In this document: positions 1 to 64,000 of the stretch, piece by piece | How positions within the stretch are numbered: the first letter of the stretch is position 1 | Layout: each line of letters opens with the position of its first letter | Assembly: GCA_043803745.1 (NCBI GenBank) | Contig: JAZDJS010000048.1 | Span: forward strand, 4,385-68,384 | Source: an archaeon | GTDB lineage: Archaea; SpSt-1190; DYHY01 | Reading direction: 5' to 3' | DNA: 64,000 nucleotides | Made by a program: the position numbers and the translations under genes | Notes under the pieces: model-generated | Database searches by the model: none | Seen by the model: only the letters and a program-made list of their open reading frames with translations | Told to the model about the DNA's origin: nothing

Positions 1-313
1 CGAAGCTGCGATGATGATACTGAAGATTGACGACGTTATTGCTGCAGGGAATCTCGGGGGCGGCGCAGGCGGGCCTCCGGGCGGAATGCCCCCTATGCCG
101 GACATGTAATTAGGCGGCCGAGTCCTCTGCGGAGGACGAGGTCCTGAGGCGGAAAATTATTTCCAAGCTCCCGCCGAAGGAAATGCCTCCGATGCCGGAC
201 ATGTAATTAGGCGGCCGAGTCCGAAGGGCGAGGTCCTGAGGAGTTTGCACCCCCGAAGGAAATGCCCTGGGTCGAATAATCATTAAAAGGCCGGACGGAC
301 TTCCTCTGGGGAA

Positions 314-733
314 ATGGCAGCGCCAAAGAAAGCAAATCCCGACGAACCCCGCTCAGGGAAGAGCATTCTCTCGGATAGGAAATACCCCGTCTATCTCGCC
401 CTTGCGGTAACCGGGCTTTTCGCCCTGAACTTTTATTTGCTGAAGGTTTCCATCCTTTACACAATCCTGGCAGCTCTTGCGGCATTCTTCACGCCGGGAT
501 ACGTTCTCTTGGACTTCTTCATGCCGAAGGACGCTCTCGAGGGCGTTGTCGAGAGGATGATGATGTCCGTGACCCTTTCACTCTGCTTCACAATACTTTA
601 CGCAAGCATCGTCAACCTCTGGCTGAGCCAGCCGATAAACCGGGAAATCCTCGCGCTGATTCTGATTTCCTTCAACGTTTTGACGGCATCAGGAAGGCTT
701 GTCTCGCTGAAGTTTCAGAAAAAGCCCGCCTGA
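314..733 (+). CDS. small integral membrane protein (hypothetical)
   Basis: 139-aa ORF with 3-4 hydrophobic helix-length segments; no recognisable family motif. Confidence 0.45.
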   Translation: MAAPKKANPDEPRSGKSILSDRKYPVYLALAVTGLFALNFYLLKVSILYTILAALAAFFTPGYVLLDFFMPKDALEGVVERMMMSVTLSLCFTILYASIVNLWLSQPINREILALILISFNVLTASGRLVSLKFQKKPA

Positions 734-1623
734 GGGGTCTGCAGGAATTCTTCAAACTGCCGTTCCACTGCGGATTTCACACTGGGATGGATCGTCCCAT
801 ATTCCGGGAATTTCTCCGGAAGCGCAAACGGAAATCGGACCGGATAAACATATTGCTCCAAAAGCGTCTCGTCCGGAAGGCGGGTTGTCTCGGCTGCAAG
901 TTCTTCGGGACGCTTGTTCCGGCAAAGCATTTCCGCCGCAATCTGAGGAAGGTGCTCAAAGGCGTTCCCTATTCTGTGGAGTGTTATTGAATCGGACAGC
1001 GGGTCGTTAAAATAGGAATCCGAACGGAAAAGTTCTCTCGCCTCCGAGTTCAGCTGTGCGATGCCGCTCTCGGACCGGCCAACAAGATGCGAAACTGCGA
1101 GAGTGGCATAGAACTCGGTGGAACTGATAAAATAACGCGGGCAACAGACAAGCAACTTGTTCGCGAACTCGCCTATGGAACCCTTTGGAGCGTTCTTCGC
1201 GCCTGAAAAAACGAGCGTTTTCGCCAGCCCTCCGACTGCAAAATGCGCAAGCTCCTCCGCAAGGGACATTTCACGTTCCCTCTTGCTTTGAAAATCTCGG
1301 ACAAATTGATAGTCCCTGACCGAGAAATATATCGCATCCGAACGCAGCGAATACATTGACGAGCTCGGGGCAGCGCAGTTTGTCTGAAGTATTATCCCGA
1401 GTTGTTCCGGAGAAGGTCTTTTTCCGCGATAGGCAACCGCAAAACTCGTTGGTTCGTCTTCATACCAAAAAACAAAGACCGGGTCGGGCAGGCTCTTGCG
1501 CGTTTTTTCACCGAGAAGCGAGGTTATCTTGGGGAGGACGACATCCGCGTATTCAACGCACTGCCTGGCGGCAGCTTCCAGGTCCTCATTCGCAAGGAAG
1601 CCCCCAAAGCGGTCGATTTGCAT
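715..1623 (-). CDS. hypothetical protein
   Basis: 302-aa ORF with ordinary composition; no family recognised. Confidence 0.45.
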   Translation of the reverse strand: MQIDRFGGFLANEDLEAAARQCVEYADVVLPKITSLLGEKTRKSLPDPVFVFWYEDEPTSFAVAYRGKRPSPEQLGIILQTNCAAPSSSMYSLRSDAIYFSVRDYQFVRDFQSKREREMSLAEELAHFAVGGLAKTLVFSGAKNAPKGSIGEFANKLLVCCPRYFISSTEFYATLAVSHLVGRSESGIAQLNSEARELFRSDSYFNDPLSDSITLHRIGNAFEHLPQIAAEMLCRNKRPEELAAETTRLPDETLLEQYVYPVRFPFALPEKFPEYGTIHPSVKSAVERQFEEFLQTPQAGFF

Positions 1624-1636
1624 TTCGTCCTTTAAC

Positions 1637-1692
1637 CCTCCCGATTAAAAAATAGAAAATCGGGCGGTCCCCTCTCCTGAGGAGGTCCCGCC
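1637..1692 (-). terminator. terminator-like nested GC hairpin plus T-tract downstream of the giant minus-strand gene
   Basis: Plus strand GGGCGG...CTCC TGA GGAG...CCGCCC (outer 6-bp, inner 4-bp stem). The minus-strand transcript would then read a T-rich run (plus strand AAAAAATAGAAAATC). Confidence 0.4.
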
Positions 1693-1714
1693 CTCTCCTT
1701 CTCGTCCTGCGCTA

Positions 1715-4700
1715 CTAGAACAGACCGGTCAGCCAATTCCAGAAATTCTGGAAGGCTCCGAACAGTCCAGTGAAGAATCCAGTCTGTCCGACAGGCGGCT
1801 GTTGTGGCGCTATTGTAGTGGTCGTCGGAACAGTTGTTGTAATTTCCGGCTGCTGCTCTTCTTGCCCCGGTTGTCCCTGGCTTCCTGCGCCTTTTGTGCT
1901 CTTCACGCGCGTCGAAGCAGTATAGTCGATTCCGCCAATCCTTGCTGTGAACTGAACCGTGCCGTCTGCTCCTTCAGGAACAAGCACAGTTGCAGTCAGC
2001 GTCTGTTCCTCGCCCGATTTGAGCAGTCCAGTTGAGCCAATGTCAACGCGCCATCCTTCCGGAGCGCTTGAGGTTATGTCGGTCCCGTAGTCAGCGCAGG
2101 TTCCATTCACGCTCAGGGTCACTAGGATTTCCGCGAAATCGGTGCTTGTTTCGACGTCGGCTGGCGCGGAAAGCGCAAAGTCAGGCCTGCATGTTTCTGC
2201 GGGCGCGCCTCCGCTTCCTCCGCTGCCTCTCACCGGAGGCGCTGGCGGAGAATACGCGGCTGCCGCATAGTACGAAGCCTTGGTGGCGCGGAACGTGCAG
2301 TAGCCGTCGGCAACGATGCAGGTTGTCGGGTCAAGTATCCCGTCCTGGGTCCGTCCCCCGCTCGGGGAAAGGGAACGGAATATTGAAAGCGTTCCCCCGT
2401 TGTGCGCAGGTCCGACGTAAATCGAAATCTGCATTGACGGGCTGAAATATAGTCCCTGCCCGACGATTCCCCATTGGAACGCTCCGACGGAACTGTAGTT
2501 GGCGGGCAGTCCCGAAGCGCTGAAGCTGAAAATATCCGCCGTAAAATCGCGGATATCTACGGGCAAACCGTCCCCGCGGGTTATCTCGGTTCCGTCTTCC
2601 GGATATGCATAGGAATCTCCGGAGCCTATTGCCAGGTTCGTGAAAACGGTTGTTCCCGCAACCCTGACCAGTGCAGGTCCGTCGCTTGAACCGTAGTTAT
2701 AGCAGTAGAGTTTCCCTTCAGGCGAGAAAGAGAGTTCAAAACACATCCCTCCCGGATATCCGGTGTCCGGATTCGTATATGAAAGGAATGTCACGTTGCC
2801 GTTCGACGGGTCTATCTTGTAAATCGAGCCGTCAGACGAGCTGTCCATCGCGCCAATTCCAGCTCCTAACGCAACCGAGTCCGAGCTAGACCCCTCAGTG
2901 TCGCCGCTTCCATAAAGGATTCCGCTGGGCGAGAAAGCCAAACCCTGCGTGAAGAATTCCCTTCCAGTCTGGATTTCAGCATTTTCAACCTCGCCGAAAA
3001 GCTCCTGGATTATCGCTACGAAGGTCAGCTCTCCAGTTTCCTTGTTAATTGTGTAGAGCCGCGAACCGGAGTTTTGGGGGGTGCTTGACCCCTTCACCCC
3101 ATAGAATGTTCCATCGGGCGCGAACGCTATCGCGTTCATTCCCCCATACCAGTATTCATCACCATAGGATATCTTGGCGATTTGCGAAACATCCCCGGTT
3201 GTCGTGTCGACAGTCGCGAGATAGTCGTTGCAAGGGGATGGTACGTGACCGTGCGCAGCCATGTAAAGAATTCCGTTCCCGTCGAAGGCGAACGCGTAAG
3301 GCCTGATTATTGAGGAGTCGTTTAGGTCGTTTAGCTGAACCTTGAAAGACTCCGCGCCAGTCAGCGGGTCGAGCGTGTAGAGATTGTCTTCATATCCCTT
3401 GTATATCGTTCCGTCAGGCGCCACCGCGAAGGCGGTGTTCTGAGCAGTCCATCCATTTATCGGATAGTTGTATCCGACAAGATGGCCTTGTCCTGCCGCG
3501 AAAGTCTCGAAAAGCCCGAACTCGTTAAGAAGGTCCAGGTTCTCAGTCGTAGTTTCAATCGGCTTGGCGAACGTCGTGCAAGTCTCGTCAAGGCACCAGA
3601 AGGAGAAGTCGACCTTTCCGCTGACATTGCCAATTATTTCCGCAAAGCTAGCTGTTCCCCACCAGTTGCGCCAGGCCTTGATTACTTCGCCCTCCGCTTC
3701 CGCTCCGAGAAGCTCGTTGTCAATTATCTTGTTCTTTTCGACAACTACTCCGGTCGAATCAGCGGAATAAATTCCAACATTGTTCGAATCTATCGTGTTG
3801 TCGTGGATTTTGACTTCGCTCATCTCGTAAAGGTCAATTCCGGAACGGTCGTCCTTCCGCACGCCGTTCGAACTTATCTCGTTCCCGTAAATCTCGAAAT
3901 TCGTTCCGTCGTGGAGGTCCAGGCCCTTTGCAAAGTAGGAAATCTTCACGTTCCGGAGGACGATGTTGTCGCTTTCCGAGGAATAGATTCCACTCCCTTC
4001 AGAAGAGGTCTCTTCGAACTCCGCCGATATTGAAAAGGGCTCTATTATGTCCAGCCCCTTGAACTGGAGTATGCTAAGTCCTTCTATTGTCGCATTGCCG
4101 GAATAGATGCTTATGCCGTTTTCTCCGGGAAGCACGCTGATAATCGAATTGTCAACTCCCGCGCCAATTAATCTCAAATGCTTCTGAATCAAAACCGACT
4201 CGCGCCAGGTCCCTTCAGTCAGTTCGACTGTTCCGTGTTCGTCAACGAGAGTCGTTCCTTCGCTGATTGTCGCTTTCGGCGTCACAATGACGTAGGGCGT
4301 TGAAATCCAGTAAAAAGCGGTTTCAGGATCGTCGATTTTCACCGAGGAAATCTTCGTCATCAGGTTTTCCGAGCCTTCGCTCTCAAGGGAGCAGATTTCC
4401 GCCGTGCCGCAGACAGCCCCTCCGTCGGTTCCGTAGATTGTCCCGGGCTTGGACATGATGACTGCTTCGTCATATGTCTCGTTGTCAACGACATAGACGC
4501 TCCCCGCGGGGAACATTGCGTCAACCCCGGCTTGGACTGCGTTGAACGCGTCATAGCCCCAGGTATGGCCGTCGTTGCCGCAGGGTCCCTGCTCTAAGAC
4601 GTCGGGAGTGACTTGGGTGTTCGGGTCGCAGTATTCCTTGCTCACATAGACTGAGCTAGGCCTGTTGTCGTAATGGACGAAGGAACTATCGGTTGTGTTT

Positions 4701-5476
4701 TCCTCGGTAAATGTCGCGGAGTTTCCGGCAGTGTCAGTTACAGTGAACTCGAACGGGACAATTCCGGCAGGGTCTTCTGGATACATCTGGATGAATCCGT
4801 CGATTTCCGGGTCAATCCGCAGGGCTCCGCCAACGCTTGCAAGGCGGCCTTCGATTGTGAATGTTCCTAGTGTGAACTCTTCAGATGAGCCGGCTGCCTT
4901 GACATAGACATATGTCCATGGGCGGGCAAAGGAGGAATTGCCTGAAAAGTCGGAATTGATTCCGACTTGCTCGAATGTCGGGGCGGTCATGTCGAAAGTG
5001 ACGCTTGAACCGTCGGTCGTGGTCGTGACGGGATAAGTTTGAACTAGCAGGGAGCTGACTAGGGGAAGCGCATATGGGTATATCGAGAAAGGAACAATCC
5101 CTTCGGCATCCGATGATTGCATCGCATATTGGGAAACGTATGAAAAGCCGATTGCGGTTCCTTGGTTGGCGATTTCCTGAACAATCGGAACGGAGTGTCC
5201 GGCGATTGTAACTTCAGTCGTCGTTTCGTTAAGGAGCTGATCGGATGAGAACCTCAAAGTGACATTGTCGCCGACTTGCGCGTAAAGGGGGTTCTGGTTG
5301 TCGGAACTTATTCCAACTGGGAAAATGAATGGACCTGGAACCGGGGTCGCCATTGCCGGGGCAATCATCAGCGCTAAAATCGCGAAAATTGCGCAAAGCG
5401 CGGAAAGAAAACCGCCGAACCCCTTCTTGCCTGAAAAACCCGCTTCGTTGTCATAGTTCTGTTTCTTGTTTGTCAT
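1715..5476 (-). CDS. giant secreted surface protein (signal/anchor N-terminus, beta-propeller-like and parallel beta-helix repeats, Thr-rich stalk, conserved aromatic C-terminal tail)
   Basis: 1253 aa. The N-terminus has a basic stretch then a hydrophobic helix (ALCAIFAILALMIAPAMA). Internal N-x-I/V-x-x-N repeats are typical of right-handed beta-helix. The C-terminus is TTTVPTTTTIAP...GFFTGLFGAFQNFWNWLTGLF. Confidence 0.8.
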   Translation of the reverse strand: MTNKKQNYDNEAGFSGKKGFGGFLSALCAIFAILALMIAPAMATPVPGPFIFPVGISSDNQNPLYAQVGDNVTLRFSSDQLLNETTTEVTIAGHSVPIVQEIANQGTAIGFSYVSQYAMQSSDAEGIVPFSIYPYALPLVSSLLVQTYPVTTTTDGSSVTFDMTAPTFEQVGINSDFSGNSSFARPWTYVYVKAAGSSEEFTLGTFTIEGRLASVGGALRIDPEIDGFIQMYPEDPAGIVPFEFTVTDTAGNSATFTEENTTDSSFVHYDNRPSSVYVSKEYCDPNTQVTPDVLEQGPCGNDGHTWGYDAFNAVQAGVDAMFPAGSVYVVDNETYDEAVIMSKPGTIYGTDGGAVCGTAEICSLESEGSENLMTKISSVKIDDPETAFYWISTPYVIVTPKATISEGTTLVDEHGTVELTEGTWRESVLIQKHLRLIGAGVDNSIISVLPGENGISIYSGNATIEGLSILQFKGLDIIEPFSISAEFEETSSEGSGIYSSESDNIVLRNVKISYFAKGLDLHDGTNFEIYGNEISSNGVRKDDRSGIDLYEMSEVKIHDNTIDSNNVGIYSADSTGVVVEKNKIIDNELLGAEAEGEVIKAWRNWWGTASFAEIIGNVSGKVDFSFWCLDETCTTFAKPIETTTENLDLLNEFGLFETFAAGQGHLVGYNYPINGWTAQNTAFAVAPDGTIYKGYEDNLYTLDPLTGAESFKVQLNDLNDSSIIRPYAFAFDGNGILYMAAHGHVPSPCNDYLATVDTTTGDVSQIAKISYGDEYWYGGMNAIAFAPDGTFYGVKGSSTPQNSGSRLYTINKETGELTFVAIIQELFGEVENAEIQTGREFFTQGLAFSPSGILYGSGDTEGSSSDSVALGAGIGAMDSSSDGSIYKIDPSNGNVTFLSYTNPDTGYPGGMCFELSFSPEGKLYCYNYGSSDGPALVRVAGTTVFTNLAIGSGDSYAYPEDGTEITRGDGLPVDIRDFTADIFSFSASGLPANYSSVGAFQWGIVGQGLYFSPSMQISIYVGPAHNGGTLSIFRSLSPSGGRTQDGILDPTTCIVADGYCTFRATKASYYAAAAYSPPAPPVRGSGGSGGAPAETCRPDFALSAPADVETSTDFAEILVTLSVNGTCADYGTDITSSAPEGWRVDIGSTGLLKSGEEQTLTATVLVPEGADGTVQFTARIGGIDYTASTRVKSTKGAGSQGQPGQEEQQPEITTTVPTTTTIAPQQPPVGQTGFFTGLFGAFQNFWNWLTGLF

Positions 5477-5595
5477 TTGTTTGCCAACCCCAATCTGTTA
5501 GGGGCGGAATCTTTCTTTATATATTTAACCTTTACCCTTTCAAAATGATTAGTGGAGTTTTCCCCGCTGCAGCCGGCGAAACCCGAAAATACTGA

Positions 5596-5714
5596 AAAAG
5601 CGAAACTATGCAAAATTGCACAAAATACCAAAAAACGGGCAAATTTGCATGCTCCCTTTAAAGTGGCCACAAAATAACAAAGCTTAAAAAGGTGAAGGTA
5701 ACTAGGGAGGGACT
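5596..5714 (+). promoter_or_regulatory. divergent promoter region for the two giant surface-protein genes; SD GGAGGG 5 nt upstream of the ATG at 5715
   Basis: AT-rich segment with TATA-like CTTTAAAG / AGCTTAAAAAG boxes and a GGAGGG Shine-Dalgarno before 5715. Confidence 0.35.
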
Positions 5715-8700
5715 ATGGGGAAGTTTAGCAAGATTTTAGGACTAGTTGTAGTTTTGTCTGTTTTCGCAGCGTTTGCAGTCGGAGTCGGATTTTCGGTAAC
5801 GGAGCTGAAATATGACGACGGGACAATAGGTTATAGTGGGACTTGGCTTGATTCCGATGGCCAATACGTTGTCAAGTTCGCGCCCGCGCACAAGGGGGAA
5901 ATAACCTGGCTAGGGGCATATGTTTCAAAGGACGGCTCGGACGACGAATGGTGGGCTGGACTTTTGAATTCCGACTATTCAACACTTTCCCCATATGTAC
6001 TGAATTACATTTCGGGCTCAAGCGCCTGGAGATATGCAAGCTTCTCAACAGTCGTTTCCTCCCCATTCTATGCGGCAGTGAAACTCCAGGGATCTGATGA
6101 CGCCCGCCTAGGAAAGGACGGTTCTTCAACTTCAGGCTATAGCGAAGCCAACACAGGTTCCGGCTGGTCAGCGGTCTCAGGGAACCACATGATCCGCGCA
6201 TATATCGACTATTTCCCCGAAGCTTCAAGCATTTCCTTCTCGGAAAACCCGACTTCTGCAAGTTCAGTTACCGTTTATGCGACTTGCACCGAATACGATT
6301 CCGACGACGATGTTGACCACGCCCAAGTCCGGGTTGACGGCGGCTCCTGGGACTGGATGTCCGCTTCCGACGGGAGCTTTAATGAGAACTCCGAGAACGC
6401 ATACAAAACAATTTCGATTTCAGGTCTTTCTGATGGCGACCACACTGTCGAGGTCCGCTGCGAAGACGAGAACAGCAACTGGGGCGACCCGGTTTCGGCA
6501 ACCCTGACAAAGGGGACTTCAGACACGACCGCTCCGGTGACAACCGATGATGTTCCTTCCGGATGGAAGAACACGGATGTCACGGTGACTTTCACCTGCA
6601 CAGATTCGGGCTCTGGCTGCGACAAGGTCTATTACACAACTGACGGGAGCGAACCTGATTCCGGCTCCTCCTATGTCGATTCAGCCTCAAGCTGGCAGTT
6701 CACAATGTCCTCAGAAGGGCAATACACAATCAAATACAGGGGAGTTGACGTTGCAGGGAACTGGGAAACGACGAAGACTGCAGCAAACCTCCTTAGCATT
6801 GACAAGACCGCTCCGGGAATTTCCGGGGCTGCGACAGAAGGCCCTAACGGATTGAATGGCTGGTATGTCTCGGACGTCACGGTAAGATTCGACTGCACAG
6901 ACGACCTTTCCGGTCCGGTTGAATCCTTCTTTGACATTTTCATGACAACTGACGGAGCTGGCCAGTCGGCTTCCGGAACCTGCTACGACCTTGCGGGGAA
7001 TTCCGCAGGAACGACTGTCTCGAACATTGACATTGACAAGACAGTTCCAAGCATTTCCGGGACAGTCAGCCCCTCGCCAAACGGGGATGGCTGGAACAAG
7101 GAGGACGCTACAGTCCATTTCGACTGTTCCGACGCAACTTCCGGAATCTCCTCTTGCACATCAGACGTTCTCGTTACGACTGAAGGAGAAACTCTCGTTA
7201 CCGGGACTGCAATTGACAATGCGGGCAACTCCGCGACAGCCGACATAACGGTAAAACTTGACAAAACGGATCCGGTCACGGAAAGCTCATTTAACCCGGC
7301 AGCCCCAAACGGGCTTAACGGCTGGTATGTTACCGAACCGGAAATAACCCTGACTTTCACAGACGCAGACCCGTCCTCAGGGAAAAAATGGACGAAATAC
7401 AAGGTCAATGGCGGAGATGCTGAGACATATTCGGCTCCGTTCGCGCTTCCCGAAGGAATCCACGAACTGAAATTCCACTCAAAGGACAGGGCGGACAACA
7501 CTGAGGGCTGGAACACAATCTCGAACATAAAGGTCGACACGACTGCTCCCGAAGCGCCCGAATTCTCGGGAACTTCCCCATACTATGACGGAGACGGGGA
7601 CTTTTACGTTTCCTGGAGCTCTTCGAGCGATGCGACATCGGGAATAAGGGGCTATGCCCTATACCGGTCGCTTAACGAAGGGTCGTTCGTCCTCATGGGA
7701 GTTTTCCTCGACACAACCTACCACGAGCAAAGCCCCGGAATCGATTCAAGATACGGCTACAAGGTTTCCGCAATTGACAATGCGGGGAACGAAGGGGCTC
7801 AGAGCGAAGAGAAGGTTGTCGTAGTCGACAGGATGGACCCGACAGCGCCGCTTATGCACGACCTTCCGCCATATATCGGCGAAACAGAGGTTACTGCCTC
7901 CTGGGACCATGCGGCTGACACCGGCGTCTATCCTTCCGGAATATCGACATATGATGTCTATGTGAATAGCGCACTTGACGGCAGCACAACATATCCGGAC
8001 AACGACTATTACAAGGACTCGCTTGCGAACGAGCAGACCTACCTTTTCAAGACGAATGCCTGGGACAAATCAGACCCTGCAAACGAGGGTCCGATGTCAA
8101 ACGAGGTCGGGACAACTGTCGACCTGACTGACCCGGTCACAACCGCGATTTTCAACCCGGAGACTCCGAACGGGAACAACGGCTGGTATATCTCAAGACC
8201 GTCGATAACTCTTTCGGCAGTTGATTCGGGCTCGGGCGTCTACAAGACATATTATTGCTTCGACCAGATTGCTTCTGGAACCAGTTCCCTTGATGTTGAG
8301 ACTGAGGAGACTGAGGAGACTGGGGACAACGAGACTGTTGAAGGCGACCGCTGGCATCCGACAACAACAACGACTGTCGCACCAACACCATGCACGCCAT
8401 CCGCCGAATACACAGGACCCTTCCAGATAGACACGGAAGGGACCAACTATGTCAGGTTCTATTCGGTTGACAACGTCGGGAATGTGGAAACGGTCAATGA
8501 AGTCTCATTCAAGCAGGACCTTAACGAGCCGACGAACCAGTGGTTTTTCCTCAATGGAGGCAATTACTATTCGGACGACTCTGACGTTGGAGCGTGGTAT
8601 GATTCCGGGAAGGATACAAGCAAAGGCAGCGGACTTGACTATTGCGTAATTGACTGGGGAGACGATTCCCAGACAACTGTCTCGAAATCAAGCAACCACG

Positions 8701-10568
8701 TGCACCACACATATGCCGACGGCGAATATACCGCAAGCTATGTCTGCTATGACAATGCGGGGCACTCGAGCGAGCCTGAAACCGACGAGATTTTCGTTGA
8801 CACGGTAGACCCGGCAACATCAGCTGCGCTCAATCCGGCGGAGCCGGACGGGGACAACGGCTGGTATGTTTCTGAGGTTGAAGTCGCTCTGACTGCAACA
8901 GACCCGGAGCCAGCATCGGGAATATACCGGACCTATTACTGCGTTGACCAGATTCCAGATGGGAGCGGCGACGACGCAATTGAAGGAACTGAAGTTGACG
9001 GCGACTGGGGATGGCATCCTCCAAGGCCTTGCACTCCGAACACAAGATATACGCATCCGTTCGACGTCTCTGATGACGGGACGAACTATGTGCGGTTCTA
9101 TTCCGTTGACAAGGCTGGAAACGAGGAAGAAACCCAGACAATCTCTTTCAAGCAGGACGAGACAAACCCGGAAACCGACCACTCGGTTTCCCCAAGGAAC
9201 CCTGACGGGGACAACGAATGGTATGTCTCGGAAGTTGACGTGACTCTTGACGCTGACGATGACACATCCGGCGTCTACCAGACACTCTACTGCGTGAAGC
9301 AAAGCCTTGCCTGCGAAGAAGAGGAAGAAGGGGATGGCGAACCGGAACCAACTTGGTGGCATCCCCCTGCGCCGGAAGAGCCTGAATGCGAACCGGACAC
9401 TCTCTATGACGGGACTTTCACAGTGCTTCTAGAAGGGAAGACCTCAGTAACCTACATGTCAATTGACAATGCGGGAAACGAGGAGGAAATGCACACCTTC
9501 TCGTTCAAGCAGGACTGGACCGACCCGACAACGACAGCGACAACCGACCCGTCCGAACCGAACGGGAACAACAGCTGGTTCAACTCAACAGTTCAGTTCA
9601 ACCTTACCGCTGTTGACGGGCGTGCTGAAACGCCTTCCGAACCGGAAGGGGAAACAATCGAATCCGGCTGCTTCTGGTGGTGGTGGCAGCATCCGCCTGC
9701 GGATGGAGAAGTTCCATGCACCTCTGGAGTCCACAGAACGTACTATTGCATTGACTATGGCGCGGAAACTGGGGTTGTCGGCTGCTCAGCCGAATCCGAG
9801 GATTGCGGGGCATGCTACCCGAGGACAAGATACACGGAGCCTCTGAACCTGACCTATGAGGGACTGCAAACAATCCGGTTCTTCTCGGTTGACAAGGCCG
9901 GTAACCGCGAGGGAATCCAGGAACAGGGAATCTGGATTGACACGGTTGCCCCGGAAAGCACAATAACTGCTCCGGCGAACATGTCGAACTATTCGGCAAT
10001 CGGGACCCTTGTAATCAGGGGGAACAGCTCGGACGAGACAAGCGAAATCTTCGCAGTCGAAGTTGTTGTCAAGAACGCGGGAGGCTATGCGCTGATGAAC
10101 TGGACCGCTTCCGAAATTAACGCGACAGGGGACTGGAATTTCACCTGGACGCCTGGCGGATACGGGACCTACTACATAAGCTCGAGGGCAATCGATGCTG
10201 CGGGTAACTTTGAAACGGAGCCGGAAGAGATTGTTGTCTACTTCCCGGAGCCGCCTCTCAAGGTGCAAACCTATGGCGGGTTCTACGTAAGGACCTGTGG
10301 CAACGGGGTCTGCAACGCGAACATCGGCGAGAACGAACGGACCTGTCCGGAAGACTGCAAGGCTCCTGAAGAGGAAGAGCCTCTTGAGAACGCCGAAGAG
10401 CTAGTCAACCAAGTGACGACAACGACGGTCCAGCCGACGACAACGACGACGGTCCAACCCCAGCAAGGGACGCTTAACCCGAGACCGGGAATGCTCCCAA
10501 CAGGACGGTTCGTCCTTTTCGACCTGGCGGACCAGTTCTGGCAGTGGCTGTCTGGTTTGATGCAGTAA
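5715..10568 (+). CDS. giant secreted adhesin-like protein with at least 8 tandem NGWY-type Ig-like repeats, an FN3-like module, acidic stretches, a Cys motif, a Thr-rich stalk and a conserved aromatic C-terminal tail
   Basis: 1617 aa with an N-terminal signal peptide (MGKFSKILGLVVVLSVFAAFAVG). The unit P(N/D)G-x-NGWY-x-S-x-V-x-V-x-(F/L)-x-(C/A)-x-D-x-x-SG-(V/I) recurs at least 8 times, as in OmpL47-type / chitobiase-C Ig-like domains. It is followed by CGNGVCNANIGENERTCPEDC, a TTTTVQPTTTTT stalk and ...FVLFDLADQFWQWLSGLMQ. Confidence 0.85.
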   Translation: MGKFSKILGLVVVLSVFAAFAVGVGFSVTELKYDDGTIGYSGTWLDSDGQYVVKFAPAHKGEITWLGAYVSKDGSDDEWWAGLLNSDYSTLSPYVLNYISGSSAWRYASFSTVVSSPFYAAVKLQGSDDARLGKDGSSTSGYSEANTGSGWSAVSGNHMIRAYIDYFPEASSISFSENPTSASSVTVYATCTEYDSDDDVDHAQVRVDGGSWDWMSASDGSFNENSENAYKTISISGLSDGDHTVEVRCEDENSNWGDPVSATLTKGTSDTTAPVTTDDVPSGWKNTDVTVTFTCTDSGSGCDKVYYTTDGSEPDSGSSYVDSASSWQFTMSSEGQYTIKYRGVDVAGNWETTKTAANLLSIDKTAPGISGAATEGPNGLNGWYVSDVTVRFDCTDDLSGPVESFFDIFMTTDGAGQSASGTCYDLAGNSAGTTVSNIDIDKTVPSISGTVSPSPNGDGWNKEDATVHFDCSDATSGISSCTSDVLVTTEGETLVTGTAIDNAGNSATADITVKLDKTDPVTESSFNPAAPNGLNGWYVTEPEITLTFTDADPSSGKKWTKYKVNGGDAETYSAPFALPEGIHELKFHSKDRADNTEGWNTISNIKVDTTAPEAPEFSGTSPYYDGDGDFYVSWSSSSDATSGIRGYALYRSLNEGSFVLMGVFLDTTYHEQSPGIDSRYGYKVSAIDNAGNEGAQSEEKVVVVDRMDPTAPLMHDLPPYIGETEVTASWDHAADTGVYPSGISTYDVYVNSALDGSTTYPDNDYYKDSLANEQTYLFKTNAWDKSDPANEGPMSNEVGTTVDLTDPVTTAIFNPETPNGNNGWYISRPSITLSAVDSGSGVYKTYYCFDQIASGTSSLDVETEETEETGDNETVEGDRWHPTTTTTVAPTPCTPSAEYTGPFQIDTEGTNYVRFYSVDNVGNVETVNEVSFKQDLNEPTNQWFFLNGGNYYSDDSDVGAWYDSGKDTSKGSGLDYCVIDWGDDSQTTVSKSSNHVHHTYADGEYTASYVCYDNAGHSSEPETDEIFVDTVDPATSAALNPAEPDGDNGWYVSEVEVALTATDPEPASGIYRTYYCVDQIPDGSGDDAIEGTEVDGDWGWHPPRPCTPNTRYTHPFDVSDDGTNYVRFYSVDKAGNEEETQTISFKQDETNPETDHSVSPRNPDGDNEWYVSEVDVTLDADDDTSGVYQTLYCVKQSLACEEEEEGDGEPEPTWWHPPAPEEPECEPDTLYDGTFTVLLEGKTSVTYMSIDNAGNEEEMHTFSFKQDWTDPTTTATTDPSEPNGNNSWFNSTVQFNLTAVDGRAETPSEPEGETIESGCFWWWWQHPPADGEVPCTSGVHRTYYCIDYGAETGVVGCSAESEDCGACYPRTRYTEPLNLTYEGLQTIRFFSVDKAGNREGIQEQGIWIDTVAPESTITAPANMSNYSAIGTLVIRGNSSDETSEIFAVEVVVKNAGGYALMNWTASEINATGDWNFTWTPGGYGTYYISSRAIDAAGNFETEPEEIVVYFPEPPLKVQTYGGFYVRTCGNGVCNANIGENERTCPEDCKAPEEEEPLENAEELVNQVTTTTVQPTTTTTVQPQQGTLNPRPGMLPTGRFVLFDLADQFWQWLSGLMQ

Positions 10569-10584
10569 GGTAGGCAAGGAGAAA

Positions 10585-10623
10585 GAGTCCCCAAGAGGGG
10601 ACCTTTTTCTTTTTTATTTTTTA
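10585..10623 (+). terminator. intrinsic-type terminator (hairpin GTCCCC-AAGA-GGGGAC plus T-tract)
   Basis: Perfect 6-bp GC stem immediately followed by CTTTTTCTTTTTTATTTTTTAT, 17 nt after the stop at 10568. Confidence 0.6.
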
Positions 10624-10668
10624 TCGGACCAGCCAAAGCAATAAAAGCGGGACGTTATTGTTCCAGAA

Positions 10669-11601
10669 ATGAAAGTCTATTTCCTTTCTCCGAACAGGAA
10701 GCAGCTGATTTTTCCGGAGGCGGAAGCAAGGCTTGCCGGGCTGGACGTGCATTTTGAGGAGAAGAAGAAGAAACCCCTGGAGAAAGTCAAGGGGCTCCTT
10801 TCGCCCGGGGAGAAGATTCTCGCGCTCGACCCGGACTTTTGCTCCTGGAACTTCCCGAAACGGGAGCTGGAAAAAATCCCGGACCTGAAAGCAATCTGCC
10901 TCCAGACGACCTCGTTCTCCTGGGTTGATTGTTCCGCTGCGAAGGAACGGGGAACCCCGGTGATCAACGTCAGGAACTATTCGACCGATTCGGTTGCGGA
11001 ATGGGCGGTCCTGATGGCTTTGATGGTCGGACGGAAAATCCCGCTCGTTCTCAAGGACAAACTGAAGAGGAATATTGCTCGCCACAAAGGCTTCGGGACC
11101 GATGGGAAGGTTGCGGGAATAATCGGCTTAGGTCATATTGGGAAAAGGATCGCTGAGCTCTGCCTCGGACTTGGAATGGATGTGATCTATTGGTCAAGGG
11201 CTTCGCGGGACAGCCGTTTCCGGCTCGCCGGCGGACTTGCAGAGATTTTTGAGACTGCAGATTTCATTTTCCCCGCCCTTGCCAAGAATGAGGAGAGTGC
11301 GAAACTGATAACAGACGACTTTCTGAAAAGGATGAAAGGGACGGCGATTTTCACAAGCATTGTCCACGCGGTTTACAACGAGAAGCTGCTTTTGAGGCTT
11401 GCCGAAGCGGGAAAAATAGGCGGCTATGCTTTCGAGTTCGAGCCGGGCGAGGAGAAGAAATTCTCAAAGCTTTCCGGGAACATACTTGCGCTCCCGGGGC
11501 TTGCCTGGGCAACAGACAGTTCGTTCAGGCGGAACGGAGAGATTTGGGTGGAGAACATCCTGAAAGCGGCAAAAGGGGATTTTTCCGGACGGATTAACTG
11601 A
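10669..11601 (+). CDS. D-isomer-specific 2-hydroxyacid dehydrogenase family (phosphoglycerate/glyoxylate reductase-like)
   Basis: 310 aa with the NAD-binding Rossmann motif GIIGLGHIGKRIAELCLGLGMDV and overall D-2-HADH architecture. Confidence 0.8.
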   Translation: MKVYFLSPNRKQLIFPEAEARLAGLDVHFEEKKKKPLEKVKGLLSPGEKILALDPDFCSWNFPKRELEKIPDLKAICLQTTSFSWVDCSAAKERGTPVINVRNYSTDSVAEWAVLMALMVGRKIPLVLKDKLKRNIARHKGFGTDGKVAGIIGLGHIGKRIAELCLGLGMDVIYWSRASRDSRFRLAGGLAEIFETADFIFPALAKNEESAKLITDDFLKRMKGTAIFTSIVHAVYNEKLLLRLAEAGKIGGYAFEFEPGEEKKFSKLSGNILALPGLAWATDSSFRRNGEIWVENILKAAKGDFSGRIN

Positions 11602-12256
11602 ATTTTCTTTTTCCCCTGTCCGTGCTGCGGCACCGAGGGTCTGAGGACCAAACGGTTTTTTCCGAAGGAAAAAGGAGTTCAAGAAGTCAAGAAGTTTCAG
11701 AACGGCACTGTCGAGCCATCAGGCGAAGATAGTGCGCTTTCCCCGAGGGCTTTTGCAAAGGGCTCGAGAATGGCGCCAAGACAGTCAAGAAAAAGGGTTT
11801 CCGGAAGCGCGCAAGCGACCTGATAAAAATGGCGTTTCCCGTGAACGGACTTTTTCCAGAGGAAAAAAGGGGTTCTGGAATGGCGTAAGCCCATCATTGG
11901 CCGACATTTCCCTTTTCAGGGTTCGTCCGTTTCTTCTAGGACACCTCAGGGCCTTTTTGTGTTTGCTTGCTTGTTTGCTGCTCTTTGTTTTTTCCCGGGC
12001 CAGCGACAAATCCGGACCGGGGTCTCGTTTGTGGAGCGACGAACCTGCCCTTATACGCCTTGGGGCGAGTCCATCTCTCGTTTCTTCGTTCTCTCTATTC
12101 TCCGAAGGTCACCGGGTCCGGATCGTGACCGGACGCTTTCCCTGTTTCGGGGAGTGTGCCCTGCAGATTTTTTCTGTGGGTTCTGTCTGTTGGACAGGGG
12201 TGAGAAAGTTGCTGAGCTAACAGCAACCTCCGTTTCTGTTCCTTCTGCGGCTACTA

Positions 12257-12304
12257 GAACTGGCTAGTTGTTGAGATCCAGTTCCACGCATTCTCTCTTT
12301 TTTG
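12257..12304 (+). terminator. terminator-like hairpin (GAACTGG/CCAGTTC, 7 bp) followed by TTCTCTCTTTTTTG
   Basis: Perfect 7-bp stem with a 14-nt loop and a T-rich tail; sits in intergenic space. Confidence 0.35.
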
Positions 12305-12486
12305 ACAGGACTAGGAGTTGCGGAGCGATGAATGTGATTTAGGCAGGTAAGCGGTGATGAACTGCCGCGTCCCCTCAGGGCGCTATAATGGGTTTTATGG
12401 GGGTGGCTTTCTGGAAGAACAAAGCCCCCAAGGGGACGGCTGGCTGTCGGAAACCGGCTTACAGGGCTCAGACAATTCTTCCCGCA

Positions 12487-12526
12487 GCCGCAGCCTATGA
12501 GGGCTGCGGCCGTAATTGGGGTTTTT
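12487..12526 (+). terminator. terminator-like hairpin (GCCGCAGCC/GGCTGCGGC, 9 bp, loop TATGAG) followed by GGGGTTTTTGGGG
   Basis: Perfect 9-bp GC stem plus a T5 run. Confidence 0.35.
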
Positions 12527-12681
12527 GGGGTTTGGCTGGTGAGAAGTTGCATGGAAGAAAAGCCCTCGGAAACCCTTAAGGTAAGCCGGTTTGACTGGGA
12601 ATTTGTCATTTGATTATTTTTCTTTCCTTAGTTTTCTTTTCTGATTCTTTTTTGGTTGTTTGAAGAGTGGGGTGACGGAAG

Positions 12682-12716
12682 GGCCGGCGCCTGCCGGCCA
12701 ATCCGCTCTTTTTTTT
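12682..12716 (+). terminator. terminator (GGCCGGC-GCCT-GCCGGCC hairpin plus T8)
   Basis: Perfect 7-bp GC stem and tetraloop, with a T8 run 9 nt downstream. It is on the plus strand, although the adjacent ftsZ is on the minus strand, which implies a plus-strand transcript upstream. Confidence 0.5.
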
Positions 12717-12806
12717 CCCGCTCTCGTGTTTCTCTTCGTTCTTTTGCTCTTGCCGCGTGTCTGGTTTGCGTTTTGCTGCGGCTTCTTCTTGTCTTTGTTC
12801 GTCTGT

Positions 12807-13874
12807 TTAGGCAAGCACAGGTATTCCAAGGCTGTTTGCTGTCTGCTTCGTCCTCACTGAAGTTTCCCTTGGATTCACTGCGCCGAGGATGTGAGGCGAC
12901 TTTACTCCGGTAATTATCGTCATTACGCGGATTGAGCCTTCCAGTGCCGGGTCGATTCTCGCTCCCCAGATTACTGATGCGCCCGCATCCATGTCCTTCG
13001 CTACAAGGTCTCCGATCGTGTTGACCTCGTCCAGCGTCATGTCCGGTCCTCCGACAACATGCACCATTGCGCCGGTTGCGCCCTTGTAGTCAACATCGAG
13101 CAACGGGTTCGAAAGCGCCTTCCGGACAGCTTCCTCAGCGCGGTTCTCGCTTGTCGATTCCCCGACTCCGATTACCGCAACCCCGCCGTTTGACATTACT
13201 GCCTTGACGTCCGCATAGTCTAGGTTGACAAGGCTTGGAACTGCAATCGTCTCGACAATCCCCTTGATCATTGTTGCAATCAATTCGTCTGCAACAGCGA
13301 ATGCCTGGGCAATTGGGAGCTTTCCTGCAACCTCGACGAGCCTGTTGTTGTCAATCACGATTACGGTGTCCGTCGTCTGCCTGAGCTCATAGAGTCCCGC
13401 TTCAGCCTTGAAAATCCGCGCCTTTTCCATTTTGAAAGGCATCGTCACAACGCCGATTACAATCGAGCCCTGTTCCTTCGCAAGCTGCGCAACGACTGGC
13501 GCGCTACCGGTTCCGGTTCCTCCGCCCATTCCAGCAGTCACAAAGACCAGGTCACAGTTTCTGAGAGAATCCTTTATTTCGTTCCTCGCTTCCTCAGCTG
13601 CCGCCCTTCCGACTTCTGGATATCCGCCAGCCCCAAGGCCTTTTGTAAGGTCGCGTCCGATCAAGATCTTCTTGTCAGCTTCCCTTGCATCAAGGTGTAG
13701 CTTGTCTGTGTTGAGAGCTACAACCGTCGCGCCCTGTATCCCAAGCCTGTAAAGCCTGTCTGCAGTGTTGTTTCCGGCTCCTCCACAGCCGACTACCACT
13801 ATCCTGGCTTGGCCGACTTCAAAGTCTGCCCCAGGTCTTGCCGCGTTTGCCGCACTTTGTAGGACGTAGTCCAT
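12807..13874 (-). CDS. ftsZ: cell division GTPase FtsZ
   Basis: 355 aa with the tubulin signature GGGTGTGSAPVVA, an N-terminal GCGGAGNN GTP-binding loop and a NTD(K)L motif. Confidence 0.95.
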   Translation of the reverse strand: MDYVLQSAANAARPGADFEVGQARIVVVGCGGAGNNTADRLYRLGIQGATVVALNTDKLHLDAREADKKILIGRDLTKGLGAGGYPEVGRAAAEEARNEIKDSLRNCDLVFVTAGMGGGTGTGSAPVVAQLAKEQGSIVIGVVTMPFKMEKARIFKAEAGLYELRQTTDTVIVIDNNRLVEVAGKLPIAQAFAVADELIATMIKGIVETIAVPSLVNLDYADVKAVMSNGGVAVIGVGESTSENRAEEAVRKALSNPLLDVDYKGATGAMVHVVGGPDMTLDEVNTIGDLVAKDMDAGASVIWGARIDPALEGSIRVMTIITGVKSPHILGAVNPRETSVRTKQTANSLGIPVLA

Positions 13875-14333
13875 TTTCTTTTTTCACCCCGGTCATTTCT
13901 TTCTTTGACACTTTCCCGGTCCATTTCCCGGACGTTTGCCCGAGGATTGCATCGGAGTGCCGAAATGACTATATACCTTGGATAGCGTTAGCTACCCCAA
14001 GAAGTTCGAAAACAATTGAACCTTACCAGTTCAAGAAAATAGAATTTCAACTACCAAACTAGAAAAGACGGAAAGGACCTGTCCGAAACGCTTACCAGGC
14101 GTCCGGGCAAATGCCAAGAAACCGTTACCAGCGGCTCTTGCGCGTTGCGAATCCTACTTCTCTTTCCGCCGTTTTGATATATATCCCTAGTTGCACTCTG
14201 AATACTGCTATCAAATCAGTGTAGCCAAGAGCAATAATTGAAGTTTGGCGTTCTAGGCGCTGAATCCCCGGAATTCTTGAATTGACCCTTTGCGGATAGT
14301 CACTTTTTTGAGTAGTATTTATACCTGAAAGAG

Positions 14334-15155
14334 TCAGGCAATTTTCTTCAGCCGGATGTATTCCTCTCCGGCAGCAGTTTCAATTGGTTCAGCCTCGAAA
14401 GAATATCTCGGTCCCTGCCAAACTCCGTCCTTCGGATGGATTTTTTCCGGAGAAAAATTGCAGTTTTGCGTGCGGCAACGGAGTATGCGATCGTAAGTTG
14501 AGATTTTGGCGCTCAATTTGGTTACCTCCGCAGGATTGCTCGAGTCAATTAGCAGTAACCCTCCCGGAACAAGCACTTTGTCAAATGCGGCAAGCTGCCT
14601 GTCGAGAAGCGATTCAAGTTGATATGCCGCGTGCCAGGTTGCGCCAAGCCGGTCGTACACCAAATGCGCGGAGGAAGCTTCAAGAGGAGGCTTGAGTGCA
14701 TTTGCAGCAACAAGGACCGGCTGTTTTCCGCATCCAGTAAGCTCGTGGAGACTCTTTGTTTCGAGCGGCCGTTCAAGGACTGGATAGCCCGGCGGAGGAT
14801 TCCCGTCCAGACTGGATTGGTCGTAGAAATATTGCCAGCCGAGCTTCTCGCCCGCAGCCCTCACCAGCTCGCTGACAAGGTCTCCGCCAACAACAAGGGC
14901 GGGCTTGCCCCTCTCGGAAAGCTCCCTGTGAAAAACTTCGGTTGAATGCTGCATGTTGCCCGAGGGAATCCAGCAAACTGGCGTTTCTCCGGCTGTCGAA
15001 CCCAGCAGAGCAAGTTCGGCAACTGCGAATTCCGCTGCTGCGGAAAAGAGGGGCTCTGAAATCTCCCTGAGTTCCGCGTCCCAGTCTACATCCTCGCCGC
15101 CAGGCAGGTACATTTTCCTGATTCTTGAAGCAAGCGTTCTGCCGAGAAAATCCAT
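14334..15155 (-). CDS. hypothetical protein (possibly Rossmann-fold/methyltransferase-like)
   Basis: 273 aa. The DKVLVPGGLLLID segment resembles a post-I beta-strand motif of class I methyltransferases, but no clear GxGxG motif is present. Confidence 0.4.
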   Translation of the reverse strand: MDFLGRTLASRIRKMYLPGGEDVDWDAELREISEPLFSAAAEFAVAELALLGSTAGETPVCWIPSGNMQHSTEVFHRELSERGKPALVVGGDLVSELVRAAGEKLGWQYFYDQSSLDGNPPPGYPVLERPLETKSLHELTGCGKQPVLVAANALKPPLEASSAHLVYDRLGATWHAAYQLESLLDRQLAAFDKVLVPGGLLLIDSSNPAEVTKLSAKISTYDRILRCRTQNCNFSPEKIHPKDGVWQGPRYSFEAEPIETAAGEEYIRLKKIA

Positions 15156-15242
15156 TGTTTAAACTGGCAACTGCTACTTTATAATAGTTACTCACTCGAA
15201 AGTGAAAAGAAAACCTTAAAAATTCCAGATGAGACTAATCAT

Positions 15243-15650
15243 ATGGGCGACCGTTATACAGTAGAGGATTTTGACAGGTATTTGCGAACTGCCGCAACGG
15301 AAATTGTGAATAGACATTATCAGGCGACGGCCCAGGCGGCGGCAGATGCAATCGGGATTGCGGCAGACGTTTCTCTCAGTCCAGAAGAATCTGGAAAATA
15401 TTCCGGCGTTCCCGAGGAACTCCTCGCGATTTCCAAGGCCCTTTTCGACCTCACTGCAAACAGCTCGGCTTTGCTTAAAAGGGATTCCAACCCGGCTAAA
15501 CTGAAGACTCTTGCAGTAAGCAGACTTGAACGCGCTGATTTCGGGAAAATCGGAGCGGTCTTGGGTCCGGACCTAGCGGGCTGCCTTGAGGGAATCGTGG
15601 AAGAAAAAACCAACGAATACCATCGCGCCGAGTGGATCAATGTGGACTAA
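15243..15650 (+). CDS. hypothetical protein
   Basis: 135-aa ORF, mostly helical by composition; no motif recognised. Confidence 0.4.
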   Translation: MGDRYTVEDFDRYLRTAATEIVNRHYQATAQAAADAIGIAADVSLSPEESGKYSGVPEELLAISKALFDLTANSSALLKRDSNPAKLKTLAVSRLERADFGKIGAVLGPDLAGCLEGIVEEKTNEYHRAEWINVD

Positions 15651-15696
15651 TTCATTTTGAAAAATATATAAGTCCCGAACGCACCGGAACTTCCGG

Positions 15697-17868
15697 ATGG
15701 GCTCTTTGCGGAAACGTTCGGTCTTTCTCCTTTTGCTCCTGTGTCTCCTGCTTTCGCTCGCCAACTCTGCCGAAATCTCCTCCTGCGGAACCGAGATCTC
15801 CTCTTCCGGAAGCTATTCCCTCTCAAAGAACATCTCCGGCTCAAGCATAAACATCCAGAACGTGTACCTGGCTTGCCTGAAGGTTTCCTCATCCCACGTT
15901 TCAATTGACTGCGCGAATTTTTCAATAACGGAGAGCTCCCCGGGAAAAACTGTCGGAATTTTCGTCCAGGGGCTTGTGAGGAACGTCACAATTCGCAACT
16001 GCAAGAGCCTTTCCGGATTTGAAACCGGAATCTACCTTTCCGGGGCTCTTGACGGGGGGATTTCGGGCTCGAATATCACCGGGAACATCAACGGAATCAG
16101 GCTGATTTCCTCGGAAAACTTCAACCTTACCGAAAGCAATGTTTCGGGGAACGTCATCGGGCTCTACAGCTATTTCGGGGAACGGAATTTCGCGGTCGGG
16201 AACATCTTTTCCCGGAACCGCCTCGTCGGAATAAAGGTCGAGGGACCGACTGCCCAGCGGCTTCCCGGACAGGGGAACTTCTTCTTTTGGAACAACGTTT
16301 CCGGAAGCGAGCAGGGATTCGAAATAACTAGGGCGAACGGGAACCTGCTCATAGGCAATCAGATCTCAAACTCAAGCATGTACGGGATACGCATCGCATA
16401 CTCAAGGGACAACAACATCTCCCTGAACGCGATTTCGGGCTCGAAGAGGGTCGGCCTCTTCCTTGACACCTCCTCGGGCAACCTGTTCAGCTGCAACAAT
16501 TTCTCCGGAAACCTTGTTGACATTGACACCTACTATGCAAACGAGAACCTTGGAAACGCATCCTGCGACGGGGCCAATGTAACGATTGGAACGCCCCAAA
16601 ACCAGACCAGGACAACTGCGCAGCTAACGACGATCCCTGCTTGCGCCTGCACCCCTTGGGTTTCCCGGGGATGCAATACGGGAAGCTGCCAATACGGAAG
16701 CGAATTCTCGGAAAGGTCCTGCGCACCGGCGGGATGCGCATCGGAGAAAACGTGCATAATAAACGCATATTGCTATCGGCAGATTCCACTGGAAAACGCG
16801 CCCCAGACGAGCGTTCCCATCGAATCGTCCTGCCCTGCGAACTGCGACGATTCCAATCCTTGCACTGTCGATTCCTGCTCGGAAGAAACGGGCTTCAATT
16901 GCCGCCACGCAAGCCTACCTGAAGGGGCTTCCTGCGGAAAAGACCTTTTCTGCAAGGCAACTAGCGAATGCGCGCAAAAAAGCGAGCCACAGCAAAGCTG
17001 CCCTGCTTGTTCCGAACCGGGTGCTTGGTCCGGATGCTTGGATGGCGTGCATAGCCGGACAATACAGATATGCGGCCAGGAAACCGGATATTTCTGCGTT
17101 CCATACATTGAAAGGGGGGCTTGCCTGCTTCCGGCGCAGACAACCGTCCCTGCCGCAACAGCGCCCCCTTCCTCGTGCAGGGAGAACTCGGAATGCCCGG
17201 CAACGAATGTCTGCTCGGGAGGGCAGTGCGTTCCCGCAAAGCTGGTTCTTGTTTTTGTTCCGCTCAATTGGACTGGGAGCGCGCAGAGTTTCTCGGAAGA
17301 GGCCGATCGTCAGGCGAATTTCCTTCTGGCGAACCTGCCCCTTTCCGGCTGCCCGGAGAAGGTCAAGATTCTGAAGGGAACCGAACCCTGCGCTGCGCAG
17401 ATATCCTGCAAATATTGCGGCGAGGCGCTTTCAATCCGGAGCTGCGCAAAAAGGGTTTCGGCAAGCGTTGACATTGCGATAGGGCTCACGAACCTGGACT
17501 CCCTCTGCAAGACGGAAATCCGCGGATTCTCCTGCGGTGCGGGGGGCGTTTTCGTCAAATCGGGCGGTTCCGAGGTTCTTGCCCACGAGGTTGGGCACGA
17601 GTTCGGTCTCCGCGACGAATATTGCAATTACGGAACCCGCTGCGGGGAATTCGCAGCTCCAAATCCCCTCCGCGCGGAATACGGCTGCAATCCCTCGGAT
17701 GCGAACTGCTGCTGGTGCTCCGGAAGCTATTCAGTCTGCTGCTATGGGAACGTTAACGAGTTCGGCGGACGCTCGATCATGAGTTATGCCGGAGCCCCCG
17801 CCCCCAGGGCTTTCGACTATCCGGCGCTTGCGCACCTTAAAAGCCTGGAAAAACTGAGGTGTAACTGA
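15697..17868 (+). CDS. secreted parallel beta-helix (NosD/CASH-like) protein with a Cys-rich region and a C-terminal HExxH zinc-metallopeptidase-like motif
   Basis: 723 aa with a signal peptide (MGSLRKRSVFLLLLLCLLLSLANSA). It has about 10 repeats of the form G-I/N-x-x-x-x-S-x-N-x-I/F-S/T-G-N. The central third carries more than 20 Cys, and the C-terminus has LAHEVGHEFGLRDEYC (HExxHxxGxxDE). Confidence 0.7.
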   Translation: MGSLRKRSVFLLLLLCLLLSLANSAEISSCGTEISSSGSYSLSKNISGSSINIQNVYLACLKVSSSHVSIDCANFSITESSPGKTVGIFVQGLVRNVTIRNCKSLSGFETGIYLSGALDGGISGSNITGNINGIRLISSENFNLTESNVSGNVIGLYSYFGERNFAVGNIFSRNRLVGIKVEGPTAQRLPGQGNFFFWNNVSGSEQGFEITRANGNLLIGNQISNSSMYGIRIAYSRDNNISLNAISGSKRVGLFLDTSSGNLFSCNNFSGNLVDIDTYYANENLGNASCDGANVTIGTPQNQTRTTAQLTTIPACACTPWVSRGCNTGSCQYGSEFSERSCAPAGCASEKTCIINAYCYRQIPLENAPQTSVPIESSCPANCDDSNPCTVDSCSEETGFNCRHASLPEGASCGKDLFCKATSECAQKSEPQQSCPACSEPGAWSGCLDGVHSRTIQICGQETGYFCVPYIERGACLLPAQTTVPAATAPPSSCRENSECPATNVCSGGQCVPAKLVLVFVPLNWTGSAQSFSEEADRQANFLLANLPLSGCPEKVKILKGTEPCAAQISCKYCGEALSIRSCAKRVSASVDIAIGLTNLDSLCKTEIRGFSCGAGGVFVKSGGSEVLAHEVGHEFGLRDEYCNYGTRCGEFAAPNPLRAEYGCNPSDANCCWCSGSYSVCCYGNVNEFGGRSIMSYAGAPAPRAFDYPALAHLKSLEKLRCN

Positions 17869-18512
17869 TGAGACTGGACATTCTCCAAGCAGCCTGCATC
17901 CTGGCATCGCTTCTCCTGCTCCCGGCCTTCTCAGCCGAGTTCCTTGAACAAGTTCTTGAAATCGAGCTTTCGCTCAACCAGAACGGAAGCGCAAACCTGC
18001 TCGCATATTCGATTGTCCCGGCGGCAAGCTCGAGCGAAAGCCTGGGCAGCTACCGGATTGTCCTGAGCGCAGGGGGAACTGAAATTTCCGAAGTTAATTT
18101 TTCCGCCGAGTTCCTCCTTCTGACAGACCCGCCCGAGGAGGTTCCGGAATCCTTCGCAGTTGCAAGGCTGCCCATCGGGAACGCGTCAACCCCGGACCTC
18201 CTTGAAATCTTCTCGCCGGAGGGGAAACTTCTCCTTTCGGAAAAAATCGCTCTCTGCAATGCGGACGGCCTTTGCTCTTCCGGGGAGAACGCGCTCTCCT
18301 GTCCCTCAGACTGCCCTGCCGGCGGGCGCGACAGCCTCTGCCAGCCGGATGCTCCCGGATGCGACCCGGACTGCGAGAAAGCAGTTGACTCTAACTGCGG
18401 TGCGGCTCTGGAAAAAGTTGGCTGGGCAACTCCGGCGGCGAAAGTTTTCGGCTTTCTTGCGGTTGTCGGAATTCTCGGCGGAGCATATGTTGCTTTCAGG
18501 AGAAAACGTTAA
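17868..18512 (+). CDS. secreted Cys-rich protein with a C-terminal TM anchor and basic tail (PGF-CTERM-like)
   Basis: 214 aa. Its start overlaps the upstream stop (TGATG). It has a signal peptide, the motif CNADGLCSSGENALSCPSDC, and ends KVFGFLAVVGILGGAYVAFRRKR. Confidence 0.6.
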   Translation: MRLDILQAACILASLLLLPAFSAEFLEQVLEIELSLNQNGSANLLAYSIVPAASSSESLGSYRIVLSAGGTEISEVNFSAEFLLLTDPPEEVPESFAVARLPIGNASTPDLLEIFSPEGKLLLSEKIALCNADGLCSSGENALSCPSDCPAGGRDSLCQPDAPGCDPDCEKAVDSNCGAALEKVGWATPAAKVFGFLAVVGILGGAYVAFRRKR

Positions 18513-18517
18513 TAACT

Positions 18518-18874
18518 GTGGAAGGGACAAGCCGGGAGAAGATGGCTCCGGCAAGGCGTTACATAGTAAGGGACATAGAAGACGCAAACGAATTTGCAGC
18601 GGATGCGAGAACTGGCCGCGGGGAGCATTTCGGATTCTTCCACCAAGGCCCTTTGCTTTCCAATGCGGCTAGGAAGGAAGCTCTTGAAAAAGCCTGGGAA
18701 CACTGGAACGCTGCATACAGGGGCCTTGCGCACTATGCCGGGGATTCCTTCCCGCTATTCACGCATCCGATACTTTTGTTCAGAGTCTTGGCAGCAGAAA
18801 ACGCGGTTAAATATGCCGATGGATCTCTCGAATCTGAACTGAGGGCAAACTACAAGCAACCAGTCGCCGTTTGA
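18518..18874 (+). CDS. hypothetical protein
   Basis: 118-aa ORF directly downstream in the same orientation. Confidence 0.35.
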   Translation: MEGTSREKMAPARRYIVRDIEDANEFAADARTGRGEHFGFFHQGPLLSNAARKEALEKAWEHWNAAYRGLAHYAGDSFPLFTHPILLFRVLAAENAVKYADGSLESELRANYKQPVAV

Positions 18875-18925
18875 GAAACTCGGTCAAAGACCCCGCCAGC
18901 CCTAAAGGGCGGAGGCTTTCGCGAT

Positions 18926-20119
18926 TCAGTAAATCTTGACCCGCTGGTGTATCTGCCTCTCCCCGTAGAGGAAAATCAGGGCAATCGGGGTTATCAGGGT
19001 TGTCAGAAGGCTCATCAGGACGATTGCGGAGAAAGCCGACTGGTTAAGCGCGCCAGCCCCGAACCCGACAAGCGCTATTATCATTGCAATTTCTCCCCGG
19101 GGAACCATCCCCATTCCGATGATTGTCGACTCTTTCAGGGGGAACTTGAAGGTGCGCGAGGTCACAAATCCGGCGATGAATTTCGTCAGCACGGCAACCA
19201 GCGTGAGGAGCAAAACGAAGAGAATCAGGGAGGGGTTCAGCGCCTTCCGCAGGTCGACAAGGATTCCGAGCGAAACGAAGAAAAGGTTCCCGAAAATTAT
19301 CTCGAAATATCTGGCGCCCTCCTTGTGAGTTCCCGATTCCAGGTGCCCGATTGAAATCCCTGCAATGAACGCGCCGATTATTGCGGAAAGCCCGGCAACC
19401 TCGGCAAGGACGCTGTACGTGAATGCAACGAAAACCGCGAGAATGAACGGAACGTGCTCGTAATTCCTGCGGGTGAGCGCCCAGTCCCGGAGCTCCTCTA
19501 TCTTCCGGGAAATGAACCGTTTCCCGATAAACAGGCCTCCGGCAATGAAGATTGCCGCAATGAGCCCCTTCTCAAGGAGAATGAGAGGGGAAACTCTCCC
19601 GGGCCCGGCGACCTGCTCCGCAACCGCAAGGGCGAAAAGCCCGAGGACATCGTCGATGATTGCGGCGGAAAGGATTATTTTCGCCTCGGGTTTCCCCAGT
19701 TTTCCCAGCTCGGAAAGCACCTGGACCGTTATTGCAACGCTTGTTGCGGTGAGGGCTGTCCCGATGAAGAACGAGGCTTTCCCGCCATATCCGAAGAGGA
19801 GGGAAATCAGATAGCCGCCTAGCCAAGGGAAAACAATTCCCGCAAATGCGACCGCCCCTGCTTTCGGATTCCAGAGGTCCTCGAGCTTCGTGTCAAGCCC
19901 GACAGTGAAAAGGAGGAAAATCGCGCCGATTGTCGCAAGGGCAGCGACAATTTCCGAATAGGGAATTATCCCTAGAAGGCTCGGCCCAAGGATTATTCCG
20001 GCAAGAATGCTCCCGACGACCCCGGATTGCTTGAAGCGGAAGGAAATGAAGAAACCGAACAGCGACGCGAAAAGGAGCAGGCTCATCTGGAAGGCAATTC
20101 CCGAAAGTCCGGATTCCAT
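18926..20119 (-). CDS. cation:proton antiporter (CPA2/NapA-KefB-type Na+/H+ exchanger)
   Basis: 397 aa with about 11-12 TM segments. The N-terminus (FFISFRFKQSGVVGSILAGIILGPSLLGII) is typical of the Na_H_Exchanger family. Confidence 0.8.
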   Translation of the reverse strand: MESGLSGIAFQMSLLLFASLFGFFISFRFKQSGVVGSILAGIILGPSLLGIIPYSEIVAALATIGAIFLLFTVGLDTKLEDLWNPKAGAVAFAGIVFPWLGGYLISLLFGYGGKASFFIGTALTATSVAITVQVLSELGKLGKPEAKIILSAAIIDDVLGLFALAVAEQVAGPGRVSPLILLEKGLIAAIFIAGGLFIGKRFISRKIEELRDWALTRRNYEHVPFILAVFVAFTYSVLAEVAGLSAIIGAFIAGISIGHLESGTHKEGARYFEIIFGNLFFVSLGILVDLRKALNPSLILFVLLLTLVAVLTKFIAGFVTSRTFKFPLKESTIIGMGMVPRGEIAMIIALVGFGAGALNQSAFSAIVLMSLLTTLITPIALIFLYGERQIHQRVKIY

Positions 20120-20146
20120 TTACGCAGGCGGAGGAAAGTCCGGGGC

Positions 20147-21517
20147 TTATTTAACGTTTCCCCATTGCGGCTCAAGGAAATCCTTTTCCGAAATCCGCTC
20201 GTTTATTTCCCCGGCAAGGTTTTCCTGCATCAGGGCGCGCACCTCTTCCGGGCTCTTTTTCTGCCCGAGAAGCCAGGCAAGCTTCACATATGCGGTTTCC
20301 GGGAGAGTGTCCTTTGCGAAAACGGCGCCGGTTTCCCCGAGAAGCCTGAGGTTCCGGTATGTGTACGGATGGACTGCTCCGTAAATCGCCTGGCTTGTCA
20401 TTGCGACGACAATTCCCGCATCAACGGCGTTCTTGATTGAAGGCAGCCAGGATTTGGGACCGTTGGTTATGACGTGTCCGAGCCCGGTTCCCTCGATTAC
20501 TATTCCCCTGAAGCCCTTTGAAGCGTAATGGTCGATGACTTCCGGGGAAAGGTTCGGGGCAATCTTGACAATCGCGGTCCTGTCCTCGAAATCGGGGCGC
20601 AGTTTCAACTCCGCGCAAGCTCCGGCTTTCCGGGGCTCCCCGAGAATCTCGATTCTCCCGTCCGGGAAGATTTTTGCGAACGGCGCCTTGTTAACCGACT
20701 GGAAGGCATCCCTCCGTGAAGTGTGCATTTTCCTTGCCTTCGTTCCCCAATGGGCGAGGCAGTAATCGTCGTTTGTTGTGCCGTGCATCACAAGAAAAAC
20801 CCCTGCGGAAGCCTGCTTGGCAATGAAATTCGCCGCGCAGAGGAGATTTATCGAGCCGTCGAAGCTTCCCCGGTCTGGCGACCTTTGCGCTCCGACGACG
20901 CAAACCGGTTTTTCAAGGTTCTGGAGAGCAAATGAGAGCGCGGCGGAAGTGTAGTGAAGGACGTCGGTTCCGTGGGTGACAATCACCCCGGAAATTTCCT
21001 TCTTGGAGAGCATCCGCCCGACCTCCTCTGCAATCAGGGAGAAATGGGAGAAATCCATGTCCTCGGATGCTATTGTGAACGGGGAGGAAACCTCGGCAAT
21101 GTCAACTATTTTCGATATTTCCGGGACTGTTGAGATTACCTCCTCGGGCGTGCGGCACATGTAAACGCCTCCGGTCGAATAGTCGACATGCGTTCCGATT
21201 GTTCCGCCTGTCGAAACAAGCCCGATTTTCGGGAGCGCGCCAGCCGGCTTCTCCGCCCTTGCCGGGATTATCTTGCCTATCTTTATCCCCTCTCCAGTCT
21301 TGCGAACCGACCTTATTTCCGATGGGGAAATTGCAAGGTTGTATCCGGTCGGAAGCTTGAGAACCAGATTTTCCCTGTTGCCCGCCGAAATTCGGGGCAT
21401 GAGTATCCCCTGCTCCTTCGCACCGGAAGAAAGCTCGACTTCAATCGCATTCCCCTCGGCTATTTTTCCGGACGCAAGGAAGCGCGCCTCGATTTCTGGA
21501 GGATAACTGCCGGACAT
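20147..21517 (-). CDS. gatD: Glu-tRNA(Gln) amidotransferase subunit D
   Basis: 456 aa with an N-terminal GatD-specific domain then the asparaginase-family motif IGLVSTGGTIGT; divergent from gatE. Confidence 0.9.
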   Translation of the reverse strand: MSGSYPPEIEARFLASGKIAEGNAIEVELSSGAKEQGILMPRISAGNRENLVLKLPTGYNLAISPSEIRSVRKTGEGIKIGKIIPARAEKPAGALPKIGLVSTGGTIGTHVDYSTGGVYMCRTPEEVISTVPEISKIVDIAEVSSPFTIASEDMDFSHFSLIAEEVGRMLSKKEISGVIVTHGTDVLHYTSAALSFALQNLEKPVCVVGAQRSPDRGSFDGSINLLCAANFIAKQASAGVFLVMHGTTNDDYCLAHWGTKARKMHTSRRDAFQSVNKAPFAKIFPDGRIEILGEPRKAGACAELKLRPDFEDRTAIVKIAPNLSPEVIDHYASKGFRGIVIEGTGLGHVITNGPKSWLPSIKNAVDAGIVVAMTSQAIYGAVHPYTYRNLRLLGETGAVFAKDTLPETAYVKLAWLLGQKKSPEEVRALMQENLAGEINERISEKDFLEPQWGNVK

Positions 21518-21612
21518 CCCGGAAAACTCCGGTCAAGATATAAAAGAGTGGCCCTTCCGGACCGCTTAAGGAAGAAACGTTTAAATTGCGCTCCAATCAT
21601 TCACTGAAATAA

Positions 21613-23439
21613 ATGAAAATAGGCCTTGAGATTCACCAGCAGCTGAAAACGAGCAAGCTGTTCTGCCGCTGCCCCTCGGTTCTCAGGGAGGTTAAGCCTG
21701 ACGTTATTGTCGAAAGGCGCCTCAGGGCCGTTGCAAGCGAAACCGGCGCCCGCGACATTACCAGCGAAACCGAGTTTGCAAAGGGCAGGAAATTCATCTA
21801 CCAGGCCTATTCGGACTCGACCTGCCTGATAGAAATTGACGAGGCCCCCCCGAAGGAAATCAACCCGGAGGCGCTCCAGATTGCCTGCACAATTGCTGGC
21901 GCCCTGAACTGCCGGGTCGTCCCGGAGCTCCACGTTATGAGGAAGGCGATAATAGACGGCTCGTGCCCCTCGAGCTTCCAAAGGACCGCGCTCCTTGCAA
22001 AGGACGGTTTTGTCGAGGCCCGTTCCGGAAAGAAAATCAGGATAGAATCGATTTGCATCGAGGAGGATGCGGGGAGGATAATTGCATCAGACAATTCAAG
22101 CGCAACTTTCAGGGTCGACCGCCTCGGGATTCCTCTCGTTGAGATAACGACCGCTCCGGAAATCGAATCGCCGGAAGAAGCGCGGGAGGTCGCGGAACGG
22201 ATTGGAACGGTTCTCAGGCTTACCGGAAAGGTTGTCCGGGGACTTGGCTCGATAAGGCAGGACCTCAACGTCTCGGTTCCCGAAGGAGCGCGTGTCGAGA
22301 TAAAGGGCGTCCAGCAACTCGACCAGATTCCCGAACTTGTCCGAATGGAGGCTGAGCGGCAGAAGAGCCTTGCAGGGATTGCCAAGAAATATTCCGACAG
22401 GATAATTGCAATTGAGCGGGCAGGCGGCCCAAAATCTGCGGAAGTAACTGAGGTTTTCCTTGAAACCGGATGCAAACTGCTGGCTGGCTTGGAAATACAC
22501 GCGGCAATCCTTCCAGGTCTTGCGGGGATACTTGACGAGACCCTCCACGAGGGAAAGCGTTTTGGAAAGGAGGTTGCGGAAAGGATGCGCATCCTGACAA
22601 CTGCACGGGGCTTCCTGCACACTGACGAACTTCCCGCATATGGCGTCACAGCCGAAGAGGTCCGGGATTTGCGAGCCGCAACCGGCGCGGGCGAAAATGA
22701 CCTGATCTGCCTCGTCGCTGGAAAGGGACCCGAAGCACACCTTCCGCTGATGCCTGTTGTTGAAAGAATACTTCTCTCGAATCTCGGGGTTCCCGGCGAG
22801 ACGCGGAAGGCGAATCCCGACTGCTCGACAAGCTTCCTGAGGCCCATTTCCGGGAGCTCGCGCTTCTATCCGGAAACTGACGTTGCCCCGGCGCAAATGG
22901 GCCCCGTTAGAGCGGATTCGGTTGAATCCCCGGAGGAACGGATGGGGAAGCTGGAAAAGCTCGGGCTCCCTGAAAAGCTTGCGAAGGGACTGCTCCTTTC
23001 GGAAAACTATCCCCTCTTTCTCCTTGCGCTTGAAAAGCGCGTGCAGCCGGTTCTTGCGGCAACAATTGTCGAGGAAACTCTTCCGTACCTGAGAAGAAAG
23101 GGGATTGAAATCGACCGGGTTCCGGACAGCGACTATTCGGTGCTGTTTGAACTTGTTTCTTCGGGAAAGCTCCCCCGAGAAGGAATTCCTGACGCAATGG
23201 AGAAACTTGCGAGACACGAGGGGATTTCAAAACTCGCGGAAGCCGGGCGAGTTTCCGAAGCGCAGGTCGCCGGATTCGCAAGAAAGCTCATCTTTGAACG
23301 CAGGGAGTACATTCTCAAGGAGGGCGCGGAACGCGCAATATCCGGCCTGATGGGTGAACTGATGAAGGAATTTAAGGGGAAATTCTCCGGGACGCTGCTG
23401 AAGGAAATTCTTTCGAAGGAGCTTCTTGGAAATGCCTGA
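21613..23439 (+). CDS. gatE: Glu-tRNA(Gln) amidotransferase subunit E
   Basis: 608 aa. It starts MKIGLEIHQQL...KLFCRCPS (GatB/GatE signature) with GatE-length insertions. Confidence 0.9.
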   Translation: MKIGLEIHQQLKTSKLFCRCPSVLREVKPDVIVERRLRAVASETGARDITSETEFAKGRKFIYQAYSDSTCLIEIDEAPPKEINPEALQIACTIAGALNCRVVPELHVMRKAIIDGSCPSSFQRTALLAKDGFVEARSGKKIRIESICIEEDAGRIIASDNSSATFRVDRLGIPLVEITTAPEIESPEEAREVAERIGTVLRLTGKVVRGLGSIRQDLNVSVPEGARVEIKGVQQLDQIPELVRMEAERQKSLAGIAKKYSDRIIAIERAGGPKSAEVTEVFLETGCKLLAGLEIHAAILPGLAGILDETLHEGKRFGKEVAERMRILTTARGFLHTDELPAYGVTAEEVRDLRAATGAGENDLICLVAGKGPEAHLPLMPVVERILLSNLGVPGETRKANPDCSTSFLRPISGSSRFYPETDVAPAQMGPVRADSVESPEERMGKLEKLGLPEKLAKGLLLSENYPLFLLALEKRVQPVLAATIVEETLPYLRRKGIEIDRVPDSDYSVLFELVSSGKLPREGIPDAMEKLARHEGISKLAEAGRVSEAQVAGFARKLIFERREYILKEGAERAISGLMGELMKEFKGKFSGTLLKEILSKELLGNA

Positions 23440-24919
23440 AGGCTCCCCGCCCAAGGGCTTGCCCAAGGGCTTGCCCAAGGGCTCGCCAAAGGGCTCGCCC
23501 GAAAGTTTCGGCTTTTCAATAATAGGGAGGAAATCGGGCGGCGAGGAAATCGGGCGGACTGATTTTGCGCTGATCCGGCAAGAGGGCTTGGACTTCCCGG
23601 AGTACCTTCCCTTCGGCTTGGAAACTCCGGACGGGGATGATTTGTTCCGGATTGGAAAAATCGTCAAGGCATACCAGAACATCCCGGAAATAACCGAAAC
23701 TGGAGAGAAGCGGCGGGAGGAAATAGGGAAGCTTGTTTCGAAATATCTCGGGCTCCTTTCCGGGAAGAGGCTTTCGCGGGAAAAGGCCGAGCTTTATGAG
23801 CGGGTCGTTTTCTCGGCAACGGGGGAAGGGCGCGGTCCGCTTGAATTCCTTGTCGGAGACCCGCAAATCGAGGAAATAATGGTCAACGGAACGAGCCAGC
23901 CCATTTTCATCTTCCACCGCAGGTTCGGAATGTGCGCTACGAACCTAAGGTTCGATTCGGAAGAATACCTGATTGAAAAGGCGAACCAGCTCCTTTTCCC
24001 CGGCAACAAAAGGGTCGATTCATCCAAGCCTTTCGCGCATGCAATTCTTCCGAACGGGGACCGGATCTCGGTCGAAATACCTCCGCTTGCGAAGGAACCC
24101 TGCATCGACATAAGGAAATTCTCGGAAAAGCCGATGACTCTTCCGGAACTCGTTAAACTGGGGATGCTCGACCTGCGGGCTGCCGCTTTCCTTTTCCTTG
24201 CCGTTGAGTCGGGCGTCTGCAACATCGGGGTCGTCGGCAACACGGGGGCCGGGAAGACAACGCTCCTTGGGGCGCTTCTGAGGCTGGCTCCGCCCTACCA
24301 GAGAGTTATTCTTGTCGAGGAAATACCGGAAATATCCGTTCCGCACAAGCACAACGTCCGACTTGTCCAGGTCGAGCATCTGGGAATCGGGATGGCGGAG
24401 CTTGTCCGGGAAACGCTGAGGCTCCGGCCGGACAGGGTTGTTGTCGGGGAAGTGAGGAGCCCCTCGGAAGTCCAGGCTCTCCGGGATTCCTGCCTTTCGG
24501 GCCAGGCATATTCCACCTATTTCACATACCATTCCGAAAGCGCGCAGGCGGCGGTTGAGCGGCTTGAAAGCCAGGGAATTTCGCGGAAGGACTGCGAATA
24601 TTTCGGCCTCCTCGTGGTTTGCAGGAGGTTCGAGGACCGGGACGGAAAAACGCGGAGGATTGTCTCGGAGATTTCCGAAATCGGAGCCGACGGGCGGACC
24701 CTGCCGCTTTTCAAGCACGATTTCAAAAGGAACCGCTGGATTCGCAGGCTCCGGGGGAAAAGCAGGGTTGAAGCGCGCCTGCTGGAGACTTTCATTTCGG
24801 GAAAGGGTGGGCTCTCCCGCGAAATTGCGAAGAGGGAGAAGCTTCTGAAAAGATTCTCGGACGCGGAGGATGCGGAGTTTTTCTCGGGAATCTGGAGGGC
24901 GGCCCGGAAAGGTGGCTGA
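23426..24919 (+). CDS. type IV pilus / Tad-like secretion ATPase (FlaI/TadA/VirB11 superfamily)
   Basis: 497 aa with Walker A GVVGNTGAGKTTLLGAL and an Asp box/His box region RPDRVVVGEVRS. The N-terminus carries PKGLPKGLPKGSPKGSP repeats, and the start overlaps the gatE stop. Confidence 0.85.
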   Translation: MEMPEGSPPKGLPKGLPKGSPKGSPESFGFSIIGRKSGGEEIGRTDFALIRQEGLDFPEYLPFGLETPDGDDLFRIGKIVKAYQNIPEITETGEKRREEIGKLVSKYLGLLSGKRLSREKAELYERVVFSATGEGRGPLEFLVGDPQIEEIMVNGTSQPIFIFHRRFGMCATNLRFDSEEYLIEKANQLLFPGNKRVDSSKPFAHAILPNGDRISVEIPPLAKEPCIDIRKFSEKPMTLPELVKLGMLDLRAAAFLFLAVESGVCNIGVVGNTGAGKTTLLGALLRLAPPYQRVILVEEIPEISVPHKHNVRLVQVEHLGIGMAELVRETLRLRPDRVVVGEVRSPSEVQALRDSCLSGQAYSTYFTYHSESAQAAVERLESQGISRKDCEYFGLLVVCRRFEDRDGKTRRIVSEISEIGADGRTLPLFKHDFKRNRWIRRLRGKSRVEARLLETFISGKGGLSREIAKREKLLKRFSDAEDAEFFSGIWRAARKGG

Positions 24920-25694
24920 CAAAAAAAGGGGCCTCATCCGGAGACAGTTCCGCTTGGCGGAGCTTGAACGGGAGCTTGCCGGCGTCGGGACGGACCTTCC
25001 GCTTGGCAAGCTTGCTTTTGGCGCAGCCGGGCTTGCATCCGCTCTTGCGGCCCTTTCGGCGCTCTCGGTTTTCAACGGGAATCTTCCCCTCGCGGCAATT
25101 TCCCTCGGGGGCGTTCTCCTTGCCCTGCGCATCCCCGAAATCTCCGCGAAAATCGCGTGCGCTGTCGCGCGAAAGTCCCTTGAAAGGGAACTGCCTTTCT
25201 TTCTCTCAAGATATTCCCATCTTGCGGCCCTTGGCGTGAATCCGCTGAAGGCGTTGGAGATTTCGGTGGGCTTTGGGGGTCCTGTCGGGAAGGTTGCGGG
25301 GGGTGCGCTTTTTTCCGCAAGGAAGGGGATTCCGCTTGAAAAAGCGCTTGAGAATGCTTCGGAGGAGACTTTGTCAGAGCGGGCTGAAGAGGCGTTCTCG
25401 GCGATTTCGTCGGTTCTTTCCGACGGTTATACCGGAAGCGCAAGGGAGCTTATCGACGGCATCTACAAGGGGCTTCTTGAGGAACACAAGGCGGCGCTTG
25501 AGGAATATTCGGCGAGGAGCCAGATAGTCTTCCTTTCGGTCGTTTTCTCGACTGCAATAATCCCGGCTCTTGCGGCTTTCGCCCTTGCTTTTTCCGAATC
25601 CGGAAACCCGGTCGCCGCGCCGGTCCTTTTCATCCTGGCCTTTCCGGCAATTGCCGCCGCACAGTTCCTTTACATGAGGTTCTCGTCGCCATGA
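24870..25694 (+). CDS. TadB/TadC/FlaJ-like pilus assembly membrane protein (T2SS-F domain)
   Basis: 274 aa with N- and C-terminal TM hairpins flanking a cytoplasmic helical domain; lies immediately downstream of the ATPase. Confidence 0.6.
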   Translation: MRSFSRESGGRPGKVADKKRGLIRRQFRLAELERELAGVGTDLPLGKLAFGAAGLASALAALSALSVFNGNLPLAAISLGGVLLALRIPEISAKIACAVARKSLERELPFFLSRYSHLAALGVNPLKALEISVGFGGPVGKVAGGALFSARKGIPLEKALENASEETLSERAEEAFSAISSVLSDGYTGSARELIDGIYKGLLEEHKAALEEYSARSQIVFLSVVFSTAIIPALAAFALAFSESGNPVAAPVLFILAFPAIAAAQFLYMRFSSP

Positions 25695-26389
25695 TCCGGA
25701 GCCTGTTCGAAAAATCCCCCGAAGCGCGCATCGAACGGGAACTCGTCCCGTTCCTTCTCAGACTTTCGCGGATTCCGAAGGGGACTCCTGCAAGGGCCCT
25801 TGTGGGCAGGGCGGATGGGGGCGAAATAGGAAAGCTCCTGAACTCCGCTGAACGCGAATATCTGAAGGGTTCCGGCCGAAAGAGCCTGCAGGCGTGCATA
25901 CTGAAAAGCTTCGGAAGGTTCAGGGGGAGAAAAGTTAGGATTTTCGCGGAAACTCTCGTGACCGGAATCTCGAACAACTTCGACGCGGCTGAGCTTGTCA
26001 GGAAAACGGCAAGCGAAATACAGGAAATCTCCGCGATTGAGGAGAAGGGCCGGGCTGCCCGCTCAATCCAGAAATACACAATCCTCGCCTCCTCGGGATT
26101 TTTCGTCCCGTTCATCCTCGGCGCAACAAGCTCGATAATCGTCCTGGTTTCCGGGATTTCGAAGGGACTTGCCGGCTTTGGAATCCGGACAACGGGAAGC
26201 CCGGAGCTCCTTTCCGGGACCCTCCTCGCATACTCGCTGATCCTTCCAGGAATATCTGCGGGATTCCTTTCCTTCGGGATCGAATCAGAAGGCGGCGGAA
26301 GAGTCCGGCGCTTCCTAAGACTTTCCGCGCTGCTTTCGGCTTCCGCGCTTGCGGCTTTCTTAATTGGAAAGCGGCTGCTTGGCGTATGA
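25691..26389 (+). CDS. TadC/FlaJ-like pilus assembly membrane protein (second platform subunit)
   Basis: 232 aa. Its start overlaps the upstream stop (ATGA), and it has the same TM / soluble / TM architecture. Confidence 0.6.
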   Translation: MIRSLFEKSPEARIERELVPFLLRLSRIPKGTPARALVGRADGGEIGKLLNSAEREYLKGSGRKSLQACILKSFGRFRGRKVRIFAETLVTGISNNFDAAELVRKTASEIQEISAIEEKGRAARSIQKYTILASSGFFVPFILGATSSIIVLVSGISKGLAGFGIRTTGSPELLSGTLLAYSLILPGISAGFLSFGIESEGGGRVRRFLRLSALLSASALAAFLIGKRLLGV

Positions 26390-26526
26390 ACGCGGTGCCT
26401 GAAGAATTGGGGAAATCGGACAATGAGGTGAACTCCGCGGGGCGTCGCGGTCGAAGACCGCTTGTATTTGAAAGGCTGGAAGATTCGAGCGGAAAGGATT
26501 AAAAGGTTCGCCGGCTTCCAGTTGGA

Positions 26527-26700
26527 ATGAAGGGAAAAAAGGCGCTCTCAACTCTTGAATGGATTGTTCTTGCGGCAATCGCAATCCTGATGATAACCTA
26601 CGTCCTCGGCTACTGGTCCGGAATCTGGGGTTCGGCGACCGGGGCTGCTGAGAAGGCAAACTCTTCCTTCGCTTCCGCGCTGTCCAAGCTGTTCAAGTGA
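26527..26700 (+). CDS. Flp/Tad-type mini-pilin with a class III signal peptide (not in the ORF track, 57 aa)
   Basis: Translated by hand as MKGKKA|LSTLEWIVLAAIAILMITYVLGYWSGIWGSATGAAEKANSSFASALSKLFK. It has a basic N-terminus, an Ala at -1, Glu at +5 and an aromatic at +6 (Flp-like G/A-xxxxEY motif), then a 20-aa hydrophobic helix. Confidence 0.6.
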   Translation: MKGKKALSTLEWIVLAAIAILMITYVLGYWSGIWGSATGAAEKANSSFASALSKLFK

Positions 26701-26704
26701 CGAA

Positions 26705-27391
26705 ATGACATCCGCCAAGACCGCTTCTTCTGCGCCCTCTCCCGCCGCACCCGGCCCGGAGGACGCCCTTCTTTCGGCAATTTCAGCCGTCTTCGGCTCG
26801 GAGCCCCGGAAGAAGAATATCGAGATAAGGAAGCTCGAAGCGGAACTCCTTGCGGTCAAGAAATTGAAGTCGCTCGGATATTCCATCGAATCGCTTGCGA
26901 ACGTTGGCGCGAACAAGACGCCCTCGCTAGTCCTGAATGGGGGCTTGAAGGTCGATGTCAAGACAAGGAACTTCGGTAGCCCGACGGGTCTTGAGGATTT
27001 TTCGATAAAGAAGAACGGCGCGCGGATTTCTGACGTCGTGCTCTGCCACGACCCGCTTGCGGGAGCGTTCTACGTCTTCCTTCGGGGAGAGGTGAGCCAG
27101 CTCTGGCTTGACGGGGAGTTCTACTATGCTCCGGACTGCTTCTATTTTTACCCCTGGAAATCCAAGGAAGAGGCTGAATTTTACGCGGGAAAAACCCGGA
27201 AGGGCCGGGCGCGGAGCTGGGGGCGGCTTTTCTCTAACAAGGACCGGTTCCTTGACTGGTCTGACGCGGTCCTGAATGCGGGGATTGGTAACTTCAGGGA
27301 AGCCTGGGACAAGCTAAAGTCCGCCGAAGCCGCCAAGCCCGCAAAAAAGGAGAAGAAGGAGCTGGACGTTTCGGATATTCTGATGAGTTGA
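26705..27391 (+). CDS. hypothetical protein (possible pilus accessory protein)
   Basis: 228 aa with no TM segments; sits in the same orientation directly after the pilin. Confidence 0.45.
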   Translation: MTSAKTASSAPSPAAPGPEDALLSAISAVFGSEPRKKNIEIRKLEAELLAVKKLKSLGYSIESLANVGANKTPSLVLNGGLKVDVKTRNFGSPTGLEDFSIKKNGARISDVVLCHDPLAGAFYVFLRGEVSQLWLDGEFYYAPDCFYFYPWKSKEEAEFYAGKTRKGRARSWGRLFSNKDRFLDWSDAVLNAGIGNFREAWDKLKSAEAAKPAKKEKKELDVSDILMS

Positions 27392-27834
27392 AGTTAAAAA
27401 TGGGAAAAATTTTTCTGAGGGAAGTAAACACGAGGGGAGAGATTTCAAAGGAAGCCCTGATCAGATACAGGGTTTTCGTTGTCGGGCAGAAGGTCCCGGA
27501 GGAAATCGAGATTGACGCGCACGAGGATTCCTGCACGCACTTCCTCGCATTCTTCGGAAAAATTCCGGTCGGCTGCATAAGGGTCAGGCCGGTCGGAAGG
27601 AAGCTGAAACTTGAGCGGCTTGCGGTCCTTCCCGAATTCCGGGGGCGCGGCTTTGGCAGGGAAATCGTCCGGCTTGCGGTCGGATATTGCAGAAGGAAAA
27701 AGCCGTCCGGAATCTACATGAACGCGCAGTACTACCTTCTGGAATTCTACAAAAAGCTCGGGTTCGAGCCAAGAGGGAAGACTTTCTTCGAAGCCGGAAT
27801 AAAGCACGTAAAGATGGTCCTGAAGGCAGATTGA
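27388..27834 (+). CDS. GNAT family N-acetyltransferase
   Basis: 148 aa. Motif A LAVLPEFRGRGFGREIV (Q/RxxGxG/A) is present. Confidence 0.8.
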   Translation: MKLKMGKIFLREVNTRGEISKEALIRYRVFVVGQKVPEEIEIDAHEDSCTHFLAFFGKIPVGCIRVRPVGRKLKLERLAVLPEFRGRGFGREIVRLAVGYCRRKKPSGIYMNAQYYLLEFYKKLGFEPRGKTFFEAGIKHVKMVLKAD

Positions 27835-27835
27835 T

Positions 27836-29344
27836 TTGAAACCGGAGGATTTTGAGCGGGTAAAACCGGGATTCTTCGCTCCAAGGGGGGCGAAGTTCGT
27901 TGGCAAGGCGAGAGGCCTCCTGGAAACTGCCGACCTGATTCACGAGCTTAAGCTTTCCTATCCGATCCCCTCGATTTACATCCCACCGGAATTCGCCGAA
28001 GGGTTCCTTGAGAGGAACGGCCGTTTAGGAACTGGAAATGTGGGGGAAATGGAACCTGCACGATTTTCAACCGAGGAAATCTCCCTCCTCAAATGGATTT
28101 ATTCGAAATATGAACGATTCTGGGAAACCTGCCCTCGGGAATTCTATGGGCCTCTTGCGGTAAGGGGCGCGCTTGAGGGCGAGGATTCCCTTGAGACGCG
28201 CCTTCCGGGAGTTGGAAAAACCTGCTTCTCCTGGGAAGACGGGGTTGGCGAAAACAGGCCCGTCCAGTTCCTGAAGGCCGTGAAGAAGGTCGTTCTTGCG
28301 GGAGCGGGACAGCAGGCAGAGGAACTTGAAAGGGAATATGGCACTTCAGCAAGCCCAGGTTTGCTTATCCAACCGGCAATCGGAAGGATCCCTGAAAATC
28401 TGAATCTAAATGCGCGGCCGCATCACTCTTTCAAGCCGCTCTACGCAGGGCAATTGAACACTGCAAGGAGAGATATTGCGAAGCTTTCCGTTGTAAAGGA
28501 TAGCCTTGGGACTGCCGTCGTAGAAGACACTTTGAGAAATGTTCCGACCTTCGCATACGACAAGGGGGACGGACGGATAACTGGGGGTCGGGGAGAGCAG
28601 GAAGACTCCGATTCAATTGTCCAAGGGGAAATTCAACTCCATAGGGAAGCCCTCGTGTCGAACACAATTGAATCGCACGCTTTCCCCAAGGCACTTGTCG
28701 AAAGGGTTTTCAGGGACGGGCTTGAGCTTGAGAGGAGGGTTGGCTACGGGCCGGAGCATGGCGCGCACATAGAGTTCGCGACCGAGTTCTTCGACCCCGT
28801 AGAACCTTGGCCCCTTTGCATCCTGCAGATAGCTCCGATAAGAAAATTCAGCTCGCCGGTTGAAATCCCGGCTGAGGCTGCAGTTGTTTCCGGCGAGCTT
28901 TGCGTCGGGAGCTCTGACAGGACATACTCTCAGGCATATGTTCTGCCGACATATCTGAACATGCATGATCCCGACCTGAAATCCGCGACGCTTCTTCTTG
29001 CGGAATATGACCGGGCTCACGAGGGCTATCTGCTGGTTGTTCCGGACAGCTTCCTCAAGACGGGGGTTGAGGAGCAGTTCCGGGAAAGATTTCCGCATGC
29101 CGGAGGAGTCCTCTGCTTTGCCGACGAGTATCATCGGAGGAGCGCAGACACGCACTGGCTCGAGGGATACCGCGACAGAAAAACCCCGTTCGCGTCGGTT
29201 GTCGCCGAATATCCGAGGATGGCCCATCTGGGAATCCCGAACGACTTGTGGACCCCGAACAAAGGGCGGGCAATTTCCCTTGAGCGCCAGGTGAGGATTG
29301 TCACAGACGAGGATGCGGAAAATGTCTGGGTTGGGTTTGCCTGA
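27836..29344 (+). CDS. hypothetical protein (N-terminus weakly PEP-utilising / PPDK_N-like)
   Basis: 502 aa. The N-terminal region PRGAKFVGKARGLLE resembles the GGKxxxLGEL loop of PEP synthase/PPDK N-domains, but this is weak. Confidence 0.45.
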   Translation: MKPEDFERVKPGFFAPRGAKFVGKARGLLETADLIHELKLSYPIPSIYIPPEFAEGFLERNGRLGTGNVGEMEPARFSTEEISLLKWIYSKYERFWETCPREFYGPLAVRGALEGEDSLETRLPGVGKTCFSWEDGVGENRPVQFLKAVKKVVLAGAGQQAEELEREYGTSASPGLLIQPAIGRIPENLNLNARPHHSFKPLYAGQLNTARRDIAKLSVVKDSLGTAVVEDTLRNVPTFAYDKGDGRITGGRGEQEDSDSIVQGEIQLHREALVSNTIESHAFPKALVERVFRDGLELERRVGYGPEHGAHIEFATEFFDPVEPWPLCILQIAPIRKFSSPVEIPAEAAVVSGELCVGSSDRTYSQAYVLPTYLNMHDPDLKSATLLLAEYDRAHEGYLLVVPDSFLKTGVEEQFRERFPHAGGVLCFADEYHRRSADTHWLEGYRDRKTPFASVVAEYPRMAHLGIPNDLWTPNKGRAISLERQVRIVTDEDAENVWVGFA

Positions 29345-29359
29345 CTTGAGAATCAGCTA

Positions 29360-29608
29360 CTAGCGCCGAATCCCGCTGATTTTCCTTTTTGTTTCCAATC
29401 CGCGCGCGAAACTCGAAACATCGACGGGCTTCCTGATTTCTCCGGAAGGGAACACCGTCGCAATCTCGGGCCAGTTCCCGCCCTTGTCCTCGCGCACAAT
29501 CAGGATGTGGTTCAATTGCTTCGAAGCTGTCTGAGCTTCCTTGAGGGCGGTCGCCTCGTCCGGAAAACTGAACTCCCTCTTGTCCGGAAGGACGAATTTG
29601 CAAGTCAT
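29360..29608 (-). CDS. hypothetical small protein
   Basis: 82-aa ORF. Confidence 0.3.
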   Translation of the reverse strand: MTCKFVLPDKREFSFPDEATALKEAQTASKQLNHILIVREDKGGNWPEIATVFPSGEIRKPVDVSSFARGLETKRKISGIRR

Positions 29609-29636
29609 GTTTGTCTTTCCTCCTTTGAAAAAATAA

Positions 29637-30185
29637 CTAAAGCGCCCTGAGCTTGAGCCCGGAAAGGGCAGCCTTCACCTGGGCGAGGAATTCGATTGCG
29701 CCCTCCTTCGTGAAAGGGGTCATTTTCCCGACTGCGAACGAGTCTAGGTTCCCGGAGAACTGGAAGCCCGCCTTGATTACCCTGCTTTTCAGGTCGGAAA
29801 GAATCTTGTCCAGCTCAGCCTTCCTCTCCTCTGGCTTGATTGCAAGAGCCTTCGTCTCGAGCTTGAATGCAAGCGAGCTTGCGAAATAAATCCGGTCCTT
29901 GTAGATGACAAGCGACCCCTGGAAATCTCCGCCCGATTTGGCGAATGCGAGATTGTCGATTCCCGACGCGCCCAAGAGGATGTCCTGCGGACCTTTCAGC
30001 TTGAAAATCAGTTTCGTCAGGTCGGATTTGGGGCTCTCGTGCCTGATCGCGACAAGGCTTGAGAAACCTTCGCCCGCTCCAAGAAACGCCTCGGCAGCGC
30101 CCCTCAAGTTCGCCAAAAGCGCGTCGTTGACTTCCTTGGCTTCCCAAATTGCCCCGGGTGTAATTGCCATGATGGGATTCGCCAT
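29637..30185 (-). CDS. hypothetical protein
   Basis: 182-aa ORF with balanced composition. Confidence 0.45.
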   Translation of the reverse strand: MANPIMAITPGAIWEAKEVNDALLANLRGAAEAFLGAGEGFSSLVAIRHESPKSDLTKLIFKLKGPQDILLGASGIDNLAFAKSGGDFQGSLVIYKDRIYFASSLAFKLETKALAIKPEERKAELDKILSDLKSRVIKAGFQFSGNLDSFAVGKMTPFTKEGAIEFLAQVKAALSGLKLRAL

Positions 30186-30300
30186 TCCGCCCGGTTATAT
30201 ATGTTTTTTCAAGTTCCCGCCCCCAAACGACGATGTTTCCGGGTTTTTCCGAGAAGGCATTTATACGAAACGGCCCCAATACTGCCGAGGGAAGGCAAAA

Positions 30301-30594
30301 ATGATGCTTACAGTGAGAGAGGAACCGACGAAAATGGATTTCAGCACTTTCAAGGCGCGCGTAGTGGCCCTTGTGAACGAGCTTGACCGGACGGGAAACC
30401 GCGCCCAGACCCAGTATTGCGGGCCGGACAGCGAAGTCGACAAGCTCTCTAAGACAACGAAGCAGTTCTGGCGGGCGAAGATTGAAATAAGCGGACCGAT
30501 CGCAGAACACGAGGTGAAGGCCCTCCAGGAAAAGGTAATGCGGGACGAGGCAATCCAGGCGAAGCAGGGAATCATCAGCAGAAAGAAATTTTAG
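30301..30594 (+). CDS. hypothetical small protein (trimmed from the 229-aa ORF)
   Basis: An internal Met at 30301 gives a 97-aa product. The upstream 130 codons of the listed ORF overlap the opposite-strand gene and look like a frame artefact. Confidence 0.35.
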   Translation: MMLTVREEPTKMDFSTFKARVVALVNELDRTGNRAQTQYCGPDSEVDKLSKTTKQFWRAKIEISGPIAEHEVKALQEKVMRDEAIQAKQGIISRKKF

Positions 30595-32138
30595 CTTCGG
30601 GCAAGCTCCCTTACCGCTCCTGAAAAATCCGCGCCAGCGCCGAGATATTTCGTCCTAAGGACCCCGTCTTTCTTGCAGGCGACAAGCGCTGCGCCGGGCT
30701 CCGGGAAAAACAAATTCTCCCCGCACGTATACCCGCGGGCGTTTGCAATCCGCTCATATGCGTCAACGGCCCTTGGCGAGCCGTGCACCGGGAAAAGGAC
30801 GCCCGGGGCAACCGCGTCGATTATCCGCCCATAGGCTTCCCCGCACATAGGGTGCCCGCTCAGGCTGAAAACGTCAAAGGTTCCTCCGGGAATTTTCTCC
30901 CCCTTGTATGTTCCGCGCGTAAGCATTTCATGAAGCGGGCTGTCCTCCGGGGCGTAAACCGAATTGAGGATTACGATCCCTCCCTGACCGTACTTTATGT
31001 TGCCGGTCATAACCGCGTCAAGAAGGGACTTGGACTCTCCGGCCTGGCAGAATCCGGGGGAAACGACTGCAACGTGAAGTTTCTCGTCAGGGAAAGCATA
31101 GCACCAGTCGGCTGGGTTGCTGAAATTTCCTATCAGCGTTTCAAACGAATCCGCAAAAGGGCTCCCGTCAACGGCAGTGTATTTCACCCCGAGCCCGGCC
31201 CTTACAACGCAGTCCAGCTCCTCCCGGGGAATCCCGCTGCGTTTTATTGCATCTTCAATGAGCGCAATTCCCCTGTGGAAACGCCCGAGCGCGAAGTGGG
31301 GAAGGACGAGGCAACCCTTTTCCTTGGTTGAGTTCAGGCGCAGCATCGCGGATTTGACCGCTTCGACATAGCGCTCCTCGTTCTCGCTCCGGTCGTTCAG
31401 GTCAAGGGGCTTGTAAGCGGTTGTCATTTCCCCTGCGTGGATGTCCGCGTGCAGCCTTCCGAACTGGGCGAAATGCTCTTCGTCGAATTCCTCGTTTCCG
31501 GTTATCTGGGCGTAAATGTCGAAACCCGTCGAAAAAGAAAGGCCTCCTTGCGATATCCGGAAGGAAAGCTGCCCGGGCAAGTGCTCGTATCCTTCGGGCT
31601 GTTCATATGCCTCGATTCTCAACGGGCCCAGCGCCGTGCCAATCTCGATAAACTCCCCATCCGCTACAATTAGCTTGTTCTCGTCGATTCTTTCAACTGC
31701 CCATCTGGCGCGGCCGGCGGAATTCTTGGCTTTGCGTAGCTTTTCCGCGTTCCTTATTGCGGAGGGGAGTATTGCGTAGGTTTCACTTGACATTACGACA
31801 TTGGGGCTTTTCCCGCCAAGTGAGTAAAGGAGCCTGACCAAATTGCCATAATGGTCGAAATGCCCGTGGGAGACTAGAACGTCGTCAACATCGGTCGGGA
31901 GGACATATCCGCCGTTTCTGTTTGTGGAACCGCCGATGTCGACCAGGATTTTCCGAACGGGCTCGCCGGTTTCAGCCGAACAAATAGCAACCTCAAGGCA
32001 GGTTCCGGCTTGAATTTCAGTTCCTCCGAGGGATCTGATTACAAATGCGCCGTCTCCCGATTCGCAGTCCAAGGTATCCCCTTGCTTAAGGTTCGTTCTT
32101 AGTATATAAATATTCTCTACTTTCAGGTAGTCATTCAA
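30591..32138 (-). CDS. MBL-fold metallo-hydrolase (beta-CASP/RNase J-like candidate)
   Basis: 515 aa with the metallo-beta-lactamase motif VLVSHGHFDHYGN (HxHxDH), then Asp/His motifs later in the protein. Confidence 0.65.
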   Translation of the reverse strand: MNDYLKVENIYILRTNLKQGDTLDCESGDGAFVIRSLGGTEIQAGTCLEVAICSAETGEPVRKILVDIGGSTNRNGGYVLPTDVDDVLVSHGHFDHYGNLVRLLYSLGGKSPNVVMSSETYAILPSAIRNAEKLRKAKNSAGRARWAVERIDENKLIVADGEFIEIGTALGPLRIEAYEQPEGYEHLPGQLSFRISQGGLSFSTGFDIYAQITGNEEFDEEHFAQFGRLHADIHAGEMTTAYKPLDLNDRSENEERYVEAVKSAMLRLNSTKEKGCLVLPHFALGRFHRGIALIEDAIKRSGIPREELDCVVRAGLGVKYTAVDGSPFADSFETLIGNFSNPADWCYAFPDEKLHVAVVSPGFCQAGESKSLLDAVMTGNIKYGQGGIVILNSVYAPEDSPLHEMLTRGTYKGEKIPGGTFDVFSLSGHPMCGEAYGRIIDAVAPGVLFPVHGSPRAVDAYERIANARGYTCGENLFFPEPGAALVACKKDGVLRTKYLGAGADFSGAVRELARS

Positions 32139-32140
32139 GC

Positions 32141-32782
32141 CTAACTCTGGTTCCTGAGGAGTTTCGCAAGAGAAAACGCGCGCGAACCGTCGATTGCGAA
32201 AAGCGCCTCGGAAAGCCCGAACGGGGCAAGGTATGCTTCTCGCGGAATTTTCCCTGGGCCTTCGACAATGTGGCTTGCCCCCTTGAGGAGGAGGTTCCGA
32301 AGCCTTGTCGGGTTTTTCAATTCCCTGAAATCGGACAAGGTGAGGAAAAGGAGCGCTGGAAGGTCGGCAGGTCTTGGCGGAGAGTGCGCGCGGGCAAGGT
32401 ATGCGGGGCAGAAAAGCTGCCAGCTCTCGGCGCCGGAAAGATAGAGCCTGCGGTAAATCACGGCCGGTTTCAGCTCATCTGAAACTCTGACGTCCCTGAC
32501 CGAATTGTCGTAATCAACGAAAAGCGTCCTCTTCGCCGATTCAAGCTCCGGCTTCGCCCCGGATTCCTCAATGCATTCGCGCACTGCTGCAGCGGGGAAT
32601 CCCTCGTCAAGCTCGACAGCCCCCCCGATTCCTGAGAATGTTACAATTGTTCTCCCCTTTTCCGTCCGCCAACGCTTCGGCTTGTCAACCGCGAAAACGA
32701 GCTTCCCGGAATGCTTGAGGATTACCGCCGAGCCCAGCTGTGCATCCCTCGGGGCAAGTTCGGAAAGGGGTTTTTCGCCCAT
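32141..32782 (-). CDS. NUDIX hydrolase
   Basis: Nudix box GGAVELDEGFPAAAVRECIEESGA (Gx5Ex7REUxEExGU). The start is trimmed to Met-63 of the listed ORF so that it does not overlap the divergent gene at 32810. Confidence 0.75.
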   Translation of the reverse strand: MGEKPLSELAPRDAQLGSAVILKHSGKLVFAVDKPKRWRTEKGRTIVTFSGIGGAVELDEGFPAAAVRECIEESGAKPELESAKRTLFVDYDNSVRDVRVSDELKPAVIYRRLYLSGAESWQLFCPAYLARAHSPPRPADLPALLFLTLSDFRELKNPTRLRNLLLKGASHIVEGPGKIPREAYLAPFGLSEALFAIDGSRAFSLAKLLRNQS

Positions 32783-32809
32783 TGCGGGGAAAAGGGGGCG
32801 AAGTAATAA

Positions 32810-34177
32810 ATGCTTTCTCCCGGTTGGGCCCGGGAAATGGCGCTCAGTATTCCCGCTGGAGGGTTGAAGCTCGCCCTTGCAATCCTCCTTGCCGGATTTT
32901 TCGCCCTCCTTGCCGCGCGGGTTTCCGTACTTTCCGGGGAACCTTCCGGCTGGGACTATTTCTACCATGAGCGGGTTGTCAGCCTCTCGATTGAGCAGGG
33001 GAAACTCCTGCCGTTCGACCCGCTTTCCGCCGGAGGGAGAACCCAGACATATCTTCCGTTCTATTATTCGCTGATAATTGCGACTTCCTTTTCAACCGGG
33101 CTTTCCCCGGAAAGTCTCCTGCGCGCAGCTTCGCCGTTCCTTTTCTTCCTTGCCGCGCTCTCAATTTTCATTTTCTCCGGGCGGAAGGTTTCGTCGCTTC
33201 TCGCCCTTGCGGTTTTCGCATCATTCCCGGAAATTCTCATGTTCGCGGCAGCCTCCGGGCTTCCCTCGGTTGCGAGTTTTTTCCCCCTTGCACTCCTTCT
33301 GGCAAGCTTCTTCTCGGAGGGAAAAGGCCTTGGGTTCCCGCTCGCGCTCCTGCTTTCAATCGAAGTCGGAGAATTCCATCTCCTGTCGGCGCTGGTCCTT
33401 GCGCTTTTCTCGGCAGCCAATTTCATTTTCAGAAAGAATCAAAAGGCGCTTTTCGTTTCCATCGCAGGCCTTGCAATTCCTTTTGCCTGGAACAAATTTT
33501 CAACGAAAACAGTCCCTTTCTGGGGGCGGGCTCCGGGGCTTGCCCGCATCCTCGACCCGCCGTTCCCGCTCCATCTCCTGCTCCCGGCGGGGATAATCCT
33601 GGCCGACCTTGCGCTGAACTGGAAACGAAAGGACAAGCTTTCGGCCGCGGGATTCCTGGGCGCGCTAATACTTCTTTCATTTTTCTCGCCAATCCTCCCC
33701 TCGCGGTTCGTCACATATCTCCCTTTCGCGCTCGCCCTTTACGCAACAACCCTCGGGAGCTGGAAATGGCCGGTCTGCGTTTCCCTTGCGGCGCTCCTTG
33801 CCGTTTCCGGAGCGGGAACTGCCGGAAACCTCGGGCCGATAATTTCCTCCGAGGATAGTGCCGCAATTGGCTGGCTTGACGAGAACATCCTAGATTCCAC
33901 CGTTGTTGCCGGGCACACCGACCTCACTTCAGTCTTTCTCCTCGGGCATTCGATGACGATAATAGACGGCTATTCGGAGGGGCTTGCCGATGCCTGGGCG
34001 CGCCAGGAAGCAATCCGGCAGGCATATTCCTCCGGAGACTTTTCCGGGCTTGCCGAAAAATACGGGGCGAAATTCGTTTACACGAACAAGGCCGAGCACA
34101 GGTTCTTAGGGGAAACCCCGAAACTGCCGAAAAATGCGCTTTTCGACAACAATTACGCCAAGATTCTGGTTGTTTGA
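32810..34177 (+). CDS. polytopic membrane protein, possible GT-C-type (ArnT/PMT-like) glycosyltransferase
   Basis: 455 aa with about 11 TM helices in the first 330 aa, then a C-terminal soluble domain. Confidence 0.5.
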   Translation: MLSPGWAREMALSIPAGGLKLALAILLAGFFALLAARVSVLSGEPSGWDYFYHERVVSLSIEQGKLLPFDPLSAGGRTQTYLPFYYSLIIATSFSTGLSPESLLRAASPFLFFLAALSIFIFSGRKVSSLLALAVFASFPEILMFAAASGLPSVASFFPLALLLASFFSEGKGLGFPLALLLSIEVGEFHLLSALVLALFSAANFIFRKNQKALFVSIAGLAIPFAWNKFSTKTVPFWGRAPGLARILDPPFPLHLLLPAGIILADLALNWKRKDKLSAAGFLGALILLSFFSPILPSRFVTYLPFALALYATTLGSWKWPVCVSLAALLAVSGAGTAGNLGPIISSEDSAAIGWLDENILDSTVVAGHTDLTSVFLLGHSMTIIDGYSEGLADAWARQEAIRQAYSSGDFSGLAEKYGAKFVYTNKAEHRFLGETPKLPKNALFDNNYAKILVV

Positions 34178-34475
34178 TTCGCGCCAGTGAAATTTCCAGT
34201 GACAAAATCTTTATAACTGAAAAAGGGGCATGATGTCCTGATTGAAATGAGTGGTCCCACGAGTGGTGGTCTAGTTCATAGCTAGGCGGAAAGTAACATT
34301 CACACTCGAAGGAATTTTCGGTTTTGTTGTTCATCGCCATCCCTAGGACTTTTCCGGGACGGGCTTAAGGGCAGTCTTTTCCGGACCTGACTGATTGGGG
34401 TTTTCAGGATTTTTTTGATTCCTGGCAAAGAAAATACAGTAATGGAGATGAAAATAAGAATGAAGAGAGAAATGA

Positions 34476-35831
34476 GTGGTGGTTCAGTTCATCGGGGAGC
34501 TGGGGCTTTCCGGAACTGAGCGGATAGAAGATGAGGCTGGGGCAAAGGAGCTCCTGGAAAAATATTACGGAGAACTCGAGATTGGGACGGAGTCTCCGGG
34601 ACGCGAGGCGGTCAAGACAATGGCTCTCCTGCAGTGGGGAGCGACCGCTGCGCCTGAGGAGGCCCGGAAGATTGCGGATTGGACTGATCCAACGAGGACC
34701 GTCAGGACGGGGAACGTCGGAGTGCAGGGGCTCCTTAGGAAAGGGGATCTGACAACTTCTGCGTCCTTTGCAATGGCTGAATGGGGACCGGTCGACACTC
34801 CCGCTGGATATTCCCCGCTGAGGATAATTAAGGGTGAGCTGGAAGGGGAATTCCTTCCTTTGGGAATAATCGGGCCGGACGGAAAGGGGCTGGGAGAATT
34901 TCTTGCAAGGAGGGCGCGCAGTTGGTATGAAAAAAAGCTCCCCTCGGGAGGCTTGCTGACTGCAGCCTTCCTGGAGGAGGGGGCTTTCTCGGAAGATGGC
35001 CTTTCCGGGAACTTGATGGCAGGACTTCCATATGCCTGTTCAGTTCAAGCCCAGGGCGGTTGTGTTTTCTGCCCCTTTGGGAAAGGGGAGACTGGAATAC
35101 CGACAGCGGAGGATTTCGGCTTTGCAGCAGTTGAGGCGGTCGGGAGGAACGGCGGAAGGACGACAATTACAATAACCGCAGGGAACACTGGCAGGCCGGA
35201 GCGGGGACTGGAACGGTATTTGCCGGTTCTTTCGGAAATACGAGAGAGGCTAATTGAGGCGGGACTGAAACCGCCCCCAATACAGCTTGAAGTCTCTCCG
35301 CCCAATTGGGAAGTGCTTGGCTATCTGGGAGTTGAGGAGCTTTTCGGGAAGCTCATTGAGCTCGGCGTCACATCGCTTATGCTCAATCCCGAGATTCCCA
35401 TAACGCCTGAAAACGCAAGGGAGCGGGAAGTTCGCCTAAAGTCAAAAGGCAGCATTCCGGAATCGGATTACCTCCGATCCTGGGAGCTTGCAAAGAAAAT
35501 GGATCTTGGAACGGCAGGCGTCCTAATCTGGGGCCTCGGAGGAGAGGCTGCGGATTATCGGGATTTCTCCGCCCTTGAAGCATACAAATCGGGCGTTGAT
35601 AAAATGGCATCAGTCGGAGCATATCCAGTCTCCCTCGCACTGAGGCCGCGGGGGGCGTTGATGGGAAAATACGCACCGCCTCCGTTGAAGGGGCAAGTCG
35701 AGCTTGTCATTTATTCGGCGAATGTGTGTGCTAAAGCGGGAATTTCCCCCCCTCCGGGCTGTTCAAAATGTTCGGCCTGCGGGCCTGACGGGGTTGCATA
35801 CGACCTTGCCTTGAAGGGGGAATTGAAATGA
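34476..35831 (+). CDS. hypothetical Cys-cluster protein (possible non-canonical radical-SAM/Fe-S enzyme)
   Basis: 451 aa with a GTG start. It has CSVQAQGGCVFCPFG (Cx7Cx2C followed by aromatics) and a C-terminal CxxCxxC-like cluster (CSKCSAC). A nearby ATG is out of frame, so the start is uncertain. Confidence 0.4.
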   Translation: MVVQFIGELGLSGTERIEDEAGAKELLEKYYGELEIGTESPGREAVKTMALLQWGATAAPEEARKIADWTDPTRTVRTGNVGVQGLLRKGDLTTSASFAMAEWGPVDTPAGYSPLRIIKGELEGEFLPLGIIGPDGKGLGEFLARRARSWYEKKLPSGGLLTAAFLEEGAFSEDGLSGNLMAGLPYACSVQAQGGCVFCPFGKGETGIPTAEDFGFAAVEAVGRNGGRTTITITAGNTGRPERGLERYLPVLSEIRERLIEAGLKPPPIQLEVSPPNWEVLGYLGVEELFGKLIELGVTSLMLNPEIPITPENAREREVRLKSKGSIPESDYLRSWELAKKMDLGTAGVLIWGLGGEAADYRDFSALEAYKSGVDKMASVGAYPVSLALRPRGALMGKYAPPPLKGQVELVIYSANVCAKAGISPPPGCSKCSACGPDGVAYDLALKGELK

Positions 35832-36211
35832 AGGGAGCCGTTCCGAAAAAGCTCGGACCGTATTCCCTGGGGGCCTCTGCCAGAGGCCTCTCTCTCTTTT
35901 TTTCCTCCGGGGAGACCGGAACTGACCCGAAAACAGGGAAGCTTGAGAAAGGGATTGCAGCGCAGGCTAGACGGACTCTTGAGAATATCGAGGCAATTCT
36001 CTTGCAAAAAGGGCTCTCCCGCAGGAACGTCGTGAAGGCAACTGTCTACCTGACCGATCTCCGGAATTTCGCGGAATTCAACGGAGTATACCGCAGGTTC
36101 TTCGGGGAATCTCTCCCGGCGCGGACGTGTGTCGGGGTGAGCGAACTTGTCGGCGGGGCTTTCGTAGAGGTAGAAGTTGTCGCGTCAAGGAAGGTTGGAA
36201 GATGGGATTAA
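35828..36211 (+). CDS. ridA: RidA/YjgF family reactive-intermediate deaminase
   Basis: 127 aa with the typical YjgF signature (...ATVYLTDLRNFAEFNGVY...GVSELVGGAFVEVEVVA). Confidence 0.85.
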   Translation: MKGAVPKKLGPYSLGASARGLSLFFSSGETGTDPKTGKLEKGIAAQARRTLENIEAILLQKGLSRRNVVKATVYLTDLRNFAEFNGVYRRFFGESLPARTCVGVSELVGGAFVEVEVVASRKVGRWD

Positions 36212-37218
36212 TTGACCTGAGATATGGCACTAATCCAATTCCCCTTGACAATGCGGCAATTGCAAGTATTGCTGCAGAAGCGGTGCGGAAACTGAACGAA
36301 TATCCCGACCAAAGCTGCACGAAAATCAAGCGGGCAATTGCGAAAAGCCTCGGCAGGGGTTTTTCTTCCGGCAACGTCCTGGTTGGGAATGGGTTGGACT
36401 CGGTGATAAACACTATTGCCGAGTCGGTCCTCGGAGGTAGGAAGGGAAACGGCGCGGTAGCGGTGCCGTCGTTCTACGTTTTCTCGGCGGCAATGAGGAA
36501 GCTGGGGGCGCGGGTGCTGGAGTTCCCGCTTTCGGAGGGGACTTTCTCTTTGGATGTCCGTAAGTTCTCCGATGAGATGAAGCAGCGCGGCACAGACCTT
36601 TGCTTCCTCGCCAACCCCAACAATCCGACGGGGAACCTCCTGATACAAGACAAGAGCGGCTTGCTGAAACTGGCCGGCTCCTGCAAGCTCTTGATTGTCG
36701 ACGAGTGCTATTACGGCTTCTGCAAGCAGACATTTGTCAGGGAGACGCTCGAGCTCGAAAATCTCGTCGTCCTAAGGAGCCTCTCGAAATCGTACGGCCT
36801 GGCAGGCCTGCGCCTCGGATACGCAGTCTCTCGGAAGGAGAACATAGAACGCCTTGGCAGGGTCGCCTCCGCCTGCAGGCCGTTCGACGCCGGAACAATT
36901 TCCCAGGAAATTGGCACGTGGGCAGTGGGAAGGAAGAACCGTCTCGCGGAGTTCGCGCAACTGAAAGACGATTTCCTCCGGCTGCTCAGGGATTCCTGCG
37001 GAGCAGAGGTCAGTGGCACAGAGACCTCCTTCCTTCTTCTGAAGGTCGCAGACTCGGAGGAATTCGGTAAGAGACTGGCTTTGGAAGGGGTCCTTGTCAA
37101 CACCCTCGCACCCTACAAGATGGGCGAGAGATATGTGCGGATAGGGATACCTCCTCGCAGACTTTTCGCAAAGGTCGCAAAGGCTGTAGTACGGGCGACA
37201 AACAATAATAAAGGGTGA
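36202..37218 (+). CDS. hisC: histidinol-phosphate aminotransferase-like class II aminotransferase
   Basis: PLP-lysine region LRSLSKSYGLAGLRLGYAV and LIVDECYYGF are present. The start is trimmed to MGLIDL. Confidence 0.75.
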   Translation: MGLIDLRYGTNPIPLDNAAIASIAAEAVRKLNEYPDQSCTKIKRAIAKSLGRGFSSGNVLVGNGLDSVINTIAESVLGGRKGNGAVAVPSFYVFSAAMRKLGARVLEFPLSEGTFSLDVRKFSDEMKQRGTDLCFLANPNNPTGNLLIQDKSGLLKLAGSCKLLIVDECYYGFCKQTFVRETLELENLVVLRSLSKSYGLAGLRLGYAVSRKENIERLGRVASACRPFDAGTISQEIGTWAVGRKNRLAEFAQLKDDFLRLLRDSCGAEVSGTETSFLLLKVADSEEFGKRLALEGVLVNTLAPYKMGERYVRIGIPPRRLFAKVAKAVVRATNNNKG

Positions 37219-37225
37219 GGAAAAA

Positions 37226-39028
37226 GTGAACAGAAAAATGGCGAACGATTCATTCCAGCCCCCGAGGGGGACGCGCGACCTCCTCCCGAAGGAGCTTTCG
37301 GTGAGGAACAGGATTTGCGAAATACTTTCCGGGACTGCCGAAACGTACGGCTTTGGGCCGATAGACACCCCGGTTTTCGAGAATTTCGACTTCCTTGCGA
37401 AAAAGTCCGGGCCCGAGGTGAAGGAGCAGATATACTATTTCAAGGACAAGGCGGGGCGCGAGCTCGGGCTCAGGTTTGATTTCACCGTCCCCATTGCAAG
37501 GCTTGTCATGAACAACCCCCAGCTGCCGAAACCTCTCCGGCTTTACGTCCTTGACAAGGCATGGAGATATGAGGAAATCTCGGCAGGCAGGTTCAGGGAG
37601 TTCTCCCAGTTGGACGTCGAGATACTCGGCTCGAAAGAGCTTATTGTCGATGCCGAGACAATCGCCGTCGGCGTCGCCCTCCTGACCGTTTTCGGGATCC
37701 CGAAAATAAAGGTGAAGATAAACAACAGGGAAATCCTTGACGGCTTTGCCAAAAGCATCGGGATTTCCGAGGGCTCTGCTCGGGACGATTTCTTCAGGAC
37801 AATTGACAAAAGGGAGAAGCTTTCCGAATCGGCGTTCCGGGAGGCGCTCGGGAAGCTGGGGCTTTCCGAGGAAACCGCAGGGCAGGTTTCGGAATATTGC
37901 GGCCTTTCCGGAGAGGCCGGGGATGTGATCAAGCGGGCTGAAAAGCTGCTCAACCAGAATTCCTTGATTTCCGGCGGGATCGAGAAGCTGAAGAAACTTT
38001 TCAGCCTCCTCAAGAATTACGGGGTTGAGAAATACTGCGAGCTTGACCTCTCGATTGCAAGGGGGCTGGATTATTACACTGGCATCATCTTCGAGGTCAA
38101 GGCGGGGAACTACGGGCTTTCGATTATCGGCGGCGGCAGATATGACAAGCTCATCGGGCTTTACTCGGGAGAGGAAATGCCTGCGACCGGCTTTGCAATG
38201 GGCATTGACCGGCTTTACGAGCTTCTTGGGAAGGAAGGGCGGCTGCCGGCATCGGGCTCGGGAAGCAAGGCGCTCGTGGTTCCGATCGGGGAACCCGCGC
38301 TTCCAAAGGCAATCGAGCTTGTCCAGGGAATCAGGCTTGCCGGGGTCAACTCGGAAATAGACGTCATGGGGCGGAGCGTTGGGAAGAACCTCGAGTTCGC
38401 CGACAAGGCGAAGATGCCTTTTGCGGTAATCGTCGGGGAGAAGGAGCTTTCGGCGCGCAAGGCAACGGTGAAGGATCTCCGGACCGGGGAAAGCGAGGCT
38501 GTGGATTTCGCGCAAGTCCCTTTCTACATCGCCGGGAAACTGAGCAGGGATTTCGAGGTTCCGGGCAAGTCCGAAGAGAAAACTTCTGCAATCGCGGGTT
38601 CGGGGGATTTCAAGGCGCGCCTCCACACGGCAGACCACATCCTTACGGGCGTTCTTGGTCAGCTTGCAAAGGGCTTCGAGGAACGGGCGCTGGAATTTGC
38701 GGAAACCCACTGCAGGTGGGATTGCGTCTCGGATGACGACTTGAGGAAGCTGAAGGCGGAAATCGAGAAAAGCGTGAACGAGATTATTTCTCGGAATCTG
38801 CAGGTTTCGCAAAAGGAGATTCCGAGGGCCGAAGCTGAGGAAAAATTCGGTAAGCTCAGGGCCCCAAAGGAGCTTGAGGAAATAACCGTCTACGAAATAG
38901 CCGGCTTCAACGAGCTTCCTTGCGGAGGCCCCCACGTCCGAAGCACGGCGCAGGTCGGCAAGTTCAAAATCCTGAAAATTGAGAAGAAAGGGGCGAAAGC
39001 CTGGTCGATAAGGTATACTGTTGAATAA
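37226..39028 (+). CDS. hisS: histidyl-tRNA synthetase fused to a C-terminal AlaX-S/tRNA_SAD-like editing domain
   Basis: It has the N-terminal HisRS-specific RGTRD motif, motif 2 (WRYEEISAGRFREFSQLDVE), motif 3 (GGGRYDKL) and an anticodon-binding domain. The last 150 aa or so carry HTADHIL (HxxxH) and CGGPH (CxxxH), as in AlaRS/AlaX editing domains. Confidence 0.8.
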   Translation: MNRKMANDSFQPPRGTRDLLPKELSVRNRICEILSGTAETYGFGPIDTPVFENFDFLAKKSGPEVKEQIYYFKDKAGRELGLRFDFTVPIARLVMNNPQLPKPLRLYVLDKAWRYEEISAGRFREFSQLDVEILGSKELIVDAETIAVGVALLTVFGIPKIKVKINNREILDGFAKSIGISEGSARDDFFRTIDKREKLSESAFREALGKLGLSEETAGQVSEYCGLSGEAGDVIKRAEKLLNQNSLISGGIEKLKKLFSLLKNYGVEKYCELDLSIARGLDYYTGIIFEVKAGNYGLSIIGGGRYDKLIGLYSGEEMPATGFAMGIDRLYELLGKEGRLPASGSGSKALVVPIGEPALPKAIELVQGIRLAGVNSEIDVMGRSVGKNLEFADKAKMPFAVIVGEKELSARKATVKDLRTGESEAVDFAQVPFYIAGKLSRDFEVPGKSEEKTSAIAGSGDFKARLHTADHILTGVLGQLAKGFEERALEFAETHCRWDCVSDDDLRKLKAEIEKSVNEIISRNLQVSQKEIPRAEAEEKFGKLRAPKELEEITVYEIAGFNELPCGGPHVRSTAQVGKFKILKIEKKGAKAWSIRYTVE

Positions 39029-39851
39029 CTGCAACAAAAAGAATAAAAGCAAGCGCCGTCTGCCCTGGGCGATGGAACTTGTCAAGCTATTCCGGAACAT
39101 AAAGGAGAATTTCTTTTTCTCGGCGGTTTTCCTTGCAACCCTCGTCGGGGGCATCCTTGCAATGATCTACAAGCCGCTCCTTCCCGAAGTCGAAATCCTG
39201 AAGGGCACGTTCTGGCTTTTCGGCCTTTCCCTCCAGGCAACGGTGATAATCTTGTGGATAGGGGGCTACCTGCTCTACAGATGGAACCTCGGGAAAAGAA
39301 AGAACAGCACCCAGCTTGTCTGGGGGGTTTCATTCCTGCTCTACTCAGTTGTCTTCATTGGGATGGCCCTGCAGGCCCTTGGATTTGGGTTCGCTGACGC
39401 CAAACTCCCCTGGATTTTCTTCGTTTACAGGCAGTTCATGATCTTGTGGCTTGCCGGAATTTATTGGGGGCTTGCCGGAATTGTTTTCGCAAAGGAGAAC
39501 AGACTTGCCCGGATTCTGCCGACGGCGGCAATACTCCTCATTGGCTATGGGATTTTCGCAAACGGGCTCTTCATTGTCAAGGATGTGGAGTACACGATGT
39601 ACAGCTTCCTTTACCTGCTGTTCGTTCCGGTGTGCTTCATCCTTTCCCGGATTTTCTGGAAATATGCCCAGCTTGCCTCGGCAACCTTCGCAAGATACCT
39701 TTCAATCGGCTTTGCGGGCATCGGCATAACATATCTTGCATGGGCGCCCTGGCACAAGACAACCTTCTATTTCGTCTGGTTTTTCCTGTATGTCCTTTCG
39801 CTGATTCCGCTTCTTGTCGGCTTCCTTGGCGCGGGGCAGAAGAGCACTTAG
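39021..39851 (+). CDS. polytopic membrane protein (hypothetical)
   Basis: 276 aa with about 8 TM helices rich in W/F/Y. Confidence 0.5.
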   Translation: MNNCNKKNKSKRRLPWAMELVKLFRNIKENFFFSAVFLATLVGGILAMIYKPLLPEVEILKGTFWLFGLSLQATVIILWIGGYLLYRWNLGKRKNSTQLVWGVSFLLYSVVFIGMALQALGFGFADAKLPWIFFVYRQFMILWLAGIYWGLAGIVFAKENRLARILPTAAILLIGYGIFANGLFIVKDVEYTMYSFLYLLFVPVCFILSRIFWKYAQLASATFARYLSIGFAGIGITYLAWAPWHKTTFYFVWFFLYVLSLIPLLVGFLGAGQKST

Positions 39852-39863
39852 GGGGGTTTCAGA

Positions 39864-40193
39864 GTGGGTTCCGTCGAAAATAAAATCGCTTATGAGCTGA
39901 TTGAGAAAGCGAAATCGACGATAGGCGGGACTGCGCTGACAATTGCCGAATCGGAAGGCCTGAAGATATCTAAGGGTTCCGTTGAAACCGAACGGACCGG
40001 ATACCTGGAAAAGCTTGTGGAAGCTTTCAAGAGGATAATAGGTCCTGTTGCGAAAAATTTTGCAATCCAGGGGGCGCAGGCAGCCCTGGCCGGATTTGAA
40101 AAGCCCGAGATTGACCGGGAACTCCCGAACCTTCCGGAGTGGGCAAGGCCGTCTGTTGCAGCCAAGCTTTCCGGGTTTTTCGGAGAGTTCTGA
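39864..40193 (+). CDS. hypothetical small protein
   Basis: 109-aa ORF. Confidence 0.35.
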   Translation: MGSVENKIAYELIEKAKSTIGGTALTIAESEGLKISKGSVETERTGYLEKLVEAFKRIIGPVAKNFAIQGAQAALAGFEKPEIDRELPNLPEWARPSVAAKLSGFFGEF

Positions 40194-40255
40194 TTCCCGA
40201 CTCCTGAATCCCCCGGAAAAAGGATTAAAAAAGGGGCGCGCGAGCGCGCTTTCCA

Positions 40256-41464
40256 ATGGAAAGCAAGAAGCTGCGGGAGAAGGTTCTCGTATCCCTGAAC
40301 ATCTTCCTCCAGCTCTTGGGGCATTCCCTTTACGGGGTTTTCATCCCGATTTTCCTTCTGAAGGAGGGCGCAACCCTTCCGGAGGTTTTCATTTACGGGG
40401 CAATGGACGGTCTCGGAACCCTCGGGGGGGCTCTTGTCGGCCCGGCGGCAGTCAAAAAGTTCGGGGTGAAATTCCCGCTCGTTTTCAGGGCGCTCTTCCA
40501 ACCGCTCTGGGTTGTCGGGCTTTTGAACCATGGAAAGCTTCCTTTCCCTCTTCCGGCATATGGGTTCGTTTTCGGGGCGTTCACTTCAGTCTACTGGCTT
40601 GCGATAAACGCATACACGATTGAGGCAAGCAGCAAGAAGGAAAGGGGCCTCTTCTCGGGAATTTCCTCCGCAATGGTCTGGATTGCATCCATAATAGCGC
40701 CGCTGATAGGCGCGTTCATAATCGGGAAGTTCGGATATTCGGCCGTCTTCAGCCTGGCAATTGCGGTAATTCTCCTCGCGCTTGTCCCCGCCCTTCTTCT
40801 CCCGAGGCTGCGGCTTCTGGACGGGGCGCAAACCCGGACGATTCCGAAGAAGGGCGGCGGAACTGGGCGGCGGAACGAGATCCTCGGGGCATTTCTCCTT
40901 ATGTATGCGATACTCGGCGTCGGCGGACTTGCGACATATTACGCATGGCCGCTTTATCTTTACTCGGTCTTCGGGGGGGAACTCCAGATAGGCCTCCTTG
41001 CATCGCTAGGTTCCTTCTTCGGCCTTGCTGGCGCGCTCTTCGGGGGCTGGTTCGCCGACAAGATGAGCAAGACCCGGCTTGTCGCAGCGTCTGGCAGCGT
41101 CCTCTTCTTCAGCTGGGTTCTCTCGGCAGCGTTCACAAGCGCGCTGGCGCTCTCGATTGTCGTTTCTTTCCGGAGATTCGCTGACGAAGTCACCGGAAAC
41201 GCGCTTTTCGCCAAGTTCGGGAACCTTTTCGCGCGGGACAACCTGATCATCCGGATAGCCCAGAAACATTTCGCTCTCGGAGCGGGCCTTGCTCTTGCGG
41301 GCGCTTTGGCCTGCTTCGTCTCAATCAGGACTTTTTTCGTTCTTGTCGGAATCCTCTTCCTCGTCTATGCCGCAGCAATCTCGGGCACGGTCTTCCGGAC
41401 GGGGAGAAAGCTCGCGCTCCCCAGGGGAATGCTGATTTTCCTTGAGCGATTTTACCAGAACTAG
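40256..41464 (+). CDS. MFS-type transporter
   Basis: 402 aa with 12 predicted TM segments in a 6+6 arrangement. Confidence 0.7.
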   Translation: MESKKLREKVLVSLNIFLQLLGHSLYGVFIPIFLLKEGATLPEVFIYGAMDGLGTLGGALVGPAAVKKFGVKFPLVFRALFQPLWVVGLLNHGKLPFPLPAYGFVFGAFTSVYWLAINAYTIEASSKKERGLFSGISSAMVWIASIIAPLIGAFIIGKFGYSAVFSLAIAVILLALVPALLLPRLRLLDGAQTRTIPKKGGGTGRRNEILGAFLLMYAILGVGGLATYYAWPLYLYSVFGGELQIGLLASLGSFFGLAGALFGGWFADKMSKTRLVAASGSVLFFSWVLSAAFTSALALSIVVSFRRFADEVTGNALFAKFGNLFARDNLIIRIAQKHFALGAGLALAGALACFVSIRTFFVLVGILFLVYAAAISGTVFRTGRKLALPRGMLIFLERFYQN

Positions 41465-41985
41465 ACTCTCAGCCGCTTTACCTTTGCAAGTTTTTCCTTG
41501 TATTTCGGCAGAGTTACTGAAAGGACGCCTTCCTTGAGATCCGGTTTCGCGCGCTCGGGAACCACAAGATAGGGCAGGGAAACTGACTTGTAATACGCGG
41601 AATTCCGGTTCTTCGCGGAAACCGTTATTGTGTGGTCCGTCACCTCAAGGCAGATTTCGCTTTTCTTAAAGCCGGCGAGCCCGTCGAAGGAAACCTTGGT
41701 TGCGTTGGGAGAATCGTGCATTTTCATTCCCCCGGAGAAATGGGCGAGCTTCTTCTCCATCTCCGCGAAGCGCGCGGACATTTCCTTCTCGAATGATAGG
41801 AACTTTCTCTCGAAAAGGGAGGGCGTCAGGATTGCTGGAAGGCGCTTTTTCTGCTTCTGTCTCGGCTTCTGCTGCCGCTTTGCAATCTTTCCGCTTTTCC
41901 TCGTTGATTTTGATGACTTGTGGTGGGGGTGGTGCTTCTTTGCCATCCTCTTTCGAGCGGGTTGAGGGTTAAAAATGTAACTCAA
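41461..41985 (-). CDS. small heat-shock protein (Hsp20/alpha-crystallin domain) with a highly basic N-terminal extension
   Basis: A C-terminal alpha-crystallin-like domain (VTDHTITVSAKN...EGVLSVTLPK) is present. The N-terminal 50 aa are KKHHPHHKSSKSTRKSGKIAKRQQKPRQKQKKR. Confidence 0.65.
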   Translation of the reverse strand: MSYIFNPQPARKRMAKKHHPHHKSSKSTRKSGKIAKRQQKPRQKQKKRLPAILTPSLFERKFLSFEKEMSARFAEMEKKLAHFSGGMKMHDSPNATKVSFDGLAGFKKSEICLEVTDHTITVSAKNRNSAYYKSVSLPYLVVPERAKPDLKEGVLSVTLPKYKEKLAKVKRLRV

Positions 41986-42088
41986 CAGAGGGGCTGTAAA
42001 CGGGCTGATTTTAAACTTACGACAGTTAGATTGAAAAGGCGAATAATGAGCAAGAGGCCACCGAAGGTCAGAAAAACCCGAGCCCTGG

Positions 42089-42736
42089 ATGAACTATTTA
42101 AAAGGGGTCAATAATACTGTCTCAATGACTTTGCTTCTAGCAACGCTTGAACTCGACGGCGCCAAAGTGCGGGGAATCCTTTCCGCTGACGGGCATGAGA
42201 CTTCCGAGGACGGACATTATGTGGTTGAAAAGAATTTCGTCAAGCTTGCCCGATATGGCGATGCTGCTGTCCTGGGGGCTGCCGGGCTTGCCTCAGGCTG
42301 CAAAAAAAATGTCGCCGCTTTTGAAAAAAGGGGCTTTCCGGGCGTAATGGAGATTATTGATACGGATTTTTTGGTAATACAGCCGGCTTTGTTTAAGGAG
42401 CCGGCGTGGATGAGTGTTTGGCACAGCCATCACAAACGGGATTACGGTCAATTCCGGATTTATTTCCCGCTGAGCGTTTTCTCCTCAGCAGGATTCGAAT
42501 GGGAAACGGGCGGGATTTACGGCGTCGGCGGAACCGGCGAAGAAATGAGGAAATTGAGGGCTTGTTTCGGGGTTCGCGAGCAGGAGGTCCTTTCGGAAAT
42601 TCCCCCCGTTCCCAACGCGCTTGAACTCCATGAATATTTCTTCCGCCACCTGGTCGACTATGTGGGAATAGGCCCCGAATACATGCGCTACGAGCTTTCT
42701 GAGGCGAGCTGGAAGGGTCCGATTTTTCTTGGGTAG
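42089..42736 (+). CDS. hypothetical protein
   Basis: 215-aa ORF. Confidence 0.4.
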   Translation: MNYLKGVNNTVSMTLLLATLELDGAKVRGILSADGHETSEDGHYVVEKNFVKLARYGDAAVLGAAGLASGCKKNVAAFEKRGFPGVMEIIDTDFLVIQPALFKEPAWMSVWHSHHKRDYGQFRIYFPLSVFSSAGFEWETGGIYGVGGTGEEMRKLRACFGVREQEVLSEIPPVPNALELHEYFFRHLVDYVGIGPEYMRYELSEASWKGPIFLG

Positions 42737-42744
42737 GCGGTCCC

Positions 42745-42765
42745 GCAAAACTTTAAAAAGCCGTT
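42745..42765 (+). promoter_or_regulatory. archaeal TATA-box-like element (CTTTAAAAA) about 27 nt upstream of rpl37ae
   Basis: Spacing to the ATG at 42785 is consistent with a leaderless or short-leader archaeal promoter. Confidence 0.35.
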
Positions 42766-42784
42766 TAGCGGGCGTTTCCTAGTT

Positions 42785-43093
42785 ATGGCAACCAAAAAAT
42801 CAATGACTTCGGCACGGTTTGGCGTTCGCTACGGCACAAAGGTCCGCAAGAGGATTGCGGAAATCGAGGCTCTCCAGAAGAAGAAGCACGACTGCCCGGT
42901 ATGCCACTACAGCCGCGTTTCCCGCCTTTCGATGGGAATCTGGCAGTGCAAACACTGCAACGCGAAATTCGCCGGCGGCGCATGGACCCCGAAGACGGAA
43001 ACCGTGATGCCAATTGCCCAAGCTGCAAAAGCCGAGAGGGGCTTCGAGACTGATGCGAGCGAGTTCGAGGAACCGCTTAAGAAGAGAAAGTGA
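42785..43093 (+). CDS. rpl37ae: 50S ribosomal protein L37Ae (eL43)
   Basis: ARFGVRYGTKVRKR...HDCPVCHY...GIWQCKHCNAKFAGGAW, with a C4 zinc ribbon; an acidic C-terminal extension follows. Confidence 0.9.
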   Translation: MATKKSMTSARFGVRYGTKVRKRIAEIEALQKKKHDCPVCHYSRVSRLSMGIWQCKHCNAKFAGGAWTPKTETVMPIAQAAKAERGFETDASEFEEPLKKRK

Positions 43094-43119
43094 AGAAGAG
43101 GAAGAGGAGATTCCCAGAA

Positions 43120-43254
43120 ATGTACAAATGCATGAAATGCGGAAAGGAAGTTGCTCTCGATTCGAATGAGAAGCGGATACGCTGCCCCTATTGCGGCTAC
43201 AAGATTCTCGTGAAGCAGAGAAGCGGCGCAGTGAAAACGGTCAAATCCAGATAA
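43120..43254 (+). CDS. rpoP: DNA-directed RNA polymerase subunit P (Rpo12)
   Basis: 44 aa, MYKCMKCGKEV...RCPYCGYKIL, a Zn-ribbon. It is not in the ORF track and follows rpl37ae as in the conserved archaeal arrangement. Confidence 0.85.
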   Translation: MYKCMKCGKEVALDSNEKRIRCPYCGYKILVKQRSGAVKTVKSR

Positions 43255-43511
43255 TGGTCGGGAAGAAGGGCGGAGAAGTTTCGGCAACTGTCAAGCTTCC
43301 TGGGGGAGCGCCCCTTGAGAAAAACCTGAAAGCCGAACTTGCGGCGGAAAGGGGGGTTTCTGTTGCGAAATCCGGCAAGGCGGTGGAAATAACAGTTTCC
43401 AAGGGAGCGGAATCCTGGGCAACGCTGAGGTCGAAGGTCAACACGACCCTCCGGATTGTTGAAACCGTGGAAAACACTATTAAGGGGATTGCGGGCAAGG
43501 AAAAGGATTGA
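43254..43511 (+). CDS. pcc1: KEOPS complex subunit Pcc1-like
   Basis: 85 aa with its start overlapping the rpoP stop (TAATG). ...AVEITVSKGAESWATLRSKVNTTLRIVETVEN matches the Pcc1 C-terminal pattern (SALRASLNSYLRWI). Confidence 0.55.
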   Translation: MVGKKGGEVSATVKLPGGAPLEKNLKAELAAERGVSVAKSGKAVEITVSKGAESWATLRSKVNTTLRIVETVENTIKGIAGKEKD

Positions 43512-43512
43512 A

Positions 43513-43905
43513 ATGGCGAAGAATACCACCACTCAAGGAATTGATTTTGAAAAGGAAGAGGCTCAGGCTCAGGCTCAGGGCCTAGTAATGCAAATGCAGG
43601 CATACCAGCAGCAGCAGCAGGCCCTTGCAGCCCAAAAGCAGCAGATTGAGGTCAGCCTTGCCGAGGTTGAATCGGCGATCGAGACCCTGAAGAAAACCTC
43701 CGAGGAGATGGTCTATCGGGCAATAGGTCCCATAATGGTCAGGAAGAAGAAAGAGGATGTTGAAAAGGACCTTGCCGAGCTTGTCGAAACCGCGAAAATC
43801 CGCCTCGTTACCGTCAAGCGGCAGGAAGAGAAGGTAAGGGAAAAGATACGGGAAATCACTGAGAAAATCACCCCCCTTCTGAAGAAGGCCGGATTCGAGG
43901 AGTAG
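43513..43905 (+). CDS. pfdB: prefoldin beta subunit
   Basis: 130 aa with two coiled-coil arms (QQQQQALAAQKQQIEVSLAEVESAIETL ... LVTVKRQEEKVREKIREI) around a central VYRAIGPIMV beta-hairpin. Confidence 0.85.
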   Translation: MAKNTTTQGIDFEKEEAQAQAQGLVMQMQAYQQQQQALAAQKQQIEVSLAEVESAIETLKKTSEEMVYRAIGPIMVRKKKEDVEKDLAELVETAKIRLVTVKRQEEKVREKIREITEKITPLLKKAGFEE

Positions 43906-43917
43906 AAGCCCGGGGAA

Positions 43918-44898
43918 ATGGCGGAACGCCCTGCGGAGAAGAACAGGAAAAAGGGGAACCCTGCGAAAATTCTTTCGGGCAGGAAGAACATACTCGTCCT
44001 CACACACAAGAACGCGGACCTCGACGCTTTCGCGTCAGCCGTAATTGTTTCCGATGCTTTCGAGGGGAGAATTGTCGCGCCGGGGGGCGCCGGGAAGCCT
44101 GCAAAGGAAGCTGCTGAGAAGCTTGGCATTGAGATTCTTTCGGAAATCCCCGAAGGCTCGTTCTCCGCAACCGTTGTCGTCGACTGTTCCTCGGAAAGCC
44201 AGATTGAGCCCCTTCTGGCAAGCGCGCTTCCGAAGCCGCTCGTTGTCTTCGACCATCACCTGCCGAAGGAGGGCGAAGGAAGCCTCCTTGAAATTGCGGA
44301 AGGCTATTTCGTTGACGAGCAGCCCTCCTGCGTTGAGGTCGTCCTCGGTTTCTTTCCGGTCCTTTCGAAGCGCTCCCGCACCGCAGCAATTTCGGGGATT
44401 TACGCTGACACGCGCCATCTTGCGCTTGCAAGGGTCGGGACCCTCCAGAAAATAATCGAACTTTCCCTGGGCGAGGAGGATTTGCTTTCCGAGGGGAAAA
44501 ACCTCGCGTCGGGAAGGCCGGAATTCTCCCAGAGGTTTGCCGTGATAAAAAGCCTCCAGAAGCTCAGGTTCGAGCGCCTCGAGGATGAGACGATTCTCGC
44601 CACAACGGTTGCGGGAAGCTTCGAGTCGGTCGCGGCAGGAATGCTTGTTTCAGCGGGGGCGGACATCTCGCTTGTTGCGGTTGCAAAAGAGGGGGAAGTC
44701 AGGATTTCCGGGCGCACATCGAACAAAATGAAGGACCGGCTCCATCTCGGTCAGCTTTTCCAGAAGCTCGGGGGCGGGGGGCATCCTGGCGCGGCGCTAG
44801 CCAACATCCCGGTGAAAAGCAAGAGGCCTTCCGATTCCGACGTTGAAAACGCGTTATCTTCCGCAGCAAACCTTATAAAGGATTTTTTGGGCTCTTGA
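43918..44898 (+). CDS. DHH-family phosphoesterase (NrnA-like)
   Basis: DHH motifs LTHKNADLDAFAS and VVFDHH are present, then a DHHA1-like C-terminus with GGGH. Confidence 0.75.
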   Translation: MAERPAEKNRKKGNPAKILSGRKNILVLTHKNADLDAFASAVIVSDAFEGRIVAPGGAGKPAKEAAEKLGIEILSEIPEGSFSATVVVDCSSESQIEPLLASALPKPLVVFDHHLPKEGEGSLLEIAEGYFVDEQPSCVEVVLGFFPVLSKRSRTAAISGIYADTRHLALARVGTLQKIIELSLGEEDLLSEGKNLASGRPEFSQRFAVIKSLQKLRFERLEDETILATTVAGSFESVAAGMLVSAGADISLVAVAKEGEVRISGRTSNKMKDRLHLGQLFQKLGGGGHPGAALANIPVKSKRPSDSDVENALSSAANLIKDFLGS

Positions 44899-45329
44899 AC
44901 GTTCAAAGAAAAGATGACGGAGGTCCAGACACGTTCAGAATGGCAGCGCACCCTATTGAAAGCCTTAACCGCACCTCTCCGGCGGCATTGGCAAAAAGCA
45001 CCCTTGCCGAATACAACCAGGCAATTGGGATTCTTTCTGAAATAAGCAAGGATGCCCAGGTTCCAAAAGGCGTGAGGAAGCGGATTGAGGACATCGTAAT
45101 CAAGCTTGGGGCGGCGGATAGGTCCCTCCAGGTGAAGATAAACTCCTGCACATACCTTCTTGACGATGTCAGCAACGACCCGAGCCTTCCGCCGCACACC
45201 CGGACGTTCATCTGGCAGGTTGCCGGCCTTTTGGAGGCTACCGGGAAGCGGATTCAGCTTGTGAAGGCGGCCGCCTCTTCGGGGACTGTGTCGGGGACTG
45301 TGTCGGGGACTGTGTCGGGGACCAAGTAA
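44895..45329 (+). CDS. UPF0147-family archaeal protein with a C-terminal (SGTV)n repeat
   Basis: The core VPKGVRKRIEDIVIKL...LLDDVSNDPSLPPHTRTFIWQVAGLLE matches the UPF0147 pattern. The tail is SGTVSGTVSGTVSGTK. Confidence 0.6.
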   Translation: MNVQRKDDGGPDTFRMAAHPIESLNRTSPAALAKSTLAEYNQAIGILSEISKDAQVPKGVRKRIEDIVIKLGAADRSLQVKINSCTYLLDDVSNDPSLPPHTRTFIWQVAGLLEATGKRIQLVKAAASSGTVSGTVSGTVSGTK

Positions 45330-45442
45330 GAGGGGGTTCCGGGGGGGCTTGGAGCAACCATTCCGGAACCGCACAAGAGCATATGCGGAAAGTATTAAAT
45401 AACCGTGTTCCCTTGGGTTAGCGAGAAGGTGTTAGCATCAAG

Positions 45443-45829
45443 ATGGTAATGAAAAGAATCAAGGAATTTTTCAGCAAGGTTTCCCACGGGGGAAAGAATC
45501 CTGACCAGCAAAAGGCGCAGCCCGAGAAAAGGGAAGCGCCCGCCCTGGTCAGAATAGACGTAAAGAACGTTGAAAAGGAACCGCTCGCACTGCAGGTCGT
45601 GAAACTCCAGAATTTCTCCGATACAGAGGGGATCCTCGACTCCCTCCGGGGCGGAAAGCGCATTCTCCTGGTGAAAATCTCAGGGCTCAAGGAAAAGGAC
45701 ATGACCGAGCTCAAGCGCGCGATAAACCGGTTCAAGACCCATTGCGCGGCAACTGGCGCGGATCTGGCTGCAATTGACGAAAGCTGGATAATTCTCGTTC
45801 CTCCCGTCGTTGGTCTTGAGAGAGTCTAG
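45443..45829 (+). CDS. sepF: cell division protein SepF-like
   Basis: 128 aa. The C-terminal approximately 90 aa match the SepF core pattern (...ILLVKISGL...RAINRFKTHCAATGADLAAIDESWIILVPPVV). ftsZ is in the same window. Confidence 0.65.
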   Translation: MVMKRIKEFFSKVSHGGKNPDQQKAQPEKREAPALVRIDVKNVEKEPLALQVVKLQNFSDTEGILDSLRGGKRILLVKISGLKEKDMTELKRAINRFKTHCAATGADLAAIDESWIILVPPVVGLERV

Positions 45830-45918
45830 ATAGATCCGGGGGGCAGGAAAAGCGTTGTCCTGGCTCGAAAGCCGGATGCTCTGAAGAGCAAACTGGGGGG
45901 CGGAGCCCTGCGGTTCCG

Positions 45919-45972
45919 GACGAAAGCTGGATAATTCTCGTTCCTCCCGTCGTCGGGCTGGAAAGGGTTTGA
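45919..45972 (+). repeat. remnant second copy of the sepF 3' end (35 nt identical, then 7 synonymously recoded codons)
   Basis: 45919-45953 is identical to 45776-45810. The next 7 codons, GTC GGG CTG GAA AGG GTT TGA, encode the same VGLERV-stop as sepF's GTT GGT CTT GAG AGA GTC TAG. No start codon lies upstream in frame. Confidence 0.7.
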
Positions 45973-46033
45973 TATTCAAGCAGCCGCGATTTGAGCGAGA
46001 TAACTATTTAAGAATGAATAATTACTCGGCTGC

Positions 46034-46696
46034 ATGGCGGAACTTCGAGTATTGGAAACGACCGACTTGGAAACCTTCCAGAGCTATCTTGAAACTTGGC
46101 GCCCGCCGGAGGCGGTGCTTGTAAGCAACGGCCCTGATGCTCCGAAAACTGCGGAGTTCATCCAGCAAATTGGCGAAGGCACCCATTTTCTTTTCGCTTA
46201 CACGGCAGCGCCCGAGGAAAACCTGCTTGAAGCGCTTTCAGGCAGAGGCGTGCTGTGTGTTGAGGGAAATTTCCTTGTATACGGGGCTGACGAACGCGAG
46301 AATGTTTCCGGAACTGCACTGAAAACCCATTCAAGGTTCTTCGGAGATTCTCTTGCCATTTACCAGGTCTTCGGGCCTGTCTGCTCTGCTGAGCTTCCTG
46401 CAACTGATTGCGATGAGGTTGTTGCCGGGAACCTGAAATGGCTCGATGCGCTCAAGGTTCGCGGGATAAAAACGGCTGAAACTTTCGGCTGCGGCGGATG
46501 CTGCTCACGGGCGGTTGCGCTTGCTGATGACGTGGTTTCCTTGATTACCCAGCTTCCTCCGGAATATTCCGGGAACCCTTCCGGCTGGGCGCGCGAGGTT
46601 CTTGGCGGGGTGCAGATTCGCCCCGGAAAATACGCGGCAAAACAGGTTCCGCAGTATTGCGAGGGCGTTCCGGTCGGCGCGCTGCTCCTGCGATAA
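46034..46696 (+). CDS. hypothetical protein, paralog A of a tandem pair
   Basis: 220 aa. It shares blocks with the next gene: ...RPPEAVLV..., GDSLAIYQVFGP, PPEYSGNPSGWAREVLGGVQIRP. Confidence 0.5.
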   Translation: MAELRVLETTDLETFQSYLETWRPPEAVLVSNGPDAPKTAEFIQQIGEGTHFLFAYTAAPEENLLEALSGRGVLCVEGNFLVYGADERENVSGTALKTHSRFFGDSLAIYQVFGPVCSAELPATDCDEVVAGNLKWLDALKVRGIKTAETFGCGGCCSRAVALADDVVSLITQLPPEYSGNPSGWAREVLGGVQIRPGKYAAKQVPQYCEGVPVGALLLR

Positions 46697-46709
46697 GCGC
46701 CATTTTTAA

Positions 46710-47402
46710 ATGGTTAAAATGGGAAAGGGTTATAAGTTTGGCTTGGGCCGCACGGATATGAAGATACACCTCGTTGATGCCGGTTCAGCTGAGGGATTCA
46801 ACCAGAAAGTGAGGCAATACAAGCCGCCTGAAGTTGTTCTTGACGAAAACAGCAATTTGTATTTCGTTGCCGGGAAACCTGGAAAAAGGACGGTTTATTT
46901 CGCGCATTCAAGCGAATCCCGCATACGGACTGCTGAAGGGACCCCGGCGCACGTTGTTTCGGGCTCCCTGAAAATAGGAAAGTTCGAAAAGGCCCACAGG
47001 GCGAACGGACGGACTGTTGTCCTTGAGGGCGGGGAAGATTTGGCAATCTATCAGTTTTTCGGCCGCCCCGAAACTCCCGAAGGAAAAATCCAGCTTGGCT
47101 CGGCTGAATGGGCGCGGGCGATTGGGGAACGCGGGCTTTGCGCGTCTGACGCAATAGCATATTCGGCTGGCGAGAAACGGATTGCGGAAATCAACGCTGA
47201 TAAGAGTTGGTTCTTCCTGACCAGATTTCCGAGGGACTATCCGGGAGGGCCGAACAAATGGCTGGAGAATGTCTTGAATGTTGAAATTGTGCCTGATGCG
47301 ATGGGACATGACAACAGGCATCTGAATTACCTGGAAGCGCGCGGTCCGATAGGCGTTTATGCGGAAGTTGCGAGAGGAAAAAATCGCGCACAACCTGCCT
47401 GA
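46710..47402 (+). CDS. hypothetical protein, paralog B of a tandem pair
   Basis: 230 aa with ...KPPEVVLD..., GEDLAIYQFFGRP, PRDYPGGPNKWLENVLNVEIVP. Confidence 0.5.
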   Translation: MVKMGKGYKFGLGRTDMKIHLVDAGSAEGFNQKVRQYKPPEVVLDENSNLYFVAGKPGKRTVYFAHSSESRIRTAEGTPAHVVSGSLKIGKFEKAHRANGRTVVLEGGEDLAIYQFFGRPETPEGKIQLGSAEWARAIGERGLCASDAIAYSAGEKRIAEINADKSWFFLTRFPRDYPGGPNKWLENVLNVEIVPDAMGHDNRHLNYLEARGPIGVYAEVARGKNRAQPA

Positions 47403-47424
47403 TTGGCTGGCTTTTCGCTCTGAG

Positions 47425-47445
47425 AAAACCTTAAATACCCAAAAA
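47425..47445 (+). promoter_or_regulatory. TATA-like box (CCTTAAATACC) about 25 nt upstream of rpoK
   Basis: AT-rich octamer at the canonical archaeal distance from the ATG at 47462. Confidence 0.35.
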
Positions 47446-47461
47446 ATGCCCGCTTAACCCG

Positions 47462-47677
47462 ATGGCTGTTGATTCAGACAAGCTCACACGATTCGAAAAG
47501 GCAAGGGTCCTCGGCGCCCGGGCGCTGCAGGTTTCCCTTGGCGCACCAGTCCTGATAAAAACGAATGAAATAAACCCCGTCGAGATTGCCCGGCAGGAGC
47601 TTGCGAGAAGCGCGATAAAAATTCTCGTGATCCGGAAGAATTCGGACGGTTCCGAGGAAACCTTGGAGGCATCCTGA
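47462..47677 (+). CDS. rpoK: DNA-directed RNA polymerase subunit K (Rpo6/omega)
   Basis: 71 aa. TRFEKARVLGARALQVSLGAPVLI is the Rpo6 signature. Confidence 0.85.
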   Translation: MAVDSDKLTRFEKARVLGARALQVSLGAPVLIKTNEINPVEIARQELARSAIKILVIRKNSDGSEETLEAS

Positions 47678-47679
47678 GA

Positions 47680-48051
47680 ATGGGAAAAGTCCGCATCCTT
47701 CTGATAAAGCGAATTGCGAGGAAGATGGTTGAGCAGAGCCCTGAAAAGTTTTCAAGGGATTTCGAGCAGAACAAGAAATCCCTTGCCGATCTCAAGCTCA
47801 CCCTTCGGCTGCGGAACAGGGTTGCGGGATATATCTCAGCCCTCCTTACGCCGTCAAAGCTTCCCAATGCCCTTGGTGAGGAAAAGCCGCTTAGCGAGGA
47901 GGAATTCTCCGAAGGGGCTGTTTTCGACCAGGAAGGCACGCCGGTAAACCAGGAAAAGTCTCCCCAGGAACAGGAAATTGAAGCTGAAGCTAGGGCGTCC
48001 GCCAAGGCGTCCGCCAAAGCTGCTGCTGCGGCGGGGACTGCTGCCAAGTAA
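47680..48051 (+). CDS. rps17e: 30S ribosomal protein S17e with an Ala/Lys-rich C-terminal extension
   Basis: MGKVRILLIKRIARKM...RNRVAGYISALL matches the eS17 N-terminus (MGRVRTK...RNKIAGYVT). The tail is EARASAKASAKAAAAAGTAAK. Confidence 0.85.
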   Translation: MGKVRILLIKRIARKMVEQSPEKFSRDFEQNKKSLADLKLTLRLRNRVAGYISALLTPSKLPNALGEEKPLSEEEFSEGAVFDQEGTPVNQEKSPQEQEIEAEARASAKASAKAAAAAGTAAK

Positions 48052-48078
48052 GACGGAGCCGCTTTCCCGCTGCAAGGA

Positions 48079-48429
48079 TTATTTCAAGCCGAGTTCGGCC
48101 CGCGCGTTTGCAACTGATTCATTTATCGCCTGGATTGCGCTTGAATAGATTTCGTTCACCCGCGCTTCATATGAGCCGGGCCTTGCATACGGATACGGAA
48201 GGTCTGCTTCCGTGACCGCAATAGGTTCGAAAATTTGCGTCTGCACAACGCTCCTGACCGGGTCGGAGGAAAGCGCAACAGGCCCCGAGCCTGCGGAACC
48301 CCCCGAATATTTCGTCCTTTCGGCATATGCTTTCATTGCCGCTTTCACGTCGCCCCTGCCGCGCCTAGACCCCGACAAAGAGTCAGTTTTGTCAGCGCCT
48401 TCAATTCCAAAAAGGTCTTCGCCTCCCAT
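48079..48429 (-). CDS. hypothetical protein
   Basis: 116-aa ORF. Confidence 0.35.
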   Translation of the reverse strand: MGGEDLFGIEGADKTDSLSGSRRGRGDVKAAMKAYAERTKYSGGSAGSGPVALSSDPVRSVVQTQIFEPIAVTEADLPYPYARPGSYEARVNEIYSSAIQAINESVANARAELGLK

Positions 48430-48764
48430 TTTTCCCTTCAGTCTCCCAAGGGGACTTTTTGATATCCCCCTAAGAAAACATAACTGACCCAGGTCAATTA
48501 TAGTAATTTAGTTAGACTGTTCAGGGGTAAGACCTTAAAAGTACAACCAGGAAAAAGAAGCTGAAAATTCAGATTTCAATCTCTTATTGGGTCAATCTGA
48601 TGTGTTTGCTAGACTATGAAGTTTGTCCGTGCGTTTCGATTGTTCCAGGTCGAAAAAACTGAATTCCTTCCTCATTCCTGCCAAAGGAGGAATAACAAAA
48701 AGGAGGTTTTGGCCCAATTTAAAAACAAACAATTATATGTTAGTTGGCCCATATTAGGTAAATT

Positions 48765-49133
48765 ATGGCAGCGACGGATGAAAATGTTTTTGCAGTTCTT
48801 GATTACCTGGGGCTTACGACACACAAGGCCGAATATCAGAAAGTTGCCCAGGCGCTCTCATATATCAAGCGCACGTTCAAGGTCAAGGAAGAATTCAAGC
48901 TGAATCAGATAATGAGGCCCCTTGCGGTTGAGCAGAACAACAGGAAATGGCTCCGGACGCTTCTGTCGAAAATGGTTGAGCGGGGATATCTTTACAGGCC
49001 GTCATCGAAGAAATATGCAAAGGCATACGACTCTTTCGCAAACTGGCTCTCGGTTGCGCACGGGAAAATAGACCAGATTGAGAACTCCGACCCGCAGCCT
49101 GCCGCGGCTGCGCCCCAGCAAGTTGTCCAATGA
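48765..49133 (+). CDS. hypothetical protein (possible winged-helix DNA-binding)
   Basis: 122 aa, preceded by a roughly 290-bp AT-rich region. Confidence 0.4.
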   Translation: MAATDENVFAVLDYLGLTTHKAEYQKVAQALSYIKRTFKVKEEFKLNQIMRPLAVEQNNRKWLRTLLSKMVERGYLYRPSSKKYAKAYDSFANWLSVAHGKIDQIENSDPQPAAAAPQQVVQ

Positions 49134-50179
49134 TCATGAAGGCGTGCTGCTTTTTCGCTTCGAACATTGACCGGGATTTCCCCCTTGAAAGAATCTTTTC
49201 CGAACTCCCCTCCTCACTCAGGCAGCGCATCAACCCTCTTGTCAGGAACGGCGCGGGGGAGGAGATTGTTTTGGACGCGCCCCTTCCGGACTTTTCAGTT
49301 AAGGGAACCGACGGGCTTGGCGGGCAGTCGGGAAACTCCGCAAGAGCCCTCGGAACCCTTGGAGTTGAAACTTTCCTCTCAGTCGGTCGGGGACGGGCTG
49401 CGCTTCGCAGGTTCGCGGGAAAAAACGTGAGAGTGATTGGTCCGGAAGGTGTGCCGCGGATACACGCAATACTCGAGTATGGAAAGGGCTTTCTTGGCGC
49501 GCCGAATCCCAACCGGATAATCCTGACCTATGACCCCGAGAACACGAAGGGAACTGTTCCGGAAAGCTTTGAAAAAAAAGTCCTGGCTGAAGGGGAGCTC
49601 TCCTTCGCGCTCGTCGGGGGGCTCCATCTTGCGGGGAACTGTTCGAGGGCGATTTCCCTCGCAAAGAAACTCCGCGCCCGCGGAGCATTCACGCATTTCG
49701 AATTCAATTCCAAGGAAGGCCTTGACTGGCGCACCCTGATTGGGCGCACGAAGGGGGCCTTCGATTCTTTCGGCTGCAATTCCGAGGAAGCCGAGAAAAT
49801 CTGCGGGAAGGATTATTGGAGTCTCCCTGAGATTGCCGGCGCGGAAATAGCCGTCGTCCATTCGCGTGGAAAAAGCGTCGCAGTTTTCAGGACGGGTTCG
49901 CTCAGTCCGAACGAAGTTTCTGCAGCGCTCTCGTTTGCCGCAAAGCTTGCGGCCGGGAAGGTTTTTTCCGGGAAGGATTGCTCCATCCGGATGCTGGGCT
50001 CCCTTGAAAAGGCGGGGAAAATTTCGGCTGGCGGAAGGGCGCACGTCGCTGAAAGGTCCGGAATTGTCAAAGTCGAGGTTCCCAGCTGGACTGTTTCGGC
50101 AAGCGAAAAAACCTCCCTCGGATTGGGTGATTCGTTCGCGGCAGGGTTCGTTTATTCTCTGTTCAGTTGCGTGAAATAG
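49130..50179 (+). CDS. ribokinase-superfamily (PfkB/ADP-dependent-kinase-like) carbohydrate kinase
   Basis: N-terminal GGQSGNSARALGTLG and C-terminal SLGLGDSFAAGF (GxGDxF anion hole) are present. Confidence 0.65.
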   Translation: MIMKACCFFASNIDRDFPLERIFSELPSSLRQRINPLVRNGAGEEIVLDAPLPDFSVKGTDGLGGQSGNSARALGTLGVETFLSVGRGRAALRRFAGKNVRVIGPEGVPRIHAILEYGKGFLGAPNPNRIILTYDPENTKGTVPESFEKKVLAEGELSFALVGGLHLAGNCSRAISLAKKLRARGAFTHFEFNSKEGLDWRTLIGRTKGAFDSFGCNSEEAEKICGKDYWSLPEIAGAEIAVVHSRGKSVAVFRTGSLSPNEVSAALSFAAKLAAGKVFSGKDCSIRMLGSLEKAGKISAGGRAHVAERSGIVKVEVPSWTVSASEKTSLGLGDSFAAGFVYSLFSCVK

Positions 50180-51263
50180 GCCCGCCGACAATCTGGTGCT
50201 CCGCCCCGGAAACGGTCGTTCCCTCGGAGATTTCAGCCCCTTCCGAAACGATGCAATTCTGCAGGGCGCAGCCATCCTCTATTTTCGCGCCGGGAAAGAT
50301 AAGGCAGTTCTCAAGGAGAGAATTGTCCCCGACAGTCGCCCCGCCCATCACGTGGTTGTGCTTTTCGAAAACGACGTTCTCGCCGATTTCCGCGCCAGCT
50401 TCCACAAGCGTCGGACCCCTTGCAATGATTCCCTTGCCGAGCTTCGCACCCTTTGCGAAATATGGCTTTCCGAGGAGCCGCTTCCCGAGCATGAACTCGT
50501 TCGCAAGGAAATATCCCTGCGGCTTGCCGATGTCAATCCAGAACTCCGGGGAAACGAACCCCCCGAGGTAATGTCCGCGCCCGAGAAGATGCTCCCAAAT
50601 CTGCCCGAGGTTATCCGGCTTTTCCCCGCGCGCCCGGAGGGCTGAGACGTACTCCGGCACGTGTCTTGAGAAGAAATCCGGGGAAACGAAGTACATTGCG
50701 GTTGAAATAAGGTCGGAGGGGGGTTCCTTAGGCTTTTCGTGGAACCGGACTATCTTTCCGCCCGGAAGAATTTCGGCAATCCCCATCTGGGAGAGGAGTT
50801 CCCGGTGCGGGAACTTGTAAAGACCAATCGATGCTTCGGCGCCGGTTTCCCTATGGCGCTGGAACATTCCCCGGAAATCGAAATAGGGCGAGAAATTGTC
50901 AGCCCCGACAATCAGGGTGTCCTGGTTGAAATTTGTCTGGCTTGCAATGAACTCAAGCGCTCCGACCGCGCCAAGCTTCTGGTTCTCGTTCCCGGTCTTT
51001 TCAACAACGAAGGAGACCTCGTCAAGTCCGAACTGCTTCCCGCTCCCTATGTGGTTCCTCAGGCGCTCGTGAAAAGTGTCGTTGACTGAAAGCGTCACAT
51101 CCCTGAAACCGTTCCTGGAAAGGTTCTCAAGGAGGTAATCTATCGCCGGCTTGCCCAAAATGGGAAGGAGTTCCTTCGGGGTTTTCAGGGTAAGCGGTCG
51201 AAGGCGGGTCCCGTAGCCTCCTGCGAGAACGAGGACCTGGTTCATCCAGTTAACGTAATACAC
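50163..51263 (-). CDS. NDP-sugar pyrophosphorylase (nucleotidyltransferase plus left-handed beta-helix)
   Basis: VLVLAGGYGTRLRPLTLKTPKELLPI (G-x-G-T-R-L signature) with C-terminal hexapeptide repeats. The true start is probably MNQVLVL at 51245. Confidence 0.8.
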   Translation of the reverse strand: MYYVNWMNQVLVLAGGYGTRLRPLTLKTPKELLPILGKPAIDYLLENLSRNGFRDVTLSVNDTFHERLRNHIGSGKQFGLDEVSFVVEKTGNENQKLGAVGALEFIASQTNFNQDTLIVGADNFSPYFDFRGMFQRHRETGAEASIGLYKFPHRELLSQMGIAEILPGGKIVRFHEKPKEPPSDLISTAMYFVSPDFFSRHVPEYVSALRARGEKPDNLGQIWEHLLGRGHYLGGFVSPEFWIDIGKPQGYFLANEFMLGKRLLGKPYFAKGAKLGKGIIARGPTLVEAGAEIGENVVFEKHNHVMGGATVGDNSLLENCLIFPGAKIEDGCALQNCIVSEGAEISEGTTVSGAEHQIVGGPISRN

Positions 51264-51342
51264 TGTAATATAAACTTTCTTCTTGGCCCTTGAAAGGGCT
51301 TTCCAGCAGTTTCAATTGATGGGGGATAAATAAAAGATTGAC

Positions 51343-51819
51343 GTGAGCGCTTGGATGCCCTCGGAACCGTCCTCGGAACCGTCCTCGGAACCTCAGAAAG
51401 AAGTGCTCCTAATTTACTCGGTGAACGGGAACGAAATCGGGAAAATGCTCGCAAGCGAAGAGGGCGTTGTTGTTGATTTCGGCGGCGAGCAGAAGCTGGA
51501 ATTCCCGCGCCGGGAAGTAAAGGCCGCGAACGCAATGCGCGTCGGAAGGATAGGGCTTGACAGCTACGTGATGCGGATATTCATCTCAACGGTCCTTGCA
51601 GCAAAGCTCAGGAAGGAGTTCTCGGAAATAAAACTCGTCAATCCCGAAGGGATTCCATACCCTCCGGCATTCTCCGGGACAATTACAGGGGAATACGCAG
51701 AATTCTTCATATCATCCAAGGATGTCTTCGGCGTGAATGCGCGGGGCGCCCCGGCCGCAAGAGCTTTCATGAACGTTGTCAACGGAACGAGCCCGGAAAG
51801 GCTGAGATTACCTGAATAG
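51343..51819 (+). CDS. hypothetical protein with an N-terminal (SEPS)n repeat
   Basis: 158 aa. The N-terminus is SEPSSEPSSEP, encoded by tandem TCGGAACCGTCC units. Confidence 0.4.
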   Translation: MSAWMPSEPSSEPSSEPQKEVLLIYSVNGNEIGKMLASEEGVVVDFGGEQKLEFPRREVKAANAMRVGRIGLDSYVMRIFISTVLAAKLRKEFSEIKLVNPEGIPYPPAFSGTITGEYAEFFISSKDVFGVNARGAPAARAFMNVVNGTSPERLRLPE

Positions 51820-51877
51820 GCAACCGAAGTCTCTGGAGTGAAGCGGAGCAAAATCCAACGAAATCGGAAAACTTAAA

Positions 51878-53923
51878 ATGTTGTGGTGTAGGGAAAAGAT
51901 GAAAGTGAAACATTTTGGCGCGCTTTTGATTGCCTGCCTTGCCTTGCTTCTTTCGGGCTGCACGATTGGACCCGACCCGGACGGGGGCGGGATTTCCTTT
52001 CTCCTGACTCTCCAGGACCCCGTTGCAACGCTTGGAAGCGGGGAAGTCTTCACTCTCAAGGGCCTTGGCGCGAACTCCTCGAATCTTTACGCAACAATAA
52101 AATCGGACGGAGCAACGAATTCGTATTCATTTTCATGCATGAACTCGTCCGAAACAGTTGGCCTTCTGAAGGTTTCGGTCAGGAACTGCACAAGGGTTTC
52201 CGAAACGAACGGGTATGCAGTCGTTTCCCTTTTCAAGCTTGAAAAAACTGAATCGGCTCCCGATGAAGCAACTCCGGCCACGATAGACCCGTTCACGACC
52301 ATACTGACGACGGCCCCGGGTCCGGTTCCTCCAACTCAACCCGAAGAATTTCCCGGCCAGGAAACCCCTGAAACTATAGACACCCTTCCGACATCTTCGA
52401 TAGCAATGACGACGGCCCCGGGTGCGGCCCCGGGTGCGGCTCCGCCGGCCCCGGAAACTGTCAGAAGCAACTGCAATTCCGACCCGGAATTCGAAAGGAT
52501 TTGCTCGAACGTTGGAATGTCAACCGAGGGTTTCTCGGAAAACCGGACGCTTCACTGCACGGAGGGCTATTCCTGCTGGTTCAGGAAACGGGAAGTTGTC
52601 CCGGGTGTGAATGAGACTGAAAGCGAGACGCGGGTCACTACGGTCACGATAGACACTTCTTCCTCAACGACAATAACGACGACGGCTCCCGGTGCGGTTC
52701 CCGCTGTTGTTATTCAGAATGCGCCAAGTTGCGTTTCCGATTATGAATACTACCGGGCTTGCTCGTACCGGAATTCCACCAACCGGAGCCTGATAAACCT
52801 GTCGGGGGAAATCGGTCTGCCGGCTGCATTCAACCTGTCTGCAATGGTCTTTCTAAGCAACGATTCAATCGGGTGCGAAGGCGATAACCGGGTTTGCTGG
52901 ACCTACAAGCTCGGCACGTTCAATTTGAGCATAGCGGCTAAGCGAGGAGGCCTGACAGGTGAATGCATTGAAAACATTTCTTTCAAGGTCTGGAACGAAA
53001 CCTGGTCTGAAGAAGGGTTCCTGCCGGAGTCGTACGTTATTGTCGGAAAAGCGCGGGTACATGAGCTCAAGCGCATATATTTCAGAAATCTTGCCCCGGG
53101 AACTTACAGCTATTCGATAAGGGCTCCCGGTTATCCCGAGGCCTATTCGAACATCACCAGCAAAGCTTCTCCCTACAACCGGGACCGTTCAATCGTCTGG
53201 ATTATGGAACCTCTTGAGCTGAAGACCGTTCCAGTCACCTTCCACTTCACAGCGAAACAATGGTATGAATTCGGCGCGCGTTACTGGGACCTTGACAACG
53301 GCGAGATTGTCCTTGTCAACGAAACAAGGGGGCTCCGCTATTCCGAGAAAACGAACTCAACGGGATATGTCGTGCTTGAACTGATTCCCGCGAAATACGA
53401 CCTCACTGCAACCTGGAGGAACGCAACAATGAACGGAAAAATTAACGATATCCCGTTGAGTTCGAACGGAACAAATCCCCGTAGTTTCCAGTTCGATCTC
53501 AGCACTGCGCTAGTCTGCGGGCCGGGACTGAATCCGGTGTTAGTAGAGGGCTGCTTCAGGGAAAACATGAGCCTGCAGGGATACCTCCCTTCGACTTTGA
53601 AATGCGCGGAGGGCTATTCCTGTTTCTTTCGGTATAAGACCTGTGAAGAGTATTCCGACGGAATGCAGGACTTTGTGTGCTCGGGGGAAAACCTGACCGG
53701 CCAAGGATACGCACTGAAGGACAAGTGGTCTACCTACAGGGATAAAGGGGTCTGCCCGGAAGGGCAATCCTGCTGGAGAATATATCATCCCTGCGAGACA
53801 TTCAACAACTCCAGAGCTGACTACCGCTGTTCCGCCGAGAACTTTACAAGCCAGGGATACCAGAACCTGAGCGCATTCCCCTGCCCGACCGGACAGATAT
53901 GCTGGAGAAAGTTTTCGAGGTGA
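51878..53923 (+). CDS. secreted Cys-repeat putative lipoprotein with Thr/Pro-rich linkers
   Basis: 681 aa. The signal peptide ends in a lipobox-like LLSGC. TTAPGxxP linkers occur three times. There are at least 5 copies of a roughly 40-aa module ending C-x-(E/T)-G-(Y/Q)-S-C-(W/F)-(F/R)-(R/K), and many N-x-S/T sequons. Confidence 0.7.
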   Translation: MLWCREKMKVKHFGALLIACLALLLSGCTIGPDPDGGGISFLLTLQDPVATLGSGEVFTLKGLGANSSNLYATIKSDGATNSYSFSCMNSSETVGLLKVSVRNCTRVSETNGYAVVSLFKLEKTESAPDEATPATIDPFTTILTTAPGPVPPTQPEEFPGQETPETIDTLPTSSIAMTTAPGAAPGAAPPAPETVRSNCNSDPEFERICSNVGMSTEGFSENRTLHCTEGYSCWFRKREVVPGVNETESETRVTTVTIDTSSSTTITTTAPGAVPAVVIQNAPSCVSDYEYYRACSYRNSTNRSLINLSGEIGLPAAFNLSAMVFLSNDSIGCEGDNRVCWTYKLGTFNLSIAAKRGGLTGECIENISFKVWNETWSEEGFLPESYVIVGKARVHELKRIYFRNLAPGTYSYSIRAPGYPEAYSNITSKASPYNRDRSIVWIMEPLELKTVPVTFHFTAKQWYEFGARYWDLDNGEIVLVNETRGLRYSEKTNSTGYVVLELIPAKYDLTATWRNATMNGKINDIPLSSNGTNPRSFQFDLSTALVCGPGLNPVLVEGCFRENMSLQGYLPSTLKCAEGYSCFFRYKTCEEYSDGMQDFVCSGENLTGQGYALKDKWSTYRDKGVCPEGQSCWRIYHPCETFNNSRADYRCSAENFTSQGYQNLSAFPCPTGQICWRKFSR

Positions 53924-54646
53924 GTTTTTTCTTCTTCTTCTTCTTGCCGGACGGCTTAAGTCCGCTTTCCCACACAGTCCCAGTGCCGGGCTAGTCAAAT
54001 CTGGTGTCGGCACGGGTCCGGCTTTTTCCGGACAATTTTCAGGAAAAATTGGCGGCCTATTCCCTTTGGGTTTCACATTCTCGAGGTCGGGTAATTCCAG
54101 AATATTATCGCCGACCTTGATCCGGATTTTTCCGGACAAATATCCGCCATGCGTTTGGCGGACGGCCTCAGGCCCGCTTTCCCACACATTCCAATTTTCA
54201 GGAAAGCGAGCTTTTCGGCCTGTGTCCCGTCACACTAACGCTCCCCGATCCTCCTAACGTGATTAACGATACACTCTGTCCTGGGGAGTATCCCTCGTTG
54301 CGGGAGGGATTCCCGACAGGCCGGCTTAAAAACAGTTTCCCCTCGGGGTTCCCTCGGGGTTCCCTCGGGGTTCCCCTGCCTCCTGGTTTTACCGGGCGTT
54401 ATCTCAGTTTTTCCTCTTGAACTACCGCGGGCTAAAAAAGCCCGCGGATTTCGATGCTGCAGCATTGATCAAGTAACTCTTGACTCGGTAATAGGCGGGC
54501 TAATTCGCCCGCAATCATAGTGTGAAATCTGGAGCGCGCGTCATCCTCAGATGATCCAGCATCGGCTGGATATTTCCGCCCTCAAAGGGCAGAGTTTTGC
54601 GCGCGAAAGAATAAAAGTTAAATAGTGACCTTATTTCCATGGCAGA
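53924..54646. repeat. repeat-rich 720-bp intergenic region
   Basis: CCGCTTTCCCACACA and TTTTCCGGACAA / TTTTCAGGAAA modules each occur twice. There is a 3x tandem CCCTCGGGGTT, plus palindromes CGCGGGCTAAAAAAGCCCGCGG and ATGCTGCAGCAT. Confidence 0.6.
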
Positions 54647-55012
54647 ATGGCAACATTACAGCAAGAACAGGTTCGCACAGGTCAAGGTGGGAACTCCGGA
54701 AGTTCCCAGGGTCCCCCCTCGGGGAACGGCACGGAAGCTCTTGAGATAAACGAATTCATGCTCAAGATGATTGAGGTCCTTAACAAAAGGTTCGGGGCGG
54801 TCAATCACCAGCTCAACGAGATTTCCGCAAAATCCGCGGGAAAGGTTGAGCTGGCAGAAAAGCTTGCTGAGCTTAGGGCGAAACACGACAGGGAAAAGGA
54901 GGATTTGCTCGCAAGGATTACGCTCCTTGACAACGAGCTTGTCGCGCTGAAAAACTCCCTCAAGCCCCCCGAGCCGAAAGTCAACAAGAACATCCTCAAG
55001 CACCTGGAGTGA
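54647..55012 (+). CDS. coiled-coil protein (hypothetical), first gene of a three-gene module
   Basis: 121 aa with a Gly/Ser/Gln-rich N-terminus then a continuous heptad-like helix. Confidence 0.5.
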   Translation: MATLQQEQVRTGQGGNSGSSQGPPSGNGTEALEINEFMLKMIEVLNKRFGAVNHQLNEISAKSAGKVELAEKLAELRAKHDREKEDLLARITLLDNELVALKNSLKPPEPKVNKNILKHLE

Positions 55013-55422
55013 CTCGCGTGTCCTTCTCGGAAGTTTCGGCAATCCTTGTCAAGCTTTCCGAGGTAGTATCCCGACAGAGCGAGGAAATAGAACTTATCCG
55101 CGCCGACCTCCACATCCTTGCCAACAGCAGCTCGACAAATGTCGCAAAGCTGAGGGAACGCATTGACCGGGCTGAGAAGGCGATTACTGAAGAGCATCCG
55201 AAGGTTGTTTCCGAACGGTTCGAGAGCATCGAGGGCAAACTTGAGGAAATGTTTCACAGGTTCAACCAGACCGGTTCGCGCCTCTCGGAAATCTCAAGAA
55301 GGCTTGAGGAACTGAAGGAAAGGGAATCTTCCGAGGAAAAGTACGGAGAAGCAACGAGGAAGCTTGCCGGAGTCGGGCGGCTCATCAATCCCTCGATACT
55401 TTCCTATCTTGAACGGCCCTGA
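55009..55422 (+). CDS. coiled-coil protein (hypothetical), translationally coupled to the upstream gene
   Basis: 137 aa with its start overlapping the upstream stop. It is helical and heptad-like (ELIRADLHILAN...LEELKERE). Confidence 0.5.
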   Translation: MTRVSFSEVSAILVKLSEVVSRQSEEIELIRADLHILANSSSTNVAKLRERIDRAEKAITEEHPKVVSERFESIEGKLEEMFHRFNQTGSRLSEISRRLEELKERESSEEKYGEATRKLAGVGRLINPSILSYLERP

Positions 55423-55466
55423 CAGTGAAAAAGTTATTTAAGTAACGTAGCGGGAGTAATAATGAA

Positions 55467-57224
55467 ATGAAAGGACCTGGACCATTGGATAGTCCTGTAA
55501 TATCAATTGACGATTTTCTCCGGAAGATGCAATGCGACCCTCGCCAGGACAAGGGCATTTACCTGCCGGGGGGAAAGCACCCGCACCCTGAGTTGGGAAA
55601 AGGTGGCGGAGGCGGATATTGGGGACGCTGGGCAATGTGGAACGACGCGCCCTGGCAGCCCCATTGCTTGGTTTTCGGGGCAACGCTTCCGGAGCCGATA
55701 TACTACAATATTGTCGATTTCATGTGCGGAACTACCGGCCTCTGGTGGGATTACACGAAAATCCGGGAAGGCATTGCAGCATCCCCGACAAGCAGGCTCC
55801 AGGGGGAAATCCTCGGGCGCCAGTCCTTCCAGAGGAAGGATGCGAAGGAAATGCTTGCAACGGTCCAGACAATGAAGACGGTCATACTCAACCTCGAAAG
55901 CGATCTTGAGAAAATCCGCGAGCAGCGGGAGGCATTCACCAACAAGAACCCCGAGCAAATCAAGGGGCTTTTCGTCGATAACTTCGGCGGGCCCTCAAGG
56001 AGCTGGTCCGCCCTCGCGCACCAGGTCCCGATAGTGAAGAGCGCGCTGACCTGGTTCTACAGGATGGAGGAAAAATCTCCCGACGCCCTGAAGATGAAGA
56101 AGAAGGACAAGGAATCGGACGCGGAATTCCAGGCGCGCTGGACGAAGGAATGCCAGTCCGACATGGAAAAACAGGCGGATATTTTCGTCAAGTCCGAGGA
56201 GCTCAATCCGGCCGTCGCGAACTATCTCAAGCGGAAAATCCAGGAATACTGGACCTGGCGGAACAGCTATCAGGCTTTCATCAGCAAGACCTACAATTCG
56301 GTAATCCACAACATCCGCCAGCAGAGGGTGAACCTGCAGCTTTACATGAAATGGGCCCAGCGGAACATCCAGGAAGCCGAGAACATGCTGATTCCGTTCA
56401 ACGAGGTTGACCAGATATACGGGATGTTCGCGGAGGAATTCCCGCAGTTCGCGCCCCTGATGTACACCGTGACGGACATGTTCTACGACCCGGAGGGAAA
56501 ATGGCCTATTGTCACGGACAGGATGAGGCCCTGGCTACCCTGCATCGCAATCCAGCTCTTGATGAGCTACAATCCCGACCTTCAGGGGAACAAATTCGTC
56601 AGGGGCTTCTCAGTGATGAGCTACGGCGTGATTAAGAAGAAGGACAAGGACGACCTTAAGAAAGAGCTTGCCAGGGAAAGCTCCAACTTCGTCGAGATAA
56701 TGCGGACCGCCGGGGGGTTCAAGGAAGACGACCTCAAAAGCCTCGGACTCACCGAAACTGCCGAGGAGAAGGATATCGGGGAATACGAGAAGACAAAAGG
56801 TGAACTCGACGAACTTTCGACCCTGTCGCCCGAGGATACGGCTCAAGGATATTCCGTCGAGGGGGCGAACAAGGAAAAAATGAAGGCGCTTACGAAGAAG
56901 CTCTCGGAACTCGGGCAGAAGATAGGCGTTGAGGAAGTCGCTGACAAGGGCAAGACCCCTGAGGAAGCCGGCAAGTCGATAATGAAGGAGATGGAATCCT
57001 GGTTCAAGCCGTTGAAAACGAATGATACGCAGCTCTACAGCCAGATGTGGAACTGGCGTGAGGCGTTCTTGGCGGGCATAAAGCCGATGCTGGGGTTTTT
57101 CGGGAACGAGACCGACAAGGTCTTCGACACGAGGAAAAGGCGCGCATCCTGGTTCGCATACAACACGTTCTTCAAGGTCTACCACGGGCTCAAGGCGAGC
57201 TACGGCTGGCTTGATTACGTTTAA
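55467..57224 (+). CDS. large Trp/Lys/Glu-rich protein of unknown function
   Basis: 585 aa. There is no P-loop, no TM segment and no recognisable catalytic motif. It has a Gly-rich stretch GKGGGGGYWGRW and many W/Y/F residues. Confidence 0.55.
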   Translation: MKGPGPLDSPVISIDDFLRKMQCDPRQDKGIYLPGGKHPHPELGKGGGGGYWGRWAMWNDAPWQPHCLVFGATLPEPIYYNIVDFMCGTTGLWWDYTKIREGIAASPTSRLQGEILGRQSFQRKDAKEMLATVQTMKTVILNLESDLEKIREQREAFTNKNPEQIKGLFVDNFGGPSRSWSALAHQVPIVKSALTWFYRMEEKSPDALKMKKKDKESDAEFQARWTKECQSDMEKQADIFVKSEELNPAVANYLKRKIQEYWTWRNSYQAFISKTYNSVIHNIRQQRVNLQLYMKWAQRNIQEAENMLIPFNEVDQIYGMFAEEFPQFAPLMYTVTDMFYDPEGKWPIVTDRMRPWLPCIAIQLLMSYNPDLQGNKFVRGFSVMSYGVIKKKDKDDLKKELARESSNFVEIMRTAGGFKEDDLKSLGLTETAEEKDIGEYEKTKGELDELSTLSPEDTAQGYSVEGANKEKMKALTKKLSELGQKIGVEEVADKGKTPEEAGKSIMKEMESWFKPLKTNDTQLYSQMWNWREAFLAGIKPMLGFFGNETDKVFDTRKRRASWFAYNTFFKVYHGLKASYGWLDYV

Positions 57225-57228
57225 GTTT

Positions 57229-57513
57229 TCAGCGGGGCCAGCAGGAAAAGAGCCTCTTGAGCTTTTCGGTCGGAACGTATTCTATTGAAACGGGCTTCCC
57301 TCCGGAAACCCTGCGGGACACGAGCCCCTTCTTCTCAAGCTCGGCAAGCCTCCTCGAGAGTATCGACGGATTTATTCCCTTCAAATTCCGCTTGAGGCCG
57401 TTGAACTTTGTCGTTCCCGAATGGATCTCCTTGATGATCGCAAGGGCCCACTTCTTCTCGAAAATCGAAAGGACCTCGAAGACCGGGCACTCGTGGCCAT
57501 GCCTCTTCATCAT
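57229..57513 (-). CDS. HxlR-type winged-helix transcriptional regulator
   Basis: 94 aa with CPVFEVLSIFEKKWALAIIKEI...FNGLKRNLKGINPSILSRRLAELEKKGLV. The listed 344-aa ORF is trimmed because its N-terminal 250 aa is antisense to sufC. Confidence 0.75.
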   Translation of the reverse strand: MMKRHGHECPVFEVLSIFEKKWALAIIKEIHSGTTKFNGLKRNLKGINPSILSRRLAELEKKGLVSRRVSGGKPVSIEYVPTEKLKRLFSCWPR

Positions 57514-57604
57514 CCCGTGATAGTCCGGCAGCCCTTTAAAAATGATGCGCTGCAATAAACAATAAAAACCCGGTATAGAATAAGTACTTGATTCAAATAA
57601 GGAA

Positions 57605-58369
57605 ATGAAGGCAAAGGGGAAAAGACTCCTCGAGGTGCGGGGGTTGAGGGCTTCTGTCGGCGGCAAGGCCATTCTGAGGGGGGTTGACCTCTCCGTCGGG
57701 GAGGGGGAAATACACCTAGTGATGGGTCCGAACGGGAGCGGAAAAAGCACCCTTGCGCACGTCATCATGGGCGACCCGAAATATTCGGTTACCCGCGGGA
57801 AACTCCTCCTTGGAGGCAAGGACATCTCTTCCCTTGAGACTGATGCCCGCGCGCGGGAGGGGCTTTTCCTTGCGCTCCAGCACCCGACCGAGATTTCCGG
57901 CGTGACCCTTTTCAGCTTCCTCAGGGCGGCCGTAAACTCCCGGAGAACGAAAAAGGAGCCGGTTTCGCTTGCCGAATTCAGGGGGAAGGTTGAAACCGCC
58001 TGCCGGACCCTTGGGATTGACGGGTCCTTCCTTGAAAGGGAGCTTAACGCGGGTTTCTCGGGCGGGGAGAAGAAGCGCGCGGAAGTCCTCCAGGCGCTGG
58101 TTCTCGAGCCGAAGCTTGCGGTTTTCGACGAGACCGATTCGGGCCTTGACCTTGACTCGCTGAAAACGGTTGCGACGACAATTGAGAAAATGCGCTCACC
58201 CAAATTCTCGGCAATAGTCATCACCCACAATCCGCGTGTCCTGAAATACATAAGGCCGGACAAGGTGCACGTTCTTTCCAGAGGCGTCGTAGTCAGGACC
58301 GGGGGGAAGGAGGTTGCGAAGCTCCTTGAGAAGGGGGGCTATTCCTTCCTCCGGGAGAAGGAAGGTTGA
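57605..58369 (+). CDS. sufC: Fe-S cluster assembly ATPase SufC
   Basis: Walker [14 protein letters not shown] signature FSGGEKKR and Walker [13 protein letters not shown] are all present. Confidence 0.9.
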
Positions 58370-59783
58370 ATTGGCGCTTCCCGGAAGAATTGCGAAAATA
58401 GGGCGGGACTACCGAGAACGGTACGGATTCCATGTGCGGGAACGCTCTGTTTTCAGGACCGACAAGGGAATTTCCGAGGGGGTTGTCAGGGAGATTTCTA
58501 GGATGAAAAACGAGCCCGACTGGATGCTTCAGCTGAGGCTTTCCGCCCTTGAAATTTTCCAGAAAAAGAGAATGCCGACCTGGGGGGCGGACCTCTCGGA
58601 AATTGATTTCGGGAGGCTCACATACTACATCAGGCCCCAGGACAAGAAAACGGGGAAATGGGCGGACCTTCCCGAGGAGATACGGACGACTTTCGACAGG
58701 CTGGGCGTCCCCGGAGCCGAGAAAAAATTCCTGGGCGGTGTCGGCGCGCAATATGAAAGCGAGGTCGTCTACCACAGCCTCCGGCGCGAACTTTCCCGCA
58801 AGGGGATAATTTTCCTTGACATGGATTCGGGCCTGAGGGAACATCCGGAGCTCGTCAGGAAATATTTCGGGAAGATTGTCCCGGCGGCTGACAACAAGTT
58901 CTCCGCGCTGAACACTGCGGCATGGTCCGGAGGGACTTTCCTTTATGTCCCGAAGGGCGTCAAGGTGAAAATCCCCCTCCAGGCATATTTCAGGATGAAC
59001 GCGAAGAACATCGGCCAGTTCGAACGCACCCTGATTGTCGCTGACGAGGGCGCGGAGGTCCACTACGTGGAAGGCTGCACGGCGCCAATCTACTCTACCG
59101 ATTCCCTGCACGCGGCGGTCGTCGAGCTCGTCGCAATGAAGGGCTCCAAGATTCGTTACACGACAATCCAGAACTGGTCGAACAACGTTTACAACCTGGT
59201 CACCAAGCGCGCTCATGCACACGAGGGCGCAAAAGTCGAATGGGTTGACGGGAACATCGGAAGCAAGATTACGATGAAATATCCTTCGGTCTTCCTCCTC
59301 GGGCCGCGCGCGCGCGCGGACATACTCTCAATAGCGTTCGCAGGAAGGGGCCAGCACCAGGATGCCGGGGGGAAGGTTCTCCATCTTGCCCCGGACACGG
59401 CTTCGACAATAGTTTCCAAGTCGATTTCCCATTCGGGGGGGCGCACATCATATCGGGGAAAGCTCTTTGTCCAGAAGGGCTCGACCGGCGTCAAGAGTTC
59501 AATGCGCTGTGACGCGCTGATAATCGACGGCAGGAGCAGGAGCGACACGTACCCGGACATTGTCGTAAAAGAGCGGGACGCGACAATCGGGCACGAGGCA
59601 ACTGTCGGCAAAATCGGGGACGAGCAGATTTTCTACCTGATGAGCAGGGGGATTCCCCACGATGAGGCGGTCTCCCTGATTGTGATGGGCTTCATCGAGG
59701 GATTCACAAAGGAGCTCCCGATGGAATATGCTGTCGAGCTTAACCGGCTCGTAAGGCTTGAGATGGGGGGCTCGGTTGGCTGA
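58314..59783 (+). CDS. sufB: Fe-S cluster assembly protein SufB
   Basis: It has the SufB N-terminal block ([22 protein letters not shown]) and the C-terminal SufBD domain. The true start is probably near 58366, after the sufC stop. Confidence 0.85.
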
Positions 59784-60609
59784 AATGGGGGAATTGACCG
59801 TCCGGGTAAATGCCGGCGAACATCTTGAAAGGGAAATCGACGTTCCCGCGAATTCGGATTTCAGGCTCTTCCTCGAAAAGGGCGCTTCTGCAAGACTTGT
59901 CGCGAAATTCTTCGGCGAGAGCGGAAAGACGACCCAGAGAATAGAGCTCGCCCCGGGTTCCCAGCTTGCCCTGTGCGAAATCAAGAAGAGCGAGGCGGGC
60001 GGAGAATTCTCCTCCGAAATAACGATTGCAAAGGGCGCGAAATTCCTCGGGCTGAATTCGGTTGTCTCGGGGGGGCGCGTCGGTGAGAAAAGGGAAATAT
60101 TCCTTGCGGGAAAGGGGGCTTCCGCCGACTATTCGGAAATCTTCTGGGAGAATGGGGAGGAGCGCCTTGAAAGCAACCTCCTGATTGTCCACAGCGAGCG
60201 GGATACGTCGGCAACGGCGCATTCAAGGGGGCTTGTTTCGGGCGGGGGGTCTGCGCGCGCCAGGGGCCTTGTCCGGATTGAGAAACGGGCCCAGAAAGCG
60301 AACTCGTTCCTTTCCCAGCACGCAATGCTCCTTGACAGCGAATCCCGGAATGATTCCCTGCCCTTCCTCGAAATAGAGGCAAATGATGTGAAGGCGCGCC
60401 ACTCCGCCGCGGCGGGACCGATTGATCCGGAGCAGGTTTTCTATCTCCAGAGCAGGGGGCTTTCCCGTGAGGAGGCTATCAGGACAATTGCGCTCGGGTT
60501 CCTCCTGGGAAAACTGCCGGGCTTTGAAAGCATTCCCGGGGATGATAGTGCGCTCAGTTCAATTGAACGGCTTTTCGGGGAAAAATGGAGGAGGTCAATC
60601 GAGAAATGA
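59758..60609 (+). CDS. sufD: Fe-S cluster assembly protein SufD (short form)
   Basis: SufBD-family C-terminal core (...HSRGL...[26 protein letters not shown]). Confidence 0.7.
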
Positions 60610-61820
60610 TGTCTTTTTCGAAACTCCGGGACGATTTTCCGATACTTTCCCGGAAGGTGAACGGGCATGCGCTTGCATACCTTGACAATGCCGCAACGGC
60701 CCAAAAGCCGCGCGCGGTAGTAGAAAGAATGTCGAGGTTCTGGAATGAAACCAACTCGAACGTCCACCGGGGAATGCACGCGCTGAGCGCAAGGGCAACC
60801 GATGAATATGAAGGGGCCCGCGAGAAGATTGCAAGGTTCATCGGGGCGAAAAGCCCCCGGGAAATAATCTTCACGAAGAACGCGACGGAGGGCCTCAACC
60901 TCCTCGCAAGGACCCTGCCGAAAATCTCGGGCAAGGGGCGGGTTGTCCTGACCGAGATGGAGCACCACAGCAACCTTGTCCCGTGGCAGGAGAACTGCGG
61001 ACGGCGGCTCGGCTTCGTTCCGTTCGACAGGAAGACGGGCAAGCTCTGCTGGCGGGAATTTGATTTTTCCGGAACGGCAATCGCGTCAATCACGCACGAA
61101 TCGAACTATCTCGGGACAATAAATCCGGTCAGGAAGATCTCTCGGGCGCTTCCCGAACGCGCGTTCCTCGCTGTTGACGGCGCCCAGAGCGTCCCGAATT
61201 TCCAGGTTGACGTGGGTCGTCTTGGCGCGGACTTTCTCGTTTTCTCGGGGCACAAGATGTGCGGACCCACGGGAATAGGTGTTCTCTGGGGACGCGAGGA
61301 GCTGCTCGAACGGTTGCCCCCGTTCCTCTATGGCGGAGAAATGATTTCGACGGTAAGCCTGCGGTCGGCAGAGTGGAATTCCCTTCCATGGAAGTTCGAG
61401 GCGGGGACCCCCCCGATTGCGGAGGCAATCGGGCTTGGCGCTGCCGTCAACTATCTGCGGAAAATCGGGCTCGGAAGGATACGCAAGCACGGGGCGCGGT
61501 TGACCGGGGCAGCAATCAGGCGGATTTCGGAAATCGGAGGGGCGCGGATATTCGGGCCGGGAAAAATTTCCGAGAGGGGCGGGCTTGTTTCGTTTGAACT
61601 TCCAGGAATACATCCGCACGACATCGCGGGAATCCTTGACAAGAACGGAATCGCAATAAGGGCGGGGCACCACTGCGCCGAGCCGATCTCGAAAAAGCTC
61701 GGGGTTCCGGGAGCTGCCAGGGCAAGCTTCTATTTCTACAACACGCTTGAGGAAGTCGAGAGGCTCGGCTCGGCTCTTGAGCGAGTCCTCAAGGTTTTCA
61801 AGGGAAGGCGGAACTGGTGA
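60585..61820 (+). CDS. sufS: cysteine desulfurase SufS (class V aminotransferase)
   Basis: LDNAATAQKP..., HHSNLVPWQ, the PLP-Lys region FSGHKMCGPTGIGVL and the active-site RAGHHCAEP are present. Confidence 0.9.
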   Translation: MEEVNREMMSFSKLRDDFPILSRKVNGHALAYLDNAATAQKPRAVVERMSRFWNETNSNVHRGMHALSARATDEYEGAREKIARFIGAKSPREIIFTKNATEGLNLLARTLPKISGKGRVVLTEMEHHSNLVPWQENCGRRLGFVPFDRKTGKLCWREFDFSGTAIASITHESNYLGTINPVRKISRALPERAFLAVDGAQSVPNFQVDVGRLGADFLVFSGHKMCGPTGIGVLWGREELLERLPPFLYGGEMISTVSLRSAEWNSLPWKFEAGTPPIAEAIGLGAAVNYLRKIGLGRIRKHGARLTGAAIRRISEIGGARIFGPGKISERGGLVSFELPGIHPHDIAGILDKNGIAIRAGHHCAEPISKKLGVPGAARASFYFYNTLEEVERLGSALERVLKVFKGRRNW

Positions 61821-62225
61821 ATGGACGAATATTCCGAGGAAATTCTCGACCATTACCTTCGGCCAAGGAAACGGGGCAGGATTGCAGGCGCATCGGCAAA
61901 GGCAACTCTTGCAAACCCGGTCTGCGGGGACCGGATAAGCGTCCAGCTGAAAATTTCCGGAGGGAAGATAGAGAAGGCTGCCTTCGAGGGGACCGGCTGC
62001 GCAATAAGCACCGCAGCAGCCTCGATGTTTATGGAGGAAATCGAGGGCAAGAGCGTTTCCACAGTGAGAAAGTTCGGCAGGCCGGAGATAATGCGGCTTC
62101 TGAAAGTAGGCCTAACCCCCGCGAGGGAGCATTGCGCGCTCATTTCCCTTGAAGCGGTCCAGAAAGCCCTCGGCGAGTTCGGGCTGAGGGCGGAGAACAG
62201 GGGAAGAAACCGAAGAAAAGCGTAA
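61821..62225 (+). CDS. sufU: SufU/IscU-like Fe-S scaffold / sulfur acceptor
   Basis: NPVCGDRISV, GTGCAISTAAASM and the REHCALISLEA Cys/His ligand pattern are present. Confidence 0.8.
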   Translation: MDEYSEEILDHYLRPRKRGRIAGASAKATLANPVCGDRISVQLKISGGKIEKAAFEGTGCAISTAAASMFMEEIEGKSVSTVRKFGRPEIMRLLKVGLTPAREHCALISLEAVQKALGEFGLRAENRGRNRRKA

Positions 62226-62234
62226 AAAGAGGGC

Positions 62235-62762
62235 TTGAAAGGGGAACTGCACGAAATGAAGTCAAGACGAAAAATTGACAAGCTGAAAAAGCCGAGGGCA
62301 TCGCCGAAATACAAGCAGATTCTTGGGCGAGGCGAGCAGGCCCCGGATTTTGCGCTATGGGGAACTGACGGGAAAAGCCATTCCCTTTCCGAATTCAAGG
62401 GGAAAAATGTCGCCCTGTACTTCTACCCGAAAGACAACACGCCCGGATGCACTTCCGAGGCCTGTTCCTTCCGCGACATTTTCCCAGAACTCAAGAAAAA
62501 GAAGGCGGTCGTAATCGGGATAAGCCCCGACAACGTCAGGTCGCACGAGGATTTCGCGAGGAAATATTCCCTGCCGTTCCTTCTCCTTTCCGACCTCGAT
62601 CATGCGGCAGCCAAGTCTTACGGGGTCTGGCAGAACCGGGGGATTTTCGGGTGGGGCGTTTCAAGGACAACTTTCACAATCGACCTCAGGGGGAAGATAC
62701 GGAAGGTTTTCACGCAGGTCGTTCCCGAAGGGCATGGCAAGCAGGTTTTGAAGGCTCTCTGA
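62235..62762 (+). CDS. bcp: peroxiredoxin (Bcp/PrxQ type)
   Basis: [26 protein letters not shown] (CP-x4-C active site). Confidence 0.85.
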
Positions 62763-62811
62763 GTCCCGCTCCGATTTTTCGGGAGCTGTGTTTAACTCCG
62801 TGGAGCGGGGG
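62763..62811 (+). terminator. possible terminator hairpin (CCCGCTCC...GGAGCGGG) with an internal T5
   Basis: 8-bp inverted repeat immediately after the bcp stop. The loop is long (about 30 nt) and contains GATTTTTCGG. Confidence 0.25.
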
Positions 62812-62868
62812 GCAGCCGCCGAAGTTTTAAGCGAAAAGGAATAAATAGTCGGGCGGCGTCCCCGCCGG

Positions 62869-64000
62869 ATGGCTGAGGGAAAAACGGATTTCACATTCAA
62901 GCTTGGCGGACCCGCCGGATACGGAATTGCCCAGGCTGGCGCGCTATTTTCAAAGGCATGCACCCGCTCCGGATATTTTGTCTTCGTCAACAACGAATAC
63001 CCCTCACTAATCCGCGGCGGACACAACACAGTCCAGGTCAGGATACGCAACGCGCCCGCGCTCGGTCTGGCTGAGAGGGTCGACCTCGTCCTCGCCCTTG
63101 ACCGGAACGGGATTCTCGAGCACATTTCCGAGCTTGTCCCCTCTTCCGTAATTGTCTATGATTCCGACGAGGTCAAGGAAGAGGATGCCAGAACGGCTGG
63201 ATGCACCCTTGTGCCGATGCCGCTCATATCCCTAGCAAGGCAGGTCGGCGGGGAGAAGATAATGAAGAACACGGTCGGGCTTGGCGCAATAGCAGCGATT
63301 TCCGGGCTTGACATTGAAACCCTGAACGCGCTTATCCGGGAAAATTTCAGCGGGAAGAGGGAAGAGGTTGCTGCAACAAACATCAGGGCTGCGCGCCTCG
63401 GATATGATTATGTGGCTGAAAAATTCGGGGATGTTGTCGGGAAATTCCAGTGGAAGCTCTCGGAACTTCCAGCAGCTCCCGCAAGAATCCTAGTTTCGGG
63501 AAACGAAGCTGTTGCGCTCGGCGCAATGCGGGCGGGATGCAGGTTCCTTGCGGCATATCCGATGACTCCGGCATCGGCGATAATGCACTATTATGCCGCG
63601 AACGAGCGGACCGCCGGCGTCGTTATGAAGCATGTCGAGGATGAGATTTCGGGGATAAACATGGCAATTGGCGCGAACTTTGCGGGAGCGCGGGCAATGG
63701 TCGCGACTTCCGGCGGGGGCTTTTCCCTCCAGACAGAGGGCCTGGGCCTTGCCGCAATGACCGAGACTCCGGTTGTGATTGTCGAAGTCCAGAGACCGGG
63801 TCCTGCAACCGGGCTTCCGACTCACACGGGACAGGGCGATCTCCATTTCGTGATAAACGCACACCAGGACGAATTCCCAAGGGTCGTTGTTGCCCCGGGG
63901 GATACGGAGGAGGCTTTCAGGTTCACTTTCGATGCGTTCAACTGGGCTGAGAAATTTCAGGCGCCGGTAATTGTCCTTTCCGACAAGTATCTTGCGGAAA
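62869..64000 (+). CDS. 2-oxoacid:ferredoxin oxidoreductase, fused gamma/alpha subunit (truncated at window end)
   Basis: It has the gamma-domain start FKLGGPAGYGIAQAG and the alpha-domain AYPMTPAS and ATSGGGFSLQTEGL motifs. The ORF continues past 64000. Confidence 0.8.
   Translation, partial: MAEGKTDFTFKLGGPAGYGIAQAGALFSKACTRSGYFVFVNNEYPSLIRGGHNTVQVRIRNAPALGLAERVDLVLALDRNGILEHISELVPSSVIVYDSDEVKEEDARTAGCTLVPMPLISLARQVGGEKIMKNTVGLGAIAAISGLDIETLNALIRENFSGKREEVAATNIRAARLGYDYVAEKFGDVVGKFQWKLSELPAAPARILVSGNEAVALGAMRAGCRFLAAYPMTPASAIMHYYAANERTAGVVMKHVEDEISGINMAIGANFAGARAMVATSGGGFSLQTEGLGLAAMTETPVVIVEVQRPGPATGLPTHTGQGDLHFVINAHQDEFPRVVVAPGDTEEAFRFTFDAFNWAEKFQAPVIVLSDKYLAE

Follow-up and report, generated by a model that had tools for sequence, protein, structure and literature searches.

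Two giant surface-protein genes, here called A and B, lie adjacent to one another in the 64-kb stretch of archaeal DNA that was analysed (the window). The gene A product, titled "MAG: ... [archaeon]" in NCBI, comprises a signal peptide, a beta-helix, a beta-sandwich, a stalk and a tail. In its body, residues 412-591 match right-handed beta-helix families (PF13229/NosD, with PF05048 also matched) and residues 1119-1179 match the NEW3-like beta-sandwich PF10633. The gene B product is built from a signal peptide, about nine OmpL47-type barrel repeats, a Big_7 domain, a Cys motif, a stalk and a tail; NF047446 matches nine stretches of it (5.7e-76), and PF13290 (CHB_HEX_C) and PF17957 (Big_7) are also matched. 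Read directly from the sequence, both N-termini are of the Sec type, with a charged n-region followed by a hydrophobic h-region (Hessa-scale sums of -2.0 kcal/mol for A and -1.4 for B), and both proteins would be exported by these signal peptides. The preliminary description, which saw two divergent, giant secreted proteins with unlike bodies, is borne out by both open reading frames, by the gap between them and by the domain matches.

Between the divergent genes lie several TATA-like candidates: TTTATATATTTAA near 5515-5528, and CTTTAAAG and GCTTAAAAAGG 5' of gene B. These may act as promoters for the respective genes. A GGGAGGG stands immediately ahead of the gene B ATG.

Table 1. Features of the divergent A/B locus (positions within the window)
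Feature	Positions	Strand	Description	Basis or remarks
Gene A	1715-5476	minus	Secreted surface protein, 1253 aa	ORF; identical to NCBI MFH0962166.1
Gene B	5715-10568	plus	Secreted surface protein, 1617 aa	ORF; identical to NCBI MFH0962167.1
Divergent intergenic region	5477-5714		238 bp	AT-rich TATA-like boxes toward each gene
Signal peptide of A	5348-5476	minus	aa 1-43, ending ...FLSALCAIFAILALMIAPAMA (...LALMIAPAMA)	Putative cleavage site
Signal peptide of B	5715-5795	plus	aa 1-27, MGKFSKILGLVVVLSVFAAFAVGVGFS	Putative cleavage site
Stalk of A, Thr/Pro-rich	1784-1894	minus	KGAGSQGQPGQEEQQPEITTTVPTTTTIAPQQPPVGQ	Translation
Stalk of B, Thr/Pro-rich	10362-10499	plus	APEEEEPLENAEELVNQVTTTTVQPTTTTTVQPQQGTLNPRPGMLP	Translation; kept in the L001 orthologue
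Tail of A	1718-1783	minus	TGFFTGLFGAFQNFWNWLTGLF	Then stop TAG, 1715-1717
Tail of B	10500-10565	plus	TGRFVLFDLADQFWQWLSGLMQ	Then stop TAA, 10566-10568

Each protein ends in a tail of 22 residues that directly follows the Thr/Pro stalk. That the two tails can be aligned, as first proposed, is supported by BLASTP of the last ~60 residues (12/28 residues aligned, E = 7e-5 for this single comparison). The regular expression originally offered for them captures this likeness but is not literally correct; its element Q.FW.WL misses tail B because at this point tail A is longer than tail B by a one-residue indel (QNFWNW vs Q-FWQW). The tails are also specific in position. Across all six frames of the window, A and B are the only open reading frames of more than 112 residues with W.W[LIVMF] within 12 residues of the stop. 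Other occurrences of W.W are absent from A, and the three internal ones in B are not tail-like, which disposes of the alternative that the tail is a shared, dispersed repeat. Where stalk and tail join, the motif [PQ]-T-G-x-F is invariant in 7/7 sequences, 21-24 residues from the C-terminus.

Conservation of the tail extends to orthologues of both proteins, which come from other metagenomes: the tail of A is kept in P0002, P0003 and L139, and that of B in L001, L139 and P0014. When the window is compared with L001, FtsZ is 97% identical, and identity over the whole protein is 46% for A and 65% for B; over the last 40 aligned columns it is 62% and 75%, respectively. All 14 substitutions that were read directly in the tails stay within their class, hydrophobic for hydrophobic or small/polar for small/polar. 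The tail of each orthologue lies at the very end of the protein, 0-3 residues ahead of the stop codon. The tail is, in short, a position-specific module under constraint. The possibility that read-through of the stop codon reveals a hidden transmembrane segment was considered and rejected, because at this one position the orthologues use different stop codons (TAG, TAA, TAA and TAG).

Tails of this type have a narrow distribution. A profile search of 1.84 billion representative proteins (E <= 1e-3) recovered the tail in A/B orthologues only, in a search that is blind to any third type of tail that differs as much as A and B do from each other. Archaeal matches in a scan of metagenomes were likewise confined to A/B orthologues. 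Two leucine-rich-repeat proteins (P0013 and P0015) that matched at "LPTGIFTGL" were set aside as spurious profile matches. A scan of GTDB representative genomes, among which the window genome is not included, found no archaeal relative, and the A/B pair was not found next to FtsZ in relatives whose FtsZ is 73-82% identical. The named relatives by FtsZ are Ca. Woesearchaeota (63-66% identity), and the source organism, which is uncultured, groups with DPANN archaea. The concern that the tail might occur in these two proteins only is therefore answered in part: orthologues carry it, but they amount to just two families of proteins, all from a single narrow clade. This restriction, set against a generic anchor, would also fit a role specific to the pair.

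Modeled as helices, the tails are amphipathic. Hydrophobic moments at 100 degrees range from 0.27 to 0.44 across five tails and reach 0.57 over 18 residues. For tail A the moment is 0.38, exceeded by 0/2000 shuffles; the best 18-residue moment is 0.48 in tail B and 0.57 in the L001 orthologue of B. Composition-matched shuffles reach the observed moment in 0-2.7% of cases for four of the five tails, and in 9.8% for tail B of the window. Wimley-White interfacial free energies of the tails, at -4 to -10 kcal/mol, are favorable for partitioning into the interface. Kyte-Doolittle means are 0.70 (A) and 0.29 (B), and Hessa-scale sums are +7 kcal/mol for A and +11 to +13 for B, with window B at +13. 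A genuine C-terminal transmembrane helix elsewhere in the window served as control, with a Hessa sum of +2.6 and a moment of 0.09. Neither tail carries a terminal cluster of Lys/Arg, and a single terminal Arg occurs, in the L001 B orthologue. The first reading of the tails as having neither a transmembrane helix nor a basic end is upheld by these values. On the polar face of B-type tails lie two conserved acidic residues (D/E7 and D10), with no basic residue. Such a face is unusual for an anionic membrane and would equally suit a protein partner. On the Wimley-White octanol scale, totals for the A-type tails run from -6 to -10 kcal/mol, and a tail as hydrophobic as -10 may also insert shallowly or obliquely, or oligomerize through its GxxxGxxxG stripe.

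AlphaFold2 models the C-terminus of A as a confident beta-sandwich, a disordered stalk (pLDDT <50, without secondary structure) and a helix over LFGAFQNFWNWLT, although the pLDDT of that helix is just 54-64. The calculated properties, together with the model, support the conclusion that the tail would behave as an amphipathic helix that is too polar to be a transmembrane segment.

A precedent for such a tail is bacterial. The C-terminal 18-residue amphipathic helix of E. coli PBP5 is an experimentally shown anchor at the outer face of the inner membrane, and a tail-deleted protein, PBP5 C-delta-18, has been used to test membrane association; C-terminal amphipathic anchors on exported proteins are thus established in bacteria (PMC2909392). 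The low-molecular-weight PBPs (PBP5/DacA and PBP6; Peptidase_S11) resemble A and B in their export by signal peptide and in an extreme C-terminus of ~18-24 residues that is amphipathic, aromatic-rich and without a transmembrane segment. In PBP5 the helix likewise follows the last folded beta domain, and the physical numbers are comparable (the PBP5 anchor has a Hessa-scale sum of +13.8). Two hallmarks of a PBP5-type anchor are present in A and B, namely an amphipathic, non-transmembrane C-terminus of ~18-25 residues and, on sequence, an N-terminal signal peptide for export. There are also clear differences. The host of A and B is archaeal, its membranes are made of ether lipids and it lacks peptidoglycan; what is anchored, across A/B-type proteins, is an adhesin-like protein of 1253-2072 residues rather than a ~400-residue enzyme; a long Thr/Pro stalk is interposed; and the polar face, basic in PBP5, is neutral in A and acidic in B. 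The S11 catalytic and PBP5_C domains are absent from A and B, whose domain matches are limited to the beta-helix and OmpL47/CHB_HEX_C. The comparison is therefore one of mechanism and not of homology, and the kinship is probably convergent.

The core of the tail recurs at the same position on unrelated proteins. Genomes and metagenomes were searched with a DNA pattern that encodes the core [FL]W[NQHK]WLxGLF, and matches in long open reading frames were counted. In genomes, 10 of the 37 matches placed the core within four residues of the stop, against 0.72 expected; in metagenomes 18 of the 54 did so, against 1.14 expected. These C-terminal matches belong to 15 families with unrelated bodies, 13 of them besides A and B. 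One family is a clostridial Peptidase_S11 and PBP5_C DD-carboxypeptidase that ends in FWQRLWQWLKGLFS directly after PBP5_C; it has the core FWQWLxGL in common with tail B, a likeness to bacterial tails that is partly forced by the search pattern, such that the C-terminal position is the only independent evidence. The order of signal peptide and then linker is found also in core-bearing families L092, L093, L165 and L185. The tail had been called novel, a word that calls for qualification: its kind is known from bacterial PBP5 anchors (PMC2909392), and elsewhere many unrelated proteins end in its FW[NQ]WLxGLF core. Taken broadly, the core [FL]W[NQHK]WLxGLF(GG) after a flexible linker could be a widespread, unnamed and portable membrane-anchoring module that has repeatedly arisen or been exchanged among bacteria, and that in at least one DPANN lineage holds giant surface proteins without a sorting enzyme. 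This broader proposal is tentative, and we give it somewhat less than an even chance.

The best explanation for the tails of A and B themselves is an enzyme-independent, in-plane membrane anchor of the PBP5 kind, a variant of something already known; an amphipathic membrane anchor was among the options raised in the preliminary description. We consider this explanation about evenly balanced between right and wrong. After export by Sec through the N-terminal signal peptides, the last 21-24 residues, beginning at the invariant [PQ]-T-G-x-F boundary, would fold into an amphipathic alpha-helix in which Phe, Trp and Leu make up a broad face and the polar residues a narrow stripe. The helix would then rest in the cell's own membrane, at the interfacial zone of its outer leaflet, and would keep these giant proteins on the surface without a transmembrane segment, lipid modification or processing enzyme. 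The disordered Thr/Pro stalk, probably O-glycosylated, may serve as a spacer and hold the beta-helix or barrel-repeat body at a distance from the membrane. Several features appear to favor such an anchor: the higher identity of the tail than of the body despite fast divergence, the strict C-terminal position, the amphipathicity without transmembrane character, the helix predicted by AlphaFold2 and, by analogy, the core at the anchor position of the PBP5 family.

The foremost alternative is that the tail is a pair-specific docking or oligomerization helix that joins A to B, each to itself, or both to a shared S-layer or small membrane partner, within one displayed complex. Consistent with this are the confinement of the tail to A/B orthologues in the protein and archaeal metagenome searches, and the close association of the two genes, which are adjacent and divergently transcribed, are inverted as a unit with respect to FtsZ when the window is compared with L001, and are jointly truncated in the L139/L141 variant. 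The A-type tails of P0002 and P0003 also have a period-4 stripe of small residues (TGFF-TGFL-TGL) that reads as a GxxxGxxxG glycine zipper, and the acidic face of the B-type is poor for anionic lipid. However, the residues of face A (T, G, Q, N) show no charge complementarity to those of face B (D, D, Q, S). A 110-residue, three-TM open reading frame beside the A orthologue in L001-L003 was considered as a partner; tblastn shows that it is absent from the window, and it is therefore not obligatory. Finally, the core ends many unrelated single proteins, including a PBP5-type enzyme, which argues for a generic lipid-binding role. We regard docking as rather unlikely.

The tail might instead be a weak C-terminal transmembrane segment, or an obliquely inserted anchor, that spans or deeply penetrates the bilayer. 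Its 21-24 residues approximate the length of a transmembrane helix, the octanol totals of the A-type are favorable, and the PBP5 anchor has been described as an obliquely oriented, membrane-penetrating helix (PMC2909392). Against it, the Hessa sums lie far above those of the transmembrane and signal segments in the window, B-type tails retain two acidic residues and a Gln in mid-helix, and the hydrophobic moments are high where the genuine transmembrane helix of the window has almost none. Moreover, no residues would be left for the cytoplasmic side, and there is no positive-inside cluster to halt transfer. The probability of such deep insertion is low.

The tail could also be a sorting signal recognized by an enzyme, either a derivative of PGF-CTERM or a signal of some unknown class, with sortase-like cleavage at or near [PQ]TG.F and attachment to lipid or wall. 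Like substrates of archaeosortase A (TIGR04126; the Haloferax S-layer glycoprotein), A and B are archaeal surface proteins with a Thr-rich stalk directly upstream of a Gly-Phe-containing motif that stands ~20 residues before the C-terminus and precedes a hydrophobic stretch, an order that recalls the haloarchaeal PGF-CTERM proteins (PMC6098224), and in all seven sequences the invariant T-G-x-F coincides exactly with the point where stalk and tail join. The junction motif, however, is not P-G-F, and a T-G after Pro reads equally well as a helix N-cap; the tripartite layout of P-G-F, transmembrane helix and basic cluster is lacking, there being no hydrophobic segment of transmembrane grade. CTERM models of NCBIfam and Pfam, TIGR04126 included, matched neither the full proteins nor the isolated tails in hmmscan at E up to 10, which agrees with the early statement that the tails are unlike known CTERM and LPXTG signals. 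Direct reading of the tails found none of the LPXTG, PEP and GG motifs by which sortase, exosortase and rhombosortase substrates would be assigned. No archaeosortase- or exosortase-like gene was found among the unassigned membrane open reading frames of the 64-kb window, nor among the Pfam-annotated genes of the syntenic loci L001, L139 and L141. The substrates would number just two families in one clade; genomes with archaeosortases have up to 52 substrates, and some have just one (PMC6098224). The earlier suggestion of a recognition tag for a sortase-like enzyme is not sustained: nothing found points to a new enzyme-processed sorting signal, and a signal of this kind is improbable.

Very improbable, and speculative, is a membrane-active peptide with which a DPANN episymbiont would insert into or perturb the membrane of its host in the manner of viral Trp-rich regions; the DPANN affiliation, the very fast evolution of A and B, a weak match of isolated tail A to a bacteriocin-like peptide (E = 0.028, its only family match in hmmscan) and the literature matches for the core string FWNWL, which are to HIV-1 only (gp41 MPER scaffolds and neutralizing antibodies), fit it, but the tail sits at the end of the stalk, the usual place of a self-anchor, with adhesin-like domains distal, and no other anchor is evident that would retain the protein on its producer.

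Two further systems bear a local resemblance to these tails. MinD and FtsA bind the membrane directly through their membrane-targeting sequences, short amphipathic helices at the C-terminus, with ends such as ...GFLKRLFGG (MinD) and ...WIKRLNSWLRKEF (FtsA), that are similar to ...WNWLSGLFGGQ of P0003 and ...WQWLTGLFGG of L113. Unlike the A/B tails, these helices act at the cytoplasmic face, are shorter and Lys/Arg-rich, and bind reversibly under nucleotide control. The MPER of HIV-1 gp41 is a Trp-rich interfacial helix (LWNWF...NWLWYIK) and is similar in local sequence, but it precedes a true transmembrane domain and serves in membrane fusion; the resemblance is an analogy only, with no evolutionary relation.

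DPANN archaea have tiny genomes and are often attached to other cells; to our knowledge, little has been established on how they retain surface proteins that are very large and evolve fast. A 2018 review of archaeal surface biogenesis describes C-terminal transmembrane helices, archaeosortase-dependent lipid anchors and N-terminal lipoboxes, and makes no use of the word "amphipathic" (PMC6098224). If the preferred reading of the tails as in-plane anchors is correct, an aromatic amphipathic anchor that works without an enzyme would be a fourth mode beside these three. The reach of the finding is moderate because no new enzyme system is indicated. The strong C-terminal preference of the core across bacteria suggests a gap in annotation, and if the broader proposal holds, a self-sufficient "CTERM" class has been overlooked by present annotation pipelines, and A and B would be the first archaeal example of exported proteins anchored in-plane by their C-termini. 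As a peptide of 22 residues, the tail is itself open to testing. An anchor of this type would be well matched to organisms for which dedicated sorting machinery is too costly, and it would provide a simple sequence rule by which membrane-tethered exported proteins may be spotted in uncultured lineages.

Two giant secreted proteins, A and B, are encoded divergently in the window, 238 bp apart, and each begins with what reads as a Sec-type signal peptide. The preliminary description of the pair, with unlike bodies followed by a stalk and an alignable C-terminal tail, is borne out by the ORFs, the domains and BLASTP, which aligns the C-termini with 12 identities in 28 residues and one indel (E = 7e-5 for the single pair). 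Because of this one-residue indel, the regular expression first proposed for the tail does not literally match B. The tail is position-specific: no internal copies occur in A or B, and in orthologues it always lies at the C-terminus. W.W[LIVMF] near the stop was found in no other window ORF of >112 aa (64 kb). Elsewhere in B, an acidic loop inserted into four of the barrel repeats is followed by a Trp-His-Pro-Pro element and a Cys (repeat-specific insertions DRWHPTTTTTVAPTPCTP, DWGWHPPRPCTP, PTWWHPPAPEEPECEP and CFWWWWQHPPADGEVPC).

Features of the A/B locus and related loci (window positions unless a locus is named)
Feature	Position	Strand	Size	Description
Gene A	1715-5476	minus	1253 aa	
A beta-helix	aa 412-591			right-handed, PF13229/NosD
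A beta-sandwich	aa 1119-1179			NEW3-like
A C-terminus			22-residue tail	Thr/Pro-rich stalk, then tail ending TGFFTGLFGAFQNFWNWLTGLF
Gene B	5715-10568	plus	1617 aa	
B body				~9 OmpL47-type/CHB_HEX_C barrel repeats, Big_7 domain
B repeats with insertions	aa ~800-1360 (8100-9800)			
B C-terminus			22-residue tail	Thr/Pro-rich stalk, then tail ending TGRFVLFDLADQFWQWLSGLMQ
Surface-protein genes	1715-20119			
NosD-like/M12B secreted protein	15697-17868		723 aa	
Histidyl-tRNA synthetase-like ORF	37226-39028		600 aa	
A-like/B-like genes	L139:6427-10969; L140; L141:2-4289			
Three-TM protein	L001:7159-7491; L002:205-537; L003:107-439		110 aa	
Two secreted proteins of L165	L165:176-1183; L165:2922-3962			

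NCBI proteins labelled 'MAG: ... [archaeon]' match A and B exactly. Among the window's genes are those for archaeal GatD/GatE, FtsZ, a type IV pilus-like ATPase and Suf, and since the named relatives of its FtsZ are Candidatus Woesearchaeota (63-66% identity), the source is a DPANN-type archaeon. Full-length searches found two A orthologues, P0002 (2072 aa) and P0003 (2056 aa), 40-42% identical to A, in which a VVTTTVAP-repeat stalk leads to a terminal PTGFFTGFLTGLQNLWNWLASLFGGQ or QTGFFAGFLTGLQNLWNWLSGLFGGQ. The contig of P0002, L001, is syntenic with the window and encodes, divergently from the A orthologue, a 1603-aa B orthologue ending in LPTGQFVLFELADGFWQWLNGLFR; both tail types recur in a further lineage (L139, L140, L141, L174, L204). 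Between the window and L001, FtsZ is 97% identical, a further pair of secreted proteins 53% and 46%, and A and B 46% and 65% over their whole lengths versus 62% and 75% over the last 40 aligned columns. By direct reading, all 14 tail substitutions are within class (L/F, G/T, A/G, T/A, G/S, R/Q, D/E, Q/G, S/N, M/F, Q/R), and the stalk/tail junction [PQ]-T-G-x-F is invariant. Stop codons after the tail vary among orthologues, so the tails are true protein ends. The worry that the tail might not be conserved beyond these two proteins is answered by its retention in orthologues of both; the tail is under constraint.

In the lineage of L139, L140 and L141, whose FtsZ is 100% identical to that of L001, the A-like gene encodes 1189 aa in L139, and in L141 it runs for 1105 aa before the contig stops; the product of the B-like gene is 322-324 aa, a remnant found in three independent assemblies. 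The two genes lie head-to-head, with 4 bp between them in L139, without their N-terminal ~870 and ~1280 residues respectively, signal peptides included, and with both tails intact; judged from sequence, the arrangement looks like the product of a single ~6-7 kb deletion that removed the divergent promoter. In L001-L003, a conserved three-TM protein is encoded immediately before the A orthologue and in the same direction; it has no Pfam match, and tblastn finds nothing corresponding to it in the window (E > 1). Comparison with L001, L142, L144, L145 and L259 shows the genes for surface proteins around FtsZ to be a fast-evolving island. With respect to FtsZ, the A/B pair as a whole has opposite orientations in the window and in L001. 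Where FtsZ identity is 73-82%, relatives have neither the pair beside FtsZ nor the giant genes; there GatD lies near FtsZ, adjacent in L145 and L259. The window's 723-aa secreted protein combines a NosD-like beta-helix and Cys-rich Dicty_CTDC-type repeats with a reprolysin-like (M12B) metallopeptidase at the C-terminus, has neither a C-terminal tail nor a TM segment, and has similar-sized NosD/Dicty_CTDC counterparts in L001 and L139 (734 aa). The histidyl-tRNA synthetase-like ORF, as read from its sequence, appears to have an additional domain at the C-terminus, whose HxxxH and CGGxH motifs are typical of AlaX/tRNA_SAD editing domains.

A 33-position profile built from four tails, searched against 1.84 billion representative proteins (E <= 1e-3), recovered the orthologues of A and B and no third carrier family. 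Its only other matches, P0013 and P0015, were rejected as spurious leucine-rich-repeat proteins, the profile cross-matching the LRR consensus 'LPTGIFTGLTAL'; HMMs of the tail would draw such proteins as false positives. Archaeal contigs in the metagenome DNA scan carry A- and B-type tails only, and the window and ~130 kb of related archaeal loci contain no other tail-like C-termini. A count of two carriers is a lower bound: the A-type profile scores B-type tails at 8-12 bits only, and vice versa, so the search is blind to a third type that differs from these two as much as they differ from each other. The GTDB representatives scanned include neither the window genome nor its close relatives. 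A pair-specific docking or oligomerisation helix, which we consider unlikely, is favoured by the confinement of the tail to two co-located genes, by B's acidic face and by A's glycine-zipper stripe.

A DNA pattern for the core motif, [QHDE]x[FL]W[NQHK]WLxGL[FLIM], gave 81 matches in genomes and 112 in metagenomes. Within stop-to-stop ORFs of >=100 aa, 10 of 37 genome matches and 18 of 54 metagenome matches lie <=4 residues from the stop (0.72 and 1.14 expected if position were uniform). Because the pattern fixes sequence and not position, this enrichment is independent evidence for a terminal membrane-binding element. The 28 C-terminal cases make up 15 families with unrelated bodies, 13 of them orthologous to neither A nor B. 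In these 13 unrelated, non-archaeal families (among them S11 DD-carboxypeptidases, a protein that looks CoxG-like, GH2, TPR proteins and small secreted proteins), [FL]W[NQHK]WLxGLF(GG) ends 0-4 residues from the stop (L071, L075, L083, L086, L092-L094, L113, L135, L161, L165, L168, L185, L211, L213, L222, L224, L227, L244 and others). Some have a signal peptide and a Pro/Glu-rich linker (L092/L113, L093, L185), one is a LamG-like secreted protein (L165), and others are apparently cytoplasmic (TPR, GH2 and one protein that looks CoxG-like by our own reading). A clostridial Peptidase_S11 + PBP5_C DD-carboxypeptidase ends in FWQRLWQWLKGLFS straight after PBP5_C, with the motif in the position of the PBP5 anchor; in E. 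coli PBP5, the last 18 residues form an amphipathic helix that has been shown to tether the protein to the inner membrane on its outer face (PMC2909392). The core, so far unnamed, seems to be an amphipathic motif that binds membranes from the C-terminus.

L165, a low-GC metagenome contig, is a second locus of nearby tailed surface proteins: two secreted proteins, with a third surface-protein gene between them, share the Cys motif NCG.GSPP.DNGSVFVCP, and each has an aromatic amphipathic tail of its own, FEQFWNWLKGLFGG and FGALWDSIINFFKGIFG. Proteins ending in the core motif are also encoded on virus-labelled contigs: one on L040 (RQTGFWNWLRGFFRA), and a Cys-rich family ending in LWKWLKGLFNE on L022, L167, L206 and L249.

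Hydrophobic moments calculated for the tails in helical form are 0.27-0.44 (up to 0.57 over 18 residues), values reached by 0-2.7% of composition-matched shuffles for four of five tails and by 9.8% for window B, so that most shuffles are exceeded in the amphipathicity check suggested earlier. Interfacial partitioning is favourable (-4 to -10 kcal/mol). Summed Hessa-scale costs are +7 kcal/mol for the A tail and +11 to +13 kcal/mol for B-type tails, compared with -2.0 and -1.4 kcal/mol for the two signal peptides and +2.6 kcal/mol for one of the window's genuine TM helices, itself C-terminal; the E. coli PBP5 anchor comes to +13.8 kcal/mol (scale values and the PBP5, MinD and FtsA sequences are those of the literature). 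For the C-terminal 160 residues of A, aligned with two orthologues, AlphaFold2 returned a confident beta-sandwich, a disordered stalk (pLDDT <50) and a helix across LFGAFQNFWNWLT (pLDDT 54-64). Costs this far from TM values agree with the initial view that the tail lacks a TM helix, and the tails carry no terminal Lys/Arg cluster. A weak TM tail anchor is quite improbable.

A processed sorting signal using the TG.F junction, which is invariant in orthologues, has a slightly lower probability still. No Pfam or NCBIfam CTERM model matched A, B or the isolated tails up to E 10, the motif/TM/basic-cluster arrangement is absent, and neither the unassigned membrane ORFs of the window nor the annotated genes of syntenic loci yielded an exosortase/archaeosortase-like protein; the tails therefore do not belong to the PGF-CTERM or a similar class, as their dissimilarity to PGF-CTERM, PEF-CTERM and LPXTG signals had suggested. 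A host-directed membrane-active peptide is very improbable. Between the two options originally offered, a sortase-like processing tag survives as that minor rival, and the amphipathic anchor is the best-supported reading, at about even probability: an anchor that needs no enzyme and lies in-plane or obliquely at the membrane of the cell itself. The tail would hold A and B to that membrane without enzymatic processing, and the Thr/Pro stalk would serve as a spacer between tail and body.

C-terminal amphipathic anchoring of exported proteins is already known in bacteria. Targeted literature searches turned up no account of such anchoring in surface proteins of archaea, and the word 'amphipathic' is absent from a 2018 review of archaeal surface biogenesis (PMC6098224). 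The tail is a lineage-restricted, plausible and testable anchor, not a new enzymatic sorting system.

Follow-up and report, generated by a model that had tools for sequence, protein, structure and literature searches.

Within the window, the whole 64,000-nucleotide stretch of DNA from a DPANN-type archaeon, positions 11602-12806 form the gap between a 2-hydroxyacid dehydrogenase gene (10669-11601, plus strand) and ftsZ (12807-13874, minus strand). The original prediction had described this 1.2-kb spacer as free of any plausible gene, and this description holds. The only sizeable open reading frames (ORFs) encode 130 aa (12217-12609, minus strand) and 162 aa (11732-12220, plus strand), and protein-like conservation is lacking. 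It had also been stated that genes elsewhere in the window lie less than 100 bp apart; this was wrong, as other ORF-free gaps measure 459 nt (13875-14333) and about 410 nt (18513-18925). Perfect inverted repeats are over-represented in the spacer, with 2 observed against 0.09 expected at k=12 (P=0.017) and 8 observed against 1.08 expected at k=10 (0/300 shuffles).

The presence of the two ORFs could suggest a decayed protein-coding gene (pseudogene) or a set of unannotated small genes, an explanation that we regard as very improbable. Neither ORF has a match in Pfam, and the 130-aa ORF, compared with 1.84 billion proteins, gave only three weak, multi-stretch matches, which we read as low complexity. 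Furthermore, tblastx against the homologous spacer of locus L001 revealed no protein-like signal, so that conservation at the amino-acid level is absent, and the homologous spacers contain no called genes, except for a single 67-aa call in locus L101. What is conserved are helices, not a reading frame. A coding reading of the spacer was rejected, as it found no support from Pfam, protein-database or tblastx searches.

Elements on the ftsZ strand

The stop codon of ftsZ is directly followed by an A-rich, U-poor linker (12708-12806, minus strand). As it contains no T-run, transcription of ftsZ would be expected to continue through it. The counterpart linkers in L105, L001 and the L101 group span 16-70 nt. 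Read as RNA, the minus strand from 12806 to 11869 consists of 33% A, 28.5% C, 23.7% G and 14.8% U. The linker leads into hairpin H1 (12674-12707, minus strand), which combines a 7-bp GC stem (GGCCGGC AGGC GCCGGCC) with a 5-bp outer stem and had been listed as the third of three plus-strand terminators. Just 3' of H1, the motif UCACCCC (12669-12675, minus strand) is predicted to be single-stranded and is the exact complement of GGGGUGA in the ftsZ ribosome-binding site.

Two larger hairpin units follow. Unit B (12451-12592, minus strand), defined by folding and covariation, is a long irregular hairpin closed by a 12-bp helix, AAACCGGCUUAC / GUAAGCCGGUUU. This helix is the perfect 12-nt complement between 12451-12462 and 12581-12592 that had been noticed from the outset; it exists, and it represents a conserved closing helix with compensatory changes. 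Unit B contains a GCCGCAGCC hairpin, formerly the second terminator, and leaves unpaired a C-rich loop motif, AGCCAAACCCCAAAAACCC (12519-12537, minus strand), which aligns with UUCUAGCCACCCCCAAA(A)CCC in L001, L101, L102, L104 and L105. Unit A (12369-12437, minus strand) is a hairpin with a 12-13 bp stem, including two G·U pairs in the window copy, and a 43-nt loop. Its C-rich loop motif AGCCACCCCCAUAAAACCC (12390-12408, minus strand) provides the sole exact GCCACCCCC in the 64-kb window, and the loop has CCCCCAUAAA(A)CCCAUU in common with L105.

Further downstream lie a conserved block, GUCCUGUCAAAAAAGAGAG (12297-12316, minus strand), colinear with positions 7474-7492 of L001, and a 9-bp hairpin, UGGAACUGG...CCAGUUCUA (12256-12287, minus strand), which is a local fold in the window copy. 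The A-run of the former is the plus-strand T6 of the first supposed terminator, and the latter is its stem. The adjoining module (12183-12231, minus strand; fold z -2.73) is made up of a hairpin (GGAGGUUGCUG..CAGCAACUUUC, two G·U), a single-stranded UCACCC and a second hairpin, CUGUC-CAACA-GACAG. Within this module CACCCCUG is invariant and CACCCCTG is identical in 6/6 sequences; a hairpin is located upstream of CACCCCUG in every lineage, each with a different sequence. Hairpin H-d (12116-12134, minus strand), supported by covariation in five sequences, has a 6-7 bp stem and the conserved loop UCAYGAU.

The 3' part begins with a CAAG/CAAAC-rich low-complexity tract (11960-11985, minus strand), with similar tracts in L001, L084 and the L101 group, followed by a k-turn-like module (11891-11949, minus strand) composed of CUGA, a helix of variable sequence and AAUGAUGG. 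A terminal block, GGGCUUACGCCAUU followed by U6 (11863-11892, minus strand), is likely the 3' end of the RNA. Its ACGCCAT lies +920 nt from the ftsZ stop in the window and +821, +801, +848 and +858 nt in other lineages, and T-runs follow it in the window, L101 and L104.

In the k-turn consensus, N-N-G-A precedes a helix, and the opposite strand provides the helix, a 3-nt bulge, G-A, N and a G pairing to C. We take the CUGA/AUGA module to be a match to this consensus. CUGA and AUGA are invariant, C49-G106 is kept by inspection of the alignment, and the helix varies in sequence yet pairs (GGUUCCC/GGGAGCC, GGGCUC/GAGUCC, AGCC/GGCU, GGU/GCC). CUGA, a helix and RAUGA-N-G, with tandem G·A, the 3-nt bulge and a flanking C-G pair, are shared with the k-turn and box C'/D'-type motifs that bind L7Ae. 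Unlike the k-turn of C/D guide RNAs, the module has neither an upstream C box nor a consistent downstream D box. A complete C/D box sRNA at the 3' end of the RNA was rejected, since no consistent C and D box was present.

Two strings in the spacer had been likened to the CR-II and CR-V regions of RNase P RNA. Neither this resemblance nor one to SRP RNA is supported, as a cmscan-type check with Rfam gave no match to an RNase P or SRP model. Rfam 15 yielded no match at gathering thresholds over the whole 64-kb window, and at E<=10 the region 11400-13000 returned, on both strands, unrelated families only (best E=0.31). The 20 related loci examined were likewise without a match, as were four homologous loci searched at E<=0.5. 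The "CR-II" string corresponds to the conserved hairpin and CACCCC motif of the 12183-12231 module read as reverse complement, outside the unit B helix and in the opposite strand sense, and the "CR-V" string makes up one of the two arms of that helix.

That the region is a known RNA in strongly diverged form, for example RNase P RNA, SRP RNA or a C/D box sRNA, is hardly credible. The arms of the unit B helix do look like the two paired strands of P4 in RNase P RNA (for the L101 group, AAAGCCGG / CCGGCUUU), and k-turns are also found in archaeal RNase P and C/D RNAs. In RNase P RNA, helix P4 pairs CR-I with CR-V around the catalytic core, and CR-II, CR-III and CR-IV are present. Here, however, the helix 12592-12581 / 12462-12451 encloses 118 nt, namely the C-rich loop and one hairpin; across the clade it encloses only 93-118 nt of C-rich loop without a catalytic core. 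The full C / D' / C' / D box arrangement is absent as well. Compared with archaeal RNase P RNA (RF00373), the element thus has in common a GC-rich long-range helix with P4-like arms and a k-turn, and differs in the lack of a covariance-model match at E<=10, in the roughly 100 nt enclosed and in the absence of the other conserved regions.

Beyond the terminal block, a window-specific tail (11650-11862) has no counterpart in L001 or the other lineages. It carries two further copies of CGCCAUU with a T-run (11836-11820 and 11777-11757, minus strand), as well as two UUUCCNNNGGAAA hairpins that have T-runs on either strand. These elements probably serve the two convergent genes as back-up or bidirectional terminators. 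The same repeats could be taken as signs of a DNA-level element, such as a replication origin with ORB-like repeats or a mobile repeat. Those at 11656-11685 and 11851-11880, UUUCCNNNGGAAA + GGGG, look similar to what we take to be the consensus of archaeal origin recognition boxes (ORB), and TTTCCNNNGGAAA occurs twice in the spacer, with 3 copies in the whole window against 0.5 expected. Archaeal origins have ORB repeats on either side of an AT-rich unwinding element, mostly beside orc1/cdc6, together with a shift in skew. We nevertheless judge a DNA-level element very unlikely: none of the 18 larger ORFs checked is an Orc1/Cdc6 gene, no global GC-skew extreme falls at the spacer, and the ORB-like repeats are absent from other lineages. 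They coincide with T-runs on each strand, as would suit terminators placed between two convergent genes. A repeat or mobile-element reading was rejected, as no second copy of the spacer exists within the window.

Homologues, compensatory change and strand

Over about 940 nt of the minus strand, from 12806 to about 11863, the spacer is homologous to and colinear with the gene-free 0.8-0.9 kb that follow ftsZ in three further lineages belonging to its genus-level clade. The four lineages compared are the window, L001, L105 and the L101 group (including L101, L102 and L104), and the window FtsZ belongs to a 90% cluster with 8 members. The homology first became visible as short colinear blocks and then through closer relatives; blastn of the spacer against 80 ftsZ loci found no match outside ftsZ. 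In L001, L101, L102/L103, L104 and L105, ftsZ is followed by 0.8-1.7 kb without called genes, apart from the 67-aa call already mentioned. The gene beyond the spacer differs in each lineage, and the RNA region remains joined to ftsZ. Throughout the clade the order of elements is H1, unit B, unit A, the CACCCCUG module, H-d, the k-turn module and the ACGCCAU block with T-runs, with exceptions in L001, which has no clear ACGCCAU block and only a variant k-turn. A metagenome scan with the pattern CACCCCTGWCCRACAGACA returned 7 stretches, all of them chance matches that lacked ftsZ and showed no similarity beyond the pattern; as the L105 block has other internal spacing, the pattern had been too strict.

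As the original prediction had suggested, the spacer was compared with those of relatives, which revealed homology in four lineages and helices maintained by compensatory changes. The strongest case is unit B, with a fold z of -6.39 and conserved G·U pairs. Its consensus from six sequences comprises 23 pairs, is 91.2% paired and includes 8 pairs with double changes (0/500 shuffles), as compared to 26-55% paired in slid controls. A covariance model of unit B (R2) scores the window copy at E 3.7e-17, the window being a training sequence, and finds nothing beyond the clade, the L084 hairpin reaching only E 0.62. For unit A, the consensus has 11 pairs, 87% paired, 4 of them with double changes (1/500 shuffles); its stems are unrelated in sequence between lineages, with the loop motif retained. 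H1 (-24.8 kcal/mol, z -4.45) is found in all four lineages, 97.6% paired and with double changes in 2/7 pairs. Its outer stems vary in sequence among lineages, and one sense-strand G·U pair is present in the L101 group. In H-d, 5/7 pairs show double changes (five sequences). RNAalifold gave no usable consensus structure for the CACCCCUG module, as an ungapped alignment leaves the hairpins upstream of the motif out of register.

The four-fold degenerate sites of ftsZ are only 34-52% identical between lineages, which means that silent sites are saturated. Within the L101 group, identity amounts to 78-90% in the spacer versus 77-85% at silent sites, indicating that overall divergence proceeds about equally fast. 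Constraint therefore acts only on the helices and on short blocks, and a large part of the 0.9 kb may be dispensable. As separate observations, the L001 region as a whole is not unusually stable (z -0.84), and the L101 group has a T6 within unit B.

The conservation and covariation in four lineages support the proposal that the spacer specifies structured RNA; the proposed plus strand is not upheld, and the evidence favours the minus strand, that is, the ftsZ sense. The low U content of the minus-strand RNA points in this direction. The minus strand is free of T>=5 runs from 12806 to 11869, after which four follow, as compared to twelve such runs on the plus strand across the spacer. In the window region the fold z is -5.4 on the minus and -1.9 on the plus strand; the corresponding values in L001 are -0.8 and +2.4.

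The three hairpins interpreted as plus-strand terminators are present where they had been placed, but the terminator signal is at chance level, with 4 terminator-like sites found against 4.6 expected and those three not among them. T-runs on the plus strand begin 9-11 nt after two of the inner stems, whereas in an intrinsic-type terminator the T-run starts within 0-2 nt of the GC stem. Only 12682-12716 has a near-canonical geometry of hairpin and T8. In light of the minus-strand evidence, the supposed terminators are thus for the most part helices of the minus strand beside A-rich tracts, read as reverse complement.

If the plus strand, which runs antisense to ftsZ, encoded one or more structured RNAs ending at these three elements, the good local folding of that strand (z -5.2 for unit B) and the hairpin and T8 at 12674-12716 would speak for them. 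We consider such an RNA improbable. The T8 is not kept in the homologue L001, and the twelve T-runs would repeatedly halt archaeal transcription. Moreover, the whole-region z is the weaker one, and conserved G·U pairs of the sense strand in H1 and unit B turn into A·C mismatches. In the more distant relatives L095-L100 and L004-L008, the C-rich motif is located on the ftsZ strand, 10-40 nt past the stop and directly before the terminator hairpin and T-run of ftsZ.

Taken together, the comparative sequence evidence gives us high confidence that, over most of its length, the spacer encodes a structured RNA in the ftsZ sense that is conserved and does not code for protein. As ftsZ and this RNA are not separated by any terminator signal, transcription most likely runs on from the gene and produces the RNA as a long 3' extension of ftsZ, judging both the transcript and its ends from the DNA; the extension is possibly processed into a stable RNA. 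The ftsZ-trailing RNA is absent from Rfam 15, has no protein homology and is not described in the literature searched.

A shorter hairpin after ftsZ in DPANN archaea

In many DPANN archaea, ftsZ is followed by a simpler hairpin with a CCACCCCC loop, and the ftsZ genes concerned have unusual G-run ribosome-binding sites. In L010, L017, L046 and L077, T-runs are located between ftsZ and the hairpin, which may therefore be a separate sRNA. The covariance model of this DPANN-wide hairpin (R1) has the stem GCCUUCAYY / RRUGAAGGC and the loop ..ACCACCCCCAAC... Among 38 sequences it is 92.8% paired, with double changes in 9/11 pairs (0/500 shuffles), and across 813 kb the model matches the site downstream of ftsZ only. 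No description of the hairpin was found in Rfam or the literature searched. With filters off and E<=10, R1 has no match in the spacer, and its best match in the window (E 0.0075) is an unrelated hairpin at 20729.

Units B and A (12592-12451 and 12437-12369, minus strand) lie 215-440 nt past the ftsZ stop, on the same side and strand as the R1 hairpins. Both carry a loop of the form (A/G)CCACCCCC(A)A, more specifically GCCACCCCCAUAAAA in the 43-nt loop of unit A, closed by 12-13 bp, and GCCAAACCCCAAAAA inside unit B, closed by 12 bp. A profile trained on other loci also ranked unit A first in 128 kb (nhmmer, E 0.13). Position, strand, hairpin context and a motif of 9-12 nt suggest that the long form is a clade-specific, greatly expanded relative of the short DPANN hairpin. 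The two forms share the strand, the post-stop position, the C-rich loop motif, UUCU 5' of the C-run and the G-run ftsZ site. In contrast to the long form, the DPANN-wide hairpin is a single element of about 45 nt that belongs to an RNA of some 100-150 nt or to a short 3' UTR, and the units in the window have different stems and larger loops, undetected by R1. A G-quadruplex reading of the antisense G-tracts was dropped, since the widespread short form has only one C-run.

DPANN archaea have tiny genomes with few recognisable regulators, and we know of no description of how they control cell division. To our knowledge, large structured non-coding RNAs with covariation support are rare in archaea. 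An ftsZ-tied RNA, ranging from the short DPANN hairpin to the 0.9-kb form, together with the atypical G-run site, offers a testable handle on post-transcriptional control of division. In annotation, gene-free spacers like the one behind ftsZ should not be dismissed as junk, and care is needed over the strand.

C-rich motifs and the ftsZ ribosome-binding site

The ribosome-binding site of ftsZ, GAC(C)GGGGUGAA with the core GGGGUGA, is invariant in the clade. The predicted single-stranded C-rich motifs, GCCACCCCC and the invariant CACCCCUG, complement this core, and the two copies of UCACCCC together with CACCCCUG could form 6-7 bp with GGGGUGA in the clade. In the mechanism that we propose, exposed C-rich motifs would pair with the G-rich ribosome-binding site of the ftsZ mRNA. 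The candidates are the loops of units A and B, CACCCCUG between its two hairpins and the second UCACCCC. Pairing could occur in cis or, after processing, in trans, and would in either case tune FtsZ synthesis, while the k-turn would recruit L7Ae and stabilise the RNA. As a whole, the locus is best explained by a conserved structured RNA on the ftsZ strand with C-rich motifs that pair with the ftsZ ribosome-binding site, an explanation we hold to be somewhat probable; the anti-ribosome-binding-site mechanism in itself is put forward tentatively.

A G5 run in the ftsZ site occurs in 36/58 loci with the C-loop hairpin versus 2/23 without it (Fisher 1e-5), the loci not being phylogenetically independent. 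Among Woesearchaeota-type loci, ftsZ has G5 in 34/49, as compared to 10 G5 versus 116 canonical sites in other genes (2e-19, for loci again not phylogenetically independent). In L003 and L093, the loop contains a 9-nt perfect complement, ACCCUCUAG, to the site of the same locus, CUAGAGGGU. Loop and ribosome-binding site do not co-evolve in a locus-specific manner: duplex energies are the same whether the pairs are matched or mismatched (permutation p 0.61), so that the complementarity is a generic one of G-run and C-run. When the ftsZ 5' UTR is paired with the RNA at full length, the best duplex is not significant in L001 (P=0.25); in the window it reaches P=0.015, but in a stretch that is itself paired.

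The loop motifs are thus conserved without locus-specific co-variation with the ribosome-binding site, which would also suit the same minus-strand RNA acting as a protein-binding platform or RNP. A protein, for instance a poly(C)-binding one of KH type, would attach to its C-rich loops, or L7Ae to its k-turn, with control of ftsZ mRNA stability or localisation, or titration of a factor, as the effect. The repeated C-rich and A-rich tracts agree with such a platform, and the k-turn-like module suggests that L7Ae may bind. However, this function has no candidate protein, and it leaves unexplained both the unusual ftsZ G-run site, which is specific to loci with the C-loop, and the 9-nt complement in L003 and L093. 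We regard a platform without ribosome-binding-site pairing as rather unlikely.

Returning to pairing with the ftsZ mRNA, the element might, with considerable reservation, be viewed as an undescribed class of large structured RNA (about 0.85-0.94 kb), joined genetically to ftsZ at its 3' end in one DPANN genus. It would probably be bound by L7Ae, its CCACCCCC-loop core would be DPANN-wide, and it would act as a built-in anti-ribosome-binding-site regulator with a co-adapted G-run site.

The proposed logic, an RNA complementary to the ftsZ ribosome-binding region that would control FtsZ synthesis, is analogous to that of DicF, which is prophage-encoded in E. coli, and of a Klebsiella sRNA. Those RNAs are bacterial, Hfq-dependent and encoded elsewhere, and share no sequence or structural similarity with the ftsZ-trailing RNA, which lies in cis behind ftsZ and whose function is a proposal. 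The Klebsiella sRNA, a regulator of cell division, represses ftsZ translation by pairing at the ribosome-binding site (PMC10907235). Hairpins that present conserved C-rich loops are also found in 6C and, in Firmicutes, RsaE/RoxS. Small RNAs of this type measure about 60-100 nt and are bacterial stand-alone genes, whereas the element here is archaeal, about 0.85-0.94 kb long, fused to ftsZ and equipped with a k-turn module; their families are not among the Rfam matches of the window or the spacer. In Actinobacteria, the conserved C-rich loops of 6C pair with G-rich mRNA sites (PMC6486639), and in Corynebacterium 6C has been linked to cell-division and SOS phenotypes (PMC5014011).

The motif CACCCC occurs 3 times against 0.5 expected (P=0.01). 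Within the window, [AG]CCA[AC][AC]CCC enclosed by a stem of at least 9 bp is confined to the two copies in the spacer. The window contains seven GGGGTGA, and the copy at ftsZ is the only one at a ribosome-binding-site position, as judged from the ORF list.

Conservation of the ftsZ-linked spacer

The 2-hydroxyacid dehydrogenase gene (10669-11601, plus strand) and ftsZ (12807-13874, minus strand) converge on a gap of 1205 nt. The original prediction held that this gap lacks a plausible ORF, and our analysis agrees. More specifically, the two ORFs in the gap (minus strand, 130 aa; plus strand, 162 aa) are both of odd composition and without a Pfam match, and comparison of the spacer with its homologue in L001, the nearest genome, revealed no similarity at the amino-acid level. 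A library of 1.84 billion proteins returned only three weak, multi-stretch matches for the 130-aa ORF, which we read as low complexity. Spacing elsewhere is not consistently below 100 bp, as had been claimed, since the window holds other gaps of 410-460 nt.

By its FtsZ, the window falls within the DPANN archaea. The nearest species-representative genome, L001, is labelled Ca. Micrarchaeum sp., with ftsZ identities of 97% (amino-acid) and 82% (nucleotide). Comparison with related ftsZ loci by blastn gave no match outside ftsZ. Direct alignment with L001, which carries ~0.8 kb without a convincing ORF 3' of ftsZ, revealed short blocks of similarity, colinear and in the ftsZ sense. From the eight members of the 90%-identity cluster of the window FtsZ, three were fetched, giving the loci L101, L102/L103, L104 and L105; together with L001 they represent the four lineages available. 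Among lineages, ftsZ nucleotide identity is 82-86%, and four-fold degenerate sites are 34-52% identical and thus saturated.

In all lineages, 0.8-1.7 kb 3' of ftsZ is free of gene calls, except for one 67-aa call in L101. The gene beyond it differs: the dehydrogenase in the window, a nucleotidyltransferase in L105, a 273-aa protein in L102 and a giant NosD-type protein in L101. The spacer moves together with ftsZ. As a whole it diverges at about the rate of silent sites; the constraint sits in helices and short blocks, and spacer-like sequence may account for a large share of the 0.9 kb. A metagenome scan yielded chance matches only. Very large secreted or surface-type proteins flank the ftsZ locus in this clade (window 1715-5476, 5715-10568 and 15697-17868; flanks of L101-L104), carrying NosD/beta-helix, Ig-like and CHB_HEX domains and reaching 723-1617 aa in the window and >2000 aa in L101.

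A probable structured RNA on the ftsZ strand

All three hairpins previously located in the spacer are indeed there, as is the perfect 12-nt complement, and perfect inverted repeats are enriched relative to dinucleotide shuffles (k=12, 2 vs 0.09; k=10, 8 vs 1.1). In a six-sequence alignment with the homologous spacers, helices are kept through changes on both sides. The predicted structured RNA is supported by these conserved, covarying helices; its assignment to the plus strand is not, the ftsZ strand being favoured. Plus-strand terminator-like sites occur at chance level, and the three proposed terminators were not picked by the scan; Rfam models including RNase P and SRP, both suggested earlier, gave no match even at E<=10. 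We conclude that the observation is real and goes beyond a spacer with terminators, but that the putative RNA lies opposite to the predicted strand and is not RNase P.

The ftsZ sense strand is favoured by G·U pairs, T-runs, fold z-scores and the motif position in distant relatives. Conserved G·U pairs occur in elements H1 and unit B, and in the window unit A and the hairpin 5' of CACCCC add two each; all of these argue for this strand because they become A·C mismatches on the opposite one. Archaeal transcription termination is signalled by oligo-T. Across the spacer, the plus strand has twelve T-runs (>=5 T), and the minus strand has zero in 12806-11869, then four; the U content of the minus-strand RNA is 14.8%. 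Against shuffles, the window folds with z -5.4 (minus) and -1.9 (plus), and L001 shows the same asymmetry at a lower level (-0.8 on the ftsZ strand vs +2.4). In the relatives L095-L100 and L004-L008, the C-rich motif lies 10-40 nt past the ftsZ stop, too near ftsZ for a separate promoter, with a terminator hairpin and T-run immediately next on the ftsZ strand.

The element order, derived from the six-sequence alignment and individual folds, is the same in all lineages. Along the minus strand, an A-rich linker directly 3' of the ftsZ stop codon is followed by H1 (12707-12674; 97.6% paired, double-side changes in 2/7 pairs) and an A-rich tract. Unit B (12592-12451), closed by the 12-bp helix of the original prediction, has 23 consensus pairs, 91.2% paired, eight of them with double-side changes; none of 500 shuffles was as good, and slid controls were 26-55% paired. 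Unit A (12437-12369) has 11 consensus pairs, four with double-side changes, and was equalled by 1/500 shuffles. Its stem sequences are unrelated between lineages, and the loops of both units retain UUCU...(A/G)CCACCCCCAAA(A)CCC. A conserved block, GUCCUGUC..., precedes the CACCCCUG module (12231-12183), made up of a lineage-specific hairpin, the invariant CACCCCUG and a CUGUC/GACAG hairpin. Further along, H-d (12134-12116) keeps its loop UCAYGAU, with double-side changes in 5/7 pairs, and the k-turn-like module (11949-11891) has invariant CUGA and AUGA boxes enclosing a helix that varies in sequence and stays paired. The 3' block GGGC..ACGCCAU lies 800-920 nt past the stop, with T-runs next to it. 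The window-only tail (11650-11862), without counterpart in the other lineages, contains two extra CGCCAUU-plus-T-run copies and two UUUCCNNNGGAAA hairpins, which we read as terminators, either back-up or bidirectional, separating the two converging genes.

On the plus strand, 11650-11890 displays degenerate direct repeats, AAAAAGGGNTYCNGGAA..GCG..AAGC, equivalent to triplicated CGCCAUU and T-run modules on the minus strand and likewise specific to the window; despite their ORB-like appearance, a reading as an origin was not supported. In the A-rich tract before unit B (12600-12640, minus), AAAUGAC...AAACCGG is similar, not complementary, to the ftsZ leader AAAUGACCGGGG (13887-13900), and an AAAUGAY / CAUGUU block is kept there in all lineages. 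A T6 run within the unit B loop of the L101 group (L101:5290-5295, L102:5291-5296) could terminate a fraction of the transcripts inside the RNA. Past the ACGCCAU/T-run block, L101:5890-6515 and L104:5930-6799 extend >600 nt more without called genes, bar the 67-aa call.

A short hairpin across DPANN ftsZ loci

A C-rich-loop hairpin lies 3' of ftsZ in ~55 of the first 85 ftsZ loci. Its Woesearchaeota-type form combines the stem GCCUUCAYY / RRUGAAGGC with a loop ..ACCACCCCCAAC.., and across 38 sequences it is 92.8% paired, with double-side changes in 9/11 pairs. Its covariance model, R1, matched solely at the ftsZ-downstream position in 813 kb, and no Rfam family corresponds to it. Intermediate forms include L003 (3425-3500) and L093 (4085-4165), with identical loops (UUCUAGAUACCACCCCCGACCCGAGACCCUCUAGGCCACC) on different stems, and L002, L082 and L084 with UUCUA(A)GCCACCCCC. 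Since R1 did not detect units A and B in the window, and a linear profile built from other loci ranked unit A as top window match but with E 0.13, we call the window RNA a clade-specific expanded relative of the short hairpin and place it outside the narrow family.

In the Woesearchaeota/Nanoarchaeota-type loci L010-L079, the hairpin sits ~30-200 nt past the ftsZ stop (e.g. L016:7109-7170, L040:6354-6413), usually with a UCACC..GGUGA hairpin 5' and a terminator hairpin 3'. As a T-run separates it from ftsZ in several of these loci, the hairpin may there be a separate small RNA. Many metagenomic contigs (L081, L082, L083, L085, L006, L007, L069, L080) stop 3-410 nt past ftsZ; among them, L085 matches L084 exactly up to its end at 408 nt. 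Such ends may reflect assembly breaks in low-complexity A-rich tracts, or short contigs.

The ftsZ ribosome-binding site and a possible mode of action

Throughout the clade, ftsZ keeps an invariant ribosome-binding site, GAC(C)GGGGUGAA. Of seven GGGGTGA copies in the 64-kb window, only that of ftsZ is in ribosome-binding-site position, judged from the ORF list. In the spacer RNA, UCACCCC is present twice, alongside the invariant CACCCCUG and the loop motifs of units A and B; CACCCC occurs three times vs 0.5 expected. Among DPANN ftsZ genes, a G5 run occupies the binding-site window in 36/58 with a C-loop hairpin vs 2/23 without; in Woesearchaeota-type loci, it is found in 34/49 ftsZ, and other genes have 10 G5 vs 116 canonical sites, all these counts being phylogenetically non-independent. 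In L003 and L093, ACCCUCUAG within the loop is a perfect 9-nt complement of their own ftsZ ribosome-binding region CUAGAGGGU.

The complementarity of C-rich motifs to a G-run site fits an RNA that would mask the ftsZ ribosome-binding site. Duplex predictions with the ftsZ 5' region are marginal, and no locus-specific co-evolution of loop and ribosome-binding site was found. Action through protein binding instead is a serious rival.

Regulatory RNAs with C-rich loops and 3' UTR-derived regulators are known kinds; as an archaeal variant fused to ftsZ and of unusual size, the spacer RNA would be new among them. It has no match in Rfam 15, and a full-text literature search returned no paper describing an RNA motif associated with ftsZ in DPANN archaea. 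The short hairpin found across DPANN likewise appears to be undescribed. The proposed masking shares its logic with 6C, a bacterial sRNA with C-rich loops (PMC6486639, PMC5014011), and with known sRNAs targeting ftsZ (PMC10907235).

Loci with a downstream C-loop hairpin have an unusual G-run (GGGGG / GGGGUGA) as ftsZ ribosome-binding site, the window copy lying at 13884-13890 (minus). Where the same MAGs hold a second ftsZ paralogue (L071, L078 vs L016, L042), that copy has a canonical GAGGUGA site and lacks the hairpin. Upstream of the window ftsZ, 459 nt (13875-14333) are gene-free. A conserved TATA-like block, GGTATATAGTCATTTCGG, lies ~70-105 nt 5' of the ftsZ ATG (window, L001, L081, L105), and its position implies an ftsZ leader of ~40-75 nt containing AAAUGAC(C)GGGGUGAA.

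Follow-up and report, generated by a model that had tools for sequence, protein, structure and literature searches.

Bacterial Tad/Flp (type IVc) pili are built, especially in monoderm actinobacteria, by one ATPase and two single-T2SSF platform genes, from a pilin of 50–80 aa which is hardly more than an N-terminal helix and carries the processing motif small residue/xxxx-Glu-aromatic. The tadA-tadB-tadC-flp clusters of the actinobacterium Micrococcus luteus have no TadZ and serve DNA uptake, with the peptidase encoded elsewhere (PMC4322843). The archaeal Epd pili (Makarova clade 1) are known from Methanococcus, Methanocaldococcus and Thermococcus (PMC4858521, PMC6668835). Epd systems are complex, with several pilin families, a 9-TM peptidase EppA and a FleN/MinD or FlaH-like ATPase, and their pilins usually stand alone and have Gln at +1 (PMC4858521). 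A further group, the DPANN-type pilus ATPase family, has named members from Micrarchaeota and Diapherotrites MAGs, the signatures GNTG[SA]GKT[TS] (Walker A) and GQxxGxYxTxH (His box), and both split (as in L009) and fused platforms.

We have analysed a 64-kb stretch of archaeal DNA (the window), in which positions 23432-26700 of the forward strand encode a T2SSE-family ATPase, two single-T2SSF-domain platform proteins and, directly following these machinery genes, a 57-aa ORF with a class III (prepilin) signal (Table 1). Most probably, the locus encodes a type IV filament machine reduced to a minimum, whose product would be a thin all-helical pilus with the 57-aa protein as its subunit. The module has not been described before, but it belongs to a known machine type, not to a new one. 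A minimal pilus locus had been proposed in a first-pass annotation of this DNA, and the T2SSE ATPase, the two T2SSF platforms and the conserved, one-helix, Flp-sized pilin bear this out.

Table 1. Features of the pilus locus, in window coordinates.
Feature	Position	Strand	Remarks
Motor ATPase (secretion/pilus)	23432..24919	+	495 aa from ATG (GenBank start); 497 aa from TTG at 23426
12-nt in-frame tandem repeat, 4.4 copies	23448..23500	+	Tandem Repeats Finder, period 12, 90% matches
Platform protein 1, single T2SSF domain	24870..25694	+	274 aa from ATG
Platform protein 2, divergent single T2SSF-type domain	25691..26389	+	232 aa
Terminator-like hairpin with T-rich tail (weak feature)	26447..26470	+	Consensus scan; between platform 2 and pilin gene
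Putative archaeal BRE/TATA promoter AAAGGATTAAAAGG	26493..26506	+	Conserved spacing from ATG
Prepilin, 57 aa	26527..26700	+	Class III motif, homologues, AlphaFold2, hhalign

In architecture, the locus is like the Tad/Flp systems in its single ATPase, its two single-T2SSF platform genes, its pilin size and its processing motif, and like M. luteus in the order ATPase, platform, platform, pilin and in the lack of TadZ. Unlike Tad/Flp, its clade has Trp (vs Tyr) at +6 and G, A or S at -1, the window encodes no TadE/F/G pseudopilins, secretin or TadD/RcpC, and the ATPase appears to fall outside the bacterial CpaF clade, with a His box GQxxxTYFTYH instead of GHDGSxxTxHA. With the Epd pili it shares an archaeal host, a split platform of two T2SSF genes and a short major pilin; the reference locus of Methanocaldococcus lauensis (L101) has the order ATPase, T2SSF, T2SSF. 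It differs from them in having four genes, a single pilin and Leu at +1, and neither Gln+1 Class_IIIsignal pilins nor a 9-TM EppA nor a FleN/MinD or FlaH-like ATPase is encoded in the window. The DPANN-type family has a platform homologous over its whole length. However, in L089, the one DPANN-type locus among those analysed that encodes a full-length platform, this is a fused protein of 596 aa and no LSTLEW pilin is adjacent, whereas the window clade has a split platform and a neighbouring Flp-like pilin.

The ATPase matches Pfam T2SSE with an E-value of 1.3e-32 (113 bits; cutoff 24.9), and its ORF carries NIGVVGNTGAGKTTLL. The motifs of a hexameric ATPase of the PilB/FlaI/TadA superfamily, which belongs to the core of type IV filament machines, are all present, namely Walker A (GNTGAGKTT), Asp box (VEEIPE), Walker B region (RPDRVVVGEVR) and His box (YFTYH), and its catalytic residues do not vary across the clade alignment (A2). 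P0001, 'ATPase, T2SS/T4P/T4SS family [archaeon]', has the identical sequence. Against PDB sequences it scores 130 bits with CpaF, 123 with AfGspE2, 118 with FlaI and 62 with VirB11. These matches agree with its original assignment to the FlaI/TadA family. An N-terminal repeat, also pointed out at that stage, is encoded by the tandem repeat of Table 1 and reads PKGLPKGLPKGSPKGSP (PKGL/PKGS repeat); it is absent from the relatives P0002-P0005, by which comparison it is lineage-specific. The true start of the ATPase is uncertain because in-frame TTG codons lie inside the repeat. The overlap of its start with the gatE stop (23437-23439), likewise seen earlier, measures 8 nt from the ATG and 14 nt from the TTG.

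Platform protein 1 alone matches Pfam T2SSF weakly (E 0.0017, under threshold), and the profile of its orthologues (A5) matches PilC (3jc8, 8.6e-6; 2whn, 9.5e-4) and GspF (2.8e-3). If translation began at the in-frame GTG at 24912, the protein would have 260 aa and its gene would overlap the ATPase stop by 8 nt. Platform protein 2, whose ATG overlaps the platform 1 stop (ATGA), has itself no Pfam match; T2SSF is matched by three of its nine orthologues (best 5.6e-5). The two profiles align with each other in hhalign (A5 vs A6, 96.9%, E 1.6e-10), in keeping with the first description of the pair as small TadB/TadC-like platform proteins. Both also align to the T2SSF-annotated fused platform of L089, A5 with residues 104-296 (E 2.7e-13) and A6 with residues 373-593 (E 1.1e-13), so that the polytopic T2SSF platform of a type IV filament core is present. 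Judging from these alignments, platforms 1 and 2 are the colinear N-terminal and C-terminal halves of the fused platform gene of the sister DPANN family. Two separate single-T2SSF platform genes are also a mark of Tad systems (TadB, TadC), the comparisons giving no one-to-one assignment to TadB and TadC, and the division seen here may have arisen independently of the Tad/Epd one.

The prepilin begins MKGKKA/LSTLEW and has a predicted cleavage site after Ala6. The predicted mature pilin is 51 aa long, with Glu at +5, Trp at +6 and a conserved N-x-S/T sequon (NSS) at position 39. A short basic leader, a small residue at -1, a hydrophobic helix and Glu+5, the features of type IV filament subunits, are all present with cleavage itself predicted, and the 174-nt gene reads just as first described, with a class III signal, Ala at -1, Glu at +5, an aromatic residue at +6 and one hydrophobic helix. 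AlphaFold2 predicts a single long helix (residues 9-56, pLDDT 83). A FlaFind-style class III search, which the first-pass annotation had proposed, found the 57-aa ORF to be the sole one of 4426 start-to-stop candidates (six frames of the window) that combines the pattern with a hydrophobic stretch. The annotation had called the ORF unannotated, which is correct for the ORF track it had used; GenBank lists an identical protein, 'MAG: hypothetical protein V1820_05875 [archaeon]', on a 74.7-kb contig. It had also set the Flp-like size against that of a typical archaeal pilin. The protein is indeed Flp-sized, but size alone is unexceptional because short pilins are already known in archaeal Epd pili (PMC6668835; PMC4858521).

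Of the features of Flp pilins, the size of 50–80 aa and a [GAS]/XXXXEW motif are present. In hhalign, the pilin profile aligns with Flp pilins from bacterial CpaF loci (88.9%, E 2.4e-6), and the cleavage site and the Glu-aromatic pair fall in register, while plain HMM cross-matches reach only E 0.1-0.4. Unlike Tad/Flp and Epd pilins, the protein has no match to Pfam Flp_Fap or Class_IIIsignal even at E <= 1, and it matches no solved pilin by sequence or fold; the evidence for a link to Flp is thus a short profile-profile alignment, and the aligned segment is mostly hydrophobic. On the strength of their sequences, the 57-aa protein and its homologues are taken as a new Flp-like pilin family.

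Homologues of the pilin form 20 clusters, none with a Pfam family. In the alignment A8 (22 sequences), leaders are 3 to 20 aa long, carry a net positive charge and have G, A or S as their last residue, and the first six mature residues, LSTLEW, are nearly invariant; the mature pilin is 47-53 aa long in 20 of the 22. A variable leader followed by an invariant mature N-terminus is the pattern expected for a processed prepilin. The small ORF is under purifying selection (dN/dS ~0.06; pN 0.13 vs pS 0.7-0.8), and among the closest relatives the pilin is more conserved (~72% identity) than the ATPase (~58%). The order ATPase-platform-platform-pilin occurs at least eight times independently in archaeal MAGs or metagenomes, under the labels Altiarchaeota, Undinarchaeota or 'archaeon', among them L001, L002 (= L093/L097), L003, L004 (= L008; an Altiarchaeota MAG), L006, L007 (an Undinarchaeota MAG) and L095. 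A ninth co-location is suggested by P0013 and P0139, whose longest listed ENA contigs are both of 15,185 bp. As one finding that would speak against a pilus, the first-pass annotation had named an ATPase clustering with VirB11/conjugation ATPases together with a lack of conserved pilin-like genes at this locus in relatives. This was not obtained, as the pilin gene is kept at the same position and VirB11 scores about half of what CpaF, AfGspE2 and FlaI score in the PDB comparison given above. In the P0007 lineage, pilin and machinery are encoded apart (L005 has no pilin; L088 and L087 have the pilin alone), and archaeal pilins can be encoded in trans (PMC4858521). L088 (GCA_041643025.1) and L005 (GCA_041643015.1) are assemblies with neighbouring accessions.

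The best NCBIfam model for the ATPase is the TadA-type TIGR03819, whose score of 161.7 bits is far under its cutoff of 373. An archaellum (FlaI equivalog, archaellins and FlaH/FlaJ) was rejected, as the ATPase reaches 138.6 of the 550 bits required by the FlaI model and no archaellin or FlaH gene is present in the window. Core identity is 37.7% with bacterial CpaF, which is no higher than with other archaeal groups, and 37.2% with the Epd-like group including Methanocaldococcus P0285; FlaI/GspE2 is the most distant group (31.6%). In our trees, which are neighbour-joining only and have one verified locus on the Epd-like side, the window clade and the DPANN family are joined in 80-100% of bootstrap bipartitions, and the two share their motif signatures. 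As far as these sequences tell, the ATPase belongs to the large DPANN-type family, its nearest relative, apart from bacterial CpaF and from the Methanocaldococcus Epd-like reference. Membership of Epd clade 1 (methanococcal/thermococcal EpdL-type) was rejected on the same identity and tree values. The original label 'Tad/Epd-like' thus holds for the architecture but not as an established phylogenetic membership.

The methanococcal Epd system is currently regarded as the source of the bacterial Tad/Flp pilus. It is conceivable, but in our view unlikely, that the window clade and the DPANN ATPase family are instead the nearest living archaeal relative of that pilus. Such a reading draws on the gene order shared with actinobacterial tad clusters, on the Flp-like processing motif and on a neighbour-joining bipartition of this family with bacterial CpaF, the support for which varies from 12 to 62% with sites and model. 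Against it, raw similarity and HMM cross-scores set the Epd-like ATPases closer to CpaF, and the platform split may be an independent fission. If it were true, the four-gene ATPase-platform-platform-Flp module would resemble what passed between archaea and monoderm bacteria, in either direction.

No A24 prepilin peptidase is encoded in the 64-kb window, where each ORF of 120 aa or more with three or more predicted TM segments was Pfam-checked or otherwise identified, and no membrane ORF of the window has a GxGD motif. The earlier remark that no such peptidase lies nearby therefore applies to the whole window; none was found in any related locus fetched. Minor pilins, a TadZ/FlaH/MinD-type ATPase, adhesins with a class III signal and EppA-like or MinD/KaiC-like genes are likewise missing from the window, as are the TadZ, TadE/F pseudopilins and (in diderms) secretin RcpA that characterize Tad systems. 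A secretin is not expected in archaea.

In the proposed mechanism, the prepilin would be inserted into the membrane and its short basic leader cut after Ala6 by an A24-type aspartic prepilin peptidase, presumably encoded elsewhere. In the core of the filament, Glu+5 of the resulting 51-residue subunit, starting LSTLEW, would neutralise the N-terminal amine of its neighbour, a role taken from established type IV pilin structure. The hexameric ATPase would act on a heterodimer of the half-size T2SSF platforms and use ATP to lift subunits from the membrane into the growing fibre, and in a single-membrane archaeon a secretin would be unnecessary. The role of the pilus is likely attachment to surfaces or to partner or host cells.

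It is possible, though improbable, that the main task of the short Flp-like fibre is not adhesion but DNA uptake (natural transformation) or action as a retractile pseudopilus. The M. luteus clusters, with their matching order and content, absence of TadZ and peptidase elsewhere, provide a precedent (PMC4322843), and the identical gene order occurs in Actinomycetes/Acidimicrobiia loci. The host appears to be a small-celled, genome-reduced archaeon, to which scavenging of DNA or nucleotides would be useful. However, ComEA/ComEC-like or nuclease genes are not adjacent in the window or in relatives, and adhesion is the sole role shown for archaeal Epd pili (PMC6668835); function itself cannot be revealed by sequence. 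Considerably less probable is that the small protein stays in the membrane as a piston, pseudopilin or regulatory/anchoring helix of an ATPase/platform pair which exports proteins, for example surface proteins. The presence of only one pilin-like gene without minor pilins in the window, and of large secreted proteins encoded nearby, would fit such a role. But these beta-helix/Ig-domain proteins have ordinary Sec-type signals, none class III, and are unlinked to the module in the loci of other lineages, and a variable leader with an invariant mature N-terminus bearing Glu+5 is the signature of a polymerising pilin.

A VirB11/TrbB-type conjugation or DNA-transfer ATPase within a mobile element is effectively refuted. 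Both families are among the lower NCBIfam matches (VirB11 108 bits vs a cutoff of 250; TrbB 111 vs 305) and the name of the top model, TIGR03819, reads 'conjugal transfer-associated', but these 108-111 bits compare with 139-162 for CpaF/FlaI, and in the PDB comparison VirB11 again scores lower (62 vs 118-130 bits). The locus has T2SSF platform genes and a prepilin, while T4SS genes, including relaxase, VirB4 and VirD4, are absent from the window. The setting, moreover, is one of chromosomal housekeeping genes (gatD/gatE, FtsZ, HisRS, SufB/S) without GC anomaly, which argues against a mobile element, and the gatD/gatE synteny with the module is kept across relatives. The remaining idea, that the 174-nt ORF arose by chance and the locus has no pilin, is refuted by conservation. 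The FlaFind-type pattern with a hydrophobic stretch does occur 0.18 times per 64 kb of simulated same-dinucleotide sequence and in ~16% of simulated 64-kb sequences; the stricter [KR][GAS]xxxxE[YWF] with a hydrophobic stretch, however, appeared in none of 100 simulations, and the homologous clusters, the kept position and the low dN/dS of the ORF speak for a genuine gene. The reading as a pilus locus is the one we prefer.

The four-gene module is flanked by gatE (identified by the Pfam domains GatB_N, GAD and GatB_Yqey), a soluble 228-aa protein of no assigned identity and a GNAT acetyltransferase. The large beta-helix/Ig-domain surface proteins are encoded in the same 64 kb. In the region, the consensus scan gave 12 terminator-like sites against 9.0 expected, which is not significant alone, and the intergenic RNA before the pilin is not unusually structured (z = 0.08). 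An ATTAAAA element is centred ~25 nt upstream of the pilin ATG, a position that points to separate transcription and a leaderless pilin mRNA. The pilin gene thus probably has its own TATA-type promoter, which would let the pilin outnumber the machinery. In the window, L002 and L003, the promoter motif keeps its distance to the ATG, and the remainder of the spacer is not conserved.

The four plus-strand genes of the module are supported as a minimal type IV pilus module with an Flp-like, one-helix pilin as its subunit. The small ORF encoding this subunit is a genuine gene, and its features mark it as a prepilin. No other ORF combines a FlaFind-type motif with a following hydrophobic stretch among the 4426 six-frame candidates in the window, where 0.18 such ORFs are expected by chance, and a stricter motif, in which a basic residue and G/A/S precede xxxx, Glu, an aromatic and a hydrophobic run, appeared 0 times in 100 simulations. 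The class III signal that the first-pass annotation had read on this ORF is upheld, and the six-frame scan of the window found no second class III protein. The ORF had also been taken as unannotated, which is not so; GenBank holds an identical, unnamed entry, 'hypothetical protein V1820_05875 [archaeon]'.

Features of the pilus module and its flanks (positions within the window)
Feature	Position	Strand	Remarks
gatE	21613-23439	+	Pfam GatB_N, GAD, GatB_Yqey; directly upstream of module
ATPase	23432-24919	+	ATG start as in GenBank; 8-nt overlap with gatE stop
12-nt tandem repeat, 4.4 copies	23448-23500	+	encodes N-terminal PKGL/PKGS extension of ATPase
Platform 1 membrane protein	24870-25694	+	ORF reading
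Platform 2 membrane protein	25691-26389	+	ATGA overlap with platform 1
Pilin ORF, 57 codons	26527-26700	+	137-nt spacer between platform 2 and pilin
228-aa soluble protein	26705-27391	+	begins 5 nt past pilin stop

A profile search of 5.8 billion clusters recovered 20 relatives of the pilin, ranging from 52 to 83 aa, none of them with a Pfam family. In an alignment of 22 sequences the leader (MKGKKA in the window) is 3-20 residues long, carries a net positive charge in every case and has G, A or S as its last residue. It is followed by a nearly invariant LSTLEW, of which Glu+5 and Trp+6 are invariant, and the mature pilin measures 47-53 residues in 20 of the 22. The closest pilin pair shows a dN of 0.037 and a dS of 0.64; between the window pilin and its relatives synonymous sites are saturated and pN is 0.13. 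Within the same genomes the pilin is more conserved (~72%) than the ATPase (~58%). AlphaFold2 models the pilin as one helix (residues 9-56, pLDDT 83). Sequence and fold searches against solved structures returned nothing for it, the Foldseek fold search being uninformative for a lone helix. An N-x-S/T sequon at mature position 39, kept in the window's pilin subclade, suggests that the pilin is N-glycosylated. Separately, a 128-aa protein on a low-GC (34%) metagenome contig (L099, 3562-3948, minus strand) shares the pilin N-terminus (…KSG/LSTLEWIIIAVIVII…), has a Cys-rich C-terminal part, and looks like a longer pilin of the window family with a head domain.

The relation to bacterial Flp was analysed with a set of Flp pilins taken from ORFs adjoining bacterial CpaF genes. 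The archaeal pilin profile aligns with this set over 47 columns (88.9% probability, E 2.4e-6), and both the cleavage glycine and the Glu-aromatic pair fall in register. Plain HMM searches gave marginal cross-matches, and neither Pfam Flp_Fap nor Class_IIIsignal matched the window pilin. The in-register alignment, set against the missing Pfam match, argues for a family that is Flp-like in its working yet separate in sequence.

The gene order of the module, with the ATPase, two platform genes and the small pilin in turn, is seen again in several of the related loci fetched for comparison, namely L001, L002 (also L093 and L097), L003, L004/L008 from a MAG labelled Altiarchaeota, L006, L007 from a MAG labelled Undinarchaeota (with a pilin of 83 aa) and L095. 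Scanning genome contigs with a profile of the ATPase alignment yielded mostly bacterial CpaF, with at least five archaeal loci among the matches listed; 6 of 10 matches in a metagenome pattern scan were due to chance. In one lineage the machinery locus, L005, is without a pilin, and the pilin occurs alone in L088, from an assembly of neighbouring accession, and in L087. Such a separation is in keeping with archaeal pilins, which are known to be often encoded in trans (PMC4858521). In both L087 and L088 the lone pilin gene is followed by a conserved protein of ~145 aa (10418-10846 and 10294-10734, respectively, plus strand), which has a pair of TM segments and a coiled-coil tail rich in charged residues and has no family assigned.

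The motor ATPase belongs to the T2SSE family (Pfam 1.3e-32), with the Walker A sequence GNTGAGKTT, and its clade shows no variation in the residues of the Asp box, Walker B and His box. Among solved structures it scores 130 bits with CpaF, 123 with AfGspE2 and 118 with FlaI as against 62 with VirB11. A clustering with VirB11, which the first-pass annotation had named as grounds for refuting the pilus reading, is not seen in these scores. The TadA-type model is the top NCBIfam match, far below its cutoff. The N-terminal repeat noted earlier in this protein is present as a 12-nt tandem repeat, and relatives of the ATPase are without it. Owing to in-frame TTG codons there, the true start could lie inside the repeat. 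A related ATPase of 589 aa from an uncultured archaeon (L009, 5812-7581, plus strand) bears another N-terminal extension, whose two cysteine clusters of the CxxCxxCxxxC type make it look like a 4Fe-4S ferredoxin domain joined to a pilus motor; two split platform genes follow it.

A word-indexed search placed bacterial CpaF as the next-nearest group to the window ATPase, which proved to be an artefact of the pre-filter and of database abundance. When 1.84 billion representatives were searched exhaustively with a profile and the matches sorted by motif, more than 110 clusters scored above bacterial CpaF. These clusters share the Walker A motif GNTG[SA]GKT[TS] and the His box GQxxGxYxTxH, their named members coming from Micrarchaeia/Micrarchaeota and Diapherotrites MAGs; the corresponding motifs of the window clade are GNTGAGKT and GQxxxTYFTYH. 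The window clade and this DPANN family are joined in 80-100% of bootstrap bipartitions. The module is a branch of a DPANN-type archaeal pilus family with a Tad/Epd-like design. The earlier description of a Tad/Epd-like pilus locus with an Flp-type pilin holds as a functional reading and for the design, but not as demonstrated membership of the bacterial Tad or methanococcal Epd (EppA-dependent) clade.

The deep relations among these ATPases were followed as explicit bipartition counts in neighbour-joining trees. The DPANN family is grouped with bacterial CpaF at 12-62% support and CpaF with the Epd-like group at 0-13%, in both cases too low to fix the deep branching order. The Epd-like reference is a 'CpaF family' protein of Methanocaldococcus lauensis from an ATPase, T2SSF, T2SSF locus. 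Bacterial CpaF is closer to the Epd-like group, sharing 42.7% core identity (259 bits) with it as against 37.7% (208 bits) with the window clade, and the window clade stands about equally far (32-38%) from every non-DPANN group. That bacterial Tad pili have their closest archaeal relatives in the window family is improbable. Just upstream of the M. lauensis locus lies an intein-bearing TFIIB homologue (L101, 5679-7943, plus strand; Intein_splicing, LAGLIDADG), an adjacency in keeping with a report that TFIIB paralogues are associated with archaeal pilus loci (PMC4858521).

The two membrane proteins had been described as TadB/TadC-like platform proteins, and profile comparison confirms both as T2SSF-type. 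A profile of platform 1 matches PilC and GspF (8.6e-6 to 2.8e-3), platform 2 is homologous to platform 1 (hhalign 96.9%, E 1.6e-10), and three of nine platform 2 orthologues reach Pfam T2SSF; on these grounds each is a single-domain platform protein. When compared with bacterial TadB/TadC (two usable pairs), the fused DPANN platform and the Methanocaldococcus pair, scores were too weak or contradictory to assign one as TadB and the other as TadC. In L089, a member of the DPANN family, the platform is one fused T2SSF gene of 596 aa. Residues 104-296 of this fused protein are matched by platform 1 (E 2.7e-13) and residues 373-593 by platform 2 (E 1.1e-13). The two are thus colinear halves of the fused gene that meet at an ATGA, the arrangement to be expected after a simple fission. 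A split platform is also present in L009, another DPANN family member. Denise et al. regard platform fission as a derived trait that Epd-like and Tad systems have in common (PMC6668835). The split in the window may be an independent repeat of this fission, or similarity may understate how near the family stands to Epd/Tad. Because the halves are colinear with the fused gene of the sister family, the split either arose more than once or is older than thought, which adds a data point on the origin of the split-platform, short-pilin design of Tad/Epd pili.

No A24 prepilin peptidase was found in the 64-kb window, where every ORF of 120 aa or more with three or more predicted TM segments was examined, and no membrane ORF of the window contains a GxGD motif, in line with the first-pass annotation, which had seen no such peptidase nearby. 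TadZ/FlaH/MinD/KaiC-type ATPases and secretins were likewise not found in the window, and precomputed Pfam lists show no peptidase in the related loci. [quoted passage not shown] The gene order is common to these clusters and the window module. The same order is present in Actinomycetes and Acidimicrobiia loci that we fetched.

While this kind of system is well known, its pilin family was previously unnamed, and we found no published description of the family or of the module. The module is about minimal for such a machine, with one motor, a split platform and one subunit of 51 residues, and the pilin family is without a Pfam model and numbers about 20 sequence clusters. The small gene set and the unnamed pilin therefore make it a practical target for reconstitution and cryo-EM, and make the pilin a marker for pili in Altiarchaeota-, Undinarchaeota- and related MAGs. 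Automatic annotation in such MAGs has called the pilin 'hypothetical' or, once, a 'predicted Na+-dependent transporter' (protein P0125 in JGI/IMG, a wrong label for a prepilin of 57 aa). Archaea adhere and make contact chiefly by means of type IV filaments, which are leading candidates for cell-cell attachment in ultra-small, host-dependent archaea.

Upstream of the pilin ATG, AAAGGATTAAAAGG is found at an equal distance in the window, L002 and L003, the remaining spacer being unconserved. The ATTAAAA element has its centre ~25 nt ahead of the ATG, a position consistent with an archaeal BRE/TATA promoter that would drive a leaderless pilin mRNA. The spacer RNA shows no unusual fold, and a terminator-like hairpin at 26447-26461 is no more than chance would give. 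A 38-aa ORF at 26386-26502 was rejected as spurious, its spacer missing in L002 and L003. The overlap of the ATPase start with gatE, also reported earlier, is real from the ATG start; a TTG at 23426 is open as well. For platform 1, an in-frame GTG at 24912 would give a similar 8-nt overlap with the ATPase stop.

The 228-aa gene behind the pilin holds the same position in L001-L003, with 40-63% identity and many invariant aromatic and charged residues, and is not beside the pilin in more distant lineages. Its product has no match in Pfam, NCBIfam or PDB and one marginal match in PHROGs (E 0.0065, a family of unknown function). Since it is soluble and lacks a class III signal, it was left out of the machine. 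The gene is possibly co-transcribed with the pilin.

The module is surrounded by ordinary chromosome (gatD, Na+/H+ exchanger, FtsZ, HisRS, SufB and cysteine desulfurase) of even base composition along the window, in which Rfam and tRNA scans gave no matches. The HisRS (37226-39028, plus strand; tRNA-synt_His and anticodon domain) has an extra C-terminal tRNA_SAD domain, whose normal home is in Thr/Ala-tRNA synthetases and their editing homologues. Adjacent plus-strand ORFs of 220 and 230 aa (46034-46696 and 46710-47402) have no Pfam match. Three very large secreted proteins of 1253, 1617 and 723 aa (1715-5476, minus strand; 5715-10568 and 15697-17868, plus strand), have Sec-type signals and carry domains of beta-helix/NosD, Ig-like, chitobiase-C and reprolysin-like type; they are candidates for surface proteins or adhesins. 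In L002 and L003, too, the NosD protein and the next gene, of 214 aa, lie in synteny ahead of the pilus locus.
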